Shown here in pieces: positions 1-64,000 of a stretch of DNA of 64,000 nucleotides. The notes beneath the pieces are model-generated. The model was given only the letters and a program-made list of their open reading frames with translations, was not told where the DNA came from and made no database searches. How positions within the stretch are numbered: position 1 is the stretch's first letter; each line of letters starts with the position of its first letter. The position numbers and the translations under genes were made by a program. Source of the DNA: an uncultured Gammaproteobacteria bacterium (lineage in GTDB: Bacteria; Pseudomonadota; Gammaproteobacteria; JAUZRS01); assembly GCA_964615985.1 (NCBI GenBank), contig CAZTQX010000001.1:18978-82977 (forward strand), read 5' to 3'.

Positions 1-2
1 GT

Positions 3-131
3 TTGACCTTGCCGTTGATGAGTTACGGTGGCAGCAGTACCTTGGTGATGTGTTTGGTGATCGGTCTGTTGTTGCGGGTTTATCATGAATTGCCGATAGA
101 GAGTGTTAGGTCAGAGGAGCAACAGCTGTGA
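3..131 (+). CDS. ftsW: FtsW/RodA-family lipid II flippase, C-terminal fragment (gene starts upstream of window)
   Basis: In-frame translation ends ...GGSSTLVMCLVIGLLLRVYHELPIESVRSEEQQL*, a typical FtsW C-terminus. Its stop overlaps the murG start, as expected for dcw synteny. Confidence 0.55.
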   Translation: MTLPLMSYGGSSTLVMCLVIGLLLRVYHELPIESVRSEEQQL

Positions 132-1243
132 GTGAGACACCTTCCGCAAAAAAGAAGCAACCAATCCTGATTATGGCCGGTGGCACCGGTGGCCATGTTT
201 TTCCTGCTTTGGCGGTGGCGCTGCGCTTGTGTGAGCTGGGTCAAGATATTGTCTGGATGGGCACACATCACGGAATAGAAGCAAAAGTGATACCAAATGC
301 TGGTATTGAGATGGAGTGGATCAGCATCTCAGGTTTGCGTGGTCAGGGGCGATTGGCTTTGCTGTTGGCTCCGTTTCGTCTGCTTAAAGCGTGTTGGCAG
401 GCGGGGCAAATTTTGCGTCGTCGTCGGCCTTCGCTGGTGCTGGGCATGGGCGGTTTTGTCTCAGGGCCGGGTGGTTTGATGAGTTGGTTGTTGCGCAAAC
501 CGTTGCTGATTCATGAGCAAAATGCGGTGGTTGGTCTGACCAATACTCTGTTGGCACGTTTGGCAACTCAGCCTATTGAGGCCTTTCCAAAGGCGTTTCC
601 CGCCGCGCGTCAAGCGCTCTGTCTGGGCAATCCGCTGCGCTCTGAAGTGACCGTTTTGCCTGAACCGAAAGTACGTTTTCAAGGACGAGACGAATCGGTA
701 CGCCGTCTGTTTGTTGTCGGCGGCAGTCAGGGGGCGCTGATTTTCAATCGTGATTTGCCGGAGTTGTTGGCGGCTCTTTCGTTGCCTGAAGGGATTCGCT
801 TGGAGATTCGTCATCAAGCGGGACAGCGTGGCGTTGAGGTGGCCGAACAGGCTTATCAACAAAGTGGCTTGGATGTCACGGTGTTGCCTTTTATTGAAAA
901 TATGGCAGCAGAGTACGCTTGGGCGGATCTGGTTATTTGTCGTGCTGGTGCGATGACGGTGGCTGAAGTGGCGGCGGTGGGAGTGGCTTCGTTGTTGGTG
1001 CCGTTACCGTCGGCGGTGGACGATCATCAAACTTTGAATGCCCATTATCTCTCTGATGCGGGAGCGGCGTTGCTGGTGGCGCAGGTGGATCTGTTGAGCG
1101 GATCGTTTGGCGCGGATTTGAGTGATTTGTTGGCTGAGCCAGAGCGGTTGTTGCAGATGGCTGTTCGGGCGCGGACGCTGGCAAAATTAGAGGCCACCGA
1201 ATCGGTGGCTAAGGTGTGTTTGGCGTTGAGAGATGAGTCTTAA
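128..1243 (+). CDS. murG: UDP-N-acetylglucosamine:N-acetylmuramyl-(pentapeptide) pyrophosphoryl-undecaprenol GlcNAc transferase
   Basis: 371 aa. N-terminal ILIMAGGTGGHVFPALAVA is the MurG G-loop. GTG start. Sits between ftsW and murC. Confidence 0.93.
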   Translation: MSETPSAKKKQPILIMAGGTGGHVFPALAVALRLCELGQDIVWMGTHHGIEAKVIPNAGIEMEWISISGLRGQGRLALLLAPFRLLKACWQAGQILRRRRPSLVLGMGGFVSGPGGLMSWLLRKPLLIHEQNAVVGLTNTLLARLATQPIEAFPKAFPAARQALCLGNPLRSEVTVLPEPKVRFQGRDESVRRLFVVGGSQGALIFNRDLPELLAALSLPEGIRLEIRHQAGQRGVEVAEQAYQQSGLDVTVLPFIENMAAEYAWADLVICRAGAMTVAEVAAVGVASLLVPLPSAVDDHQTLNAHYLSDAGAALLVAQVDLLSGSFGADLSDLLAEPERLLQMAVRARTLAKLEATESVAKVCLALRDES

Positions 1244-1246
1244 ACT

Positions 1247-2674
1247 ATGAATGTGCAGATGGCCTTACCCCACAGTTTACGCCGCGTTAAACGCATCCAT
1301 TTTGTCGGTATCGGTGGTGTCGGTATGGGTGGCATTGCCGAGGTGTTGCTTAACTTGGGTTATGAGGTGAGCGGTTCCGATCAGGCGGAAAATGGCTTGA
1401 CCGAGCGTCTGGTCACGTTGGGTGCGACGGTGTTTGTTGGCCATGCGGCGGAGCAGATTGACGGCGTGGATGTGGTGGTGGCTTCCACCGCGATTCCGCG
1501 TCAAAACCCAGAGATTGCTGCGGCCAGACAGCAGCGTATTCCGCTGGTGCGTCGCGCTGAAATGCTGGCGGAGTTGATGCGTTTTCGTCACGGCATTGCG
1601 GTGGCTGGAACCCACGGCAAAACCACCGTCACCAGTTTGGTGGCCAGCTTGCTGGCAGAGGGGGGCTTGGATCCGACGTATGTGATCGGTGGTCGTCTGA
1701 ACAGTTCGGCCAGCAACGCTCGTTTGGGCAGTGGTGATTACTTGGTGGCTGAGGCGGATGAGAGCGATGCCTCTTTTTTGCATCTGCAGCCGATGATCTC
1801 CATTGTCACCAACATTGATGCGGATCACTTGGCCACTTACGAGGGGGATTTTTCGCGTCTGAAACACGCTTTTGTGGAGTTTTTGCACAATCTGCCTTTT
1901 TACGGTTTGGCGGTGCTGTGCATTGATGATCCGGTGGTGCTGGAGATCAGTAAGCGGGTTTCGCGCCCGATTCTCTCTTACGGCTTTTCTGCACAGGCGG
2001 ACGTGCGTGCGGTAAATCTCTCTCAGCGGGGAGGAGTAAGTTATTTTGATGTACGGTTGCCCAAGGGCAAAAAGATTGAGTCGCTGGCGTTGAATCTGCC
2101 TGGCAGACACAATGTTTTGAATGCACTGGCGGCGATTGCGGTGGCGCATGAGTTATCGGTCTCGGTGCAGGCGATGCATGCTGCGCTGTCGGGTTTTGAG
2201 GGGATTTCACGCCGTTTTCAGAGTTACGGTGAGCTGCAATCGGGGCAGGGTTCGGTGTTGTTGTTGGATGATTACGGCCATCATCCGACGGAGATTGCGG
2301 CGACTTTGGAGGCAGTGCAGGCGGGTTGGCCGGATCGGCGTTTGGTGTTGGCTTTTCAGCCGCATCGCTTCAGTCGTACTCGTGATCTGTTTGATGATTT
2401 TACCCAGGTGTTAAGTCAGAGTTCGGTGGCGGTGCTGCTGCTGTGTGAAGTTTACCCGGCGGGAGAGAAACCGATTGCGGGTGCTGATGGTCGAGCGCTT
2501 TGTCAGGCGGTGCGTTCCCGTGGGGTGGTTAATCCGATTTTTGTGGAGGAGCTGTTTTCTCTGCCGGAGGTGTTGCAAGGGGTGTTGCAGGAGAACGATC
2601 TGTTGCTGACTTTGGGCGCGGGCAATATCGGTGCCTTGTCGGCTTCGTTGAGCGATGCTTGGCAGATTCGCTGA
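1247..2674 (+). CDS. murC: UDP-N-acetylmuramate--L-alanine ligase
   Basis: 475 aa with the Mur ligase motifs [18 protein letters not shown] and [10 protein letters not shown]. Confidence 0.93.
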
Positions 2675-3594
2675 TGTCGGTTTGGATGCGGGATATTTGG
2701 CCAGCGGCAACCGAGAATTACGCTCTGCGAGGCAGTTTATTACTGAACGAACCGATGAGAAAACATATTTCGTGGCGTGTGGGTGGAGCGGCAGAACGTT
2801 ATTATCGACCGGCAGATGAAGAGGATCTACAGGCGTTTTTGGCCGCCTTGCCAGAGGATGAGCCGCTCTTTTTCTTAGGGTTGGGTAGTAATTTGTTGGT
2901 GCGCGATGGCGGCATCGCTGGAACCGTGATTGCGATGCAAGGCGTTTTAAATCGGATGGAATTGCTTTCAAATACGAAGGTGTTGCTGGGTGCGGGGGCA
3001 AGTTGTGCTAAAGTCGCGCGCTTTTGTGGCCAGCATGGTGTTCTAGGCGGTGAGTTTTTGGCCGGTATTCCCGGTACCGTGGGCGGTGCGCTGGCAATGA
3101 ATGCCGGTGCTTTTGGCTCTGAAACGTGGCAGTGGGTGGATAAAGTTTACACTCTGGATCGTGCCGGTGAGCGCCATTGTCGTCAGCCCGATGAGTATGA
3201 GATCGCCTATCGTCATGTCAAAGGGGCGGAGCAGGAGTGGTTTGTGGCCGTTGAGATGAATTTTCAGCATTCGACGGAGCTGCCGGTAACGCCAATAAAA
3301 ACCCTGTTGGCCAAACGTTCTGCCAGTCAGCCCATTGGCGAGGCCAGTTGCGGCTCGGTGTTTCGTAATCCTGTGGGGGATTATGCGGCACGTTTGATTG
3401 AGGTTTCAGGCTTGAAGGGTTTTGTCTTGGGTGGTGCGGTGGTTTCTGAAAAACACGCTAACTTTATTATTAACCGAGGGAATGCTCGTGCAGCGGAGAT
3501 TGAGGCGTTGATTGCTCATGTGCAGCGCGTGGTTTTAGAACAACAAGGGGTGCGGTTGCAGCCTGAAGTTCGCATGGTGGGAGTTGGGTTGTGA
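2659..3594 (+). CDS. murB: UDP-N-acetylenolpyruvoylglucosamine reductase
   Basis: 311 aa FAD-binding MurB ([26 protein letters not shown]). The start is ambiguous and overlaps the murC end by 16 nt. Confidence 0.88.
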
Positions 3595-4520
3595 AGCATA
3601 TTTTGCCAACAGCAGAGGAGATTCGGGCGCTGGGTAAGGTGGCGATTTTGATGGGCGGTTGGTCGGCAGAACGTGAGGTTTCACTGCGCAGTGGGGCGGC
3701 GGTGTTGGCGGCATTGCTGCGTTCGGGGGTTGATGCACATGCTGTGGACTTCCAACGTGATGGTCTCAATGAGTTGGCGCCGAGTGGCTTTGATCGGGTT
3801 TTTGTGATGATGCACGGGCGCGGCGGTGAAGACGGTCAGTTGCAGGGTGCATTGGAGATCATGCAGTTGCCTTACACCGGCAGTGGTATTTTGGGTTCAG
3901 CTCTTGGGATGGATAAGCAGCGTTGTAAGCAGATTTGGAAGGGTTTGGAGTTGCCAACACCTGATTGGATGGCCTTGCAGCATGAGGATGATTGTCCGGC
4001 GGTGATGGCTCAGCTGGGCTTGTCGTTGATGGTGAAACCGGCTCTGGAGGGGTCGAGCATTGGTATCAGCAAAGTACACTCGTTGCAGGAGTTGCTTGAC
4101 GGTTACAGAGTTGCTGCTGAATATGGTGAGGTGATGGCTGAGCAGTTTGTGGCTGGTGAAGAGTACACCGTGGCGATTTTGAACGGTGAAGCGTTGCCGG
4201 TGATTCGTCTACAGACACCTAACCAATTTTACGATTACGAGGCGAAATATTTATCAGAAGATACCTCGTATCACTGTCCAGCGGGTCTCTCTGCGGTGGC
4301 AGAGAAGGAGATGCAAACGTTGGCGTTGTTGGCGTTTGAGGGTATTGGTGCGGGTGGTTGGGGGCGAGTTGATTTTATGCGTGATGGCTTGGGTCAAGCG
4401 TGGTTGATTGAAGCCAATACTGTGCCTGGAATGACGGATCACAGTTTGGTGCCGATGGCGGCAAAGGCGTTTGGTTTGAGCTTTGATGAACTGGTTTTGT
4501 CTATATTGTGCGCTAAGTGA
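3591..4520 (+). CDS. ddl: D-alanine--D-alanine ligase
   Basis: 309 aa ATP-grasp protein ([36 protein letters not shown]). Confidence 0.92.
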
Positions 4521-4543
4521 GAAATATATGATTTGGGCGCGTT

Positions 4544-5305
4544 ATGATGTCGATTGATGTATTAAGTTCAAACAGTATGGATAGACGTGCGTTTTTTGCT
4601 ACTTTGTTGAAAACAGTGTTGCTGCTGGTGGTCGTGGCATTGGTGTTTTGGGCTGGGCGTGTGGCAGATGATGCACGGCGTTTTCCAGTTAACTCGGTAA
4701 AAGTGGAGGGGGAATTGAAGCATTTGAACCGAGAGGAGCTGCAGCGGGTGGTGGGTCGTTTTATGGATAGCAGCTTTTTTGTTTTGGATTTGAACGCTTT
4801 ACGAGGTGCATTGCAACGCATGTCATGGATTAAAACTGTTGCAGTGCGTAGAATTTGGCCTGATACGGTGCATCTTTATGTGACCGAGCATCGGCCAGTG
4901 GCTTATTGGAATGAGCATGAGTTATTGAGTGATGAAGGGGTTTTATTTGCACCTCGGTCACCGATAGATGAGGGTTTGTTGTTGGATACACTGCCTGTAT
5001 TGCAGGGGCCGGTGAATCATCAGCAGCAGGTCATGAGTCATTTTCATCGTTTTAATGCGGTTGTCGGCTTAATGGGTTTTGAAATTCGTCGAATTGTGCA
5101 AAATGAGCGTCGTTCATGGTTACTGGAATTGAACAACGGTATGAAAATTTATCTTGGTCGGACTCAAATGATACAACGTCTGCGGCGTTTGATTTGGGCT
5201 TATCAGGTATTAAAAACACGATTTTTAGGGGTTGTGAGTGTGGATTTACGTTATACAAACGGTTTTTCTGTGCAGTGGAAGCCTAAGCAGCTGGAGCCAT
5301 CTTAG
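4544..5305 (+). CDS. ftsQ: cell division protein FtsQ (POTRA domain)
   Basis: 253 aa with an N-terminal TM helix and a POTRA-like core. Located between ddl and ftsA. Confidence 0.85.
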   Translation: MMSIDVLSSNSMDRRAFFATLLKTVLLLVVVALVFWAGRVADDARRFPVNSVKVEGELKHLNREELQRVVGRFMDSSFFVLDLNALRGALQRMSWIKTVAVRRIWPDTVHLYVTEHRPVAYWNEHELLSDEGVLFAPRSPIDEGLLLDTLPVLQGPVNHQQQVMSHFHRFNAVVGLMGFEIRRIVQNERRSWLLELNNGMKIYLGRTQMIQRLRRLIWAYQVLKTRFLGVVSVDLRYTNGFSVQWKPKQLEPS

Positions 5306-5319
5306 GAGCATGTGTACAA

Positions 5320-6552
5320 ATGTCTAAAGTAGGTGAAAAACGCATTATAGTGGGTCTGGATATCGGTACCTCAAAGGTGAGTGCCATTGTGGGTGAGGCC
5401 GGTTATGAAGGTATTGAGATTATTGGTATCGGAACCCATCCCTCGCGAGGGCTGAAGAAAGGGGTGGTGGTCAACATTGAGGCGACGGTTCACTCCATTA
5501 AACGTGCAGTTGAAGAGGCTGAATTGATGGCTGGCTGTCAGGTGACCTCGGTGTTTACCGGCATTGCAGGCAGTCATATTAAGGGTTTGAATTCTCATGG
5601 GATTGTGGCCATTAAGGATCGTGAGGTAGGCACATTTGATGTGGGACGTGTGATTGAAGCCGCAAAGGCTGTGGCGATTCCTGCAGATCAACGCATTATT
5701 CATGTGTTGCCACAAGAATTTGTGATTGATAATCAAGATGGCATTCGTGAACCCGTTGGTATGTCTGGGGTGCGTTTAGAGGCTAAAGTGCATTTAGTGA
5801 CGGGAGCTGTCAGTGCAGCCCAAAATATTATTAAGTGTGTTCGGCGCTGTGGTTTAGAAGTGGATGACATCATTCTTGAGCAATTGGCTTCAAGTTATGC
5901 GGTCTTGACCGACGATGAAAAAGACTTAGGTGTCTGTTTGGTTGATATTGGTGGTGGTACGACGGACATTGCGGTTTTTAACGAAGGTGCGATTCGGCAT
6001 ACGGCGGTGATTCCCATTGCGGGTGATCAGGTGACCAATGACATTGCGGTGGCACTGCGTACACCGACGCAAAATGCAGAAGACATTAAAATTAAATACG
6101 CTTGTGCTCTAAGACAATTGGTTGGAGCAGATGAGAATATTGAGGTGTCAGGGGTGGGTGACCGTCCTTCGCGGCGTTTGGCTCGCCAGACTTTGGCTGA
6201 TGTTGTTGAACCCCGTTATGAAGAGTTGATGAATTTAGTGCAGGTGGAGTTGCGGCGCAGCGGTTTCGAGGATATTGTTGGAGCAGGCATTGTTTTGACG
6301 GGTGGAAGCTCCAAGATGGAAGGGGTTATTGAATTGGCGGAAGAGGTTTTTCATATGCCTGTGCGGTTGGGGTTACCACAGCAGGTTTCCGGTTTAACGG
6401 ATGTCGTCAGTAATCCAATTCATGCTACGGGTGTCGGGTTATTGCAATTTGGTTACCATAATCGGATGGATATTGGTTTAGAGTCTGATCAGGATGGCGA
6501 ATCGTCCACGATATGGAATCGAATGAAATCCTGGTTTAAAGGCAATTTTTAA
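5320..6552 (+). CDS. ftsA: cell division protein FtsA (actin-like ATPase)
   Basis: 410 aa. IVGLDIGTSKVSAIVGE and VDIGGGTTDIAVF are the actin-fold phosphate motifs. Confidence 0.94.
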   Translation: MSKVGEKRIIVGLDIGTSKVSAIVGEAGYEGIEIIGIGTHPSRGLKKGVVVNIEATVHSIKRAVEEAELMAGCQVTSVFTGIAGSHIKGLNSHGIVAIKDREVGTFDVGRVIEAAKAVAIPADQRIIHVLPQEFVIDNQDGIREPVGMSGVRLEAKVHLVTGAVSAAQNIIKCVRRCGLEVDDIILEQLASSYAVLTDDEKDLGVCLVDIGGGTTDIAVFNEGAIRHTAVIPIAGDQVTNDIAVALRTPTQNAEDIKIKYACALRQLVGADENIEVSGVGDRPSRRLARQTLADVVEPRYEELMNLVQVELRRSGFEDIVGAGIVLTGGSSKMEGVIELAEEVFHMPVRLGLPQQVSGLTDVVSNPIHATGVGLLQFGYHNRMDIGLESDQDGESSTIWNRMKSWFKGNF

Positions 6553-6614
6553 GCTAAATTTTATGAGTATAATTTCGCATTAAGCGATGTGCTAAACAGC
6601 ACGAGGAGAGAGAC

Positions 6615-7757
6615 ATGTTCGAATTAGAAGATTCCTACGTCCAGAACGCAGTGATTAAGGTGATCGGTGTTGGCGGTGGTGGTGGGAATGCGGTCGAGCA
6701 TATGGTTCGTTCTAATATTGAGGGCGTGGAGTTTATTTGTGTTAATACGGATGCTCAAGCACTGAAGAACTTATCAGCTAAAACCACGTTTCAGATCGGC
6801 TCAAGCATTACCAAAGGATTGGGTGCTGGGGCAAATTCGGAGACCGGTCGACAAGCAGCACATGAAGATCGAGAGCGTATTCAAGAGATTATTGAAGGCA
6901 CGGATATGCTTTTCATTACCGCTGGCATGGGCGGCGGAACCGGTACCGGAGCGGCTCCGGTTATCGCTCAGTTGGCCAAAGAGTTAGGTATTTTGACCGT
7001 GGCTGTCGTTACCAAACCCTTTCCTTTTGAAGGTAAAAAGCGGATGAAATCCGCTTCGATTGGTATTGAAGAGCTGGCACAGCATGTCGATTCTCTTATT
7101 ACAATTCCCAATGAAAAACTGCTGACGGTCTTAGGCGAAAACACCAGTCTTTTGGATGCTTTCAAGGCAGCCAATGACGTCTTGAAAGGTGCCGTTCAAG
7201 GTATTTCAGAGTTAATTACCAATCCAGGTTTGATTAATGTGGATTTTGCCGATGTAAAAACAGTGATGTCAGAGATGGGCATGGCAATGATGGGGTCAGG
7301 TTCGGCAACCGGTGATAATCGTGCCCAAGAAGCGGCGGAAAAAGCGGTATTGAGTCCTTTGTTGGAAGACATCAATCTGGCCGGAGCTAAAGGGATTTTG
7401 GTCAATGTGACCGCCGGTATGGATCTCACCATGAAAGAATTTGCCACGGTGGGTAATACGGTTAAAGAATTTGCTTCTGAGGACGCTGAAGTGGTTGTTG
7501 GTACTTCAATCGAACCTGAGTTGGAAGGTGAGTTGAGAGTCACCGTGGTGGCAACAGGACTAGGTGATGCTTCAGAAGCTGCGGTGCCGGCACGTTCTTT
7601 AAAGCCGGCCAGCAATGGTGAAATGGATTACGGTAAATACGATAAACCAACGGTCATTCGTCATCAAGCAACGGAGATGGGGCGGAAAAAAAGTTCGTCA
7701 GAAATTGATCTAGAGTACCTTGATATTCCTGCTTTTTTGCGTAGGCAAGCCGACTAG
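6615..7757 (+). CDS. ftsZ: cell division GTPase FtsZ
   Basis: 380 aa carrying the tubulin signature GGGTGTGAAPVIA and a conserved C-terminal peptide DIPAFLRRQAD. Confidence 0.96.
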   Translation: MFELEDSYVQNAVIKVIGVGGGGGNAVEHMVRSNIEGVEFICVNTDAQALKNLSAKTTFQIGSSITKGLGAGANSETGRQAAHEDRERIQEIIEGTDMLFITAGMGGGTGTGAAPVIAQLAKELGILTVAVVTKPFPFEGKKRMKSASIGIEELAQHVDSLITIPNEKLLTVLGENTSLLDAFKAANDVLKGAVQGISELITNPGLINVDFADVKTVMSEMGMAMMGSGSATGDNRAQEAAEKAVLSPLLEDINLAGAKGILVNVTAGMDLTMKEFATVGNTVKEFASEDAEVVVGTSIEPELEGELRVTVVATGLGDASEAAVPARSLKPASNGEMDYGKYDKPTVIRHQATEMGRKKSSSEIDLEYLDIPAFLRRQAD

Positions 7758-7930
7758 AAAGTCCTTACTTATTCATTATGTTGTTATTTTTATGGAGATG
7801 TCGGTTTGAATTGGATAGAATCGGCAGCCGCTGGCGTAGTCGTTGGTTCTAGAGAGAACTGTGGAATAGGGAGCAGAATGGAATTTAGGCGCCGCAATAA
7901 CGTGAAACATTGAGCGAGTGAGGTTATCCG

Positions 7931-8854
7931 TTGATTAGGCAACGCACATTAAAGAATAAAATTCATGCCACGGGCGTTGGGTTGCATACGGGAGACAAGG
8001 TCTATTTGACCCTCAGACCAGCGGCAATTGATACCGGTATTGTGTTTCGTCGGGTTGATTTGGAACAAAAAGTTGAGATTAAATCCCACCCATTAAACGT
8101 AGGTAGCACAGAGCTATCAACCACGTTGAGTAATAATGACGGTGTGGTGGTTTCCACTGTGGAGCACCTACTATCTGCCTTGGCGGGTTTAGGAATTGAT
8201 AATGCCTACATTGATCTGAGCGCAGCAGAAGTGCCTATTATGGATGGTAGCTCGGGTCCTTTTGTTTTTCTGATCCAATCGGCTGGCATTGTTGAGCAGG
8301 ATGCAGCAAAAAAATTCATTCGTATAAAAAAGACGATCATCGTTGAAGATGGTGAGAAATGGGCGAAATTAGAGCCATTTGATGGTTTTAAAGTCAGTTT
8401 CACTATCAATTTTAATCATCCGATTTTCAAGGATGTTGATCAAAAAGCCGAGATTGATTTTTCCACCACCTCTTTTGTCAAAGAGGTGAGTCGAGCGCGT
8501 ACCTTTGGTTTTGTAAAAGACATTGAAAAACTACGTCAAAATAATTTGGCTTTGGGTGGCAGTTTGGATAATGCCATTGTTGTGGATGATTGTCGTATTT
8601 TGAACGAAGATGGTCTGCGTTACGAAGATGAGTTCGTTAAGCATAAAATTCTTGATGCCATTGGTGATCTGTACTTACTGGGTTACAGTTTGATTGGCGC
8701 TTTTTCTGGCCATAAATCGGGACATGCCTTGAATAATCGTCTACTAAGATCGTTACTCGAAGACACATCTGCTTGGGAAGAGGTGGTGTTTGAGAATGAG
8801 GCTGATTTGCCCATCTCTTATATAGAGCCCCTTGCAGAGACAGAAACGACTTAA
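7931..8854 (+). CDS. lpxC: UDP-3-O-acyl-N-acetylglucosamine deacetylase
   Basis: 307 aa. [23 protein letters not shown] closely matches the LpxC N-terminus. TTG start. Confidence 0.94.
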
Positions 8855-9303
8855 AAAGGGTTTTTTCGCTTTTTTGTGGTGTTTTGTCCGACATGCGTTG
8901 CCAGTCGTTGCAGTGATTGGCTGAGCTTGGGGTCATTAATGTTATCGGCTAGGTGTTTTAGCGAAATAGCTGCTTGAGTTGACTTGATAGCAGAACGTTT
9001 TTTTGTCGCCGCTGGTGTTCGTAGGGCGGTTTTTTTTGCCCTGACATTGACCTTAATTGTCTGCAGGTGAATGGCCGCAATTTTGTTTAGGGTGTGGATG
9101 ATTTCTCGATGGTAAAAACGAATGCGTGTTGCCCAGGCAGATGAATCAGCCAGAATTTCTAAGTTTTTCCCGACCAGCTCAATGACTTGGCAGTGTGAAT
9201 GGCACTCTATGGGTAAGCAGTGATGTAGATGTCGGGTTAACATAGTGAGCCGAGATGCTTTTCGTCCTATGTTTTTAGGTACAAGGCGGTAAAGGTTTTG
9301 CAT
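8851..9303 (-). CDS. DUF721/DciA-like protein (putative replicative helicase operator)
   Basis: 150 aa basic protein on the opposite strand between lpxC and the M23 peptidase. Its position and size match the DUF721 gene found between lpxC and secA in Pseudomonas-like genomes. Confidence 0.5.
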
Positions 9304-9325
9304 AGCGTAGTTAATAGATTGATTT

Positions 9326-10321
9326 TTGTTTGAGTTTCATAATGAACAGAGTATCCCACAGAAGAAGGTGCTGGCAGTTACTATTTGTTATTGCAACCCT
9401 GTTATGAATATTATTATTTTTACCAAGTCGGGCGCTCGTTCGCGGCAAATCAACTCACCGTTGCAATTTCTCCTATTGGGTTTTCTGTTTTTATCCCTAT
9501 TTGTTACGCCGCTGTATTGGGGGTATCAACTGGGGGTGCATCAAAATCCGAATGAAATGCCTGAGTTGAGTTACGATGAGATTCATCAGCAGCGTGAAAG
9601 TCGCGAGCAGTTGCAGCAGGCGAAATCAGAAGTCACAGCATTGACACGCCATTTGGGGCAGATGCAAGCGTATCTGACCCGTTTGGATGCCTTGGGTGCA
9701 CGTTTGGTTCAAGTGGGGAAATTAGACGATCAAGAGTTTGATTTTAGTCAAGCTCCACCGCTGGGAGGTCCAGTATCTGACCTGATAATGCCTGCGTATA
9801 AAATTTCGGATCTTGCGCAGAGAGCGGCCGCTTTGCAGCAACAGATGCAGCAAAGTGAAGAGATGTTGAGCATTTTAGAAGTGGTGTTGTTGGATCGTCG
9901 TTTGCAAAATGAGATTTTACCCACAGGTCGGCCGATTAAAAAAGGTTGGATGTCATCTGCTTATGGGGTAAGAACCGATCCGTTTTCAGGTAAACCACAG
10001 ATGCACAAAGGCATTGATTTTGCTGGAAAAATGGGTAGTGGGATTTATGCGGTGGCCAGTGGCGTTGTCAGTTGGGCGGGCAAACGCCACGGTTATGGCA
10101 ACATGGTTGAAATTCGCCACGGAAACGGTTACAGCACTCGTTATGCGCACAGTGCTGAAGTGTTGGTGCAAAAAGGCGACCTTGTCAGCCAAGGAGATGA
10201 GGTTGCCAAAATGGGTTCCAGTGGGCGCTCCACAGGGCCTCATGTTCATTTTGAATTGCTGAAAAAAGGCCGTCAGGTTAATCCCGTTAAATTTGTCAAT
10301 GCGCGACGAAAATCTCGTTAA
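9326..10321 (+). CDS. M23 family murein endopeptidase (coiled-coil N-terminus, LytM domain)
   Basis: The C-terminus has the HKGIDFAG and HVHFE zinc-ligand motifs of M23 peptidases. The true start may be the internal Met at 9401 (MNIIIF...). Confidence 0.85.
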   Translation: MFEFHNEQSIPQKKVLAVTICYCNPVMNIIIFTKSGARSRQINSPLQFLLLGFLFLSLFVTPLYWGYQLGVHQNPNEMPELSYDEIHQQRESREQLQQAKSEVTALTRHLGQMQAYLTRLDALGARLVQVGKLDDQEFDFSQAPPLGGPVSDLIMPAYKISDLAQRAAALQQQMQQSEEMLSILEVVLLDRRLQNEILPTGRPIKKGWMSSAYGVRTDPFSGKPQMHKGIDFAGKMGSGIYAVASGVVSWAGKRHGYGNMVEIRHGNGYSTRYAHSAEVLVQKGDLVSQGDEVAKMGSSGRSTGPHVHFELLKKGRQVNPVKFVNARRKSR

Positions 10322-10402
10322 CATCACGATCTGTGCTTAATCCGGTTGGATTCAAGCGCCACAGGTATTACCATACTCCCCTTTTTACCAATGTAACGAT
10401 TT

Positions 10403-10431
10403 CCGTTCAGGCGAGACCCGAACGGTTTTTC
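10403..10431 (+). terminator. hairpin plus T-run between the M23 peptidase gene and secA (terminator or attenuator)
   Basis: CCGTTC-aggcgagaccc-GAACGG followed by TTTTT. It sits 30 nt before the secA ATG. Confidence 0.45.
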
Positions 10432-10461
10432 TATGCTTGAATCTTCACAGGCCGTAACCTC

Positions 10462-13191
10462 ATGATCAGTAATTTGTTTAAAAAAGTGTTTGGCAGTCGC
10501 AATGACCGAGTGATTAAGGAGCTATCGAAAGAGGTGGCCTCAATTTCGGTCTTAGAACCCGACTGTGAATCCTTGAGTGATGAAGAGTTAAGAGCCAAAA
10601 CCGAATCGTTTCGGCAGCGCTTGCAAGCAGGAGAGACCATAGAGGCTTTGTTGCCCGAAGCCTTTGCAGTCGTGCGCGAAGGGGGTAAACGGGCTTTGGG
10701 TATGCGTCATTTTGATGAGCAGTTGATCGGTGCAATGGTGCTGAACGATGGCAAAATTGCTGAAATGCGCACCGGTGAGGGTAAAACTTTGGTGGCGACC
10801 TTGGCGGTGTATCTGAATGCCTTGTCGGGCAAAGGCGTTCACGTGGTGACGGTCAATGATTATTTGGCTTACCGTGACTCCGATTGGATGGGCAAACTGT
10901 ATAATTTTTTGGATCTCAGTTACGGCGTGATTGTCGCGGGCATGGATCAAGAGAAACGTCGCGCCGCTTACGAGGCGGACATCACCTACGGTACCAATAA
11001 CGAGTTTGGTTTTGATTATCTGCGTGACAATATGGCCTTCTCATTGGAGGAGAAAGTGCAGCGTGAGTTGAACTTTGCCATTATCGATGAAGTGGATTCG
11101 ATCCTCATTGATGAAGCGCGTACCCCGCTGATTATTTCGGGGCCGGCCAATGACAACGCTGAGTTGTATCGGCGCATCAATACTTTGGTACCCAATTTGA
11201 CCTTGCAAGAGGAAGAAGAGGGCCCTGGCGATTACAGCATTGAAGAGAAGAGCAAACAGGTCTATCTCACCGAAGCCGGTCATGAAAAGGTAGAGCAGTT
11301 GCTGACCACCGAGGGGCTATTGCAAGAGGGCGAGAGCCTTTACGATGCCGCTCACATCAGCCTGATGCACCACATCAACGCTGGCGTAAGGGCGCATGTG
11401 ATCTATCAAAAAGATGTGGATTACATCGTCAAAGACGGTCAGATTGTGATTGTCGATGAATTTACCGGTCGCACAATGGAAGGGCGACGCTGGTCGGAAG
11501 GTCTGCATCAAGCGGTGGAGGCCAAAGAGGGTGTTGATGTTCAAAATGAAAATCAGACTCTGGCTTCTATTACCTTCCAAAATTATTTCCGCCTCTATGA
11601 AAAACTGTCGGGTATGACCGGTACTGCGGATACGGAAGCGTTTGAGTTCCAACAAATTTACGGGTTAGAAGTGGTGGTATTGCCAACTCATCTACCGATG
11701 CAGCGTAAAGATCTCTCCGACTTGGTTTTCTTGACCACAGAAGAGAAGTATCAGGCGATCATTGATGACATTGAAGAGTGTGTAAAACGTCAGCAACCAG
11801 TTTTGGTGGGTACCACCTCCATTGAAACATCAGAGTACCTCTCACAGTTGTTGAAGAAGAGAAAGCTCAAACATGAAGTATTGAACGCCAAACAGCATGA
11901 GCGTGAGGCGGGCATTGTCGCCAATGCGGGTTGTTCAGGTGCGGTCACCATTGCCACCAACATGGCGGGTCGTGGTACCGACATTGTTTTGGGTGGTAGC
12001 TTGGTAGTGGAGCTAAAAGAGTTGGGCGAGATCAGCGCAGATAAAAAAGCGCAGCGGGAAGCGGATTGGCAAGTGCGTCATGATGCGGTTTTAAAATCTG
12101 GTGGTCTGCACATCATCGGTACCGAGCGGCATGAATCGCGGCGAATTGATAACCAGTTACGTGGTCGTGCGGGTCGTCAAGGGGATGAGGGTTCCACTCG
12201 GTTTTATCTCTCTTTAGAAGATAATCTGATGCGTATTTTTGCTTCGGATCGAGTCTCTAATTTGATGCAGAAATTGGGCATGGAAGAGGGTGAAGCGATT
12301 GAACACCCGTGGGTTACCAAAGCGATTGAAAATGCCCAACGGAAGGTAGAAGCGCACAATTTCGATATGCGTAAAAATCTGTTGGAATACGACGATGTGG
12401 CCAACGATCAGCGCAAAGTGATCTACGAGCAACGCAACAGTCTGCTCTCCAGTGAAGATACCAGCGAGATCATTCAAGCGATTCGAGAGGATGTGGTCAA
12501 TGGCATTATTGATCAGTACATTCCGCCTGGCTCCTTGGATGAGCAGTGGGATGTGGCGGGTTGCGCCGAGTCTCTGGAGCATGAGCTGGGCGAGGCGATG
12601 GCGTTGCAGGAGTGGCTGAAAGCTGACGAGGATTTGCATGAAGAGGGTTTGAGAAGTCGTATTGTGCAGACCTTGGAAGAGCGTTACCAACTCAAAGAAG
12701 AGATGGCAGGTGCGGAATCACTGCGCCGCTTTGAAAAAGCCGTGATGTTGCAAGTGTTGGATACGCAGTGGAAAGACCATTTGGCGGCGATGGATTATTT
12801 GCGTCAAAGCATCGGCCTGCGGGGCTACGCGCAGAAAAACCCGAAACAAGAGTACAAACGCGAATCGTTTGAGATGTTCACCCAGTTGCTGGATCAGGTC
12901 AAACAAGAAGTTGTTGTGGTGCTGTCGCGGATTGAGGTGCAAAACGACGATGCGGAGCGGATGGAGGAGAGTCAGCGCCAGAGTGCGCCGATGAACTATC
13001 AACACGCTGCCACCGATGTGTTGGGACAAGTTGGGCCAGAGTCAGAGTCAGAGTCAGAGCCAGTCGCAGCGGAAGAGGGCGAAGAACAGCATACTCCGTA
13101 TGTGCGTGAGCAGCCAAAATTGGGTCGTAACGACCCTTGTTGGTGTGACTCTGGGAAGAAGTTCAAGCAGTGCCACGGTAAATTAACGTAA
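10462..13191 (+). CDS. secA: preprotein translocase ATPase SecA
   Basis: 909 aa with the DEAD-like motor ([13 protein letters not shown]) and the C-terminal zinc-binding [14 protein letters not shown] preceded by an acidic SESESE linker. Confidence 0.97.
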
Positions 13192-13211
13192 GTCAAAATC
13201 GGAATAAAATC

Positions 13212-14426
13212 ATGGCGGTAAAACCAGAAACAATGCTCAAACTGCACCCCGTATTGGGCGTGCGTTTGGCCAGTGTGGCTTGCGGGATTAAAAAAAGCGG
13301 CGCTGACGATCTGGTGGTGATGGAATTGACCGCCGGTTCCAGTACGGCAGCGGTCTTTACCCAGAATGCTTTTTGTGCAGCGCCAGTGACCTTGGCCAAG
13401 CAGTTTTTGGCCGAACAGGCACCGAGTTATTGGTTAATCAACTCGGGTAACGCCAATGCGGGTACCGGTCAAGCCGGATTGGCCGATGCGCGTCAAAGCT
13501 GTCAGTGGTTGGCCGAGGCCACAGGAGTGGCCACCGAACAAGTGTTGCCATTTTCTACGGGCGTGATAGGTGAGAGTCTGCCCATGAACTGCTTTCAGAT
13601 CGGTATTCCGCAAGCATTGGCGGCCTTGGGTGAGGATCATTGGTCAGAGGCTGCGGGGGGTATTATGACCACCGACACCTGCGCCAAAGGGTTCTCTAAG
13701 CAGATTGAGATTGGTGGCCAGATATTGACCATTACCGGTATCGCCAAAGGTTCAGGGATGATTCACCCCAATATGGCCACCATGCTGGCTTACTTGGCCA
13801 CCGATGCCAAAGTGAGTCAGGCCGACCTGCAAATGGCGCTGCAAGTGGCGGTAAAACCGTCCTTTAACAGCATCACCGTTGATGGCGACACCTCGACCAA
13901 TGATGCTTGCATGTTGGTGGCTACGGGCAAAAGTGGTTTGGAGTTAAATCAACACTCTGAACATTGGCCAGCGTTTCAAGACCTCATTAATGAGGCGTGC
14001 AAGGCGTTGGCGTTGGCCATTGTGCGCGATGCAGAAGGGGCGACCAAGTTCATCACCTTGCAGATTGAATCAGGACGGGACGAAGATGAGTGCCGTCAAG
14101 TGGCCTTTACCATCGCTCACTCGCCACTGGTGAAAACCGCCTTTTTTGCCAGTGATCCCAATTGGGGACGGATTTTGGCTGCCGTGGGGCGTTCGGGTCT
14201 GCCGGAGTTGGAGGTGGAAACGATCTCCATCTATCTGGATCAGGTCTGCATTGTCCGCGAGGGCAATCCCGCCAAAGAGTACCGTGAAGCTGCGGGTCAA
14301 GCGGTGATGGATCAAAAAGAGATCACGGTGCGGGTTGAACTGGGTCGTGGCGAAGCGCAGGCCACGGTTTGGAGCAGCGATCTCTCTTACGATTACGTTC
14401 GTATCAACGCCGAATACCGCAGTTAG
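13212..14426 (+). CDS. argJ: bifunctional glutamate N-acetyltransferase / amino-acid acetyltransferase
   Basis: 404 aa with ArgJ motifs, including the self-cleavage site region ATMLAYLATDA. Confidence 0.9.
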   Translation: MAVKPETMLKLHPVLGVRLASVACGIKKSGADDLVVMELTAGSSTAAVFTQNAFCAAPVTLAKQFLAEQAPSYWLINSGNANAGTGQAGLADARQSCQWLAEATGVATEQVLPFSTGVIGESLPMNCFQIGIPQALAALGEDHWSEAAGGIMTTDTCAKGFSKQIEIGGQILTITGIAKGSGMIHPNMATMLAYLATDAKVSQADLQMALQVAVKPSFNSITVDGDTSTNDACMLVATGKSGLELNQHSEHWPAFQDLINEACKALALAIVRDAEGATKFITLQIESGRDEDECRQVAFTIAHSPLVKTAFFASDPNWGRILAAVGRSGLPELEVETISIYLDQVCIVREGNPAKEYREAAGQAVMDQKEITVRVELGRGEAQATVWSSDLSYDYVRINAEYRS

Positions 14427-14435
14427 ATTTTTTCT

Positions 14436-15395
14436 GTGAGTGGCAAATCTCTGCAAGTGGTGGTGGCAGCGGTCTTCGATCTTGAAGGTCGTCTGCTGAT
14501 TACTCAGCGGGCGGAACAAGCGCATCAAGGTGGCTTGTGGGAGTTGCCCGGCGGTAAGCAAGAGTCTGGTGAGAGTTTTTTTGCGGCGTTGCAACGGGAG
14601 CTGCTGGAAGAGGTGGGGATTCGTATCACGGCCTCTGTGCCACTGATCCAAGTTACCCATCACTATCCCGATTTGAGTGTCTGTCTGCATCTGTGGCGGG
14701 TGACTGCTTTTGAAGGTAAGGCTATAGGGCATGAAGGCCAGCCATTGCGTTGGATTGCTTTATCCGAGTTGCCGAACTATCCCTTCCCCAAAGCCAATCG
14801 TGCCCTGTTTCAGGCACTGAGCCTACCCGATCTCTATCTGATTACCCCCGATCTTGAAAATAACGACATAAATGCTTTTTTAAAGGCTCTGGAGCAAAGT
14901 TTGGCAGCGGGAATCAAGCTGGTGCAGCTACGAGTTAAAAGTCTTGTGGGTGCCGAATATGAAGCTTTGGCGCAGCAGGTGGTGGAGCTGTCGCACCGCT
15001 GGGGAGCAAAAGTCTTGCTCAATGCTCATCCTGATATTTTATCGAGGGTGCAGGCCGATGGGGTTCATTTGAGTCAGGGTTTGGCCGCTTCGTTTTCACA
15101 ACGTCCTGTTGATGATGAGTTTCTATTGGCGGTTTCTTGCCATGATGAGGCCTCGCTACGGCAGGCGGAGTTAATCGGAGCCGATTTTGCCGTCTTGTCA
15201 CCAGTGCAGCAGACCCAGAGCCACCCTGAAGCTGAGGCCTTGGGTTGGTCGGAGTTTCAGCGCTTGGTTGTTGCGGCGGGTTTGCCGATCTACGCCTTGG
15301 GGGGGGTGGGTCGAGAAGATATTTTAACCGCTCAAAGGCAGGGTGCCCAAGGGGTGGCCGCCATTAGAGCATTATGGAGAGAGTGTGATGAATAA
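14436..15395 (+). CDS. mutT: NUDIX 8-oxo-dGTPase (MutT) fused to a thiamine-phosphate-synthase-like (ThiE/TenI fold) domain
   Basis: N-terminal Nudix box GGKQESGESFFAALQRELLEEVGI. The C-terminal ~200 aa forms a TIM-barrel ThiE-like domain. Same fusion and position as downstream of argJ in Pseudomonas. Confidence 0.85.
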   Translation: MSGKSLQVVVAAVFDLEGRLLITQRAEQAHQGGLWELPGGKQESGESFFAALQRELLEEVGIRITASVPLIQVTHHYPDLSVCLHLWRVTAFEGKAIGHEGQPLRWIALSELPNYPFPKANRALFQALSLPDLYLITPDLENNDINAFLKALEQSLAAGIKLVQLRVKSLVGAEYEALAQQVVELSHRWGAKVLLNAHPDILSRVQADGVHLSQGLAASFSQRPVDDEFLLAVSCHDEASLRQAELIGADFAVLSPVQQTQSHPEAEALGWSEFQRLVVAAGLPIYALGGVGREDILTAQRQGAQGVAAIRALWRECDE

Positions 15396-15843
15396 AATGA
15401 TGATTAAGAAAATATTTTTGCTGTGTTTGTTGAGTGGTTGGGTGATGCTCAGTGAGGCTGGTGTGCCTTTTAAGTTGATGTTGGACATAAATGAGTGTGC
15501 CAATCAGCAGGGAGAGTGCCGTTTACATGCTGCCCAGGGAGGCGCTGTTGTACTCTCTTTTGATCATAAGGTGGAAGCCTTGCGGCCTTTTACGGTAGAT
15601 CTCAAGCTTAGCGAATGGCCTACCGAGATTGAAGCCATAGAGCTTAATTTTAAAATGGCCTCGATGGATATGGGTAAAAATCGCTACCGTCTGCTGAAAC
15701 AGGATGACGGTCGTTGGCAGGGTCGGGTGGTTTTACCGGTCTGTGGTGCGGGTGGCAGCGAGTGGTTGGTGGAGATTCAGTTAAAGAGTTCGAACGGCAG
15801 TTGGCACGGTACGGTACCTTTTCGACTGCACGGTAAATCGTAA
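15388..15843 (+). CDS. small secreted protein of unknown function
   Basis: The internal Met MNKMMIKKIFLLCLLSGWVMLSEA reads as a signal peptide. Overlaps the preceding gene's end by 8 nt. I recognise no domain. Confidence 0.5.
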   Translation: MNKMMIKKIFLLCLLSGWVMLSEAGVPFKLMLDINECANQQGECRLHAAQGGAVVLSFDHKVEALRPFTVDLKLSEWPTEIEAIELNFKMASMDMGKNRYRLLKQDDGRWQGRVVLPVCGAGGSEWLVEIQLKSSNGSWHGTVPFRLHGKS

Positions 15844-15845
15844 TG

Positions 15846-16655
15846 TTAAAGGATGCAGCAGCCTAGCTGAAATTCAACGTCACTCTGTACCTGATCAGCC
15901 TTTTTCTCCGGTGCAGTCTGGGCAAAAAAGCGAATGGTAAAACGGTGTTTGCCAACGCTCATTTCAGGAAACAGACCCGGTGGTCCCGAGATGTAGATGC
16001 GGATCATCTGCAAGGGATGGGTGGGGTTGAGACTCAATTGAAAGAAGCCATTATGGGCTGTTTGCAGTGTGGTTTCGGGAGTTTCACGAATGGCATCGAG
16101 AATGGTATCAATGGCTATTTTTACTGTATCAAAGGGCTGTAACCAGGTTTTTATGGCACCGTGACGTTCCTGAGAGGGGCGTTTGAGCCAATGATGATAG
16201 GCAGGTAGATCAAAACTGCAGGTGTTGCCTGAGGCGGTGCGGCGACGTCGAATGGCGTTTAAAAATTCATTGTTCTGAAAATTTTGGTTAAGTTGACCTT
16301 TTTGGTTGTGCAGTTGTTCAATCAGAGGGGCTTGACACTCTAAGATAGGAATGAGTTGCAGTTGTTTAAGGTCTGAGTCGGGCGAGTTTTGAATGGCCGA
16401 TTTTTGCCGCTCCAGCTCCTTAATCACTTCACCCTTAAGATCGCCACGGGTGGTTAAATTGATGATTTCCAGCAGGGTGCTGATGGCAGCTTGGGTATCC
16501 CAAGCGGACTTGCGTTCCAGATGAAAGTCAATGCGTTGAAACAGTTGCTGCAAACGCAGAAAAGTTCGAATCCGTTCGGTAACAGGTTGCTCAAAAATTA
16601 GCTCATCTGACACAATTTGTTTACCCATTGGTAAATTAGAATAAAAGTGAGACAT
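15846..16655 (-). CDS. zapD: cell division protein ZapD
   Basis: 269 aa located next to coaE, as in E. coli yacF (zapD). Confidence 0.85.
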   Translation of the reverse strand: MSHFYSNLPMGKQIVSDELIFEQPVTERIRTFLRLQQLFQRIDFHLERKSAWDTQAAISTLLEIINLTTRGDLKGEVIKELERQKSAIQNSPDSDLKQLQLIPILECQAPLIEQLHNQKGQLNQNFQNNEFLNAIRRRRTASGNTCSFDLPAYHHWLKRPSQERHGAIKTWLQPFDTVKIAIDTILDAIRETPETTLQTAHNGFFQLSLNPTHPLQMIRIYISGPPGLFPEMSVGKHRFTIRFFAQTAPEKKADQVQSDVEFQLGCCIL

Positions 16656-16820
16656 TATGGCCTATGCTTGTTGATTACGTTTGCTTCCGTGCAGTTTACA
16701 GATGCCTGACTTTATTCAATTTTTTATAACGCAGTTCCCTTTCAGGGACTGTCTTTATAATAGCTTCTATTCTGGCTTCATTTTCCACAGTTTCGGTCAT
16801 TGAGACAAATCGCTAGATTC

Positions 16821-17477
16821 TCATGGCGGCGATTGTACACCGCTTTTGGCCTTTATGGTCGATTGTTGTTCTTGGTCTTGCTGCAAATAGCCTTGATGCA
16901 GCCGTTTGACCTGTTTTTTCAATGAGTCTAGATTGCCACTGTTGTCGATCACTTCGTCTGCTGCATGCAGACGTTGTTGACGGCTCACTTGTTGTTGAAT
17001 AATGCGTTCTACGTCTGTTTTGCTCTGCTGGTCTCGTTGTGTGACTCGTTGAATTTGCAGTTCCTCTGTCAGATCGACCACCAAAATACGATCCATAGAC
17101 AACTGTTGTTGGGTTTCGAGCAGCAGAGGAATCATCTGGATACAGTAGGGCGGTTCTGGATTTTGTTGCACGAGTTGTTGGCTCTGCTGCTGCATCTGCT
17201 GACGTATCAATGGATGTAGCAGAGCTTCTAACTGCTGTTTGGCCTGTTTATCAGTGAAGATCTTCTGTCGTAGAGCGCTGCGGTTGAGGCTGCCATTGGG
17301 GTGCAAAATGGTCTGGCCAAACCGTTGGCTGATTTGTGTCAGTGCCGGTTGTCCGACCTCTACCAACTCTTTGGCGATCTGATCGGCATCCAGAATGGGA
17401 ATGCCGTATTGAGAAAAGAGGCGTGCCACGCTGGATTTACCACTGCCGATGCCACCGGTAAGACCGATAATCAGCAC
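16821..17477 (-). CDS. coaE: dephospho-CoA kinase
   Basis: 218 aa with the P-loop IGLTGGIGSGKSSV. Confidence 0.92.
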   Translation of the reverse strand: MLIIGLTGGIGSGKSSVARLFSQYGIPILDADQIAKELVEVGQPALTQISQRFGQTILHPNGSLNRSALRQKIFTDKQAKQQLEALLHPLIRQQMQQQSQQLVQQNPEPPYCIQMIPLLLETQQQLSMDRILVVDLTEELQIQRVTQRDQQSKTDVERIIQQQVSRQQRLHAADEVIDNSGNLDSLKKQVKRLHQGYLQQDQEQQSTIKAKSGVQSPP

Positions 17478-17480
17478 GGT

Positions 17481-18350
17481 TTAGCTAAAGTTGAGGTAAT
17501 AATGGTTGATCTGTTCACCCCAGATTAAGCTGATCCAACCGGCAAAAGCGAGGTAAGGGCCGAATGGAATCGGCACATTACGATCTTGTTTTTTCAGCAG
17601 AATAAGTAAAATACCGACGCTGGCACCCAGTATCGAGGAGAGCATGATAATGCCTGGCAGTGCTTGCCAGCCGAGCCAAGCACCCAACATGGCCAGTAAT
17701 TTAAAATCGCCGTAACCCATGCCCTCCTTGCCGGTTAGCAGTTTAAACACCCAGTAGACCGACCAGAGCGCCAGATAACCTGCGATGGCACCCACCAGCG
17801 CCGTGGCAGTGTCGATGGGCGCAATGCTGCTGAGGCTGAGCAGCAGACCCAACCAGAGCAGGGGTTGGGTGATGCTGTCGGGCAGCAGGGTGTGTTGTAG
17901 GTCAATGACACTGAGAGCAATCAGACTCCAAGTAAAGATCAGGCCGGTAAGGGTGAGCCAACTGGCACCAAAATGAGCGGCAATGGCCATCGAGAGCAGG
18001 GCGGTGAGCAGCTCCACCAATGGATATTGCCAAGAGATGTGGGTTCCACAGTGGCGGCAGCGGCCTTTGAGAAACAGGTAGCTGAACAGCGGAATGTTTT
18101 CGATGGCCTTAATGGGCTTTTTGCAGCTGGGGCAGTGGGAGCGCGGACGACTGAGATTGAAGGTTTTGCTTTCAACAGGTTCTTTATCGGGGTCTAGGTA
18201 CTGCTCGCACTCGCTGCGCCATTGGCGCTGCATCATAATGGGAAGACGGGCAATTACGACGTTTAAAAAACTCCCCACCAGCAGGCTAAAGAGGCCGATG
18301 GCAATGATAAAAGCGGTTGGGTTGTGCAGCAGTGGGTCAAATAAGCCCAT
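17481..18350 (-). CDS. pilD: prepilin leader peptidase / N-methyltransferase
   Basis: 289 aa polytopic membrane protein with the Cys cluster CPSC...CRHC typical of PilD/A24 peptidases. Confidence 0.92.
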   Translation of the reverse strand: MGLFDPLLHNPTAFIIAIGLFSLLVGSFLNVVIARLPIMMQRQWRSECEQYLDPDKEPVESKTFNLSRPRSHCPSCKKPIKAIENIPLFSYLFLKGRCRHCGTHISWQYPLVELLTALLSMAIAAHFGASWLTLTGLIFTWSLIALSVIDLQHTLLPDSITQPLLWLGLLLSLSSIAPIDTATALVGAIAGYLALWSVYWVFKLLTGKEGMGYGDFKLLAMLGAWLGWQALPGIIMLSSILGASVGILLILLKKQDRNVPIPFGPYLAFAGWISLIWGEQINHYYLNFS

Positions 18351-18389
18351 GATAAAGTCTGTTCCGTTGGAAAGTGGGAGTGAGCGGCG

Positions 18390-19610
18390 TTAGAAGGCAT
18401 CGCCCATTTTGAAAATCGGCAGATACATGGCGATCACCAAACCACCGACCACCACGCCCAAAAAGGACATGATTAGCGGTTCAAGTAAGCTGGTGAGGGC
18501 ATCGACGGCGTTATCCACCTCTTCTTCATAGAGGTCGGCTACCTTGGCCAACATGCTGTCCAGTGCGCCGGACTCTTCCCCGATGGCCACCATCTGCACC
18601 ACCATATTGGGAAACAGAGCGGTTTGCTGCATGGAGACTTGCAGTTGCTGGCCGCTGGCGGCATCGTCTTTCATCTGCATAATGGCGTTGTAATAGACGC
18701 TGTTGCCAGAGGTGGTAGCCACCGCCTCCATTGCTTCCACCAGCGGCACACCAGCGGTGGACATGGTGGCGAGGGTACGGGCAAAACGAGCAATGGCGGC
18801 TTTTTCGAGCATGTCACCCACCACCGGCAGACGCAGCAGCAGGCGATCGATCATATCGGAGAAGGCTTTGTTATTGGCGCGCAGATAGCTGAACACTTTT
18901 AGGCCGCCAACAATGACCAAGACAATCAGCCACCACCACTTTTGAAAACCTTCGGAGAGCTGCATGACAAATTGGGTGAAGGTGGGCAGTTCACCGCCCA
19001 TGTTTTCAAACAGTTTTTGAAATTCGGGTACCACAAACACCAGCAAAATGGCGGTGACCACAAACGCCACCACCAGTACCGCCACTGGGTAGAAGAGGGC
19101 TTTTTTGATTTTGGCTTTGAGGGCTTCGGTCTTCTCTTTGTAGGTGGCGATTTTGGTCAGCAAAGATTCCAATGTGCCGGACTGTTCACCGGCATGCACC
19201 AGGCTGCAAAACAGATTATCGAACTGCGCGGGGTGTTTGCTCAGTGCGGTACCCATTGTGGAGCCGGATTCAATGTCGCTTTTGATGCTGAAAATCAACT
19301 CCTGCATAGCAGGGTTGTCATGGCCTTGGCCGACGATTTCAAACGACTGCACCAAGGGAACCCCAGCGGTCATCATGGTGGACATCTGCCGAGCAAAGAT
19401 GGAGATGTCTTTGCTGGTGATTTTTTTACTGCCGCTGCTAAACAGCGGTTTGGTTTTTTTACGCACCCGTAAAGGGGTGATGCCCTGGCGGCGCAGCTGC
19501 GCTTTGGCCAAGTCAGCATTGACGGCGTTGATTTGGCCTTTAACCTTATGGCCTTTATTGTCTTTGCCCTCCCAGTCAAAACTGGTCTTTGCACTATTTT
19601 TGCTCGCCAT
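18390..19610 (-). CDS. pilC: type IV pilus platform protein PilC (GspF family)
   Basis: 406 aa with two GspF repeats and TM segments. Confidence 0.93.
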   Translation of the reverse strand: MASKNSAKTSFDWEGKDNKGHKVKGQINAVNADLAKAQLRRQGITPLRVRKKTKPLFSSGSKKITSKDISIFARQMSTMMTAGVPLVQSFEIVGQGHDNPAMQELIFSIKSDIESGSTMGTALSKHPAQFDNLFCSLVHAGEQSGTLESLLTKIATYKEKTEALKAKIKKALFYPVAVLVVAFVVTAILLVFVVPEFQKLFENMGGELPTFTQFVMQLSEGFQKWWWLIVLVIVGGLKVFSYLRANNKAFSDMIDRLLLRLPVVGDMLEKAAIARFARTLATMSTAGVPLVEAMEAVATTSGNSVYYNAIMQMKDDAASGQQLQVSMQQTALFPNMVVQMVAIGEESGALDSMLAKVADLYEEEVDNAVDALTSLLEPLIMSFLGVVVGGLVIAMYLPIFKMGDAF

Positions 19611-19615
19611 GGCAG

Positions 19616-21331
19616 CTATTCCTTGGTGACTCGGTTGGCTTCTTCAAGGCTGATGTCTCCCATTTTAACCTTGTTAAGTGCTGCTCGACGTAGATCCATT
19701 ACGCCCTCTTGTTTGGCTTGGTCGGCAATTTCAATGGAATTGCCGCCCGCCATAATAATACGTCCCATTTCGTCGCTGATGGGCATCACTTGATAGATGC
19801 CCACTCGTCCTTTGCAGCCGTTGTTGCAGTAGTCACAGCCTGGTGCATTGTAGACTTTAATATTGCGTGCCTCTTTTTCATCGAAGCCTTCTTGAATCAG
19901 TGTTTTGCGTGGTACGTCTTCGATAATTTTGCATTTTGTGCAGAGTTTCCTGGCCAACCTTTGCGAAATAATCAACGACACCGAGGTGGCGATGTTAAAG
20001 GGAGCAACACCCATATTAGCCAGTCGCGAGAGGGTCTGCGGAGCATCGTTGGTGTGCAGCGTTGAGAGTACCAAATGGCCGGTCTGTGCTGCTTTGATGG
20101 CGATGTTTGCGGTCTCAATATCACGAATTTCACCGACCATAATGATATCGGGATCCTGACGCAAAAAGGCACGTAAAGCTTCAGCAAACGTTAGGCCAAC
20201 GCGGGTATTAACATTGACTTGGTTGATGCCTGGCAGATTGATTTCGGCAGGATCTTCGGCGGTGGAGATGTTGCGATCAATGGTATTGAGCATGTTCAGA
20301 CCGGTGTACAGCGAGACGGTTTTGCCGCTGCCGGTGGGGCCTGTGACCAAGATCATGCCGTAGGGTTGTAACAGGGCTTTTTGATAGACTTCTTGCTGCT
20401 CTTTTTCGAAACCGAGGCTCTCGATGCCCAACTTGGTGCTGCTGGGATCGAGAATCCGCATGACGATTTTTTCGCCAAACAGCGTTGGACAGGTGTTGAC
20501 GCGAAAGTCGATGGCGCGATTTTTCGACAGTTTCATCTTGATGCGGCCATCTTGAGGCACTCGTCGTTCGGAGATGTCCATGCGTGACATGACTTTAATC
20601 CGAGAAATGATGCGGGTGGACATCGCTTGGGGTGGGGTGGACATCTCTTGCAAAATGCCGTCAATGCGGTAGCGGATACGGAAGGTATTTTCGTAGGGTT
20701 CGACGTGAATGTCCGATGCGCTTTTATTGATGGCATCGAGCATGACTTTGTTAACAAAACGCACCACGGGGGTGTCGTCAATTTCGGAGCCTGGGTCGTT
20801 GTCGTTTTTTTCATCTTCGTCGGAGGCGATCTCTAAGTTATCGAGATCCGCGTCTAGGATGGTATCCATGCTGGCGGCGTGTTGGCTGCTCAGAAATTGT
20901 TGAATTTTTTTATTGAGTTTGTCTTCTTCCACCAAAATGGGGTCGGTGGAGATGCCAGTATGAAATTTAATCTCATCCAAGGCCGTGAGATTGGTGGGGT
21001 CGGAGATAGCGACAAACAGACGCGGCCCGCGTTTTAACAGCGGCAGGGCGTGGTTGGTTTCGATAAGATCGCCATCGACCAGGGTCGGTGGCAGTGAGTC
21101 CATCTCCATGGAGTCGAGATCCAGTAGGGCAAGGCCAAACTCTTGCGAGGCAGCAATGGCAACGGCGAGGCTGGAGGCGAGACCCTCTTCGACCAAGATG
21201 GTGACAATGGATTTTTTGCTTTTTTGGGCCTTGGCAACCGCTTGGATAATATTCTCTTCATCAACAATACCGTCTTGCACTAAGCGTCGAGGCAGTCCAC
21301 CCAGACTTAAGTTGGTATGTGTTTTCGCCAT
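19616..21331 (-). CDS. pilB: type IV pilus assembly ATPase PilB
   Basis: 571 aa with Walker A GPTGSGKT, a tetracysteine motif CxxC...CxxC, and a GspE N-terminal domain. Confidence 0.95.
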   Translation of the reverse strand: MAKTHTNLSLGGLPRRLVQDGIVDEENIIQAVAKAQKSKKSIVTILVEEGLASSLAVAIAASQEFGLALLDLDSMEMDSLPPTLVDGDLIETNHALPLLKRGPRLFVAISDPTNLTALDEIKFHTGISTDPILVEEDKLNKKIQQFLSSQHAASMDTILDADLDNLEIASDEDEKNDNDPGSEIDDTPVVRFVNKVMLDAINKSASDIHVEPYENTFRIRYRIDGILQEMSTPPQAMSTRIISRIKVMSRMDISERRVPQDGRIKMKLSKNRAIDFRVNTCPTLFGEKIVMRILDPSSTKLGIESLGFEKEQQEVYQKALLQPYGMILVTGPTGSGKTVSLYTGLNMLNTIDRNISTAEDPAEINLPGINQVNVNTRVGLTFAEALRAFLRQDPDIIMVGEIRDIETANIAIKAAQTGHLVLSTLHTNDAPQTLSRLANMGVAPFNIATSVSLIISQRLARKLCTKCKIIEDVPRKTLIQEGFDEKEARNIKVYNAPGCDYCNNGCKGRVGIYQVMPISDEMGRIIMAGGNSIEIADQAKQEGVMDLRRAALNKVKMGDISLEEANRVTKE

Positions 21332-21488
21332 TGATCGGGCTTCCTGTGGCTTGGATGAGAGAGGATTGCTTTAATGATCACGCAATTAAGGCATAAATTG
21401 CTGAATCTGTCCATATTGGCTTGCTGAAAAGGTGATGGGTGGTTTGTTCTGCTTGGATCGGCTGGGGTGAAAGTAGGTTTAGGAGGTA

Positions 21489-21517
21489 CGGAAATAACAA
21501 AGCCCCTGAATAGGGGC
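21489..21517 (-). terminator. rho-independent terminator after the second pilin gene
   Basis: GCCCCT-gaat-AGGGGC hairpin (6 bp perfect stem, 4-nt loop), followed on the minus strand by TTTGTTATTT. It lies 33 nt beyond the pilin stop. Confidence 0.6.
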
Positions 21518-21549
21518 GTTGTTGGTGGAGCTGTCGCTCGAGAGCTGTC

Positions 21550-22011
21550 TTAGCAGAGATTGATGTCTGCTGTTGCGCAGGAACCGCCTTTCGTCCAAGT
21601 AATGGAAGAGCTGCCAGGAGCCGTATTGGGAGTCAGGCTATAAGTAGTAGCAGCCGTTTGGCCAAAATCACCGGCGGTAGTGGTGGCAGTGATAACCCCT
21701 GCGACAATGGTCAGAGCCGCTAAGGTATTGGTGGTATCCAATGCCATCGGCAGGTTGGCTGGTATGGCTGGAATAGAACCGAGGTTGCCAAGATAACCAG
21801 GTATACATGCGGTTAGTACGCCACCGTTTTCTTGAGCACAAAGTTCCACGCCAAGCTTGTAGGGAGCGATAAGAGAGGTGACGGATTTAAACGCTGCGCG
21901 GTTGGTAAAGTTTTGATACTGAGGAATGGCGATGGCGGCCAAAATTCCGATAATCGCGACCACAATCATCAGTTCGATCAGAGTAAAACCTTGCTGTTTT
22001 TTATTTTGCAT
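21550..22011 (-). CDS. type IVa pilin (second, paralogous pilin)
   Basis: Leader MQNKKQQ followed by [21 protein letters not shown]. Alternative GTG start at 22017. Has a C-terminal Cys pair. Confidence 0.9.
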
Positions 22012-22051
22012 TTTCACGGTGTAGCTCCTAGTTTTAAAGTTGTTTGTTGCG

Positions 22052-22474
22052 TTAACAGAGACCACGATCTCTGCAATTTCCTGAAACTGTCCATGTGACT
22101 GAACTGCCATTGAAAGCTGGGGTTAAGATGTAGTAGGTGTGATCGGTTTGGCCAAAGCTGTCATCAATCGTTGTTACTTCAATTACACCGGCTGTGGTGC
22201 TGAGTTCATTAATCTTGCTTTGATCTTCAATTTTGCCTGGAATTCTTGCCAAGGTGCCAGGGTAGTCGTTACTGCATTGATCAAAGTTTCCTGCATTGTC
22301 TTGAGCACACATCTCGACCGCCATTTTAAACGGAGCCACCAAGGAGATTATCTCCTGAAATTCCGCTCGGTTGGTGAAGTTTTGGTACTGAGGAATCGCA
22401 ATGGCCGCCAAGATGCCAATAATGGCAACGACAATCATTAGTTCGATTAGAGTAAATCCGTTGGATCTCTTCAT
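22052..22474 (-). CDS. pilA: type IVa major pilin PilA
   Basis: Canonical 6-residue leader MKRSNG then [35 protein letters not shown] 6 nt upstream. C-terminal disulfide loop Cys residues present. Confidence 0.92.
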
Positions 22475-22520
22475 AGTCTGTCCCTGTTGGGGCATGCAAC
22501 TCCTTGGGTAGAAGAGTAAT

Positions 22521-22538
22521 AAGCAGATTGCAGGCCAA
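22521..22538 (-). promoter_or_regulatory. candidate sigma54 (-24/-12) promoter for pilA
   Basis: The minus strand reads TTGGCCTGCAATCTGCTT, giving GG-N10-GC spacing (TGGCCT...CTGCT against consensus TGGCAC-N5-TTGCW). It lies ~45 nt upstream of the pilA start and next to the pilR gene, whose product is a sigma54 enhancer-binding protein. Confidence 0.5.
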
Positions 22539-22665
22539 AAATTAATTACATCGTAAGCGATTGATAATATTTATAATTTTTGTTTTACCCGCTTGCTTGA
22601 TTTTTAAGATAACAGCCTTTGTTACTTATGGACAGGTTTTGTCTTTTTATGACAAACGTGATTGT

Positions 22666-24027
22666 TCATTCTATCCCCATTTTTTTCAGACGATAACGCA
22701 GTTGGCGATAACTGATGCCCAACGCCTCAGCTGCCGCGCTTTTTTTCCAGCGACTTTTTTCCAGTGCCTCCACCAGTGTCTCGCGCTCTTGCTGATTCAT
22801 AATACGATCTAAGGTCTGATTATTCTCATCGTTAGCGGGGGTTTTTTGGGGCTGACGTGCTGTTGCACTGTCTTCGAGTTGCAGATCTGAGCTGTGGATC
22901 TGATTGCCATCTTGCAGAGCCAATGCCCGCTCCAGAATGTTTTCCAGCTCACGAACATTGCCAGGGAAAGCGTAGTGGCTCAGCTTCAGCAAGGCCGACT
23001 GGCTGAGTTGTAGATGGGCCTCGGGGTAGTGACAAGCGAGGCGTTGCAAAATGGCCTGACACAGCTCATCAAGGTCTTCGGGGCGTTCTCTGAGTGGCGG
23101 TATTTTCAGCTCAATGACATTGAGACGGTAGTAGAGATCTTGGCGAAAATGTCCCTGCTCGACCTCTTCGCTGAGATCCTTGTGGCTGGCACTCAAAATA
23201 CGCACATCAATCGGCTCTTCGTGAGTGGCTCCAACGGGACGAATCTGTTTTTCTTGAATGCTACGCAGCAGTTTGACCTGCATCGGCAGAGGCAGATCGG
23301 CAATCTCATCCAGAAACAGCGTGCCACCCTCAGCGGCTTGAAACAGCCCCTCTTTGTTGGCCACCGCACCACTGAAACTGCCTTTGAGATGCCCAAAAAA
23401 CTCACTCTCCATCAATTCGCTGGGAATGGCACCGCAGTTGATGGCGATAAACGGGTTTTGAGCGCGAGGGCTTTGTTGATGAATTTGACGAGCCGCCAGC
23501 TCTTTACCAGTGCCCGACTCGCCACAGATGTAGACCGGTGCTTGATTGCGCGCTAATTTTTTGATGGTGTGGCGCAGCAGCTGCATCGGTTGTGATTGGC
23601 CGATCAGTGGTCGTGATGCTGTCTGTTTGTTTGGTTTAATGCTGGTTTCTGTTTTGTCGTTCAGCCGCAAGGCGGTGTTGATCAGAGTGCGTAGAACCTT
23701 GAGGTCAACGGGTTTGGAGATAAAATCAAACGCGCCTTTTTTTAACGCTTCGACGGCGGACTCCACATTGCCGTGAGCGGTGATCACCGCCACCGGAATT
23801 TGTGGGTACTGTTGCTGGATCAATTCAACCAATTGCAGACCGTTGCCATCGGGCAGGCGCATGTCGGTCAAACAGAGGTCGAACGGCTGTTGGCTCAGAG
23901 CGGTGCGCGCTTGCTGGAGGTCGATGGCGCTGTGGGTCTCAATGCCCATGCGCCCAAGGGTGATCTCCAACAGTTCGCGAATGTCGGCTTCATCGTCAAC
24001 GATCAAGGCAGTAGCGGTTTGGCTCAT
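22666..24027 (-). CDS. pilR: sigma54-dependent response regulator PilR (REC, AAA+, Fis-type HTH)
   Basis: 453 aa with a receiver domain, GESGTGKE Walker A, a GAFTGA-like loop (FSGA) and a C-terminal HTH. Confidence 0.92.
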   Translation of the reverse strand: MSQTATALIVDDEADIRELLEITLGRMGIETHSAIDLQQARTALSQQPFDLCLTDMRLPDGNGLQLVELIQQQYPQIPVAVITAHGNVESAVEALKKGAFDFISKPVDLKVLRTLINTALRLNDKTETSIKPNKQTASRPLIGQSQPMQLLRHTIKKLARNQAPVYICGESGTGKELAARQIHQQSPRAQNPFIAINCGAIPSELMESEFFGHLKGSFSGAVANKEGLFQAAEGGTLFLDEIADLPLPMQVKLLRSIQEKQIRPVGATHEEPIDVRILSASHKDLSEEVEQGHFRQDLYYRLNVIELKIPPLRERPEDLDELCQAILQRLACHYPEAHLQLSQSALLKLSHYAFPGNVRELENILERALALQDGNQIHSSDLQLEDSATARQPQKTPANDENNQTLDRIMNQQERETLVEALEKSRWKKSAAAEALGISYRQLRYRLKKMGIE

Positions 24028-25622
24028 GGGGTTGGGGTATCCAAAGTGTGGTTAAAAATAATACGAAAACAGCTGCCGTGATCGCTGGGGAGGTAACGTA
24101 AAGAGGCATTGTTAAAACGGCACAGTTCGCGTGCCATAAAAAGCCCTAAGCCGGTGCCGGTGTTGCTGGAGGTGTAAAAAGGCTCGAACAGTTTGTCCAG
24201 ATGCTGCTGGGGAATGCCGCTGCCGTTGTCGCTTAAATCCAGATAGGGGTGGCCGGTGGAGGGGGTTTGGCCACAGTGGATGCTGATCTGAATGTTCTCT
24301 TTTTGGCCGTGTTTGATGCTGTTACAGCAGAGGTTCCATAAAATCTGATTCAGGTGCAAAAATTCCATGTAAATGGGTTGGGCTTCGTTGCCAAAGTGCA
24401 GTTGCAGATTTTCTGCTGGCCACTTTTGCTGTTGGCAAAAATCAGCAGAAAATTGCAACAGGCTCTGTTGCAGGTCGATGGCGTGGCCGCTGAATTTTTG
24501 CAGTCGTGAGATCTGCATGACATCTTCGATTAGACGATTGATGCGTTGACCGTGATCGAGAATGATCTCCAACAAACGCCCATCTTCAACGCTGATGTGG
24601 GGTGATTCCGCCAACAGTTGTGAGGCGTGGCTGATGGCACCCAGAGGATTACGAATTTCATGGGCGATGTTGGCCGTCAGGTGGCCAAGGGAAGCGAGTT
24701 TGAGCTGCTGCACTTGTTCTTGAATGGCGGAGGTGTCTTGCAGCGAGATCAACCAGCCTTGGTCTTCCAAAGGAGTGAAGTGCGGTTGCAGTTCCGCTTG
24801 GCTGTTGGGTTCTTTGATTGAGCAGGGCAGCTGTTTTTTAGCCTGATGCCATTGATTCAGTGAGTAGTGCAAACGAGGCGCTTGTTGTTTGAGTGATGAT
24901 TTGTGCTGGAGGTTGGAGAGTTTGAGCAGTTCGCGAGCGCTTCGGTTGGCGAGGCGAATTCGCTGGCGGCTGTCCACCACCAAAATGGCTGCCTCCATTT
25001 TTTCGATGATCAGTTCATTCAACTGCGCCATATTTTTCAGGTCAATGCGACTCTGGGTGGCTTGCGCTTCACTCTCGCGGCTGCGCCGTGCCAGCAGCAT
25101 GGCCAGTAGGGCGGTGGCAAATAGGGTTGCGCCGAGAATGCCCGCTTGTGGGTAGTGGGTACTGCTCTGGCCGAGGCTGAGGTGGCTGTAGAGCTGTTCG
25201 GCCAAAATGGCCAAGCTGGCCAGTGCGGCAAACAGCAGTGCCAGACGTTCGGACATCAACACCCCAAAACCAGCGATGCTGATGATCAGCAGCATTCCCA
25301 AACCGCTGTTGATGCCACCGCTGCTGTGCATCAGCAGTAAAATAAAGCCAATGTCGATGCAGGAGCGGGGGATCAATTGCCTCTCAAAAGCCGGTTGTTG
25401 CAGACGTGCCAAGAGAATAAAAGCCAAACTGCTGAGCAAATAGAGAGTGATGATCAGCATAAACAACAGAGGTTGAGTGGAACCTAAAAAGGGCTTTCCC
25501 AGCTCGGAGAGGTAGGTGGCGATGAGGGTGATGCTGAGCAGCAGACGGTAGCCATCCAGCAGCAGCAGCAGCCGCCAGTTGGAGAGTTGGGTTTTTTGGG
25601 TTGGCGGAGGAGCGTTCAGCAT
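24024..25622 (-). CDS. pilS: sensor histidine kinase PilS
   Basis: 532 aa with six N-terminal TM helices, the H-box HEIRNPL and an HATPase domain. Overlaps pilR by 4 nt. Confidence 0.9.
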   Translation of the reverse strand: MLNAPPPTQKTQLSNWRLLLLLDGYRLLLSITLIATYLSELGKPFLGSTQPLLFMLIITLYLLSSLAFILLARLQQPAFERQLIPRSCIDIGFILLLMHSSGGINSGLGMLLIISIAGFGVLMSERLALLFAALASLAILAEQLYSHLSLGQSSTHYPQAGILGATLFATALLAMLLARRSRESEAQATQSRIDLKNMAQLNELIIEKMEAAILVVDSRQRIRLANRSARELLKLSNLQHKSSLKQQAPRLHYSLNQWHQAKKQLPCSIKEPNSQAELQPHFTPLEDQGWLISLQDTSAIQEQVQQLKLASLGHLTANIAHEIRNPLGAISHASQLLAESPHISVEDGRLLEIILDHGQRINRLIEDVMQISRLQKFSGHAIDLQQSLLQFSADFCQQQKWPAENLQLHFGNEAQPIYMEFLHLNQILWNLCCNSIKHGQKENIQISIHCGQTPSTGHPYLDLSDNGSGIPQQHLDKLFEPFYTSSNTGTGLGLFMARELCRFNNASLRYLPSDHGSCFRIIFNHTLDTPTP

Positions 25623-25667
25623 ATTAAAATCACGGCTCTTGTCCCTCTACGAGTACTGCTAAACATC

Positions 25668-27278
25668 ATGCGTATTGTCATTGCACAGATAAACCCGACG
25701 GTGGGTGATATTGTTGGAAACACCGAGCTGATTGTAACCACTGCGACTCAAGCGCGCCAACGCTGGCATGCAGATCTGGTGATCTTTCCCGAATTGACCT
25801 TGCTGGGCTATCCGCCAGAGGATTTGCTGCTGCGCCCAGGTCTGCAACGACGGATTGAAAAAGCCGTGGAGAGCCTTAAGCAGCAGCTGCAAGAGGGGGC
25901 GATTCTGTTTGGTCTGCCCAGCTTTTCGGAGCAGGGGTTGTACAACTCGGCGATGTTGCTCAGAGACGGAGAGGTGGTGGCGTTGTACCACAAACAGCAG
26001 TTGCCCAATTACGGTGTCTTTGATGAAAAACGCTACTTTATCGCCGCAGATCAGCCCTGTGTTGTGGAGCTGCACGGTGTGAAGCTGGGCATCACTCTGT
26101 GTGAAGACATCTGGACAGCGGCGGTGGCACAGCAGGCAAAAGCAGCGGGAGCGCAGTTGTTGTTGAATCTGAACGCTTCGCCGTTTCATTGGGGTAAGTC
26201 TGTTGAGCGTCGGCAGGTGTTGCAGGCGCGTTGTCGTGAGACCGGTTTGCCCTTGGTTTACGCCAATCAGGTGGGTGGCCAAGATGAGCTGGTGTTTGAT
26301 GGTGATTCGATGCTGCTGGACGGTTCGGGCAACGTGGTGTTGCAAAGTGGTGTGTTTGCAGAGGCGCTGCTGCCTTTTGAGGTGAATACTCAGGGCGTGG
26401 TTACGCCGTTGTCGGATGAGGCGGTGCCGGAGTTGGATGAGGCGGCGGCCACCTATCAAGCTTTGGTGCTGGGGGTGCGGGATTATGTACGCAAAAACGG
26501 TTTTAAAGGCGCGGTGATCGGCCTTTCTGGTGGCATTGATTCTGCGCTGACTCTGACCATCGCCGTGGATGCCTTGGGTGCCGATCAGGTTGAGGCGGTG
26601 ATGATGCCGTCTCGTTACACCGCCGATATGAGTTTGCATGATGCGGAACAAGAGGCGGAGTGTTTGGGGGTGTTGTATCGCTCGATCTCCATTGAACCGT
26701 TGTTCAAAAGTTTTTTGACTGCCTTGGAAGATGAGTTTGCTGGTCTGGAGGCGGACACCACCGAAGAGAACATTCAGGCGCGTTGTCGTGGCGTGATTTT
26801 GATGGCGATCTCGAATAAGAAGGGCAAAATTTTGCTCACCACTGGCAATAAAAGCGAGATGGCGGTGGGGTATGCGACCCTTTATGGTGACATGGCCGGT
26901 GGTTTTGCACCGCTCAAAGATGTACCAAAAACCTTGGTTTATCGACTGGCGCGTTATCGCAACCGTGAGCAGGAGGTGATTCCTGAACGGGTCATTGTGC
27001 GCCCCCCCTCAGCGGAGCTGGCTCCCGATCAGAAAGACGAAGACAGTCTGCCGCCCTACGATATTTTGGATGCCATTTTGGAGCGGTTTGTGGAGCGGGA
27101 TGAGTCGTTGCAGCAGATGGTGGCGGCGGGTTTTGAGCAGGAGACGGTGCAGCGGGTGATGCGGATGGTGGTGATCAATGAATACAAACGCCGTCAAGCT
27201 CCGCCTGGAATACGGGTGACGCGGCGGGCGTTTGGCCGTGATCGTCGTTATCCAATCACCTCGGCTTATCATCGTTGA
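25668..27278 (+). CDS. nadE: glutamine-dependent NAD+ synthetase (nitrilase-like plus NAD synthase domains)
   Basis: N-terminal CN-hydrolase (MRIVIAQINPTVGD...) and C-terminal PP-loop SGGIDS. The six-frame ORF extends further 5' to 25587. Confidence 0.93.
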   Translation: MRIVIAQINPTVGDIVGNTELIVTTATQARQRWHADLVIFPELTLLGYPPEDLLLRPGLQRRIEKAVESLKQQLQEGAILFGLPSFSEQGLYNSAMLLRDGEVVALYHKQQLPNYGVFDEKRYFIAADQPCVVELHGVKLGITLCEDIWTAAVAQQAKAAGAQLLLNLNASPFHWGKSVERRQVLQARCRETGLPLVYANQVGGQDELVFDGDSMLLDGSGNVVLQSGVFAEALLPFEVNTQGVVTPLSDEAVPELDEAAATYQALVLGVRDYVRKNGFKGAVIGLSGGIDSALTLTIAVDALGADQVEAVMMPSRYTADMSLHDAEQEAECLGVLYRSISIEPLFKSFLTALEDEFAGLEADTTEENIQARCRGVILMAISNKKGKILLTTGNKSEMAVGYATLYGDMAGGFAPLKDVPKTLVYRLARYRNREQEVIPERVIVRPPSAELAPDQKDEDSLPPYDILDAILERFVERDESLQQMVAAGFEQETVQRVMRMVVINEYKRRQAPPGIRVTRRAFGRDRRYPITSAYHR

Positions 27279-27305
27279 GGTGGAATGTGTTTATGGGGCG
27301 TTAAA

Positions 27306-28340
27306 TTAACGGTGATTTTTGACCGTGGCAGGAATCACCTCTCCCGATGCCTGCATCCCAATCGCCTCAGGGTGATTTTTATAATGATTCCTCACCACCT
27401 GCGCTAATTTCTCTTTAACCTCCGTATTGACCAAGCTCGGATTGCTTTCTGGCAGAGCTGCAATCAGTTGCGTCAGCAGTTGATTCTGCGGCGTGGGCAT
27501 TTTGGCAACCCAAGAACTGAGCAGCTGACGATCCACATAGGCGGGCAGCGACCCCATAATTCCCACATCGTTTTGATTGTGAATCAGCAGGCCGGTGGTG
27601 GTGCCGCGATCCAGCGTCAGCACTTGGAAAAAGTAGAGGCTGTGATAGGCCAGTTGTGCCGCTTGCTGCTCTGCGGTGGCCGCGATGGGGTCGGCAAAGT
27701 GGTTTGCCAGCAAGGCGAGATAGCCGTCGATAGCCGCTTCACCCACCGAGGTGGCTAAGGCGAGGTCGGCCTGCAAGTCACCGCTGCTGTGGTTCTCCAG
27801 ATAAAAATGTGCCACGCCGCGATGCCGACCCAAAACGGGAATATGAAAATAGCGCTCCCCTTGAACTACGCCGCTGTTGTACTGCTCAGGCGCGGCTTTT
27901 TTGAGGCTGGCTAAAAACTGCTCTCGATCCGCCTCAATTTCATTGGAGGGGTTGAGGTCGGCCATTAAGCGCCAGTAGCCGTTGCCGTCTTTCATCTCTG
28001 TCCAACTGATGTGGATGTGGATCGACGGTGCCAAGGGGTGTTGTGGGTGGATAATGGTGGAGATGGCGGTGGCGGAAGCGAGTTTTTTCTCAGGGTTGGC
28101 GTCGTAGTGAATCTGTGAGACGTTCACCGAACCTCGGCCAAACAGTGTGCCATCGGCGGTTTCATAACGCTCACCGCCGCCGTTCTTGCCCTCTTCGCGC
28201 AGCCAATTTACGGCCTTAAAATGTTGCTGCTGGCCTTTAAACGTAAGCTCTTGTAGGCCGCTGACAAAACGATTTTGCAGGGAAGTGACCAGGGTCAAAG
28301 CTTGGCCAGCGTGGGAAGAGGTGGCGTAGGTGCGAGTCAT
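27306..28340 (-). CDS. hemF: coproporphyrinogen III oxidase (HemF) family protein
   Basis: WLREEGKNGGGERYE...GSVNVSQIHYD and IHPQHPLAPSIHIH resemble HemF core motifs. The C-terminus is longer than E. coli HemF. The ORF could extend to 28448. Confidence 0.6.
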   Translation of the reverse strand: MTRTYATSSHAGQALTLVTSLQNRFVSGLQELTFKGQQQHFKAVNWLREEGKNGGGERYETADGTLFGRGSVNVSQIHYDANPEKKLASATAISTIIHPQHPLAPSIHIHISWTEMKDGNGYWRLMADLNPSNEIEADREQFLASLKKAAPEQYNSGVVQGERYFHIPVLGRHRGVAHFYLENHSSGDLQADLALATSVGEAAIDGYLALLANHFADPIAATAEQQAAQLAYHSLYFFQVLTLDRGTTTGLLIHNQNDVGIMGSLPAYVDRQLLSSWVAKMPTPQNQLLTQLIAALPESNPSLVNTEVKEKLAQVVRNHYKNHPEAIGMQASGEVIPATVKNHR

Positions 28341-28408
28341 ACTAAAGCCCTTTTTAAAAGTGGGGCTACTATGCCGAGCAATGGCTTGAGGTTCAAGCCT
28401 TTTTATCC

Positions 28409-29065
28409 CTATGGTTTTCGATACATCAACCAATAAACCAACCGACAACCAAAATAGACCGCAAACCCCGCCAGCACCACATCACTGAAAAAATGCCCCC
28501 CCTGCGCCATCCGCACCCAGCCGATGTAAGCCCCCATGCTCAAACCAAAGGCAAACCAAGCCTTGCGCCGCCAGCCCACAAACAGAAACGCCGGAGCCAT
28601 CAGCACAAACGCCGCCGAAGCGTGGCCGCTGACAAAAGAGCAGTTGTAGGGGCATTGATCGGTGATTTGCCACGCGCGGGTGAACTGCATTTTGCCGTTG
28701 AACTGTGTCACTTCAAAGGGACGCGCTCTCGCCCAATTCTCTTTGAACAGCGCGTTGACGATCAACCCCGGTCCGACGATAAGGCAGAAAAACAGAAACA
28801 GACTGGGTTTGCGCCAGTTATGCCAGTTGCGCAGAAAACTGAGGGCAAACGCAAGCAGCAACAGCAGCACAATGCCACGGCCAATTAGAGGAACCCATTC
28901 ATAAGGCCGCTCAACAATAGCCTGACCTTCCAGTGGAAATCTTCCCAAGACAGGATCATAAAACCAGCCGCTGCTGATCAGATCGATCTCAGGCAACAGC
29001 ACAAACAGCGCACTACAGATCAGTAGCGCCGTCAGTGGCCACTCTCGTTTGAAAAAAGTGAGCAA
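28409..29065 (-). CDS. PAP2-family membrane phosphatase
   Basis: 218 aa with 5-6 TM segments and the PAP2 motif CSFVSGHASAAF. Confidence 0.8.
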   Translation of the reverse strand: MLTFFKREWPLTALLICSALFVLLPEIDLISSGWFYDPVLGRFPLEGQAIVERPYEWVPLIGRGIVLLLLLAFALSFLRNWHNWRKPSLFLFFCLIVGPGLIVNALFKENWARARPFEVTQFNGKMQFTRAWQITDQCPYNCSFVSGHASAAFVLMAPAFLFVGWRRKAWFAFGLSMGAYIGWVRMAQGGHFFSDVVLAGFAVYFGCRLVYWLMYRKP

Positions 29066-29066
29066 A

Positions 29067-29918
29067 CTACTTGCGCATCACAGCGGCTTGCAAGGTGTTT
29101 TCCAACAACATGGCGCGGGTCATCGGCCCGACTCCACCGGGAACGGGGGTGATGTAAGCGGCACGTTCAGCGGCGATGTCGTACTCCACATCACCGACCA
29201 GGCGACCGTCGGCGGTGCGGTTGATGCCCACGTCGATCACCGTTGCGCCTTCCTTGATCCATTCACCTTTCACCAACCCCGGTTTACCGGCAGCGGCGAT
29301 GACGATGTCCGCTTGTTTGACGTGCTTGCGGGTGTCGTGGCTGAAACGGTGGCAGACGATGACGGTGGAACCGGCGATCAGCAGCTCCATCGCCATCGGA
29401 CGGCCAACGATGTTGGAGGCACCGACGATCACTGCATCACGGCCTTTGTACACTTCGCCAACACTGTCGAGCAGTTTGATAATGCCCCACGGAGTGCAGG
29501 GGCGCAGTTGCGGCATTCGCAGCGCCAGCAGGCCGATGTTGTGAGGGTGAAAACCATCGACATCTTTGTCGGGGTTGATTTGTTCGATGACACGATTGCC
29601 GTCGATGTGATCGGGCAGCGGCAGTTGTACCAAAATGCCATCGACGTTGTCGTCGTTGTTGAGCTGCCCGATCAGATCCAACAGTTCCCGTTGGCTGGTG
29701 CTTTGGGGCAGATCGTGAGAGAAGGAGTTGAAGCCCACCTCATCGCAGTCGCGGCGTTTGTGTTTGACGTAGACCTCAGAGGCCGGATCACTGCCGACCA
29801 ACACCACCGCCAGCCCTGGTGCTCTCATGCCAGCGGCCAGTCTATGGCTGACCTGTTCTTTAACGCCGTGGCGAACCTCTTGAGCAATCTGTTTGCCGTC
29901 GATGATCTGTGCAGTCAT
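29067..29918 (-). CDS. folD: bifunctional methylenetetrahydrofolate dehydrogenase / methenyl-THF cyclohydrolase
   Basis: [16 protein letters not shown] is the canonical FolD N-terminus. The six-frame ORF runs further to 29957. Confidence 0.93.
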
Positions 29919-30040
29919 TTCGTTAACCCCATTTTCAGTGGGGCGGAATTCTCTCATGTTGGCTTTGATGCTGACAAGCGTAGTGGCCTGTATTTTGCCG
30001 CTTCTCTTTCACACTCATCCAATTTAGGCGGGAAATCAGC

Positions 30041-31957
30041 ATGGCGTTAAAAAATATGGCTCGACATCAGCAGAGCGGTGGCGGTGAAAGTGGTGGTACG
30101 GATCGGTGGGTGAAATGCAACGCTGAAGATCAGCGTCGCCATGCGCGGACGATGGCCAAACAGCAGCAGGCGGCGGAGCGGATTGCCGCCGCCTCGACGC
30201 AGTTGGCCAGCGGCGTGACACAGGCGGCCAGCGCCCGTGATCAGCTTTCTGTAGCGGTGAATGAAATTTCAGCGGGTGCGGAACAGGCCAGCGGCGCTTG
30301 TGAGCAGAGCCTGTTTTCGATCACTAAAATCACCACGCAAATCAAGCAACAATCTGACTTAGCGGAAACCTCTTCGAGCAAAGCGGTGGCACTGCAAGTC
30401 TTGGTGGATCGTACCTCTGAGGCGATCAGTAACTTGGTGGATAACGTCAAAGTTGCTGCTGATCGTCAAGCGAGTTCGGTCAAAGTGATGGCGGAGGTGG
30501 AGCAGCAGGCGGCCAATATCAATGAATCGGTCAAACAGGTGATGCGGATTGCCGATCAAACCAACCTGCTGGCACTGAATGCCGCCATCGAAGCCGGGCG
30601 CGCTGGCAAACACGGCAAAGGTTTTGCGGTGGTGGCGGATACGGTGCGTACCTTGGCCGAGACCGCTGAAAAAAACGCCCTTGGCATCGCCAAACAGATT
30701 GAGGTGATTCAAGAGTTGGCGCGCAGCGTCGGGGATTCTGTCACCAAAGCGAGTAAAACCGCCTTGGATGAGGTGGAAAAAGGCCAAGTGATTACCCAGC
30801 AGTTGCAGAGTATCAAGGACGATGTTAACGAGGTTTATCAAGGTTCTCAACGGTTGGAGAGCGGTGCTGAAGATATTAACCGTTCGATCTTAGTGGTACA
30901 AAAAGGCGCGGATGTGATTGCCACCGCTGCCCAAGATCAAGCCAGTGCCGCCGAAGAGGTGGTGGCTTCACTGGATCAACAGGAGCAAGCACTGCGTGAA
31001 TCGGAGCAAGCGTCACAAGGGTTAGAGGTACTCTCAGATGAGTTGAAAAACAGTACCGACATCGCCAAAAGCGCCGAGGAGGTGGCGGCCAGCGCCGAAG
31101 AACTCTCTTCGTCCATCGAAGAAATCAATCGTTCAGCGACTCAAATTAGTTCCGCCATTGAGCAGGTCAGTCGCAGTGCCGAGCAGAGTGCCACCGCCAT
31201 TGAGCAAGCGGTCTCTGGGATTGCCGAAGTTGAAAAAGGCGTGGATCTGGCCACCGAAATCAGTGGCTCTGCATTGCAGCGTTGTAAAAACATTCGTGAG
31301 TTATTGAGTGTTAATAAAACCAGCGTTGATGAAATGATCACAGGCATTGGCGATGCGATGGAGTCAGGTCGTGCCAATCTGAAAAACATCGAAGAGGTGG
31401 AGCAGTTGGCGCGTTTGATTGACAAAGTCACCGATGCCATTGCCACCGTCTCGATTAAAACCGGCATGTTGGCGGTCAATGGAGCGGTGGAAGCGGCGCG
31501 AGCCGGTGAATACGGCAAAGGCTTTGCGGTGGTGTCGTCGGATATCCAAAGTTTGGCTGACGATGCGGCAGAAAATGTCGATCAGATTAAAGACCAAGTG
31601 AAAGCCATTCAGGATCAGGCTTCCAAGGTGCGGATTGATTTGACCGAGGTGGCCAACAGTGCCTTGCAAGAGGTTGAACGCACCAAACAGACCACCACCG
31701 ATCTGCTGGCCATCGAAGAGGATATGAGTGTGATTCAGGATGGCAGTGAGCAACTTGGTCAGGTTGCGACTGAAATATCGGCGGCCAGCAACGAGATCAA
31801 ACGCGGCATGGAGCAGATCGCTGCTGCTGCCGAGCAAGCCAGCAGCAATGCCGAAGAAGCATCCATCGCAGCACGACAACAGTCTCAAGGGGCTGAGGAG
31901 TTGGCGGTGGCCACCGAGGAGATCGCCTCCATTGCGGATGAATTGCAGAGTGCGTAA
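30041..31957 (+). CDS. cytoplasmic methyl-accepting chemotaxis protein with two tandem signalling (MA) domains (DosM-like)
   Basis: 638 aa with no TM segment. Two separate receptor-tip motifs are present, [38 protein letters not shown] and [33 protein letters not shown]. Confidence 0.85.
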
Positions 31958-31987
31958 CGGTCATCCAACAACATCAAGGAGAGTGGT

Positions 31988-33529
31988 ATGACGACGGCAT
32001 TAGCAATTGACAACGATCTGCAACAGCAGCCCGACGAGGATGAAGAGCGTGCAGAGGAGCAGAGTCAATACGTCACCTTTCAAGTGGAGGATGAGGTGTT
32101 TGGTTTCCCGATGGAGTCGGTGCTGGAGATCATCCGTCTGCCCACCACCGTCGAGGTGCCGCTGACCCCCAAAGCACTGCTGGGGCTGGCCAATTTGCGC
32201 GGCAGCGTCTTACCGATTTTGGATCTGCGCCAAGTGCTGCACCTGAACAAAACAACCTACAACGATGCCAGCCGCGTGATCGTCACCGATGTCGGCTCGC
32301 CGGTGGGGCTGGTGGTGGACAAGGTCGCACGGGTGATGCAGGTGGAGCCAGAGTGCATCGACCGCAATGAACAGGTGCAGAACAACATCGGCGCGGAGCT
32401 GCTGGAGGGCGTGATCAAAGGTGGCAGCGGCGAGGCGCTGATTCAACTGCTGAACGTGGAGCAGTTGATCAAAGAGGAGTTCAGCGTGGTGCTGGCGGTG
32501 GCGCAGTCGGAGAGTGCCGAGCGTGAGGTGGGGCTGCTGATGCAGCACGAGGTGGAAGACGACACCGATCAACTGGTCAGTTTTACCCTAGAGGATCAAG
32601 AGTACGCCTTCAACTTATTGGAGGTGGAAGAGATTGTGCGCTTGCCGGAGCAGATCTCCAGTGTGCCGCGCAGCGACGCGCATATTTTGGGCTTGATGGA
32701 CCTGCGTGGGCGATTGCTGCCGTTGGTGAGTCTGCGCTGTCTGCTGGAGTTTGAAGAGGCGCAGAGCATTGACGAAGAGAGCCGTATTTTGGTCGTGAGC
32801 GTGAAAAATGCGCAGGGCAAAAAAGAGTCGGTGGGGCTGGTGGTGGACGATGTGAAGGAGGTTTTGCGGGTGGAAAAAGCGCTGCAAAACACCATGCCGC
32901 CGTTGCTGAACCGCAACGAAGAGAGTGCCGAAATCAGCTCCATCTGTCGTCTGGAAGGGGGTCAACGCTTGGTCTCGGTATTGACTGCTGAATCGCTTTT
33001 CGCGTTGCCCAGCGTGCAGGCGGCGATTCAGACAAAAGAGAGCGAAGCGGAGGCAGAGAGTGAGGTGAACGAGATGAAAGAGGGTGATGACGAAACAGCG
33101 CAACTGGTGGTGTTTTTGTTGGGGCAGCAAGAGTACGGCGTGAGCATTGATGACATTCAGGAGATTACCCGAGTGCCAGAGACGTTGGATAAGGTGCCGA
33201 AAACAGCGGAGTCCATTGAGGGCATGGTCAATCTGCGCGGCACGGTGCTGCCGGTGTTGGACATGCGCAGCCGTTTTGATATGCAGAAGATGGCGCGCAA
33301 CGACCGGCAGCGGATCATTGTGTTTAATCTCAACGGTACGCGCACCGGTTTTATTGTCGATTCGGTGGCGGAGGTGCTGCGTTTACCACGGGATCAGATC
33401 CAAGTGGCACCGCAACTCTCGGACGATCAAGCACGGATTATGGGACGGGTGATCAACCTGAAAAAAGAGCAGCGCATGATTCAAGTGTTGGCGACCGATG
33501 AATTGTTAGCAGAAGAAGTTGATGCGTAG
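31988..33529 (+). CDS. scaffold protein with three tandem CheW domains
   Basis: 513 aa. The CheW-like block (...LGL.NLRG..LPI.DLR...) occurs three times, at roughly residues 30-170, 190-330 and 370-510. Confidence 0.85.
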   Translation: MTTALAIDNDLQQQPDEDEERAEEQSQYVTFQVEDEVFGFPMESVLEIIRLPTTVEVPLTPKALLGLANLRGSVLPILDLRQVLHLNKTTYNDASRVIVTDVGSPVGLVVDKVARVMQVEPECIDRNEQVQNNIGAELLEGVIKGGSGEALIQLLNVEQLIKEEFSVVLAVAQSESAEREVGLLMQHEVEDDTDQLVSFTLEDQEYAFNLLEVEEIVRLPEQISSVPRSDAHILGLMDLRGRLLPLVSLRCLLEFEEAQSIDEESRILVVSVKNAQGKKESVGLVVDDVKEVLRVEKALQNTMPPLLNRNEESAEISSICRLEGGQRLVSVLTAESLFALPSVQAAIQTKESEAEAESEVNEMKEGDDETAQLVVFLLGQQEYGVSIDDIQEITRVPETLDKVPKTAESIEGMVNLRGTVLPVLDMRSRFDMQKMARNDRQRIIVFNLNGTRTGFIVDSVAEVLRLPRDQIQVAPQLSDDQARIMGRVINLKKEQRMIQVLATDELLAEEVDA

Positions 33530-33591
33530 GTTGGTGCAAAGGAGCAAAGCGACGTGCCCAACATGATTGAGACGATAAAGAGGAGTTAACT

Positions 33592-34668
33592 ATGCGGAAG
33601 GTTTTGGTTGTTGATGACTCAGCATTGATGCGAAAACAGCTGAGTGACATTTTGATGCAGGGCGGTTACGAGGTACAGACCGCTCGTAACGGTGAGGAGG
33701 GGCTGAACAAGATCGCCTCGTTTGATCCGATGGTGGTGACGCTGGATCTGAACATGCCGGTGATGGACGGCATGACCTGTTTGAGTTTGATTATGCAGAA
33801 ATTTCCACGACCGGTGGTGATGGTCTCCTCGCTGACCGAAAAGGGCGCGTTGGCGACCTTTGAGGCCTTGGAGTTGGGGGCGATGGATTATGTCGCCAAA
33901 CCTGGTGGCACGGTTTCGGTCAACATTCGTGAGGTGGCCGAAGATCTGTTGGCCAAGGTCAATGCCGCTGCCTCAGCGCGGATCAGACCCCGTCGAAAAA
34001 TCGCTGTCAAACCAAGGGCGGTGACAAAGAAAAAACCGGTCAACCTTCAGTGTTCGGAGGGGGTGGTGATCATCGGGGTCTCAACCGGTGGGCCACGCAC
34101 TTTGGAAGGGGTGATTGCCGAGCTACCGCAGACGTTCCCCTTGCCGATTGTGGTGGTACAGCACATGCCCGCCAGTTTTACCGGTCTGTTTGCCGAGCGC
34201 TTGAATAAGTTATCGGCAGTGACGGTAATGGAGCTGGATAAGCCGACTTTTTTGGAGGCGGGCACGGTGTTGGTCGCCAAGGGCAATGCCGATGTGAAAT
34301 TGATCCGCCGCAGCGGTCGTTTGATGGCCTGTCTGACTCCCGAGTCAGGGAAGTTTCTTTGGCATCCCAGCGTGGAGCGGTTGGCAAAATCGGTGCAGCA
34401 GGTCTGTGATCCTGAGCGAGTAATTGCGGTGCAGTTGACCGGCATGGGCAGCGACGGCGCACAGACGATGGCAGAGCTGCATCAACAGGGAGCACGCACC
34501 ATCGCCGAGTCGGAGCAGACGGCGGTGGTTTATGGGATGCCGCGTGAATTGGTGGAGCGGGGGGGCGCTGAGAAAATCCTGCCCTGTGACGAGATCGCTG
34601 CGCAGTTGGTGCGCTGGACAAACGAGATGGCCAAAATGACTCAAGCGCGTCAGTTGGCGCACGCTTAG
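33592..34668 (+). CDS. cheB: chemotaxis methylesterase CheB (REC plus methylesterase)
   Basis: MRKVLVVDDSALMRKQL receiver followed by a C-terminal CheB esterase domain (GVSTGGP, GMP). Confidence 0.92.
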   Translation: MRKVLVVDDSALMRKQLSDILMQGGYEVQTARNGEEGLNKIASFDPMVVTLDLNMPVMDGMTCLSLIMQKFPRPVVMVSSLTEKGALATFEALELGAMDYVAKPGGTVSVNIREVAEDLLAKVNAAASARIRPRRKIAVKPRAVTKKKPVNLQCSEGVVIIGVSTGGPRTLEGVIAELPQTFPLPIVVVQHMPASFTGLFAERLNKLSAVTVMELDKPTFLEAGTVLVAKGNADVKLIRRSGRLMACLTPESGKFLWHPSVERLAKSVQQVCDPERVIAVQLTGMGSDGAQTMAELHQQGARTIAESEQTAVVYGMPRELVERGGAEKILPCDEIAAQLVRWTNEMAKMTQARQLAHA

Positions 34669-34677
34669 GAGGATTTA

Positions 34678-35295
34678 ATGGGTTTTAAAAAAGCAGTTAT
34701 TGAAGATGAGTTGGATACCGTGCTGCTGGAGCGTGATTACGTCACCTTGTTGGCGGAGTTGCAGAGCGAGTTGGTGGCCGAGCGCCGCGATGCGGTGCGG
34801 GAATTGGCAGATTATCCGCAGTCGGTGGTGGCGCTGCTGAATGTTTTGGATGAGGAGCCAGATCATCTGGTGCGCGAGGCGTTGCTGATGAGCTTGCAGC
34901 AGATCGGCGGCGAGACGGTGGTCTCGGGTCTGATTAACTTGCTGCGTTCCGAGGATGCGGTGCTGAGAAACGGTGCCATCGAAGTGTTGCAGAGTATGCC
35001 CGAAGGGGTGGCGCTGCACATGTTGGAGCTGCTGAACGATCAAGATTCTGATGTGCGTATTTTTGCCATCGACATTTTGCAGCAGTTGGCGCATCCGCAA
35101 GCACCGGAGTGGTTGCTGTCGGTGCTCAAAGATGAGACTCACATCAATGTCGTGACCACCGCTGTGGATCGGCTGGCGGAGGTGGGGCGACCGGAGATGG
35201 TGCCGGAGTTGGAGGCGATCAAAGCGCGTTTTCCTGATGAACCTTATTTGGCGTTTGCGGTGGATCTTGCCAGCCGCCGCATTGAGAAGGTTTGA
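34678..35295 (+). CDS. HEAT/PBS-lyase-type repeat protein
   Basis: 205 aa of 4-5 HEAT-like repeats (VRxxAxxxL...) sitting between cheB and cheR. Confidence 0.75.
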   Translation: MGFKKAVIEDELDTVLLERDYVTLLAELQSELVAERRDAVRELADYPQSVVALLNVLDEEPDHLVREALLMSLQQIGGETVVSGLINLLRSEDAVLRNGAIEVLQSMPEGVALHMLELLNDQDSDVRIFAIDILQQLAHPQAPEWLLSVLKDETHINVVTTAVDRLAEVGRPEMVPELEAIKARFPDEPYLAFAVDLASRRIEKV

Positions 35296-36158
35296 TTATG
35301 TTGGCCTCTCCTGTGGCACCTTCGCAGAGCTGCATCACCGATGTGGAGTTTGAGCGTTTTCGAGATTTTTTCTATCGTAAAACCGGGATTAAATTTGAGG
35401 GCAGCAAACGTTATTTTGTCGATAAACGTCTGCTGGAGCGGATGCAGCAGACGGGGCACAGCAGTTTTCGCAGCTATTTTACCTTTATGCGTTTTCAAGC
35501 CACGCGGGATGAGCTGCAAGAGCTGATCAACAGCATGACGGTCAATGAGACCTATTTCTTTCGTGAGGAGTATCAATTCAAGTGCATGGCGGAGGAGCTG
35601 CTGAACGAGGTGGTGCGCAACAAAGCCAAGGGTGAGGGGATTCGCATCTGGTCGATCCCTTCTAGCAGTGGCGAAGAGCCGTACTCCATCGCTCTCTATC
35701 TGTTGGAGCATTGGCCTTTGCTGAATAAAATTGATGTGGAGATCTGTTCCTCGGACATCGACAGCAAGATGTTGCAGAACTGTCGCAAGGGTATCTACAG
35801 CCAGCGGTCGGTGAAGCAGTTGCCCAAGGCATTGCTAAAACGCTACTTCAAAGAGCTGCCAGGCGAGCGATTTCAGATTGACCGCGAATTGCGGGAGTCG
35901 ATTCAGTTCACGCAGGTGAACCTCAGTGATCGGGCGCAAGCGCGGCGTTACAGAAACTTTGATCTGATTTTTTGCCGTAACTTATTGATCTACTTCGATG
36001 AAGCCTCACGCCGTCAGGCGGCGGAGCTGTTTTACGATGCGCTGAACCCTGGGGGATATATTTTTCTGGGGCATTCGGAGTCCATGAGTCGGATCTCGTC
36101 GCTGTTTTCGGTGCGTAAATTTTCTAAAGCGCTGGCCTACCAGAAACCGCTTCGATAG
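35292..36158 (+). CDS. cheR: chemotaxis receptor methyltransferase CheR
   Basis: 288 aa SAM-dependent MTase with CheR N- and C-domains (IWSIPSSSGEEPYSIA, FCRNLLIYFD). Confidence 0.92.
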   Translation: MIMLASPVAPSQSCITDVEFERFRDFFYRKTGIKFEGSKRYFVDKRLLERMQQTGHSSFRSYFTFMRFQATRDELQELINSMTVNETYFFREEYQFKCMAEELLNEVVRNKAKGEGIRIWSIPSSSGEEPYSIALYLLEHWPLLNKIDVEICSSDIDSKMLQNCRKGIYSQRSVKQLPKALLKRYFKELPGERFQIDRELRESIQFTQVNLSDRAQARRYRNFDLIFCRNLLIYFDEASRRQAAELFYDALNPGGYIFLGHSESMSRISSLFSVRKFSKALAYQKPLR

Positions 36159-36166
36159 GAGTTGAA

Positions 36167-36541
36167 TTGAGTATGAAAAAAATTCTAATTGTGGACGATG
36201 CGTTAACAGTTCGTCTTTATCACCGTCAGTTGATGGAGGGTTTGGGCTTTGAAGTGGGTGAGGCAGAGAACGGCATCGAGGCGTTGGAAAAGGGTTTGAG
36301 CGAGCCGTTTGATCTCTTTTTGGTGGATGTGAACATGCCGAAAATGGACGGTTATCGACTGGTGGAAGAGATGCGCCAAGATCCGAGTTTGGCCGCTGTG
36401 CCGGTGATTATGATCAGCACCGAGGAGTCAGAGCAGGATCGCGAGAAAGCCTATCTGAGCGGGGCTAATTTTTATGTGGTGAAACCGGCGGATGTGTCGG
36501 AGTTGCAGACCTACGCTACGTTGCTGGCCGGAGGAGTCTAG
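36167..36541 (+). CDS. cheY: single-domain response regulator CheY
   Basis: 124 aa receiver with KKILIVDD, D57-equivalent LFLVDVNMP and K109-equivalent VVKP. Confidence 0.9.
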   Translation: MSMKKILIVDDALTVRLYHRQLMEGLGFEVGEAENGIEALEKGLSEPFDLFLVDVNMPKMDGYRLVEEMRQDPSLAAVPVIMISTEESEQDREKAYLSGANFYVVKPADVSELQTYATLLAGGV

Positions 36542-36543
36542 TT

Positions 36544-39171
36544 ATGGATCCTATATTGGCCTATTTTCTATCGGAATCACGAGAGAATCTGGAGAGTGCA
36601 GGCCGCTGTTTTTTGGAGCTGGAGCAGACTCCTGACGGCAGCGAGTTATTGGATGATCTGTTTCGTGCCATTCACACCATGAAAGGCTCTTCGGGGCTGT
36701 TTGATATTCCGCCGTTTACCAAAACGGTGCATGCCGCTGAGGATCTGTTGGATCAGGTGCGCAGCGGCGAGGTGATCTTGAGCGCGGAACACATCGACTT
36801 GCTGTTGGAGGTGATGGATCAGATCTCACTCTGGTTGGATGAGCTGGAGTCGCAGGGCTGTTTACCCAGCAATGCGCTGGATGCTGGCGAAGGCTTGAGT
36901 GCCGAGTTACGCGCCATCTACCGTTCAGAGTTAGAGCAAGAGTTGCCTGTGGCAGAGGTGACTCCGACTGCGGTTTCTCAAGAGGCCCTTTCAGAAGCGC
37001 CAACATGGTTGCAGCGGGTGGATGACGGCGAGCGTATGGTGCTGTTTGAGATGCTGCAAACACCTGATAAAGAGTTGACGGCGATTGAGTATCGACCCGC
37101 TGCGGGCTGTTTTTTCAGTGGCGATGATCCGTTACACGTCATGCGTAATCTGCCCGATCTCTGCTGGTTGGCGGTGACTTCTGAGAATGAGTGGCCTGTA
37201 GCAGAAGAGAGGGATCTTTATCAGTGTAATCTGCGTTTTTACGCTCTGAGCTGGGCGAGCAAAACGGAGTTGCAGCACTGTTTTCGTTATCAGATTGAGC
37301 GGGTGACGTTGACATCGTTACAGTCTTCGCAGTTGGTGTTTGCTGAGGGTGTTTGGGGTGACGAGGAGCCGTTTGAGCTGTTTTTACAGCAGGTTCCTGA
37401 ATGGGTGGTGGGGCAAGATTGGTCGCGGTTGGCGGTCTTGATTAAGCCGCTGCTGGAGCTGAGCGGCGCTGAGTTACAGCAGACCTCGGTGCTGCGTTGG
37501 CTGCGCCTGTTGTTGCAGCACGACTGCCAAGATGCAGAATTGTTCCGCTCTCTGTTGGAGGTGATGACCGAGGGCATCTTGCTCTGGCCAGAGCAAGATG
37601 AGGCGGTTGCTGTGGCGGTTTCGACAGAGCAGCGCCAAGCGGCACAGCAGGCGTTGCAGACACAGCGGCAGATTTTGAGTATGCCTTGTGGCGAGGGTGC
37701 GATGCAGGGACGCATCGCCTCGGTCTCGATGGTGATGAGCAACATGATGCAGTTGCTGGGAATGTCGGTGGAGCCGTTGTTGGCGGCACGAGATGCCGCA
37801 AGGCAGAGCGATTGTTTAGATCCGCTGTTGCAGTTTTTGCACGGGTTGGATTTTGTTGCGGTGGCCGAGCCAGTTGCAGAATCTAAGCCACGGCAGTCCG
37901 CTTTGGCACCCTTGTCGCTGTTGCCGCCTGCGGTTGAGCGGCGTAAGTCAGAGCGACGGCTGGACAGTCGTCGTCAAGAGCTTGAAATCCCAGCGATAAA
38001 GACCCTGAAGGTGGATCAACAGCGCATCGACAGTCTGATGGATCTGGTGGGTGAGCTGGTGGTGGCGAAAAATGCGCTGCCTTTTTTGGCTAAACGCGCC
38101 GAAGAGCATTTTGGTGTGCGCCAACTGGCCAAGGAGATCAAAAGTCAATACACAGTGATCAATCGCCTTTCGGAAGAGCTGCAAGGGGCGATGATGCAGA
38201 TCCGTATGGTGCCGATCTCCACCGTTTTTCAGCGTTTTCCGCGTTTGGTGCGGGATCTGTCGCGCAAGCTGGATAAACAGGTGGAGCTGAAATTGGAGGG
38301 TGAGGAGACCGAAGCGGATAAAAACGTGGTGGAAAACTTGGCCGATCCGCTGATTCACTTGGTGAGAAACAGCTTGGATCACGGTTTGGAGAGTGTTGAA
38401 GAGCGCCTCAAGGCGGGTAAACCGGCCAACGGCACCATTACTCTACGCGCCATTGGTCAGGATGATCAGGTGGTGATTGAGATTTGCGATGATGGTCGTG
38501 GCATCGATCCTGGAAAAATCAAACACAAAGCCTATCAAAAGGGTCTGTTGGATGAGCAGCGGCTTGACAGCATCAGCGATCATGAGGCATTGCAGTTTAT
38601 TTTTGCCGCTGGTCTTACCACTGCTGAGACGGTTTCTGATCTGTCGGGGCGCGGGGTGGGGATGGATGTGGTGCGCTCGGTGATTCAGGCGGCGGGTGGC
38701 ACGGTGGAGGTGAGCAGCGAATTGGGGCAAGGCAGCACGGTGCGTTTAAGCCTGCCGCTGTCGATGGCGGTCAGTCGCGTGATGATGATTGAGGTGGCGG
38801 AGCAGAGTTACGGCATTTCCATGGAAAACATCATTGAGACGGTACGCATTCCTCGTGCGGCGGTGCAGCGCATCAAGCAGAGCGAGGCGTTGGTGCTGCG
38901 TGAACGCTTGATTCCGCTGTTTTCCTTGCGGATGTTGCTGGGGCTAGCGCCGATGCAGCAGCAGCCAGAAGAGATTGCGGTGTTGGTGATGATGTTGGGC
39001 AAGGAGGAGGTGGCGTTGGTGATTGATGAGTTTCACGAAGGGATTGATATTATTCAAAAACCGTTGGAGGGGGTAATGGCCAATTATCCGTTCTATTCGG
39101 GCGCGACCTTGCTGGGGGATGGGCGGGTGTTGTTGGTGTTGAATACTCCGGAGTTGTTGGCATGTCGATAA
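36544..39171 (+). CDS. cheA: chemotaxis histidine kinase CheA (Hpt, dimerisation, HATPase, CheW-like)
   Basis: 875 aa with Hpt AIHTMKGSSGLFDI, the G-boxes DDGRGID and GRGVGMDVV, and a C-terminal CheW-like domain. A long ~450 aa insert lies between Hpt and the dimerisation domain. Confidence 0.92.
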   Translation: MDPILAYFLSESRENLESAGRCFLELEQTPDGSELLDDLFRAIHTMKGSSGLFDIPPFTKTVHAAEDLLDQVRSGEVILSAEHIDLLLEVMDQISLWLDELESQGCLPSNALDAGEGLSAELRAIYRSELEQELPVAEVTPTAVSQEALSEAPTWLQRVDDGERMVLFEMLQTPDKELTAIEYRPAAGCFFSGDDPLHVMRNLPDLCWLAVTSENEWPVAEERDLYQCNLRFYALSWASKTELQHCFRYQIERVTLTSLQSSQLVFAEGVWGDEEPFELFLQQVPEWVVGQDWSRLAVLIKPLLELSGAELQQTSVLRWLRLLLQHDCQDAELFRSLLEVMTEGILLWPEQDEAVAVAVSTEQRQAAQQALQTQRQILSMPCGEGAMQGRIASVSMVMSNMMQLLGMSVEPLLAARDAARQSDCLDPLLQFLHGLDFVAVAEPVAESKPRQSALAPLSLLPPAVERRKSERRLDSRRQELEIPAIKTLKVDQQRIDSLMDLVGELVVAKNALPFLAKRAEEHFGVRQLAKEIKSQYTVINRLSEELQGAMMQIRMVPISTVFQRFPRLVRDLSRKLDKQVELKLEGEETEADKNVVENLADPLIHLVRNSLDHGLESVEERLKAGKPANGTITLRAIGQDDQVVIEICDDGRGIDPGKIKHKAYQKGLLDEQRLDSISDHEALQFIFAAGLTTAETVSDLSGRGVGMDVVRSVIQAAGGTVEVSSELGQGSTVRLSLPLSMAVSRVMMIEVAEQSYGISMENIIETVRIPRAAVQRIKQSEALVLRERLIPLFSLRMLLGLAPMQQQPEEIAVLVMMLGKEEVALVIDEFHEGIDIIQKPLEGVMANYPFYSGATLLGDGRVLLVLNTPELLACR

Positions 39172-39401
39172 GTTACAAAAAAACCGTGGCCAAGTTGAGT
39201 GATTTTTGCACCATCGAAGAGGCAGAGCCGTTGTGGGAGTGGCTGTTGGCCAACCCCAACGGCAAGCTGAATCTCAAAACCTTGCAGCATCCGCACAGCG
39301 CGGTGTTGCAGGTGATGATGGCCAATCGGATTTCGGTCTCGGTCTGGCCTGACGATGCTCAGATGACTTTTTGGTTGCAGGCGGCGCTGCGGGATGGCTG
39401 A
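39162..39401 (+). CDS. small conserved-position hypothetical protein (79 aa)
   Basis: Overlaps the cheA end by 10 nt and the ParA-like start by 8 nt, which suggests translational coupling. I recognise no motif; a STAS-like fold is speculative. Confidence 0.45.
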   Translation: MSISYKKTVAKLSDFCTIEEAEPLWEWLLANPNGKLNLKTLQHPHSAVLQVMMANRISVSVWPDDAQMTFWLQAALRDG

Positions 39402-40173
39402 GTGGCAACAGCCGTTGACGCTGGCGATCAGCAATCGTAAAGGCGGCTCGGGTAAAACCACCACGGCGGTGAACTTGGCGGCTGAGTGGGGGCGGCAGGG
39501 GCATCGTGTGCTGTTGATTGATCTGGACAGCCAAGGTCATGCCGCCATCGGTGTGGGCTGTCGAGCGGCGCGGCGTTCGGAGGAGCATGTGCATCAACTG
39601 CTGCATCGACCGGAGTTGGCTTTGATGGACTTGGTGCAGTTAACGCCGATTCGTAACGTCTGCTTGGCTCCGGCCAACACTGATTTTTGTGCGCAAGAGC
39701 TGCCGGTGTTGATCTTAAAGCAGGCGTTGCAGAGCGAGGCGGTGGCGGTGGCCTTTGATCGGGTGGTGTTGGATACCCCGCCGACGATGGATTCGTTGTT
39801 GATCAGTGCGTTGGTGGCGGCGCATTCGGTGTTGGTGCCGTTTGTGCCGCACCATTTATCTGCGGTGGGCGTGCGCCAACTGGCGAAGCTGTTTTATAAG
39901 GTGGCGACGCTGCACAATTCTGACTTGAGGTTGTTGGGTCTGCTGCCGATCATGATGGATCGGAAGTTGAAATTGCAGCAGCGGGTGATGGCGGATTTGG
40001 GGCAGCAGTTCGGACGTGAACGAATCTTGCGAGGCATTCGCAGCAACATCAAATTGGCTGAGGCTTTCGAAGCAGGTGAGCCGATTTTTTCCTACGCTCC
40101 GCGCAGTTCAGGGGCGATGGATTATCAGCTAATGGCTGAGGAGTTGGAGCTTTTTTTTAATCGTAAAGAGTGA
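39394..40173 (+). CDS. ParA/MinD-family P-loop ATPase (chemosensory-array partitioning candidate, ParC/PpfA-like)
   Basis: Deviant Walker A ISNRKGGSGKTTTAVNLAA, 259 aa, embedded in the che operon. Confidence 0.85.
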   Translation: MAEWQQPLTLAISNRKGGSGKTTTAVNLAAEWGRQGHRVLLIDLDSQGHAAIGVGCRAARRSEEHVHQLLHRPELALMDLVQLTPIRNVCLAPANTDFCAQELPVLILKQALQSEAVAVAFDRVVLDTPPTMDSLLISALVAAHSVLVPFVPHHLSAVGVRQLAKLFYKVATLHNSDLRLLGLLPIMMDRKLKLQQRVMADLGQQFGRERILRGIRSNIKLAEAFEAGEPIFSYAPRSSGAMDYQLMAEELELFFNRKE

Positions 40174-40176
40174 GGT

Positions 40177-40551
40177 GTGATGATGAAAAAAATCATGTTG
40201 GTGGATGATTCTATGACCCTGTTGATGAGTATGCAGGGCGTTTTGAAACGTGCGGGTTTTGAGGTGGCCACCGCCAGCAGCGGTCATCAGGCGCTGCGAG
40301 ATATGGGGGCGTTTGCTCCGGATATGGTGATCACCGATCTGAATATGCCGGGGATGGATGGCATTGAGTTTATTAGGGAGACGAAAAAATTGGCGGCCAT
40401 GCGTTTTAAACCGATGTTGATGTTGACCACCGAGTCGCAGCAGGGCAAACGCGATGAGGCCAAGCGGGCGGGGGCGATGGGCTGGTTGGTGAAACCGGTG
40501 GCTCCAGAGCAGTTGACTCAGGTGGTGCGGCAGGTGCTGCCAGGAGCGTGA
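40177..40551 (+). CDS. cheY: single-domain response regulator (CheY-like)
   Basis: 124 aa receiver with MKKIMLVDDS, VITDLNMPGMDG and LVKP. Confidence 0.88.
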   Translation: MMMKKIMLVDDSMTLLMSMQGVLKRAGFEVATASSGHQALRDMGAFAPDMVITDLNMPGMDGIEFIRETKKLAAMRFKPMLMLTTESQQGKRDEAKRAGAMGWLVKPVAPEQLTQVVRQVLPGA

Positions 40552-40575
40552 GGCGGTGATTTTTATGAAGAATTT

Positions 40576-40584
40576 TGTTTCCCC
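40576..40584 (+). repeat. C9 homopolymeric tract in the promoter/5' region of the terminal MCP gene
   Basis: ...gttt CCCCCCCCC gagtaaaagtgag... lies 52-60 nt upstream of the ATG at 40636. Confidence 0.9.
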
Positions 40585-40635
40585 CCCCCGAGTAAAAGTG
40601 AGTTTAATTCTTTTGAATGTCAACTGGAAAATAAG

Positions 40636-42345
40636 ATGAGTTCGATTACAGCCTCTCCGATACGCCATCTCATCGTTGTTATTACGGTTGGTTTTGTGGC
40701 GGTTTTTCTGTTGGTGTGGCTGTTATCTGCACCCTTATTTTTATTGTTGCTGGATTTTGATCTCCTCTATCAGCAATCATTGTTGGCGGCGGTCAGCGCC
40801 AGCATGGTCTTCTGGGTTCTTTTTTCATTTGAGTTGAAAACATCGCGGCACAGACAGGTGATCAATGCGAACCTGCATCGGCGGCAACTTTCGACTCAAA
40901 CGAAAAGCGTCTGTCAAAAAAGTGAAATGGGTTCTGCTTTGTTGTTAAGTCATCTGAACCGCTGTCAACAGCAGGTGGCGGACTTTCACAGCGAGATGCA
41001 GCAGCCGTTGTTGGAGCTGTTGGGTGAGTTAAACAGCCGCCAACAGCAGCAACGGCTGTTGGCGTTGCAAGGCGATTGTGAGCAGCGTATCGAGACACTG
41101 CGCGAGACGTTGGAGCAGGATTCTGAGGCGATGTTGCTGGCGCTGGCTGATGATGAGGTGGTTTTGTCAACGGAGCTGTTGCTGCAACAGAGTCGCACGG
41201 TGGAGAAAATCAGTGGGTTTGCGTTGCAGGGTGCGCTGGCCAGTCAGAATGCTTTGCAGTTGTGGGTTCGTTTGACCCTACCGGATGCGGAGTTGGCGCG
41301 GGAAAGTGACGTGAGTCAGCAGGTGGAAGCGATTCGAGAACAGGGTTTGGAGTACGCTCTGGATGTGGTGGAGCAGATGTTGTTGACGTACAAACAGGTG
41401 GAGGAGTTTCATCATATTCTGGATTCGCAATTGGATGGCGTTGAGCAGTTGACCGAAGAGGCATCGATGGATCTGATGCAGAACATTCAGCAGATTGAGT
41501 CGGCGGCTGAGGATTCAATGCATCAGGTGCGTAAAGCGATTACAGACTCTGCCAGCTTGAGTCAGTGCGGTCAGAGCCGTGTCAGTTCCATTCAGAACAG
41601 CATTGATGATCTGCGCGCTTATGTGGATGAGCGTAAAAGTGACAATATCAATCACTCACAGCAGATTGAGCAGGTCTTACAGGAGGTTGGTAAGTTGAGC
41701 GGTTTGGCTGAGATGGTGAAAAACATCGCCTTTCAGACCAATATTTTGGCGCTTAATGCATCAATTGAAGCGGCACGAGCTGGGCAAGCGGGCAAAGGGT
41801 TTTCGGTGGTGGCCGGTGAGGTACGCCGTTTATCGGAGCAGTCAGAAGAGGCCGCCAATCACATCGGCGAGGGGATTGAAAAAGCGATTGGTTCGGCGCA
41901 TCAACAGATGGATTATCTGTTGGATGAGGAACGTATGGCCAATGAAAATCGGCGTTTAACGGCTTTTGTGACAGATTTGAGTCAGATGGCGGGTATGTAC
42001 GCGGAGTTAGAGAACTTGAATCAGACACTCTTTGATCAGACTTCAAGCAATGTGGAGAAAATTACCAGCTTGACCGTGGAGACTTTCGCGCGGATTCAAT
42101 TTCAGGATATCACGCGCCAACGGTTGGAACAGATCAAGACAGCCCATGAGATGATTGATCGCCATATTATGGCGTTACCGGCGGCGATTTTGGAAAAGAG
42201 TGCGTTTTACGCTCTGGACGGTTTGGAGCTGGATGCGCTTTATGAGGGCTACTACATGGAAGATCAGCGCCAAATTCATCAGCAAGCCACCGGCATGGCT
42301 TGCCCAACCCCGCAGCCAGAGCTGCCTAAGATTGAGCTGTTTTAA
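40636..42345 (+). CDS. transmembrane methyl-accepting chemotaxis protein
   Basis: 569 aa with two N-terminal TM helices and the tip motif [38 protein letters not shown]. Confidence 0.88.
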
Positions 42346-42998
42346 ACGCTGACCTTGGCAGGCCACAATTCCTCGATTTTTTCCGGAGCCAAGTAGACCA
42401 GCAGATAAACTTCTGTCTGCCCACCATCAAAGACCTGCACCTCAAGGGCGTAATTACGATCATCACTCATCAGTAAATAGTAGCTAAAGGCGGTGCCTTC
42501 GTCGGCATCTTCGGGTAGTGACAGACCGCGATAATCTTGCTCATAAAAATAAGCGTTATGCCCCTGTTCTTGACGATAGACCGGCGCAACCCAGCCGTCG
42601 AACTCTTCTGCTTCCGCGATGCGTTCCAAAACGTGATGAGTGCCTGTTTCGGGATCAAGCAAGTCGATAAAAGCATCCATATCGAAAATTTGCTGCACAT
42701 CGTCCGGCAGCAGTGGAATGGCAACCTCCAAGCGTTCTTGCTGGCGCTCTTTAACCACCGCCAAACGCAGCAGGCAACCATCGCTGTTTTCAGTGGTGAA
42801 GACGGTTTTGCGCTTCTGCTCACCGCCCAGATCGTAGCTGTGAACGTCCTCAATAACAAAAGATTGGTTGCTGATGGCGGCTTGGGCGGCAAAGCCGAAT
42901 TTGGCGATGTCGCCCACTTGCAGGTTTTTGGGGTGCTCCAGCCGCCGAGCCGGAGGTTCGTCCGTTTCGGAGCTGAAGATACTTTTGAAAAAACTCAT
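42342..42998 (-). CDS. YjfK-like protein (DUF2491)
   Basis: 218 aa, the same size as E. coli YjfK, and directly downstream of a PspA/IM30-family gene. Confidence 0.5.
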
Positions 42999-43697
42999 CT
43001 AGCCACCGGCCTGCTGTTTGGCTTTCAGGCGTTCCAAAATGGAGTTGCCGGAAGCCGCGCCGCTGACGATGCCCGCTTCTTTGAGTTTGGCGCTCAGATC
43101 GGCACCGCTGCCTTCGTTTTGCAGCTCCATCGCCGCCTGCATCTGATCTTGGCGTTTCTGCTGTTTGGCTTTGATCCGTTCCAGCGAGTCAGTGGCCGAA
43201 CGCATGGAGGAGTTGCTGCCAGAGAATTTGGCTGCTGCTGCTGAATTGGCTTTGTTGACCGCTTCGGTGGTTTTCACCACGGATACTTCCCGCTCCATCG
43301 CTCGCACGTTGCGCTCGGTCTCATTGATGGTCTTTTTCAACTGACTGACGTTGTTGTTGTAGCCGTCGAGTAGTTTTTGTTGGGCATCCAACTCTTCGCT
43401 GATCTCAGCGATTTTGTTCGCTACTTCCAGAGCCAGAGCATCGTTGCCGGATTCCATCGCTTTGATGGCGTAACCTTCGTGTTCGGTGACGGAAGCAGAC
43501 AGTTGTTTGACCTTGCGATCCACGCCCATTTTTTCCGCCATCACACCGGTGAGACTCTGTTTGGCTTGATTCAGGTGGGTGCGTGCATCGCGCATCTCTT
43601 GATCGAGAATTCGCAGGGCTTGGGTGTCCACAATCGCTTCACCCACTTCGGTGGCTCCGCCACGGACGGCAGTCAATAATTTGTTCCAAATGCTCAT
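42999..43697 (-). CDS. PspA/IM30 (Vipp1/ESCRT-III-like) family protein, YjfJ-like
   Basis: 232 aa coiled-coil protein whose N-terminus MSIWNKLLTAVRG...QALRILDQEMRDA is typical of PspA/YjfJ. Confidence 0.8.
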   Translation of the reverse strand: MSIWNKLLTAVRGGATEVGEAIVDTQALRILDQEMRDARTHLNQAKQSLTGVMAEKMGVDRKVKQLSASVTEHEGYAIKAMESGNDALALEVANKIAEISEELDAQQKLLDGYNNNVSQLKKTINETERNVRAMEREVSVVKTTEAVNKANSAAAAKFSGSNSSMRSATDSLERIKAKQQKRQDQMQAAMELQNEGSGADLSAKLKEAGIVSGAASGNSILERLKAKQQAGG

Positions 43698-43706
43698 AAT
43701 GAACTC

Positions 43707-44126
43707 CTAGTTCAGATAGTCTTGCAGGGTTTCGATGGCGCTTAAGCTGTTGTCGCTCAGCACACAAATTTCATCAATCAGATCATCCAGTGAGGGGTTG
43801 GCGCTCATGGCTCCAAAGATCAGGTATTGATCGCCGACTTTGCCAAACGAAGAGAGCGGCATGGGTAGGTTCATGGTGGTCATGGCATCCAACATGGCGC
43901 AGCGCTGTTCGGCTTTGACCTCTTTTTCAGCCCAAAGATAGCTGGTGCAGAGCAGTTGCTCAGCGTCGAGGCTGATAAAAATAGGGAACTCTTCGCGGTC
44001 TTCAATCTCCACTTGGATCACTTTTGATCCGTCGTGATCCATCATGGTGGCGGAGAGTTTCATCCCTTCTTCGGTCTGGTGACCGTTCAACTCTGTGGCG
44101 AAATTGGCCAGTGCATCGTTGCTCAT
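43707..44126 (-). CDS. YjfI-like protein (DUF2170)
   Basis: ~139 aa acidic protein immediately upstream of the PspA-like gene, matching the yjfI-yjfJ-yjfK order of E. coli. Confidence 0.5.
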   Translation of the reverse strand: MSNDALANFATELNGHQTEEGMKLSATMMDHDGSKVIQVEIEDREEFPIFISLDAEQLLCTSYLWAEKEVKAEQRCAMLDAMTTMNLPMPLSSFGKVGDQYLIFGAMSANPSLDDLIDEICVLSDNSLSAIETLQDYLN

Positions 44127-44244
44127 AATAACTCCTGATTGAAAAAAGACCTTGTTGCCAAGGAGATGTAAACGATATGGGGGGTGTGACACGCATTTCA
44201 AGAATAAATTTCAGAGGCTTGGAAAAAAGCCCCTGTTGGAGGTT

Positions 44245-44829
44245 TTAGAAACGCTGGTTATAGAACAGGCCGAGGCTGCTGCCATCAATGGTGCCACCGA
44301 CATTGAAGCTCGTGCCATTGAGGGAGACTGAATTAATGGTGTAGTCAATAGCGGTGAAACGCAGACCAAGGGAGCTCTGTTTTGAAAGGCCGTAAGCACC
44401 CTGAATGACAAAACCAATAGCGTTATCGAAGTCTAGGGTTAAGGAAGCGATACCTGGGCTGGTTTCATCGTAGCTGGGAGCAAGATGGTAGGTGATGCCT
44501 GCTGCCAGTTTGATTTTTTCGTTGAGGGTGCTTTGAATAAGCATCTCCAATGGAAAACGAACAATGCTGGCATCACCATCGCTGGCGGTGAGAGAGCCGT
44601 ATTTCCAGCCAAGGCTGGCCAGAACAGAGAGGTTTGACATGCTGGGAATGGTGGATTCATAACCCAGAGCGAGATAAAAATCGCCCCCAGCAGTGAGTTC
44701 GGTGCCGTCAGTGAGAGAGGCTAAAGTATCTCCACCGGCTTCAATTGCAGCGCTAAAAAAGGGGGCATTTGCAAAGGCAGAGGCAGATGAGAGAAGCAGA
44801 GCGAGAGATAAGGCAGTCTGTTTTTTCAT
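44245..44829 (-). CDS. small outer-membrane beta-barrel protein (paralog A)
   Basis: Signal peptide MKKQTALSLALLLSSASAFA, alternating amphipathic strands and a C-terminal aromatic residue (…YNQRF). Confidence 0.7.
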   Translation of the reverse strand: MKKQTALSLALLLSSASAFANAPFFSAAIEAGGDTLASLTDGTELTAGGDFYLALGYESTIPSMSNLSVLASLGWKYGSLTASDGDASIVRFPLEMLIQSTLNEKIKLAAGITYHLAPSYDETSPGIASLTLDFDNAIGFVIQGAYGLSKQSSLGLRFTAIDYTINSVSLNGTSFNVGGTIDGSSLGLFYNQRF

Positions 44830-44953
44830 GTGAAAATTCCAACAGTAATTACGATAGAGGTGGGGTTCACCGTGATAAAGGGTCGTAAACATGTTGGCAA
44901 TATATCGAAATTTTGGGGCGAAAGTCCACTTTTGTGCTAGGTGTGGAGTTTTT

Positions 44954-45580
44954 TTACCAGTTAAGCCCGATAAACAGCCCCAAGCTGTCGCCGTTGATGG
45001 TCTTGCTGAGGTCGGGAGATTCATAGTCGATAAAGGTGTAGCGCAATCCCATATCGAAACCAAGTGTGGCCACAACTTCTCTTCCCTCTAAATCTTCGGC
45101 GCGTTCGCCGTTTATACCGATATGGTAGTTGGCTTGCAGGACAACGCCAAGTGCATTATCAAAGTCGATGATAAATTTATTGAAACTGGAAGGGTTCAAT
45201 GGGTCGGGAAAATTATCTCGGTAATCAGGGGCGACGTGGTAACTGACTCCACCGCCGATGGAGAGGCGTTGGCTGACGTTGGCTTGCAGAATCAGCTCCA
45301 GAGGAAAGCGGGTGAAATCTGCCTCGCCGTTGTTGGCGATCAGACTGTCGTTTTTAAAGCCGATGCTGCCAGAGAGGCTGAGTGGTCGCAGAAGCGGGAT
45401 ACGATAACCGGCGGCGAAGTAGGCAAATCCACCTGCTTTGAGTTTGGAGCTGTAGAGGGCATTGTCTTCGGCTAATGTGTCGCCGCCGTATTCGATGGCC
45501 ATTGTGATAAAGGGGCTGCCTGCGTGAGCCGTAGGGGTGAGTAGTAAGCAGGTGAGGGCAAACAGGAGTGATCGATTCAC
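44954..45580 (-). CDS. small outer-membrane beta-barrel protein (paralog B)
   Basis: Signal peptide MNRSLLFALTCLLLTPTAHA and a C-terminal ...GLFIGLNW. Shares IEYGGDTLA and FPLE motifs with paralog A. Confidence 0.7.
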   Translation of the reverse strand: MNRSLLFALTCLLLTPTAHAGSPFITMAIEYGGDTLAEDNALYSSKLKAGGFAYFAAGYRIPLLRPLSLSGSIGFKNDSLIANNGEADFTRFPLELILQANVSQRLSIGGGVSYHVAPDYRDNFPDPLNPSSFNKFIIDFDNALGVVLQANYHIGINGERAEDLEGREVVATLGFDMGLRYTFIDYESPDLSKTINGDSLGLFIGLNW

Positions 45581-45606
45581 GGAGATATTCCTAAAATAGG
45601 GGGGCG

Positions 45607-45765
45607 TTAAAAGGTTCGGCGGCCGCTGTTTTTAGGGGTGGATTGATGATCGCCGCCATAACCACCACCGTAACCGTGATCATGGCCATGATTGGGTTCA
45701 CCGAAAAAGCAGCCACTGAGTAACAAAGTGGTGATGAGGAGCGTAAGCAGGGCAGTGATTTTCAT
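45607..45765 (-). CDS. His/Gly-rich mini-lipoprotein (52 aa)
   Basis: Hand-translated as MKITALLTLLITTLLLSGCFFGEPNHGHDHGYGGGYGGDHQSTPKNSGRRTF. It has a lipobox LSGC. Too short for the ORF track. Confidence 0.45.
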   Translation of the reverse strand: MKITALLTLLITTLLLSGCFFGEPNHGHDHGYGGGYGGDHQSTPKNSGRRTF

Positions 45766-45888
45766 AGTGTTGATAAATTCCGTTGAGAGAAAATGATTCT
45801 ACCCAAGCTCCTTGGTTATCTCAATCCCACAATGCTGTCCTCGTTGGAATGTCGCCTAAAACTAGCAGGGAAAATATGGAATTTGCCC

Positions 45889-47613
45889 CTACAAATCGGA
45901 GCTGTTCAGGTGGTAAATACCCTGTTCCTGTTGCCAATCCTGTTGATGGTATTGGTAGGCTTGCATTGTGCCAAGGCGATTGACCTTGATGCTGTCGATG
46001 CCGTGAAAGAAGTCGCGGCCAAATTCAAAGGCGGCCAAAAGGTTGCTGGGCGTACTCCAACCATCGTCGATGGGTAGCTCTCGGAGCTGCTGAATGCGTT
46101 GTTTTGGGGAGCTGCCTTCACGGGTGGCAATGCTCCAGCCCCACTCTCCAAAAGAGGGGACGTTGTGATGATACTGCTGAACATGCTTGAAACCGGCCTG
46201 CTTGAGGGTTTTGCCGATGCTCAAAAAGGTGCGCCGAGCATGGTAGGGCGAGGTGGATTGCACCACCAGCGCACCGTCTCCTGCCAGCAGCAGTTTCAGT
46301 TTGGCGTAGAAACGACTGGAGTAGAGTTTGTTCAGATCGGGGTGGCTGGGGTCGGGCAGATCGACGATGATGCTGTCAAAATAGCGCTGCTGGGCGATCA
46401 ACTCATCGACGCCGAGAAAGGCATCACCAAACTGAGGCTGCACGCGAGGATCGGCAAAAGCGTGTTGGTTCAGCTCCAGCAATCGTTGATTGACCGTTTC
46501 TCCTTGAATATTTAAGGGTTCGGCAAACAGCCGTACCAGAGCGGGATCCAGATCCAATAGCAGTACTTCTTGTGGGTTCCAGCGCAGCACGTCACGCAGT
46601 GCCAAACCATCACCGCCGCCAATAATTAGAATCTTGTCATGTCGAGCGGATGCCGCCAGCGCCGGTGCGGTGAGCAGGGCGTGGTAGAGGTGTTCGTCGT
46701 TGCTGGCAAACTGGGTACGGCCATTGATGTAAAAGGTCAGCACAGAAGGTTGTTCGGCGCTGATGAGCCGTTCGGTGACGGTGAGGCGTTGGTAATGGGT
46801 ATTGAGTCGATAGACCACTTTGTCTTGATAGAGCAGGTCTTCCATCTGGGCATCCCAATCGCTGCCAAAAAGGGCGATGCTCAGCACCAGCAGAGCGGTG
46901 ATGCCGTGTGCCAGTAGCAGTGGAATACGGGAGGCGATGCGCTGTCGAAACAGCAGCAGAAACAGCAGTCCCATGATTAAGTTGGCGCTGGCGGTCAGGG
47001 CGGCGGCGTACGAGACTTCCAGAGTGAGCATAAAACCGACCCAAAGCGCTGCGCCAATGCCCGCACCAAGATAATCCATGCCGTAGATGGAGCCGGTGTT
47101 GTGGGTCAGGTGCTGGCTGTAGAGGGCTTGGCGCACGCGCGCCATCAAGGGGATCTCCATGCCGATCAAAAAACCCAGCAGAGCGGCCATGAGATAGGGG
47201 CTGATGGCGGCGACCTGTTCGACTTGCTGTAGAAAGCCGCCGTTGGGCAGCAGATCCGGTGGTAGGGCAAAGGTCTCCATCAAGACTTGTGGCAGTCGAG
47301 TGCTGAAGGCGAACAGCAGAGCGATGAGCAAGACCGCCGAGGAGCCGAGCAGTGCCACCACCAGCTCCAGCCAAGCAAAACCGCTGAAGGGGTTTTTGAC
47401 CAGCCGCGCAGCGAATGCACCCAGACCCATCGAGACGATCATGATGCCGATAATGGTGTAGATGACACTTTCCATGCTGCCCAGCACTCGCCCAGCGTAG
47501 TGGGAGAGTAGGTATTCGTAAATCAAGCCACAGCCTGCCAACACCATCATAATGGAGAAGATGGCTAGATCGTAGAGCAGCAGAGAGCGGGGTTTGGTTT
47601 CGGCGGTGGTCAA
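45889..47613 (-). CDS. membrane-anchored spermidine synthase-like aminopropyltransferase
   Basis: 574 aa with ~8 N-terminal TM helices and a C-terminal SpeE fold (ILIIGGGDGLALRDVLRW, LLLDLDP). Confidence 0.75.
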   Translation of the reverse strand: MTTAETKPRSLLLYDLAIFSIMMVLAGCGLIYEYLLSHYAGRVLGSMESVIYTIIGIMIVSMGLGAFAARLVKNPFSGFAWLELVVALLGSSAVLLIALLFAFSTRLPQVLMETFALPPDLLPNGGFLQQVEQVAAISPYLMAALLGFLIGMEIPLMARVRQALYSQHLTHNTGSIYGMDYLGAGIGAALWVGFMLTLEVSYAAALTASANLIMGLLFLLLFRQRIASRIPLLLAHGITALLVLSIALFGSDWDAQMEDLLYQDKVVYRLNTHYQRLTVTERLISAEQPSVLTFYINGRTQFASNDEHLYHALLTAPALAASARHDKILIIGGGDGLALRDVLRWNPQEVLLLDLDPALVRLFAEPLNIQGETVNQRLLELNQHAFADPRVQPQFGDAFLGVDELIAQQRYFDSIIVDLPDPSHPDLNKLYSSRFYAKLKLLLAGDGALVVQSTSPYHARRTFLSIGKTLKQAGFKHVQQYHHNVPSFGEWGWSIATREGSSPKQRIQQLRELPIDDGWSTPSNLLAAFEFGRDFFHGIDSIKVNRLGTMQAYQYHQQDWQQEQGIYHLNSSDL

Positions 47614-48275
47614 GATTGCAGCCGTTGATCTAAGTCATGTAAGCGTTCAGGGGTGCCGATGTCGAGCCACTCGCCTTGATGGTGTTGGCCGCTGATCTGA
47701 TTGTGCTGCATGGCGTTTCTCAACAGCGGTGCTAATGGCGCGGAGCCAGTGGGGAGAGGCTGAAACAGCTTTGGGTGGTAGAGGCCGATGCCGCTGAAGG
47801 TCAGCTTTTGGCCTCCGTTCGGCTCTGAATGCAGCAGAGCATCGTGCAGATAAAAATCGCCCTCAGGGTTGTGAGCAGGATTATCGACCATGACGAGGTG
47901 GGCAAGTTTTCCGCCTGCCAAAGTTGAAGGCAGCGCTGCATCGCACCAGATGTCGCCATTGATGACCAAAAAAGGCTCGCTGCCCAGCAGTGGCAAGGCG
48001 TTTTTGATACCGCCTGCGGTCTCCAGAGCGCGATCACCTTCGTTGCTGTAGTCGATTTTGAGGCCGTAAGCGGAGCCGTCACCCAGCGCCGTTTGGATCT
48101 GTGCGCCGAGATAAGAGAGATTGATGACCACCTCACGAATGCCCGCGCGATGGACTCTCTGTAGGTGGTATTCGATCAAGGCTTGGCCGCCGACTTTGAG
48201 CAGCGGTTTGGGGCAGTGATCGGTGAGAGGACGCATCCGCTCTCCTCGCCCTGCGGCCAGAATCATTGCTCTCAT
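47610..48275 (-). CDS. murU: N-acetylmuramate alpha-1-phosphate uridylyltransferase
   Basis: MRAMILAAGRGERMRPLTDHCPKPLL is a nucleotidyltransferase N-terminus. Paired with an AmgK-like kinase gene. Confidence 0.8.
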   Translation of the reverse strand: MRAMILAAGRGERMRPLTDHCPKPLLKVGGQALIEYHLQRVHRAGIREVVINLSYLGAQIQTALGDGSAYGLKIDYSNEGDRALETAGGIKNALPLLGSEPFLVINGDIWCDAALPSTLAGGKLAHLVMVDNPAHNPEGDFYLHDALLHSEPNGGQKLTFSGIGLYHPKLFQPLPTGSAPLAPLLRNAMQHNQISGQHHQGEWLDIGTPERLHDLDQRLQS

Positions 48276-49345
48276 TTAGAGAGCTTCTCTTCGATTTTTA
48301 ATTCGTGCATCAGCTGGGCAAAACTTTGCAGTTCGGGGTAGATTTCACAGACCTCAAGGATGTAGGCAAAGGTGCGTGGAATGTCTTTCAGATAACCCGA
48401 TTTGCCATCACGATGATTGAGGCGCGCAAAGATGCCGATGGCTTTCAGGTGGCGCTGCATCCCCATCAGATCAAACCAGCGCAGATACTGTTCTCGTGGC
48501 ACTTCGATGCCGCTGCTGTGAAACCACTGTTTCTGGAAATTTTTCACCCACTCAATGACCTGATCCCGTGGCCAGCGGATATAACAATCTTTCAGCAGTG
48601 AAACCAGATCGTAGGTGATCGGCCCGCTGACCGCGTCCTGAAAGTCGATGATGCCGGGATTGTGCTCGGTGTTGAACATCAGATTACGAGAATGAAAGTC
48701 ACGATGGACAAAACAGCGTGGCTGTTGCAGTGCGGCTTCGCTGAGCTGATCGAAGCTGTTTTGGATGATTTTTTTGGCACCCTGATCTAGGCTGATAGCG
48801 AGTTCTTTTGCCAAGAACCAGTCGCTGAAGAGCTGCATTTCCCGTTGTAACAACTGGGCATCGTAAACCGGCAGTTGTTCATGAGGTGTGCAGATCTGCA
48901 ATACCTGTAACGCTTCCATCGCATCGCCGTAGAGTCGATCAACCCTTTCAGAGTTGAGTTTGTCCAGATAAGATTCAGTGCCTAAATCACTGAGTAGGAT
49001 AAAACCCTGTTGTAGGTCGTGAGCCAGAATGTGCGGTACAGGCAGACCTTCGCTCTCTAGCAGAGTGCCGATCTCCACAAAGGGCTGGCTGTTCTCTTTT
49101 TCCGGTGGCGCGTCCATCACAATGAGGCTGTCAGTGTTGGTCTGAAGGCGAAAATAGCGTCGGAAGCTGGCATCGCTGGAGGCGGGGGTTAGCTCGCCTT
49201 GTTGATCGGGATAAACTTCGTTGATCCACTGTTGCAGTTGTTCTAGGCGACGGTCGGTTGGCATGAGACTCTTCTGTGTTGAATGAGAGGGGGCGTGTTG
49301 TGCCGATGAATGCGGAATAGTAGCGGTCTGTCGCAAAAAATCCAA
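48272..49345 (-). CDS. amgK: anomeric MurNAc/GlcNAc kinase (aminoglycoside-phosphotransferase fold)
   Basis: APH-family motifs (FVHRDFHSRNLM, IIDFQDA). The start is either TTG at 49345 or ATG at 49264. Confidence 0.78.
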   Translation of the reverse strand: MDFLRQTATIPHSSAQHAPSHSTQKSLMPTDRRLEQLQQWINEVYPDQQGELTPASSDASFRRYFRLQTNTDSLIVMDAPPEKENSQPFVEIGTLLESEGLPVPHILAHDLQQGFILLSDLGTESYLDKLNSERVDRLYGDAMEALQVLQICTPHEQLPVYDAQLLQREMQLFSDWFLAKELAISLDQGAKKIIQNSFDQLSEAALQQPRCFVHRDFHSRNLMFNTEHNPGIIDFQDAVSGPITYDLVSLLKDCYIRWPRDQVIEWVKNFQKQWFHSSGIEVPREQYLRWFDLMGMQRHLKAIGIFARLNHRDGKSGYLKDIPRTFAYILEVCEIYPELQSFAQLMHELKIEEKLSK

Positions 49346-49388
49346 GGTTTGTGGCTTGCGTCATGCCTTCGGCTGGGTCTAAGCTTGC

Positions 49389-49991
49389 GTGCAATTTTAT
49401 CTGTTTAGGAGCAGTTGCGTGTTAAAACCTTTTTTGTTCGGTCTCTCTCTCTCTCTGTTGGCCAGCAGCGTTGTCAGCGCTTCCAGTTTGGACATCAGTC
49501 TCAGTAGCAAAACCGCTAATTTTACCTTTTTGAGTGATGCCAGTGCCTTGGGCAGTGGTGGCGCGGACATTGGTGTGGGGGTCTTTTACGATGACTCCAG
49601 TAACTACATGGCCAATGCTAATATTTTGGTTTTAGGCCATCCCGCCAGCGAAGCACTGCCGGTGCAGTTGGGCGTGGGTGCTAAGGCCTATGTGGCCAGT
49701 TTGGAGGGAACCGATGAGAGTGTGGCGGCTGTGGGTCTGGGTGGCATTGCCCGTTACATCGTTCCGGCTGAGATTCCCATTGGTCTGACTCTGGAAGCCT
49801 ATTACGCTCCCGCCATCACCAGCTTTGCGGATACCGAAGAGGTGGCGCAAGTGGAAGCGCGGGTTGAAGTGAACGTGATGCCAGCAGCACGGGCGTATTT
49901 GGGTTATCGCTATCTAAAAACACGCCTCAAATTGGGTGGGGATGTGGTGCTGGATGACCGTTTGCATCTGGGCATCCGTTTGAGCTTCTAA
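49389..49991 (+). CDS. outer-membrane beta-barrel protein (YfaZ/OmpW-like size)
   Basis: Signal peptide ...LFGLSLSLLASSVVSA, C-terminal ...LGIRLSF. The true start is probably GTG at 49419, 7 nt after AGGAG. Confidence 0.65.
   Translation: MQFYLFRSSCVLKPFLFGLSLSLLASSVVSASSLDISLSSKTANFTFLSDASALGSGGADIGVGVFYDDSSNYMANANILVLGHPASEALPVQLGVGAKAYVASLEGTDESVAAVGLGGIARYIVPAEIPIGLTLEAYYAPAITSFADTEEVAQVEARVEVNVMPAARAYLGYRYLKTRLKLGGDVVLDDRLHLGIRLSF
49442..49456 (+). repeat. (TC)7 dinucleotide repeat inside the signal-peptide coding region of an OMP gene
   Basis: tctctctctctctct, which encodes LSLSLL. Confidence 0.9.
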
Positions 49992-50503
49992 GCTTTTGGC
50001 TCTTGTTGGCAAATTTTGATCACCAGCTGACGAACGCAGCCTAAATATTTCTGTTCGTCGGCGGCCTGCTGGTAGCGTTGCGCTTGCCAGAGTGATTCTG
50101 CTAGGCATTCCAGCAGTTGATGTTCCACCTCGTGACCGTCTTTGAGTGTGACCAGCAGTTGGCGGGTCAAGGTGGCGATGCCTGCAGGTCGATTGGTGCT
50201 GAGTTGTTCGCGTAGGGCGATGTGCAGCCCCATGTGCAAAAAGGGATTACTCTCGCCACTTTCGGGCAGATACTCCTTTTCCAGTTGTTGCAGTTGCTGG
50301 TGGTATTCAGGATGTTCGGCAATCACTCCAGCGATGATCTCTTCCATCGGCTCTAAGGGCTGTTTTTGCTGGTATTTTTGCCACGCTTGCAGGTAGGTGT
50401 TGCGCAGCGAGTGACGATCTTTGCTAAAAAACATAACGGAATTCTTGCTGGGTTGTGAAGTGGGGTGGGTGGGTTTAGTCAAGGCGTTTTTGGTCAAATT
50501 CAC
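49988..50503 (-). CDS. DUF1841-family protein
   Basis: 171 aa. I recall DUF1841 genes lying downstream of nth in Pseudomonas-type genomes. Confidence 0.5.
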   Translation of the reverse strand: MNLTKNALTKPTHPTSQPSKNSVMFFSKDRHSLRNTYLQAWQKYQQKQPLEPMEEIIAGVIAEHPEYHQQLQQLEKEYLPESGESNPFLHMGLHIALREQLSTNRPAGIATLTRQLLVTLKDGHEVEHQLLECLAESLWQAQRYQQAADEQKYLGCVRQLVIKICQQEPKA

Positions 50504-51110
50504 ACAGATCTTCCACTAGGCAGGCTCCGCAACGGGGTTTGCGTGCCACGCAGGTGTAACGTCCATGCAGAATCAGCCAATGGTGCGCGTCTTGTTTGAA
50601 CTCCGTTGGCACCCAACGCATCAGTTTTTCTTCCACTTCGACGACGTTTTTTCCTGGAGCCAGTTTCATGCGGTTGGAGACCCGAAAGATGTGGGTGTCC
50701 ACAGCGATGGTAGGAATACCAAAGGCGGTGTTGCGTACCACGTTGGCGGTTTTTCGCCCGACTCCTGGTAGCGCTTCCAGCTCTTTTTGCCCTTGGGGGA
50801 CTTCGCCTTGGTGCTGTTCCAGCAGTAATTTGCAGGTTTTGATGATGTTACTGGCTTTGCCGTTGTAGAGGCCGATGGTTTTGATGTAGCTCTTTAACTG
50901 CTCTTCGCCCAGCTCAAAAATCTGCTGGGGGGTGTTGGCGATGGGATAAAGTTTGGCGGTGGCTTTGTTGACCCCGATGTCGGTGGCTTGGGCGCTGAGA
51001 ATGACCGAAATCAGCAGCTCAAAGGGGCTTTGGTAGTTCAGCTCGGTTTTGGGGCTGGGATTGGCCTTTCGTAGGCGGCTGAAAATTTGATGGCGTTTGA
51101 CGGCGTTCAC
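50475..51110 (-). CDS. nth: endonuclease III (DNA glycosylase/AP lyase)
   Basis: 211 aa with HhH-GPD ([12 protein letters not shown]) and a C-terminal 4Fe-4S cluster [17 protein letters not shown]. Confidence 0.93.
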
Positions 51111-51820
51111 GGTGATGAAGGAGTCTGTAACGGTTCCACCACCACATTGATTTTCGAAAGGCTGCTGAGTTTATCTTTACGGCGTTGATCGATGAGGTTT
51201 TTGATCACGATTAAAATCCCCATGCCAAAGAAGGCTCCAGGAGGCAAAATGGCCAGCAGAAAACCGCGATAGTCTGCGCCCATCAGATGCAAGGTCATGC
51301 CGCGAGCCGCTTCGCCAAACATCAGGTGAGCTTGGGAAAAGAGTGTCCCCATGCCGATTAACTCACGCATTCCCCCCAGCACCACCAGCAGCAAGGTGAA
51401 ACCCAAACCCATGGCAAAGCCATCCAGAGCGGCTTGTCTAACGTTGTTTTTGGAGGCGAAGGCTTCGGCGCGGCCAATGATGGCGCAGTTGGTGACGATC
51501 AGCGGAATAAAGATGCCGAGAATGGTATAGAGACCGTGCAGCCACGCGCTCATCATCAGCTCGATGCTGGTGACGATGGCGGCGATCACTAGCACAAAAA
51601 CAGGAATTCGGATTTCGGGGCGCACCACATGGCGAATCATCGAGACCACGCTGTTGGAGAGGATCAGGGTGGCCATCGTGGCCAGCCCCAAGCCGAGGCC
51701 GTTGATGACGGTGGAGGTGACGGCCAACAGGGGGCAGAGTCCCAGCAGTTGCACCAAACCGGCGTTGTTGTTCCACAGGCCTTCGCGGAAAATTGTTGCA
51801 TTGTCACTCATGGTCTTCAC
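51107..51820 (-). CDS. rnfE: Rnf electron transport complex subunit E
   Basis: 237 aa polytopic protein, a paralog of RnfA ([18 protein letters not shown]). Confidence 0.9.
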
Positions 51821-52448
51821 CTGTCACAGCCGTGGGAGTGCTGAAGAGCACCTCTTGATGTTCTTTAAAATAGAGCAGGCTTCGATAGACCGCGTTCACC
51901 ACCGCTCTGGGGGTGATGGTGGCACCGGTAAATTGATCAAACTGGCCACGGTCACGTTTGACCGCCCACTCTTTCTTGCTGAGATTTTGCAGTGATTTGC
52001 CGTTAAAGTCGAGAATCCAGTCGCTGCGTTGCGCTTCGATGGCATCGCCTAAGCCTGGTGTTTCTCGATGTGAGCTGACCCGTACCCCAGCCAAGGTGCC
52101 ATCCAAGTAGATCCCCACCAGCAGTTTGATGCTGCCGCTGTAACCGTCAGGGGCGGTGGGGGAGAGAATAACCGCCACCGGTTTACCTTCTTTACGGACT
52201 CGATAGACGGGGATGGTGTTTTTGCTCAGTGCGGGAGCAGTGATGAGGATTTGATCTTGATAAGGATCGTTGTCCATCTTTTCGGCTGGCACTAAGGTGT
52301 GCAGGCTTTTGAGTAACAGTTGACGATGATTTGCGGCAATGCGGTCGTGAGTGATCGCTTCGGTACCGGCAATCAGCAGCGTACCAATAAAGCCGAAGCT
52401 GGCCAAGACCAACGAGGTCCATGAAATGTGGCGAAAAGCTCGTTGCAT
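51804..52448 (-). CDS. rnfG: Rnf complex subunit G (FMN-binding)
   Basis: Begins at internal Met [18 protein letters not shown]. The six-frame ORF extends artificially to 52787 and overlaps rnfD. Confidence 0.85.
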
Positions 52449-52450
52449 GA

Positions 52451-53482
52451 TTACTCCTTGGCATGACCGAAAGCAGTGGGTTGGATGTAGTGGTCGATGG
52501 TGGGCACGACCATGTTCATCAGCAGCACGGCGAAGGCGATGCCGTCGGGATAACCACCCCATTGACGAATAATGACGATGAATAAGGCGATGCCACAGCC
52601 GTAGATCAGGCGACCGCGATTGCTGGAAGGGGCGCTGACCGGATCGGTGGCGATAAAAAAGGCCGCTAAGATTAACCCGCCACTGAAAAGATGAAACAGC
52701 GGGCCTGCTTGAGCGTCGGGAGCGCTGGCGTAGGTCAGGGTGGTGGCAATCAAGAGGGTGGCAATCAGACTGAAAGGAATGCGCCAATCAATCACTTTGA
52801 TTTTGATCAGATAGAGTCCGCCGAGAAAAAACCAGTTGCCGATCCATTCCCAACCGTAACCGCCAAAGGTGCCGAACAGGGGGCTGTCGTGAATTTCCGA
52901 CAACATCATATTTTGCCCCAGTTGGGTACGGGTGATGTCCAGTGGCGTGGCCATAGTGATGGCATCCCAGCTGAGTTCAGCGGGCAGACCGGTAAAAATA
53001 ATCTGTAAGCTCTGCCAGAAGCTCACGCTCTGTTGGGCTAATTCGTGCGGTGTAGGCCAGAGGGTCATTTCACGCGGGAACGAGATCATCAAGACCACAT
53101 AACCGACCATTGCGGGGTTGAAGGGGTTGTAGCCAAGGCCGCCGTAGAGCTGTTTGGCGACGATAATGGCAAACCCGACCCCAATGGCGATCATCCACCA
53201 CGGGGTCAGCGGCGGCAGTGCCAGCACCAGCAGCCAAGCGGTGACCACCGCACTGCCGTCATTGAGTGTGGTTTTGATCGGGAGTTTGCGCAGTTTAAGC
53301 ACCAGTGCTTCGAAACTGAGCGCCAGCGTGATGGCCAGAACAAGATTGATAAAAATACCCGAGCCAAAGTACCAAGCGTAAGCCAAGGTGCCGGGAATCA
53401 AGGCGTAGATCACATGGCGCATAATGCGCGCGATGTTGTTGTCGCCGTTGTTGTGTGGCGAGGCGGATGTTTCAAACTGCAT
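52451..53482 (-). CDS. rnfD: Rnf complex subunit D
   Basis: 343 aa NqrB/RnfD-family membrane protein. Confidence 0.9.
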   Translation of the reverse strand: MQFETSASPHNNGDNNIARIMRHVIYALIPGTLAYAWYFGSGIFINLVLAITLALSFEALVLKLRKLPIKTTLNDGSAVVTAWLLVLALPPLTPWWMIAIGVGFAIIVAKQLYGGLGYNPFNPAMVGYVVLMISFPREMTLWPTPHELAQQSVSFWQSLQIIFTGLPAELSWDAITMATPLDITRTQLGQNMMLSEIHDSPLFGTFGGYGWEWIGNWFFLGGLYLIKIKVIDWRIPFSLIATLLIATTLTYASAPDAQAGPLFHLFSGGLILAAFFIATDPVSAPSSNRGRLIYGCGIALFIVIIRQWGGYPDGIAFAVLLMNMVVPTIDHYIQPTAFGHAKE

Positions 53483-53487
53483 GAGGG

Positions 53488-55071
53488 TTAACCTTGTGTA
53501 CCTTCGGTTTTAGCGGCGCTGGTGCTGCTTTTCTTTGCTTGGACTCGTGCTAGGGCGGCTTTGATGGCGTCTTGTTTGGCGTCTTTGCTGCTGTCACCGG
53601 CTTTTTTGGCTTTTAGCGCGGCACGACGTTTGGCCATTTTGGCCTCTTTTTCCTGTTTGGCCAGCTCAATGCGCTGCTCACGGAATTGGTGCCGTTCGCG
53701 GGCTTTATCGGCTTTTTGGCGTTCCTGTTCGGCGTTCCAAATTTGGGTTTTGGCGTAACGATAGAAGCTGACGAGAGGAATGTGGCTGGGACAGACGTGG
53801 TCGCAACAGCCACACTCGATGCAGTCAAACAGGTTGTTGTCTTGGGCTTTGTCAAAATCTTTGGCGCGACTGTGCCAATAGAGCTGTTGTGGTAATAAAT
53901 TAGCGGGGCAGACTTCCACGCAAGCCCCGCAGCGGATGCAGGGGTTCACCGTTCCCATTGTGGGTAGTTCTTTGTGGCTAAGCGCTAAAATACAGTTGCT
54001 GGCTTTGCTGATCGGCAACTCGTCACTGTGCAGTGCTGACCCCATCATCGGGCCGCCCATAATCAGACGTTGCACGTCGTCGCGGTAGCCACCACAGGCG
54101 CGGACGAGCTGGTCGATGGGGGTGCCGATCAAGACCTCCCAGTTGCCGGGCTTCTGAATGCCTGCACCGGTGACGGTGACGATGCGCGAAATAAGCGGCT
54201 GAGCTTCGTAAATGGCACGGTAGATGGCGTAGGTGGTACCGATGTTTTGGCAGATAATGCCCAGCTGCCCAGGGAAACCACCACTGGGTACCTCTTGGTC
54301 GGTGAGGACTTTAATCAGCTGCTTTTCACCACCGGTTGGGTAGACCGTGGGGATGGCAATAATTTTGATCGGAACCGATGCGGGTGTTTGATCGTCTTTA
54401 ACGGCGTTGTTTAAGGCCTCTATGGCGGCGGGTTTATTGTCTTCGACACCGATCAGGCATTGACGTGGGTTCAGGCTGTAAATCAGTACCTGAATGCCTT
54501 GGATGATCTCAGCGGCACGCTCCTCCATCAGCTTTTGGTCGCAGGTGATGTAGGGTTCGCATTCGGCTCCGTTAATGATCAGGGTCTTAATTTTACTGCG
54601 TGCCGCGAGACAGAGTTTGGTGGCGGTGGGAAAAACCGCGCCTCCTAAGCCGACAATGCCTGCTTGGCGTAGTTGTTCGTATAATTTTTGTTTGCTCAAC
54701 TGCCGATAATTTTCACCCAGTGGCTGCTGTTGCAGAAGTTCATCCAGACCATCGCTTTTTAGCGTAATGCAAAGTGCCGGTAGTCTGGAAATATGAGCAA
54801 TGGCTTGTTGATCGATGGCGCTGATGGTGCCGGAAGTGGGGGCATGAATGGTGGCGCTGATGGAGCCTTGGGCTTGAGCGATGATTTGCCCTTTGAGCAC
54901 TCGTTCATCGATGCTGACAATGGCCTCGGCGGGTTCACCGATGTGTTGTTGCAGTGGTAGGCGGTACTCTGGCAGCAGCGCCATTGTCTGAATGGGGGTG
55001 GTTGCCGAGAGTGTTTTAAAACCGGATAGAGTAAGACCACCGTGGAACTTAGCCAATTGTTCGATGGGCAT
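53488..55071 (-). CDS. rnfC: Rnf complex subunit C (NADH-binding, 2x[4Fe-4S])
   Basis: 527 aa with CIRCGACVEVCP and CIECGCCDHVCP ferredoxin motifs and a Lys/Ala-rich C-terminal tail. Confidence 0.92.
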   Translation of the reverse strand: MPIEQLAKFHGGLTLSGFKTLSATTPIQTMALLPEYRLPLQQHIGEPAEAIVSIDERVLKGQIIAQAQGSISATIHAPTSGTISAIDQQAIAHISRLPALCITLKSDGLDELLQQQPLGENYRQLSKQKLYEQLRQAGIVGLGGAVFPTATKLCLAARSKIKTLIINGAECEPYITCDQKLMEERAAEIIQGIQVLIYSLNPRQCLIGVEDNKPAAIEALNNAVKDDQTPASVPIKIIAIPTVYPTGGEKQLIKVLTDQEVPSGGFPGQLGIICQNIGTTYAIYRAIYEAQPLISRIVTVTGAGIQKPGNWEVLIGTPIDQLVRACGGYRDDVQRLIMGGPMMGSALHSDELPISKASNCILALSHKELPTMGTVNPCIRCGACVEVCPANLLPQQLYWHSRAKDFDKAQDNNLFDCIECGCCDHVCPSHIPLVSFYRYAKTQIWNAEQERQKADKARERHQFREQRIELAKQEKEAKMAKRRAALKAKKAGDSSKDAKQDAIKAALARVQAKKSSTSAAKTEGTQG

Positions 55072-55640
55072 CAGGAAACCGTCTTATTTTGAGTTGAGGG
55101 TTGTTCCGTGGCTGGGTAGGGCCACTTCCAGCTGTTCAAACTCTCTTTAGTGGGAATCATCAGAATGCAGTCCACCGGACAAGGGTCGAGACAGAGTTTG
55201 CAACCGGTGCATTCGCTTTCGATCACTGTGTGCATCTGTTTTGCCGCGCCCAAAATGGCATCCACCGGACAAGCTTGGATGCAGAGTGTGCAACCGATGC
55301 AGGCTTGTTCATCAATAATCGCCAGTTCAACAACGTCACTCTCTTCTCCTGCTTCTAGATCAAGAGGGATCACTTCTCGTCCGAGCAGATCCGCTAATGC
55401 TTGAATGCCCGCTTCGCCTCCAGGGGGGCAACGGTTGATCTCCTCGTTGCCTTCGGCCAGCGCTTTGGCGTAGGGACGACAACCAGGGTAACCACACTGA
55501 CCGCACTGGGTTTGTGGCAGCAGGGCATCAATTTGGTCTACGACCGGATCGCCCTCAACTTTAAAGCGGATGGCGGAAAAACCGAGCAGCAGGCCGAATG
55601 CCAAACTCAGTAGGGTGAGGATAATAAGCGCACTGAACAT
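55071..55640 (-). CDS. rnfB: Rnf complex subunit B (ferredoxin)
   Basis: 189 aa with an N-terminal TM helix and multiple CxxCxxCxxxCP motifs. Confidence 0.9.
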
Positions 55641-55643
55641 GGG

Positions 55644-56225
55644 TTATACCTTGATCAGGCCTGAAAAGCCCATAAAGGCCAATGACATCAGACCGGCGGT
55701 GATCAGGGCGATGGCGTTGCCTTTGAAGGGCTTTGGCACATCGGCCACATCGACCCGTTCACGTACCGCCGCGAACAGCACCAGCACCATTGAAAAGCCG
55801 ATGGCGGCACCAAAACCATAGAGGGCGGATTCGATAAAGGTGTGATCTTCTTGAATGTTGAGCAGTGCTACTCCCAATACCGCGCAGTTGGTGGTGATCA
55901 AGGGCAGAAAAATACCCAAAATATTGTAGAGCATGGGGCTGGTTTTATGCACCACCATCTCGGTGAACTGCACCACTACAGCAATAATAAGAATAAAGGT
56001 GATGGTGCGCAGGAACTCTAACTCGAAGGGAATCAGTAGGTATTGATTGGCCAAATAGCTGCATACCGAGGAGAGGGTGAGTACGAAGGTGGTAGCGAAA
56101 CCCATTCCTAGGGCGGTCTCTAGTTTACGGGAGACGCCCATAAAAGGGCAGAGGCCGAGAAACTTCACCAAGACGAAGTTGTTGACCAAAATGGTGCTGA
56201 TGAGAATTAGCGCGTATTCGCTCAT
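55644..56225 (-). CDS. rnfA: Rnf complex subunit A
   Basis: 193 aa polytopic protein ([32 protein letters not shown]). Confidence 0.92.
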
Positions 56226-56469
56226 GGTCTTTCAGATGTTCCGTTGCTCGGCGTACGTCGGCTGGGGAGTTTAACAAATTCTTATCTTCTTTGCGGCCAG
56301 AATTGATTTTATTGCTTGGCTGGGCAGCAGAGCGCATGGCAATGAAAATTTGGATAAGGTGACGTTTTAGCCCTTAAAAAGTGAGTTTGTTCGCTTTAAA
56401 CTGGGAAAATGAGTTCAGGCATGGTAGAAAGCGGGAGCATTTTTCATTTGTAACGAGAACGGTTGAGCG

Positions 56470-59400
56470 ATGAACGACAATAAAATCACCACGCCCAGTA
56501 AATTTGAACGTCCCGCCGTTGAGTCTCAGCGCTTTTTGTTTCGCCCGCGTTTGATTGAGCGTTTGACAAAACGCGCCACCCATCGTCAGGTGGCGGTGTT
56601 TGAAGGCCAGGCAGGACAAGGTAAGTCGGTACTGGTTTCACAGTATTTGGAGCATTTAGACAGTGCTTATGCGTGGTGTCGACTGGATGAGAACGATGCT
56701 GATCTCGCCAGTTTATTGCTCTCGTTGGTGAAAGCGTGCCATACCGGTTTGCTGGGGTTTTCTTGCCCGGTGTTGGAGTCGACGACGGTTGATTTGACGA
56801 ACGAAACGGTGTTATTGGCAGCGTTTCAACAGGCATTGAACGTCTGCGTCAAATTAAACCATAAGTCGCAAAAAAGCGTTCATATTGTTCTGGATGGTTT
56901 GCACGTGCTGGAAGAGAGTCCTGAGGCTCTGGCTCTGTTGCAACGTTTGATTGAAATGACACCGATGGATGTCACCTTTTTAATCACTTCCCGTACTCCG
57001 GTTGCCATTTTGTTGAGTGACATTCACACCACGCAGTCGTGGTGCATCATCGATAACGCTCAATTGGCTTTCAGTCGTGATGAAGTGATTTCACTGTTGG
57101 CACAGCTCTCCAGAGGGGCGTCACAAAGTCGAGCTGCGGAACTGTTTCGCCGTTCTTTGGGCTGGCCGGTGGGTTTGAGCTGCCTGTTTCCCGAGTCAAA
57201 ATCAGCCGTCAGTATGGCTTCTTTGAGCGACTATTTTCAGCGTGAGCTATTGGAGGGTCTTCCCAGTGATGTGCGCGATTTTCTGATGCGGGTGGCACTG
57301 TTGGAGTCGATCTCATTGCCTCTGGTTTTGACAGTCAGTGGTCGTGAGGATGCGGCGGCACTGCTGCAACAGATGGTGGAGCAGCACGGCTTTATCTATC
57401 AACGACTCGGGCAGGCGGTGTTTGAGATGCACCCTTTGTTGCGTTCGGTGCTGCGGCGGCAAGTGAGCGCCTATTTAGGGAATGATAACCTTAAAGAAAT
57501 TTTGCAACGGGTGATGGAACATCTGATCTCTCAGAAACAGCCGCGTCAGGCGGTGGTTTATGCTTTGAGAGCGGGGGACCTGCGCAGCGTGGATCAGCTG
57601 TTGCGTTTGATGGGGGCGACTCTGCTGGAGATTGTTTGCCATATTGAGCCAAAAGATGTATTGCAGCTGTTGGCTCGCAAACAGTCGAACTCAGCTTGGT
57701 TGCTGTTATTGCAAGCGACCGCAGCGATGGAGTGTGATCCTGCGGCGGCGCGTGAGCCATTGCATCTTGCCCTAAATAAATTGAAAGCGGAGGGAGATCA
57801 GCAGGGAGAGCTGTTGGCGCTGTCACTCTCGATCTTGTTTCATACCTTGGTCAGTGGCCAAGTTGAAGAGGTACAAAATCTTTATCAGCGCGCCGTACGG
57901 CTGTATGACGAATTGCAGAGTGGTTTGAATCACTACGCCAAGGCTTATATCAGTGCCTGTTTGGGAGCGGCTCAATTGGTCGTGCACGACAATGCTGAGC
58001 TGGGGCGTAATTCGCTGGAGTATGCGTTGCGATTGGCCAGTGAACACCGTTTTGAACGCTTGGCGCTGCGCATTCGTTTGATGCGCCTGTTTGACCTTAT
58101 CTCCTCCGGCCAGCTGTTGGAAGCCAAGGGTGATATGGAGGCGCTGCACGGTGTGATTGGTGAGTCTTGGTGTGATGCCTTGGAACAAGGTTATATCTAT
58201 GCTGCGATGGCTTATTGGTTTTATCGCTCTGGTGAACTGCAAGAGTTAAAACGTCATTTGCGCCTCTCCAAACTCTATCTGCCACGTTCCATTTTAGAGC
58301 AGAATTTAGCCGGTGCCCTGCTGCTTGTGTGGGAGATGCAAGCGGCCTTGGCCGAGGGCGATTTTTTAACCGCCAAACACCTTTTGCAGCAAAGTTTAAG
58401 TCTGCCTGCTTGTGGTCGGCATTTGGCAATAAGTCAATATTTACGACCTTATCATCCTCTGTTAGATCTGTTGCTGGATCAATTTAGCGCGCCACATAAA
58501 AAAGCTTTGGCGCAATTGGCGTTGGTGGCTAAAGGCGATATGCACAGTTTGCATGCGTTGTTGGTTTTGGGTGCGGCTTATTTGCAGTTGGGTGATCACC
58601 ATGAGGCGAAAGTCTTTTTGGATGAGGCTTATAAACGGGCTGGTTTGCGCAAAGATTATTTTACTCTGTCGGCGGTGTTATTGCATCGAGCGAGCCTGTT
58701 CCATGCGCTGGGAGAAGAGGAGCAAGCCAAAGAGGATACTCAAGAATTTGTTACCGTAATGCCACAACACAACGGTCGTTATTGCGACATGTGGTTGCCT
58801 GATGTGGCGATGCAGTTCTATTTGACTGGGATAAAAAATGGCGTTGAGTCGCGTTTTTTACGTCAGTTGGCGGTGCAGTGTCTGGATGTGAGTGTGGACG
58901 ATAAGGGGCAAGTTTTACCCATGGTGCATGTGCAAAGTTTGGGTGACATTGCTTTCAAATTGTCGGGTGAATCTTGTTTGCAACAGAGTGATTTAACCCC
59001 CGCACAACGTTCTTTGTTGTCGTTGCTGATCACCGCTTCTGACCTTTGTCTAGATCAAGCGTCGGTGCAGTTGATGTTGTGGCCAGACAGCCCGCAAGAG
59101 AAGGCGAGGGCCAATTTTGATGCTTTGTTATCTCGGGTCAGAAGTACGCTGAATAAAGCCTTGAAACCTTGGAAGGCAAAATCCTATTTTGTCCTAAAAC
59201 GGGGTGTGCTCTGCCTGAGTAATTGTGAGGTTGATCTGCACCATTTTCGCAGCCAAAGCGAAGAGGGGTTGCGTCTCTACAAGGAGGGTAAACATTGGGA
59301 GGCGGGTTTCTGTCTGCGCAAGGCGGTTAATTATTGGCAAGGACCGCTCTGTCCCGAAGAGAAAAGTTTGTCGGTCATTGATGATCTGCGTGAGCAGCTT

Positions 59401-59688
59401 AACGAGCAGCATGCACAGTGCAGTCGTGCTTTGGCGCAACTGGTCGAACGGGAAGGGGAATATCAGGAGGCGGTTGATTTGCTGAAGTTCTTTTTCCAGC
59501 AAGAGCCAAGTGATGAGAGTTTGGTGCGTCGACTCTACAGTCTCTACAAACAGCTGGGGCAGCGTGACCAAGCTGCCTTGGTTTTGACCACCTATCATAA
59601 TGCCTTGATCGACGCGGGTACCTCGTTGGAAGACACCATTGCGATGGTGGTAAAAACGTATAACGGTACGAAGCCGTTTACTTTTTAA
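56470..59688 (+). CDS. large MalT-like STAND NTPase with a C-terminal SARP-type output (OmpR winged helix plus BTAD)
   Basis: 1072 aa. The N-terminus TTPSKFERPAV...VAVFEGQAGQGKSVLVSQYL...YAWCRLDENDADLASLL aligns with the MalT N-terminal ATPase. The middle is a helical/TPR-like region. The C-terminus has a trans_reg_C-like LMLWPDSPQEKARANFDALLSRVRSTLNK followed by a BTAD-like block (GLRLYKEGKHWEA...AVNYWQGPLC...). Confidence 0.8.
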   Translation: MNDNKITTPSKFERPAVESQRFLFRPRLIERLTKRATHRQVAVFEGQAGQGKSVLVSQYLEHLDSAYAWCRLDENDADLASLLLSLVKACHTGLLGFSCPVLESTTVDLTNETVLLAAFQQALNVCVKLNHKSQKSVHIVLDGLHVLEESPEALALLQRLIEMTPMDVTFLITSRTPVAILLSDIHTTQSWCIIDNAQLAFSRDEVISLLAQLSRGASQSRAAELFRRSLGWPVGLSCLFPESKSAVSMASLSDYFQRELLEGLPSDVRDFLMRVALLESISLPLVLTVSGREDAAALLQQMVEQHGFIYQRLGQAVFEMHPLLRSVLRRQVSAYLGNDNLKEILQRVMEHLISQKQPRQAVVYALRAGDLRSVDQLLRLMGATLLEIVCHIEPKDVLQLLARKQSNSAWLLLLQATAAMECDPAAAREPLHLALNKLKAEGDQQGELLALSLSILFHTLVSGQVEEVQNLYQRAVRLYDELQSGLNHYAKAYISACLGAAQLVVHDNAELGRNSLEYALRLASEHRFERLALRIRLMRLFDLISSGQLLEAKGDMEALHGVIGESWCDALEQGYIYAAMAYWFYRSGELQELKRHLRLSKLYLPRSILEQNLAGALLLVWEMQAALAEGDFLTAKHLLQQSLSLPACGRHLAISQYLRPYHPLLDLLLDQFSAPHKKALAQLALVAKGDMHSLHALLVLGAAYLQLGDHHEAKVFLDEAYKRAGLRKDYFTLSAVLLHRASLFHALGEEEQAKEDTQEFVTVMPQHNGRYCDMWLPDVAMQFYLTGIKNGVESRFLRQLAVQCLDVSVDDKGQVLPMVHVQSLGDIAFKLSGESCLQQSDLTPAQRSLLSLLITASDLCLDQASVQLMLWPDSPQEKARANFDALLSRVRSTLNKALKPWKAKSYFVLKRGVLCLSNCEVDLHHFRSQSEEGLRLYKEGKHWEAGFCLRKAVNYWQGPLCPEEKSLSVIDDLREQLNEQHAQCSRALAQLVEREGEYQEAVDLLKFFFQQEPSDESLVRRLYSLYKQLGQRDQAALVLTTYHNALIDAGTSLEDTIAMVVKTYNGTKPFTF

Positions 59689-59712
59689 ATCAACTTCACC
59701 GATGGCCGCTGT

Positions 59713-62700
59713 TTATGGCTCGGCATTGAGCAGCTGCTGTTTCAGGCTGGTGTAGAGTTCGACCACAATCTCATTGGCCTCTTTGCTCTCCATGCCTTCT
59801 TCGATTAAGGAGCTGCGGTACATGCGTAGAATCTTAATACTTTTTTCCCGTTGATCGATTTTTCGGTGCAGCAGATAGAGAGTACTGACCAGATTTTCAT
59901 CGCTGGGATCGGCACGGAACGGTTCCGTTAGCAGCTGTATTGCCTCGTGTGGGCGATTGGCAGCGGCGGCAATGTTGGCCAGTGTTTTACAGCATTGCAC
60001 ATATTGACTGCCGAGGTGATCCCGCAAGTCACGGACAGAGTAGGCCAGATCGACACCGGTACAGAACTCTCCCTGCCATTTTTCCAGAGCGGTGTAAAGT
60101 GACAGGCTGGCTTCCCAGGCCTTACCACTTTTGAACAGACGCAGCCCCTTTTGTCCCTCTTGGGCAAACAGCAGCAAATCCGCTTGGCAATTAATCAAAT
60201 AGAGTTCGCCCCTCTTGAGTAATATGTAGGATTTTGCTGAATGTGGCGTGAGGGATTTGTTAAAGGTGCTACGCAGGCGTGATAACAGAGCATCGAAGGT
60301 GGCACGGGCTTTTTCCAACGGGCTGTTGGGCCACAGCGCTTGTTGAATGTCCGCTTGATTCATGTGCAGCTCGGGGGTGGTCAACAGCAGGGCGATGAGC
60401 GCGCGTTGCGCAGGAGTGAGATCCGCTTGCGAGAGACGTGTTTCGGTGTGTACCAAGAAATCCAGACGACCGAGGCTTTCGATGTGCAGTACCGGTATGG
60501 AGTTGCCCTTGGGGTCGATGCCGATGTCGAGTCGTGTATTGGCGATCTCTCGCATGTATTCGGCATCGATATTTTGGGTGACAGCATAGCGAAACACCTC
60601 TTCGCTGATGCGCGGCAACCAGAGATCAAAATGAGGGTATTGAACCTGTTTCATTAAGGAGACGAAGTGATTGATGTCAGCGGCAGCGGTGGCGGTCTCT
60701 TGGCGTTGAATTTGGACAAAAACACGGTGCAGCAAGGCTCCGGCAATGGCCTGTTGGTTGCCGTAAATTTTACCCCAATGGATCGCCTGATCGAGATGGC
60801 GCTTAGCCTCTCCCCAATTGGTGAGCATCATGTAGATGGTGCCGATCAAGGTGTGATCGTGGATCGCCAAGGGGCCTTCGCTGGTAATGCGCTGCTCCAA
60901 TTCGTTTAGGATTTGGGCTGCCTGAGTGGATTCACCGCTCATCGCTTCCAACAGACCTTGATAGAGCATCAGGCGATTGTGCAGTGGCCGATGGTCGTTG
61001 ATGTAGGCCATGCTGCGGGTACGTCGAACCAGACTGCGAGCTTGGGCGTAGTGACCTTCGGCGATGGACATCTGTACTTGCAGAACTTGGATCACCGAAG
61101 CGAGCAGTGTTTGATTCAGTAGTTTTTCGTCGAGCAGTTCTTTTTTCTGGGTTAGATGACGTTTCAGGGCGCTAAAATTGGCTGTTTTATAGAGCCAATA
61201 ACTGAAGACGGTAAAGGTCAGGCAGCGTTCCAATTGGTTTAATTGGTTTTGATGCAGTGCTTGATGCAGTACTTCCAGATCCTCTTTGGCCGCATTGAGC
61301 TGGCCGGTGAGGACGCGATGAAAGGCTTGCAACAAACGAATATGAATCATCAAGTCGCGGTATTTTGCCTGTTCGGCAATGCGCAGGGTATCGTTTAGCG
61401 CGCGCGGGCCTTGCTGTTGATGCACAAATAGGCTGGCGGCACTGAGCGAGCTGTTGATGTAGATGGTCGAGTAGGGGTCAATCTGCTGATGCAGGCTTTG
61501 ATAGAGAGGCTCTGCTTCACTGAGCAGGGCCGCACAGCATTCATGCCGACCGTCGATCAGAGCGTGAAAGAGCAACTCTTGGGTGATCAGCAGCAGCAAG
61601 CCTTTTTGATCACCTGTGTCGTTGAACAGCGCTCTGGCGCGTTCAAAGTGTGCACTGGCTTCAAGAGGAGCTATTTCCATCTGGATGGCGGCCAGCAGCA
61701 GCGATAACCAGCCTGAATTGTCACTGATCTTTTTTGGTAAGAGTTGTTGTAACTCTTCTAGGTCAGTGCTGTGCTGAGGTATTTTCAGCAGACGCGCGTT
61801 CATCTGTTGCAGCAAACTTTCGGTGTGTTCGTAATCACCGGCTTTGAGAAAATAGTAGACCGCTTTATGGGTCTGATCTTGTTCCTGAAAGTGGTTGCCA
61901 ATGCGGCGCAGATATTGGTTGAGGGCTTCTTTGCTGAGTTGCTTTTGCGACTCTTCGCGCAAATGGGTTCGCAGCAAGGGGTGTAATGCGTAATGTGTAC
62001 GTGACAGGCGGTAGAGAAAACCGTGGCGTTCGAGCAGTTGCCACAACAATTTTTGTGTGTCTTCTCGTTGGGTTACCGCACTGGCCAAGGGTGTGCTGAT
62101 CTCTTCCAATAGGGCAATTTGGGCGAGGAAACTGCGCTGTTCGGGAGGCAGTTTTTCCAGCAGTTCGTATTTGAAGTAGGAGCCAATGTCACTGAGTAAC
62201 AGCGCACTTTTGGCATCGGTAATAATGCCGCTGGGGGAGGGCAGAGTGTCATCTTGATTGTGCCCCATAGAGATCAGCCCGACCGGCCAACCTTGGGTGT
62301 TTTTATACAGCTCTTGGTAGGCTTCCTCGGTGAGAGTATTGCCAAAGACTTCACTGGAGAGGCGGTGCATCTCGTCGTGATTGAAGGCCAAACGCTGATT
62401 GCCGAGGGTGAGCCACTCTTGTGGGGAGCTGCGTTTGCCCAACAACAAGGTGACCGGCAGACGAGAGATTAGGATGAATTTGAGCTGTTTGGGCGCTTGA
62501 TCCAATAACATCTGGATGATTTTAATGGATTTTTTATGCCCTTCCAGCAGTTGGAAGTTATCCAGAATCAGGTAACGTTCATTGCCGATGTAGCGTTCCA
62601 GGGTGGAAACTAGGCTGTTGACCGCAGTCTCTAGTTTATCATCGGTGGTTTCGCCCCACTCGACCAGGCGTTCTAAAAAAGGTGATTCAAAATCTGAGAA

Positions 62701-62994
62701 ATTGTGGTAACAGAGCGACAGCAGGCCAGCCAACAGGTGGATGGGCTGGTTGTCGTTTTCATCTAGCTGATACCAGAGGTTAGGGCATTGATATTCGCGT
62801 AAAAACTGCGAAACCAGCGTGGTTTTGCCTTGTCCGGCCTGACCTTCGATGGCAAAAATACGTCGATTGGCACCACCATCGTGCAGATACTCCATTACAC
62901 GAGGACGTTTTAGGGTGCGAACGACGGCAGCAGCAGAGGGAGCTAACTTTTGAGTCGAGATTTGATAGTCGTGGACTTGAATGGATTTATCCAT
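59713..62994 (-). CDS. paralogous MalT-like STAND NTPase with a SARP-type (wHTH plus BTAD) C-terminus
   Basis: 1093 aa with the same architecture: IFAIEGQAGQGKTTLVSQFL...LWYQLDENDNQ, then LTPAQRALIALLLTT...ALWPNSPLEKARATFDALLSRLRSTFNK...GLRLFKSGKAWEA...ALEKWQGEFC. Convergent with the previous gene, with stops 24 bp apart. Confidence 0.8.
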   Translation of the reverse strand: MDKSIQVHDYQISTQKLAPSAAAVVRTLKRPRVMEYLHDGGANRRIFAIEGQAGQGKTTLVSQFLREYQCPNLWYQLDENDNQPIHLLAGLLSLCYHNFSDFESPFLERLVEWGETTDDKLETAVNSLVSTLERYIGNERYLILDNFQLLEGHKKSIKIIQMLLDQAPKQLKFILISRLPVTLLLGKRSSPQEWLTLGNQRLAFNHDEMHRLSSEVFGNTLTEEAYQELYKNTQGWPVGLISMGHNQDDTLPSPSGIITDAKSALLLSDIGSYFKYELLEKLPPEQRSFLAQIALLEEISTPLASAVTQREDTQKLLWQLLERHGFLYRLSRTHYALHPLLRTHLREESQKQLSKEALNQYLRRIGNHFQEQDQTHKAVYYFLKAGDYEHTESLLQQMNARLLKIPQHSTDLEELQQLLPKKISDNSGWLSLLLAAIQMEIAPLEASAHFERARALFNDTGDQKGLLLLITQELLFHALIDGRHECCAALLSEAEPLYQSLHQQIDPYSTIYINSSLSAASLFVHQQQGPRALNDTLRIAEQAKYRDLMIHIRLLQAFHRVLTGQLNAAKEDLEVLHQALHQNQLNQLERCLTFTVFSYWLYKTANFSALKRHLTQKKELLDEKLLNQTLLASVIQVLQVQMSIAEGHYAQARSLVRRTRSMAYINDHRPLHNRLMLYQGLLEAMSGESTQAAQILNELEQRITSEGPLAIHDHTLIGTIYMMLTNWGEAKRHLDQAIHWGKIYGNQQAIAGALLHRVFVQIQRQETATAAADINHFVSLMKQVQYPHFDLWLPRISEEVFRYAVTQNIDAEYMREIANTRLDIGIDPKGNSIPVLHIESLGRLDFLVHTETRLSQADLTPAQRALIALLLTTPELHMNQADIQQALWPNSPLEKARATFDALLSRLRSTFNKSLTPHSAKSYILLKRGELYLINCQADLLLFAQEGQKGLRLFKSGKAWEASLSLYTALEKWQGEFCTGVDLAYSVRDLRDHLGSQYVQCCKTLANIAAAANRPHEAIQLLTEPFRADPSDENLVSTLYLLHRKIDQREKSIKILRMYRSSLIEEGMESKEANEIVVELYTSLKQQLLNAEP

Positions 62995-63149
62995 AAATGG
63001 GGTAATCAGGGCAGTTGTGGTTGGTGGTCGGATGTTTTTTTGATTTTATTCTGACGCTGGAGCAAAGATAGCAGATATAGGCTTTGGATTGCAGGTTTTA
63101 TCGAAAAAAGCTCTGTCCACACTCATGTTTTTGAGTGCGGAAAGAGTCT

Positions 63150-64000
63150 TTATTTAACCTTCATGCCCGCTTTTGCACCACTGTCTGGCTGTAAAATAAA
63201 CAGCTCGTCGCCACCAGAACCGGCGGCCAAAACCATGCCTTCGGAGAGACCGAAACGCATTTTACGCGGTGCTAAATTGGCGACCATGACGGTCAAACGT
63301 CCTTCTAAATCTTCCGGCTTGTAAGCGGACTTGATTCCAGCAAAGACATTTTTGCTGACTCCATCCAGATTCAGGGTCAGTTGCAGCAGTTTGTCTGCGC
63401 CTTTGACGTGCTCGGCTTTATCGATGCGGGCGATGCGCAGATCCAGTTTGGCAAAATCCTCAAAGCTGATCTCTGGCGCGAGTGGTTCTTTGTCCAGTTC
63501 GGTTTCGATTTTTTTGGGTTGACTGGCCTGTGTCAGGGCGTGTTCTTGAGCCAATTCGGTTTGCGTCTGTTCTAACATGGCTGCGACTTTCTCTTTGTCG
63601 ATGCGGGTCATCAAGGGTTTAAATTTATTGATCTGATGATTCAGCAGCGGGGTACTGAGATCTGTCCAGTTGAGCGGCTCGATATTGAGGAAGGTTTCGG
63701 CTTTTGCTGCCAATATCGGCAGCACCGGCTTGAGATAACCGATCAGGACTCGGAACAGATTGATGCCCATGCTACAGACGTCGTGTACTTGTTGGTCGAG
63801 AGTCTCGTTTTTGGCCATGATCCACGGTTTTTTCTCGTCGATGTACTGATTGGCTCGATCTGCCAGCGCCATGATGTCGCGCATCGCCTTGCCAAATTCA
63901 CGTCGTTCGTAAAGTTCGGCCAGTTTAGGAGCTGCGGCGTTAAAGTCGGCCAGCAGCTCAGGGTTGTTGATACGGTCGCAGAGCTGGTTTTGGTGGCGTT
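63150..64000 (-). CDS. metG: methionyl-tRNA synthetase, C-terminal part (anticodon-binding plus EMAP/tRNA-binding domain); the 5' end lies beyond the window
   Basis: C-terminal ...[28 protein letters not shown]...[25 protein letters not shown]... is the Myf/EMAPII-like tRNA-binding domain of MetRS. The ORF stays open to the window edge. Confidence 0.85.

Follow-up and report, generated by a model that had tools for sequence, protein, structure and literature searches.

The window, a stretch of 64,000 nucleotides from an uncultured gammaproteobacterium, harbors two convergent genes, A and B, that encode large STAND regulators of identical architecture (Table 1). Their stop codons are 24 nt apart (59689-59712), and the open reading frames found here match the coordinates and the tail-to-tail layout with a 24-bp gap given in an earlier sequence-only reading. 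The two proteins share 35% identity across their full length (BLASTP, E = 0) and are thus true paralogues. Identity is highest in the winged helix (56%), intermediate in the NOD (35.5%) and the BTAD (35%), and lowest in the sensor (30.5%). The pair is surrounded by metG on one side and rnfABCDGE-nth on the other. Its reported adjacency to the rnf operon is correct, as rnfA lies divergently upstream of A, and has to be amended by metG, which is located upstream of B and shares its strand. The convergent layout with its very short gap is kept in both gammaproteobacterial lineages that carry the pair. The 3'-terminal hairpin of A possibly serves both genes as a terminator, as judged from its sequence pattern. 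In the two upstream regions, direct repeats with an 11- or 22-bp phasing were no commoner than in shuffled sequence, and no target site was found.

Table 1. Features of the A-B locus (window coordinates). Identities of the non-coding blocks refer to L005, against which the four-fold degenerate sites of A and B are just 50-59% identical.
Feature	Coordinates	Strand	Description and evidence
Conserved non-coding block near rnfA	56265..56300	-	candidate rnf promoter/leader; 87-93% identical, flanks 33-57%
Conserved non-coding block upstream of A	56358..56452	+	candidate promoter, operator or 5' UTR; 83-97% identical (30-nt windows)
Gene A	56470..59688	+	1072-aa STAND regulator: MalT-type NOD, helical sensor, C-terminal SARP module
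A, NOD (P-loop NBD, helical domain, winged-helix domain), residues ~9-388	56494..57633	+	NCBIfam MalT match
A, all-helical TPR-like repeat arm and sensor, residues ~389-815	57634..58914	+	weak TPR matches; aligns with helical region of B
A, OmpR-type winged helix, residues ~816-915	58915..59214	+	sub-cut-off Trans_reg_C; EmbR/AfsR profile
A, BTAD, residues ~916-1072	59215..59685	+	Pfam BTAD
Hairpin at 3' end of A	59662..59678	both	terminator-like; pattern match only (consensus scan, + and -)
Gene B	59713..62994	-	1093-aa paralogue of A, identical architecture
B, BTAD, residues ~936-1093	59716..60189	-	Pfam BTAD; NCBIfam AfsR
B, OmpR-type winged helix, residues ~831-935	60190..60504	-	sub-cut-off Trans_reg_C; model; Foldseek to AfsR SARP
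B, helical repeat arm and sensor, residues ~411-830	60505..61764	-	AlphaFold model, Foldseek
B, MalT-type NOD, residues ~25-410	61765..62922	-	NCBIfam MalT, PDB 8bob profile and Foldseek matches
Conserved non-coding block upstream of B	63035..63113	-	93-97% identical; downstream of hairpin after metG
Terminator-like hairpin after metG	63111-63146	-	inverted repeat; T run next on minus strand

Domain architecture of the paralogues

The NCBIfam MalT model matched residues 9-388 of A (E 2.4e-40) and residues 25-435 of B (E 6e-44), and its coverage was confined to the first ~400 amino acids of both proteins. The MalT structure (PDB 8bob) matched the family profile (E 1.1e-44), and 8bob_C matched an AlphaFold model of B with a mean pLDDT of 86.9 and a pTM of 0.74 (Foldseek, E 6.4e-15). 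WHD_MalT (PF25873) was among the precomputed hits for A, and the NPHP3_N P-loop model scored above its Pfam cut-off in both proteins; NB-ARC reached no better than an E of 0.02 (Pfam). The Walker A motif, GQAGQGKS in A and GQAGQGKT in B, is embedded in EGQAGQGKS/T..LVSQY/FL and followed by W..LDENDA/N. These are the motifs from which a MalT-type N-terminus had been claimed, and the NCBIfam matches bear this claim out. The residues of the switch are retained, namely Walker A GK[ST], Walker B Asp145, Arg178 and His338, the last of which (LHP in B) is near-invariant throughout the family. Walker B reads IVLDG in A and LILDN in B, so the second acidic residue is gone in both. This loss (DG and DN, respectively) suggests that ATP is bound and hydrolyzed slowly or not at all, an effect read from Walker B mutants of MalT, and would make A and B slowly resetting switches.

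The sensor that follows comprises ~430 amino acids (roughly residues 390-825) and not ~600 as initially estimated. Pfam matches to TPR in the sensor of A are weak, e.g. TPR_8 at residues 695-723, and in the alignment this stretch is paired with the helical part of B, which was modelled as helix pairs. Residues 388-822 of the B model form ~20 helices in succession, and Foldseek matched the model to the STAND-TPR protein 6mfv (E 1e-10) as well as to TPR superhelices.

At the C-terminus, the Pfam check proposed in the sequence-only reading gave a divided result. BTAD was detected well above its gathering score of 22.1 at residues 921-1047 of A (50.6 bits) and 939-1071 of B (46.2 bits), whereas Trans_reg_C stayed below its 26.2-bit cut-off at residues 839-897 of A (13.9 bits, E 0.059) and 857-930 of B (23.2 bits, E 7e-5). 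The winged-helix motif LTPAQR.L..LL ... LWP.SP.EKARA.FDALLSR.RST.NK is present, followed by the BTAD motif GLRL[YF]K.GK.WEA ... WQG. The NCBIfam AfsR model matched residues 859-1041 of B (E 1.8e-7). Residues 12-237 of EmbR, which cover its winged helix and BTAD, matched positions 844-1071 of the family profile (E 3e-10), and the AfsR SARP matched the same profile with E ~1e-6 to 1e-7 (3e-7 for AfsR itself). In the B model, the C-terminal strand-helix pattern fits an OmpR-type winged helix; Foldseek matched the model to EmbR (E 5e-6) and to the AfsR SARP chains 8hvr_I and 8k60_I (target-normalized TM 0.71-0.73, rmsd 4.5-4.8 Å). The model resembles MalT, 6mfv and the AfsR SARP, in agreement with the predicted architecture. 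The residues Q48, W74, R92 and R94, through which AfsR contacts DNA (PMC10936776), align with the family-invariant Q863, W888, R906 and R908 of B. No match to LuxR/GerE (PF00196) was obtained in A or B at E <= 1 (Pfam). BTAD scores, profile and structural match substantiate the assignment of a winged helix and a BTAD where MalT has its LuxR HTH. The domain order is, as had been stated, reversed with respect to all characterized SARP classes (small, medium, AfsR-like large, SARP-LAL), in which the SARP is N-terminal (PMC10936776; bioRxiv 10.64898/2026.09.02.748808).

Distribution and evolution of the family

Full-length relatives with the same architecture occur in at least 158 species. More than 150 clusters (50% identity) match, mostly end to end, the 150th-best representative with an E of 7e-135, and the best 80 matches among those listed all belong to Desulfobacterota (former Deltaproteobacteria). 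An N-terminal STAND combined with a C-terminal SARP was also found in Actinomycetota (Georgenia, Geodermatophilus) and Chloroflexota (Anaerolineae). Both proteins already carry the NCBI name 'BTAD domain-containing putative transcriptional regulator' (PGAP), and JGI labels the family 'MalT / DNA-binding SARP family transcriptional activator'. In view of these numbers, phyla and names, the proposal of a rare or undescribed family largely fails. A characterized family member was not found in the literature, nor was a paper in which a MalT-type module is described as carrying a SARP at its C-terminus. The family is uncharacterized rather than unseen, being large and automatically labelled in databases, and the gene pair is a real find, yet unusual to a moderate degree only.

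Within the family, A and B make up a small and divergent branch of gammaproteobacteria, so far seen in two closely related lineages only. In a neighbour-joining tree they are sister clades that branch with the Desulfobacterota-dominated family. Comparison with the L005 orthologues yielded dN/dS ratios of 0.041 for A and 0.039 for B, with values of ~0.04 in every domain, which shows strong purifying selection on A as well as B. About half of the loci of 80 relatives lie in conserved housekeeping synteny and not in islands, with neighbours including SpoU methylase, HhH-GPD glycosylase, PFK, RelA/SpoT, ClpB and Aat.

Proposed function and alternative explanations

A and B are probably transcription activators gated by ligand and ATP that were duplicated in this lineage specifically. 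The signal-integrating transcription switch suggested in the sequence-only reading remains the best explanation. The domain reading given there was upheld by Pfam, NCBIfam, profile and structure. For AfsR it has been shown that the isolated SARP activates transcription, that NOD and TPR inhibit it and that ATP binding lifts the inhibition; MalT, according to work cited in the same paper, requires ATP binding and not hydrolysis (PMC10936776). By analogy with these two proteins, sensor and arm would at rest keep the NOD closed and the SARP inactive. Binding of a ligand or partner to the sensor would allow the NOD to bind ATP and to self-associate, which would place two or more SARP modules next to each other on phased direct repeats of a target promoter. 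The winged helix would then read the DNA, and the BTAD would touch RNA polymerase (sigma region 4, beta flap, alpha-CTD) to switch transcription on. These polymerase contacts have been mapped on the actinobacterial HrdB holoenzyme and would have to carry over to a proteobacterial sigma-70. By the same analogy we take A and B to be activators and not repressors, which would oligomerize and respond to a ligand. The pair probably goes back to a duplication confined to this gammaproteobacterial lineage. As the recognition helix is nearly unchanged (ARATFDALLSRLRST in B, ARANFDALLSRVRST in A) and the sensor most diverged, A and B probably relay two different signals to one set of promoters or to sets that overlap, each on its own or in mixed oligomers. 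First candidate targets would be the divergent rnf operon and the promoters of A and B themselves.

The almost identical recognition helices, the 56% identity of the winged helix as opposed to 30% in the sensor and the conserved convergent layout would also fit an obligate heteromeric pair, in which one protein senses and the other acts as helper or decoy, co-assembled on one promoter like plant paired NLRs, instead of two independent regulators; the second Walker B acidic residue is, moreover, missing in each protein in a different way. This is nevertheless considered unlikely. Desulfobacterota relatives are mostly single-copy at their locus, which indicates that the family functions without a partner. 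Both A and B keep every switch and DNA-contact residue, so that neither looks degenerate, and each is preceded by its own conserved block, which argues against co-transcription.

We likewise give little credence to A and B being dedicated local regulators of rnf (Rnf/Rsx ion-translocating ferredoxin:NAD+ oxidoreductase) that sense redox or energy status. Divergent regulator-target pairs are common, and A is divergent from rnfA over a 244-bp spacer with two sharply conserved blocks. However, adjacency is the sole basis of this explanation, and rnf adjacency is absent among the loci of the Desulfobacterota relatives. The neighbours here are housekeeping genes, and phased repeats are not detectable in the spacer. 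Since metG and rnf-nth are near each other in other gammaproteobacteria, the pair would be an insertion at this spot.

The alternative raised earlier, that A and B are Avs or bacterial NLR-like anti-phage STAND sensors with the DNA-binding module as effector, is very improbable. The tripartite STAND plan, the long helical sensors and a distant Foldseek match to Avs4 (8dgf, E 2e-5) are in line with it, as are paralogue arrays, which defence genes share and of which this pair and a tandem of three in L042 are examples. But PADLOC returned noise only (best E 0.0016 over a 40-residue P-loop stretch), and Pfam revealed no killing domain of any kind, such as a nuclease, protease, TIR or Sir2. The pair sits amid metG and rnfABCDGE-nth, about half of the relatives' loci show housekeeping synteny, and no full-length relatives were found on plasmids or phages. 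A dN/dS of ~0.04, sensor included, is unlike that of an arms-race sensor. Finally, ordinary MalT/LAL-type regulators with a misread C-terminus, as might be suggested by the plainly MalT-like N-terminal 400 amino acids and the JGI label 'LuxR family ... maltose regulon positive regulatory protein' on several relatives, are refuted by the missing LuxR/GerE match, the significant BTAD, and the profile and structural matches of the C-terminus to the EmbR/AfsR SARP. The MalT equivalog score, 138-150 bits against an NCBIfam cut-off of 537, also speaks against them.

Comparison with known systems

MalT of Escherichia coli is the prototype STAND transcription activator. The NOD of A and B falls in the same clade as that of the MalT/LAL family (NCBIfam MalT, 8bob, WHD_MalT), and the order of NOD, helical sensor and C-terminal DNA-binding domain is the same as in MalT. 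By analogy, A and B likely follow its logic, with inducer and ATP leading to oligomerization and promoter activation. However, an OmpR-type winged helix and a BTAD form their output, whereas MalT uses a LuxR/GerE HTH. Their sensor falls short of the TPR_MalT model of Pfam, and Walker B ends in DN in B and DG in A instead of the DD of MalT. With AfsR of Streptomyces coelicolor and other large SARPs (SARP, NB-ARC NOD, TPR), A and B share the three functional parts. Their SARP is homologous to that of AfsR by profile and structure, with conserved DNA-contact residues, but it is C-terminal instead of N-terminal and is joined to a MalT-clade NOD instead of an NB-ARC. In addition, the host of A and B is a gammaproteobacterium, and neither a biosynthetic gene cluster nor a Ser/Thr kinase is linked to them. 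The best solved-structure match to the whole C-terminal module is EmbR of Mycobacterium tuberculosis (winged helix, BTAD, FHA), which has an N-terminal SARP, lacks NOD and sensor, and is controlled by phosphorylation via its FHA domain. Homology is end to end with the ~1,090-aa database family (mainly Desulfobulbales and Desulfuromonadales), to which A and B are 24-29% identical over residues ~10-1085 and with which they share the invariant motifs E.QAGQGK, GW..G, LWP and AR..FD.LL.RLR. A and B differ from this family in their duplication as a convergent pair, in the altered Walker B and in their position beside metG and rnf, whereas the family is found beside SpoU methylase and HhH-GPD.

Domain architecture of the convergent pair

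Two genes, designated A and B, were located in convergent orientation next to the rnf operon. Their products align end to end with 35% identity and 55% positives (BLASTP, E = 0) and have the motifs GQAGQGK[ST].LVSQ[YF]L, W..LDEND, LTPAQR.L..LL, LWP.SP.EKARA.FDALLSR.RST.NK and GLRL[YF]K.GK.WEA ... WQG in common. The six-frame ORF list and this full-length identity agree with the sequence-only reading, which had described a tail-to-tail pair of paralogues with stops 24 bp apart in proximity to rnf. The window represents core chromosome, with murC, secA, pilB, pilS/pilR, a chemosensory cluster and rnf. The CheW domain is recognized at three separate places along one protein of 513 aa (E 5e-90), whose gene lies between an MCP gene and further chemosensory genes, among them a CheA gene. 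Triple-CheW scaffolds of this kind are uncommon. Another protein, of 574 aa, harbors a spermidine/spermine synthase domain only at residues 307-500, and Pfam recognizes nothing at E <= 1e-5 in the long stretch N-terminal to it.

Positions of genes and sequence features in the window
Feature	Position	Strand	Remarks
MCP gene	30041-31957		neighbor of the triple-CheW protein
Triple-CheW protein	31988-33529	+	513 aa
CheA	36544-39171		875 aa, with Hpt and CheW domains
Protein with spermidine/spermine synthase domain	45889-47613	-	574 aa
nth	50475-51110		ends the rnf operon, ~5 kb off
rnfA	55644..56225	-	divergent, upstream of A; then rnfB, rnfC, rnfD, rnfG, rnfE, nth
Conserved block	56265-56300		adjoins rnfA (upstream)
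Conserved block	56358-56452		upstream of A
Gene A	56470..59688	+	1072 aa
Walker B of A	56880-56900		IVLDG
Hairpin	59662-59678		17 nt, AACGGTACGAAGCCGTT
Interval between stop codons of A and B	59689-59712		24 nt
Gene B	59713..62994	-	1093 aa
Insertion in B	60200-60260 region		residues 246-265
Walker B of B	62550-62570		LILDN
Conserved block	63035-63113		upstream of B, just past a terminator-like hairpin after metG
metG, C-terminal part	63150..63884	-	same strand as B, upstream of B

Both proteins were compared with the Pfam and NCBIfam models. BTAD was recognized above its gathering score of 22.1 bits (A, residues 921-1047, 50.6 bits; B, residues 939-1071, 46.2 bits), whereas Trans_reg_C, which had been proposed alongside it as a check, remained below its cut-off of 26.2 bits in A (13.9) and B (23.2). 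The P-loop model NPHP3_N also exceeded its cut-off in both. LuxR/GerE (PF00196) gave no match at E <= 1 in either protein, NB-ARC reached only E 0.02 on the P-loop of B, and WHD_MalT (PF25873) was among the precomputed hits for the pair. The MalT equivalog model of NCBIfam covers only the first ~400 residues (E 2e-40 and 6e-44), and its scores of 138.4 and 150.3 bits fall well short of the 537-bit cut-off. The AfsR model was reached by B at residues 859-1041.

The PDB sequences were searched with a family profile that combines A, B and seven full-length relatives. Profile positions 12-427 matched the nucleotide-binding oligomerisation module (NOD) of MalT (8bob, E 1e-44), and positions 844-1071 aligned with residues 12-237 of EmbR (2fez, E 3e-10), which comprise winged helix and BTAD. 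Three AfsR entries were matched with E 3e-7 to 3e-6. B, with which A aligns end to end, was modeled confidently with AlphaFold2 from 39 aligned sequences (mean pLDDT 86.9, pTM 0.74). In the model, an alpha/beta P-loop domain is followed by ~20 stacked helices (residues 388-822), a winged-helix unit of strands and helices (824-938) and, up to the C-terminus, a bundle of helices. Foldseek matches of this model in the PDB included MalT (8bob_C, E 6e-15), the archaeal STAND-TPR protein 6mfv (E 1e-10), EmbR, and the SARP chains 8hvr_I and 8k60_I of AfsR (target-normalized TM 0.71-0.73, rmsd 4.5-4.8 A, ~260 columns). The profile matches to EmbR (E 3e-10) and AfsR (E 3e-7) and the TM values of 0.71-0.73 identify the winged helix as OmpR/PhoB-type, and in A and B it is directly followed by the all-helical BTAD. 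The sensor of the B model is a helical-repeat solenoid matching 6mfv; TPR_MalT (PF17874) was not detected in A or B, but more distant relatives of the same architecture contain it. From the Pfam, NCBIfam, PDB profile and AlphaFold2/Foldseek results, A and B therefore consist of a MalT-type NOD (~390 aa), a helical sensor (~430 aa) and a SARP module that occupies the last ~260 residues and is thus C-terminal, not N-terminal. This bears out the MalT-type N-terminus and the C-terminal winged helix plus BTAD, in place of a LuxR HTH, that had been read from the sequence, but the helical sensor had been overestimated at ~600 aa. Relative to A, B has ~14 residues inserted where the helical domain of the NOD adjoins the winged-helix domain, and there the pLDDT of the model is below 50.

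The residues of the nucleotide switch are kept in both proteins. Walker A (GxxxxGK[ST]), the first Walker B aspartate (D145 in B), R178 and GW..G are invariant or nearly so in the family, and a family-conserved histidine of the winged-helix domain (H338; LHP in B, MHP in A) aligns with the histidine of "YHPLF" in MalT. The second acidic residue of Walker B is absent, since A harbors DG and B harbors DN at the position where MalT and most relatives contain DD. By analogy with Walker B mutants of MalT, this change may leave ATP bound, with hydrolysis slow or absent. A DN Walker B also occurs in a few distant relatives (P0012, P0046, P0052 and P0075). The DNA-contact residues of the SARP module are kept as well: the family-invariant Q863, W888, R906 and R908 (B numbering) align with Q48, W74, R92 and R94 of AfsR, which contact DNA in the cryo-EM structure of the AfsR-RNAP-promoter complex (PMC10936776).

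Distribution, duplication and neighborhoods of the family

A scan of one genome per species revealed at least 158 stretches encoding relatives. The best 80 of these, matched over residues ~10-1085 with 24-29% identity (tblastn), all belong to Desulfobacterota and include Desulfobulbaceae, Desulfocapsaceae, Desulfopila, Desulforhopalus, Desulfofustis, Desulfuromonadales, Desulfoluna limicola and two copies in Geothermobacter hydrogeniphilus HR-1. In this strain, and likewise in two MAGs, the two copies occupy separate loci. Desulfopila aestuarii DSM 18488 and Desulfopila sp. IMCC35008 are, like Geothermobacter hydrogeniphilus HR-1 and Desulfoluna limicola, hosts available in culture. In an exhaustive HMM search over 1.84 billion cluster representatives, the 150th among the 150 matches listed still had an E value of 7e-135, and most of these 150 proteins have lengths of 1045-1110 aa and align over their full extent (profile positions ~10-1088). 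At E <= 1e-30, 11,780 proteins were counted, a number that includes NOD-only matches. WHD_MalT and BTAD were combined in 38 of 120 word-index hits to B. Pfam located C-terminal Trans_reg_C (813-884) and BTAD (893-1022) in Georgenia satyanarayanai, and the same C-terminal domains in Geodermatophilus ruber and one Anaerolineae MAG. The order of N-terminal STAND and C-terminal SARP is thus found in Desulfobacterota, Actinomycetota and Anaerolineae and is not confined to the gammaproteobacterial host in which it had attracted attention.

Proteins 91-93% identical to A and B, which fall into their 90%-identity clusters (MDQ7015706.1/07.1 and MDQ7074819.1/18.1), are named 'BTAD domain-containing putative transcriptional regulator' by NCBI, and A and B share end-to-end homology and domain order with this ~1,090-aa family. 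JGI lists relatives as 'ATP/maltotriose-dependent transcriptional regulator MalT / DNA-binding SARP family transcriptional activator'. The family looks rare in Gammaproteobacteria, because the next relatives of A beyond the 91-93% identical lineage are only 27% and 25% identical. The earlier suggestion of an undescribed family holds insofar as the literature has not characterized it, but the number of species and the automatically assigned names show that it is neither rare nor unseen: it is an abundant, already auto-annotated, uncharacterized domain arrangement of STAND transcription factors. The pair is a divergent, duplicated gammaproteobacterial branch of this MalT-NOD/C-terminal-SARP family, and the window harbors two well-conserved regulators, not a new kind of system. 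Among metagenomic relatives, P0041 (1305 aa) has an adenylate/guanylate cyclase domain added after BTAD, and P0126 (1015 aa) has a response-regulator receiver domain in front, at the N-terminus. In an uncultured Desulfocapsaceae MAG (CAZMFP010000057.1; locus L042, 474-10695) one strand carries a direct tandem array of three full-length members (1095, 1090 and 1099 aa); therefore paralogue arrays recur outside the lineage of the window.

A and B have orthologues, arranged alike and with the same neighbors, in the 'Gammaproteobacteria bacterium' MAG GCA_030950195.1 (locus L005), where the two proteins are 91-93% identical to them. Relative to this locus the genes are under purifying selection, with dN/dS values of 0.041 (A) and 0.039 (B) at dS ~1.0-1.3 (Nei-Gojobori). 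Both genes are functional, because dN/dS is ~0.04 and low in each of the three regions analyzed, i.e. NOD, sensor and SARP module. In a neighbor-joining tree, A with its relative P0121 and B with its relative P0001 form sister clades among the large family; the duplication is therefore lineage-specific and took place before the two MAG lineages separated. A and B are 56% identical in the winged helix, 35.5% in the NOD, 35% in BTAD and 30.5% in the sensor, and the recognition helices are almost the same. This pattern fits a shared DNA specificity and a diverged input.

As an alternative, a STAND-type immune sensor equipped with a DNA-binding effector had been considered. This reading is unsupported because PADLOC returned only P-loop noise (best E 0.0016, on a P-loop fragment), because plasmids and phages yielded NOD-level matches only, and because relatives reside among housekeeping genes. 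When 72,556 plasmids and 50,697 phage records were searched by tblastn, the matches covered <=40% of the query and no homologue was full-length, and Pfam revealed no cell-killing effector domain in A or B. For the 80 Desulfobacterota loci, ORFs were called and clustered by BLASTP, and representatives were annotated. A SpoU-family methyltransferase gene is located immediately upstream of the regulator on the same strand in 41 loci (median gap -9 nt), and a convergent gene for an HhH-GPD (endonuclease III-like) glycosylase immediately downstream in 40. Phosphofructokinase and RelA/SpoT (36 loci each), Leu/Phe-tRNA protein transferase (34) and ClpB (29) also recur. These recurring neighbors are housekeeping genes, with no defence or biosynthetic genes among them, and form a conserved synteny instead of the variable context of defence islands or mobile elements. 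A and B are regarded as transcriptional regulators in a non-defence context. HhH-GPD, represented in the window by nth, is the only neighbor family common to both contexts, which is probably a coincidence.

Regulatory DNA

Three non-coding blocks are 87-97% identical to the L005 locus, and the four-fold degenerate sites of A and B only 50-59%. Judged from this comparison, the blocks are strong candidates for promoters or operators. A sigma-70 consensus scan detected no promoter-like site in the rnfA-A or metG-B spacer and fewer sites across the region than in shuffles, and no sigma-54 -24/-12 elements were seen by eye. Direct or inverted repeats and phased repeats of 10-12 or 21-23 bp did not exceed shuffled controls in either spacer; the search for 11/22-bp repeats, the spacing of the direct repeats that SARPs bind across the -35 region, covered these two upstream regions only. 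A 'GTGA..TTT' repeat noticed by eye at 56359/56381 was not significant. No structured RNA was detected in the whole window with Rfam gathering thresholds and ARAGORN. The hairpin inside the last codons of A is terminator-like on both strands and could serve both convergent genes.

Proposed mechanism and relation to known regulators

Based on MalT and AfsR, the sensor and arm would keep the NOD closed and the SARP module inactive at rest (PMC10936776). On its own, the SARP of AfsR is active constitutively. A signal at the helical domain would permit ATP binding and self-association of the NOD. Phased repeats close to the -35 region would then be occupied by adjacent SARP modules, whose BTAD would recruit RNA polymerase. 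Activation itself, as well as ligand, oligomer, targets and any co-assembly of A with B, is predicted here by analogy. In its fullest form the model would make A and B the gammaproteobacterial tip of a large MalT-switch/C-terminal-SARP class that exerts SARP-style 'sigma adaptation' on proteobacterial sigma-70 polymerase, with the paralogues co-assembling on shared promoters (rnf or other energy-conservation genes) and integrating two signals like paired NLRs. That all of these elements hold together is improbable. If true, SARP-style 'sigma adaptation' would operate outside Actinobacteria.

MalT, GutR and AfsR are tractable bacterial STAND transcription factor models for NLR-type switches, and SARPs are the main activators of antibiotic gene clusters. 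The combination of a MalT switch with a SARP output in the opposite order from AfsR bears on the questions whether SARP-type recruitment of RNA polymerase works with the proteobacterial holoenzyme and whether STAND autoinhibition depends on where the output domain is placed. The consequence for the window itself is modest. Conservation of the family in Desulfobulbales and Desulfuromonadales, often with a fixed housekeeping neighborhood, points to an unrecognized, broadly important regulator in sulfur- and metal-cycling bacteria.

Literature searches found no paper in which a MalT-type NOD is combined with a C-terminal SARP, and none on a BTAD protein in Desulfobacterota. The described SARP classes (small, medium, AfsR-like large and SARP-LAL) all carry the SARP at the N-terminus (PMC10936776; bioRxiv 10.64898/2026.09.02.748808), so that the reversed order claimed for A and B is confirmed. 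With MalT they share the NOD clade and the C-terminal position of the output domain, but MalT possesses a LuxR/GerE HTH whereas A and B harbor a SARP and also score below the MalT equivalog cut-off. With AfsR they share the SARP output module. However, AfsR contains an NB-ARC NOD between an N-terminal SARP and C-terminal TPRs, whereas A and B contain a MalT-type NOD and show the reverse order. A and B would work like MalT and AfsR, yet belong to neither.
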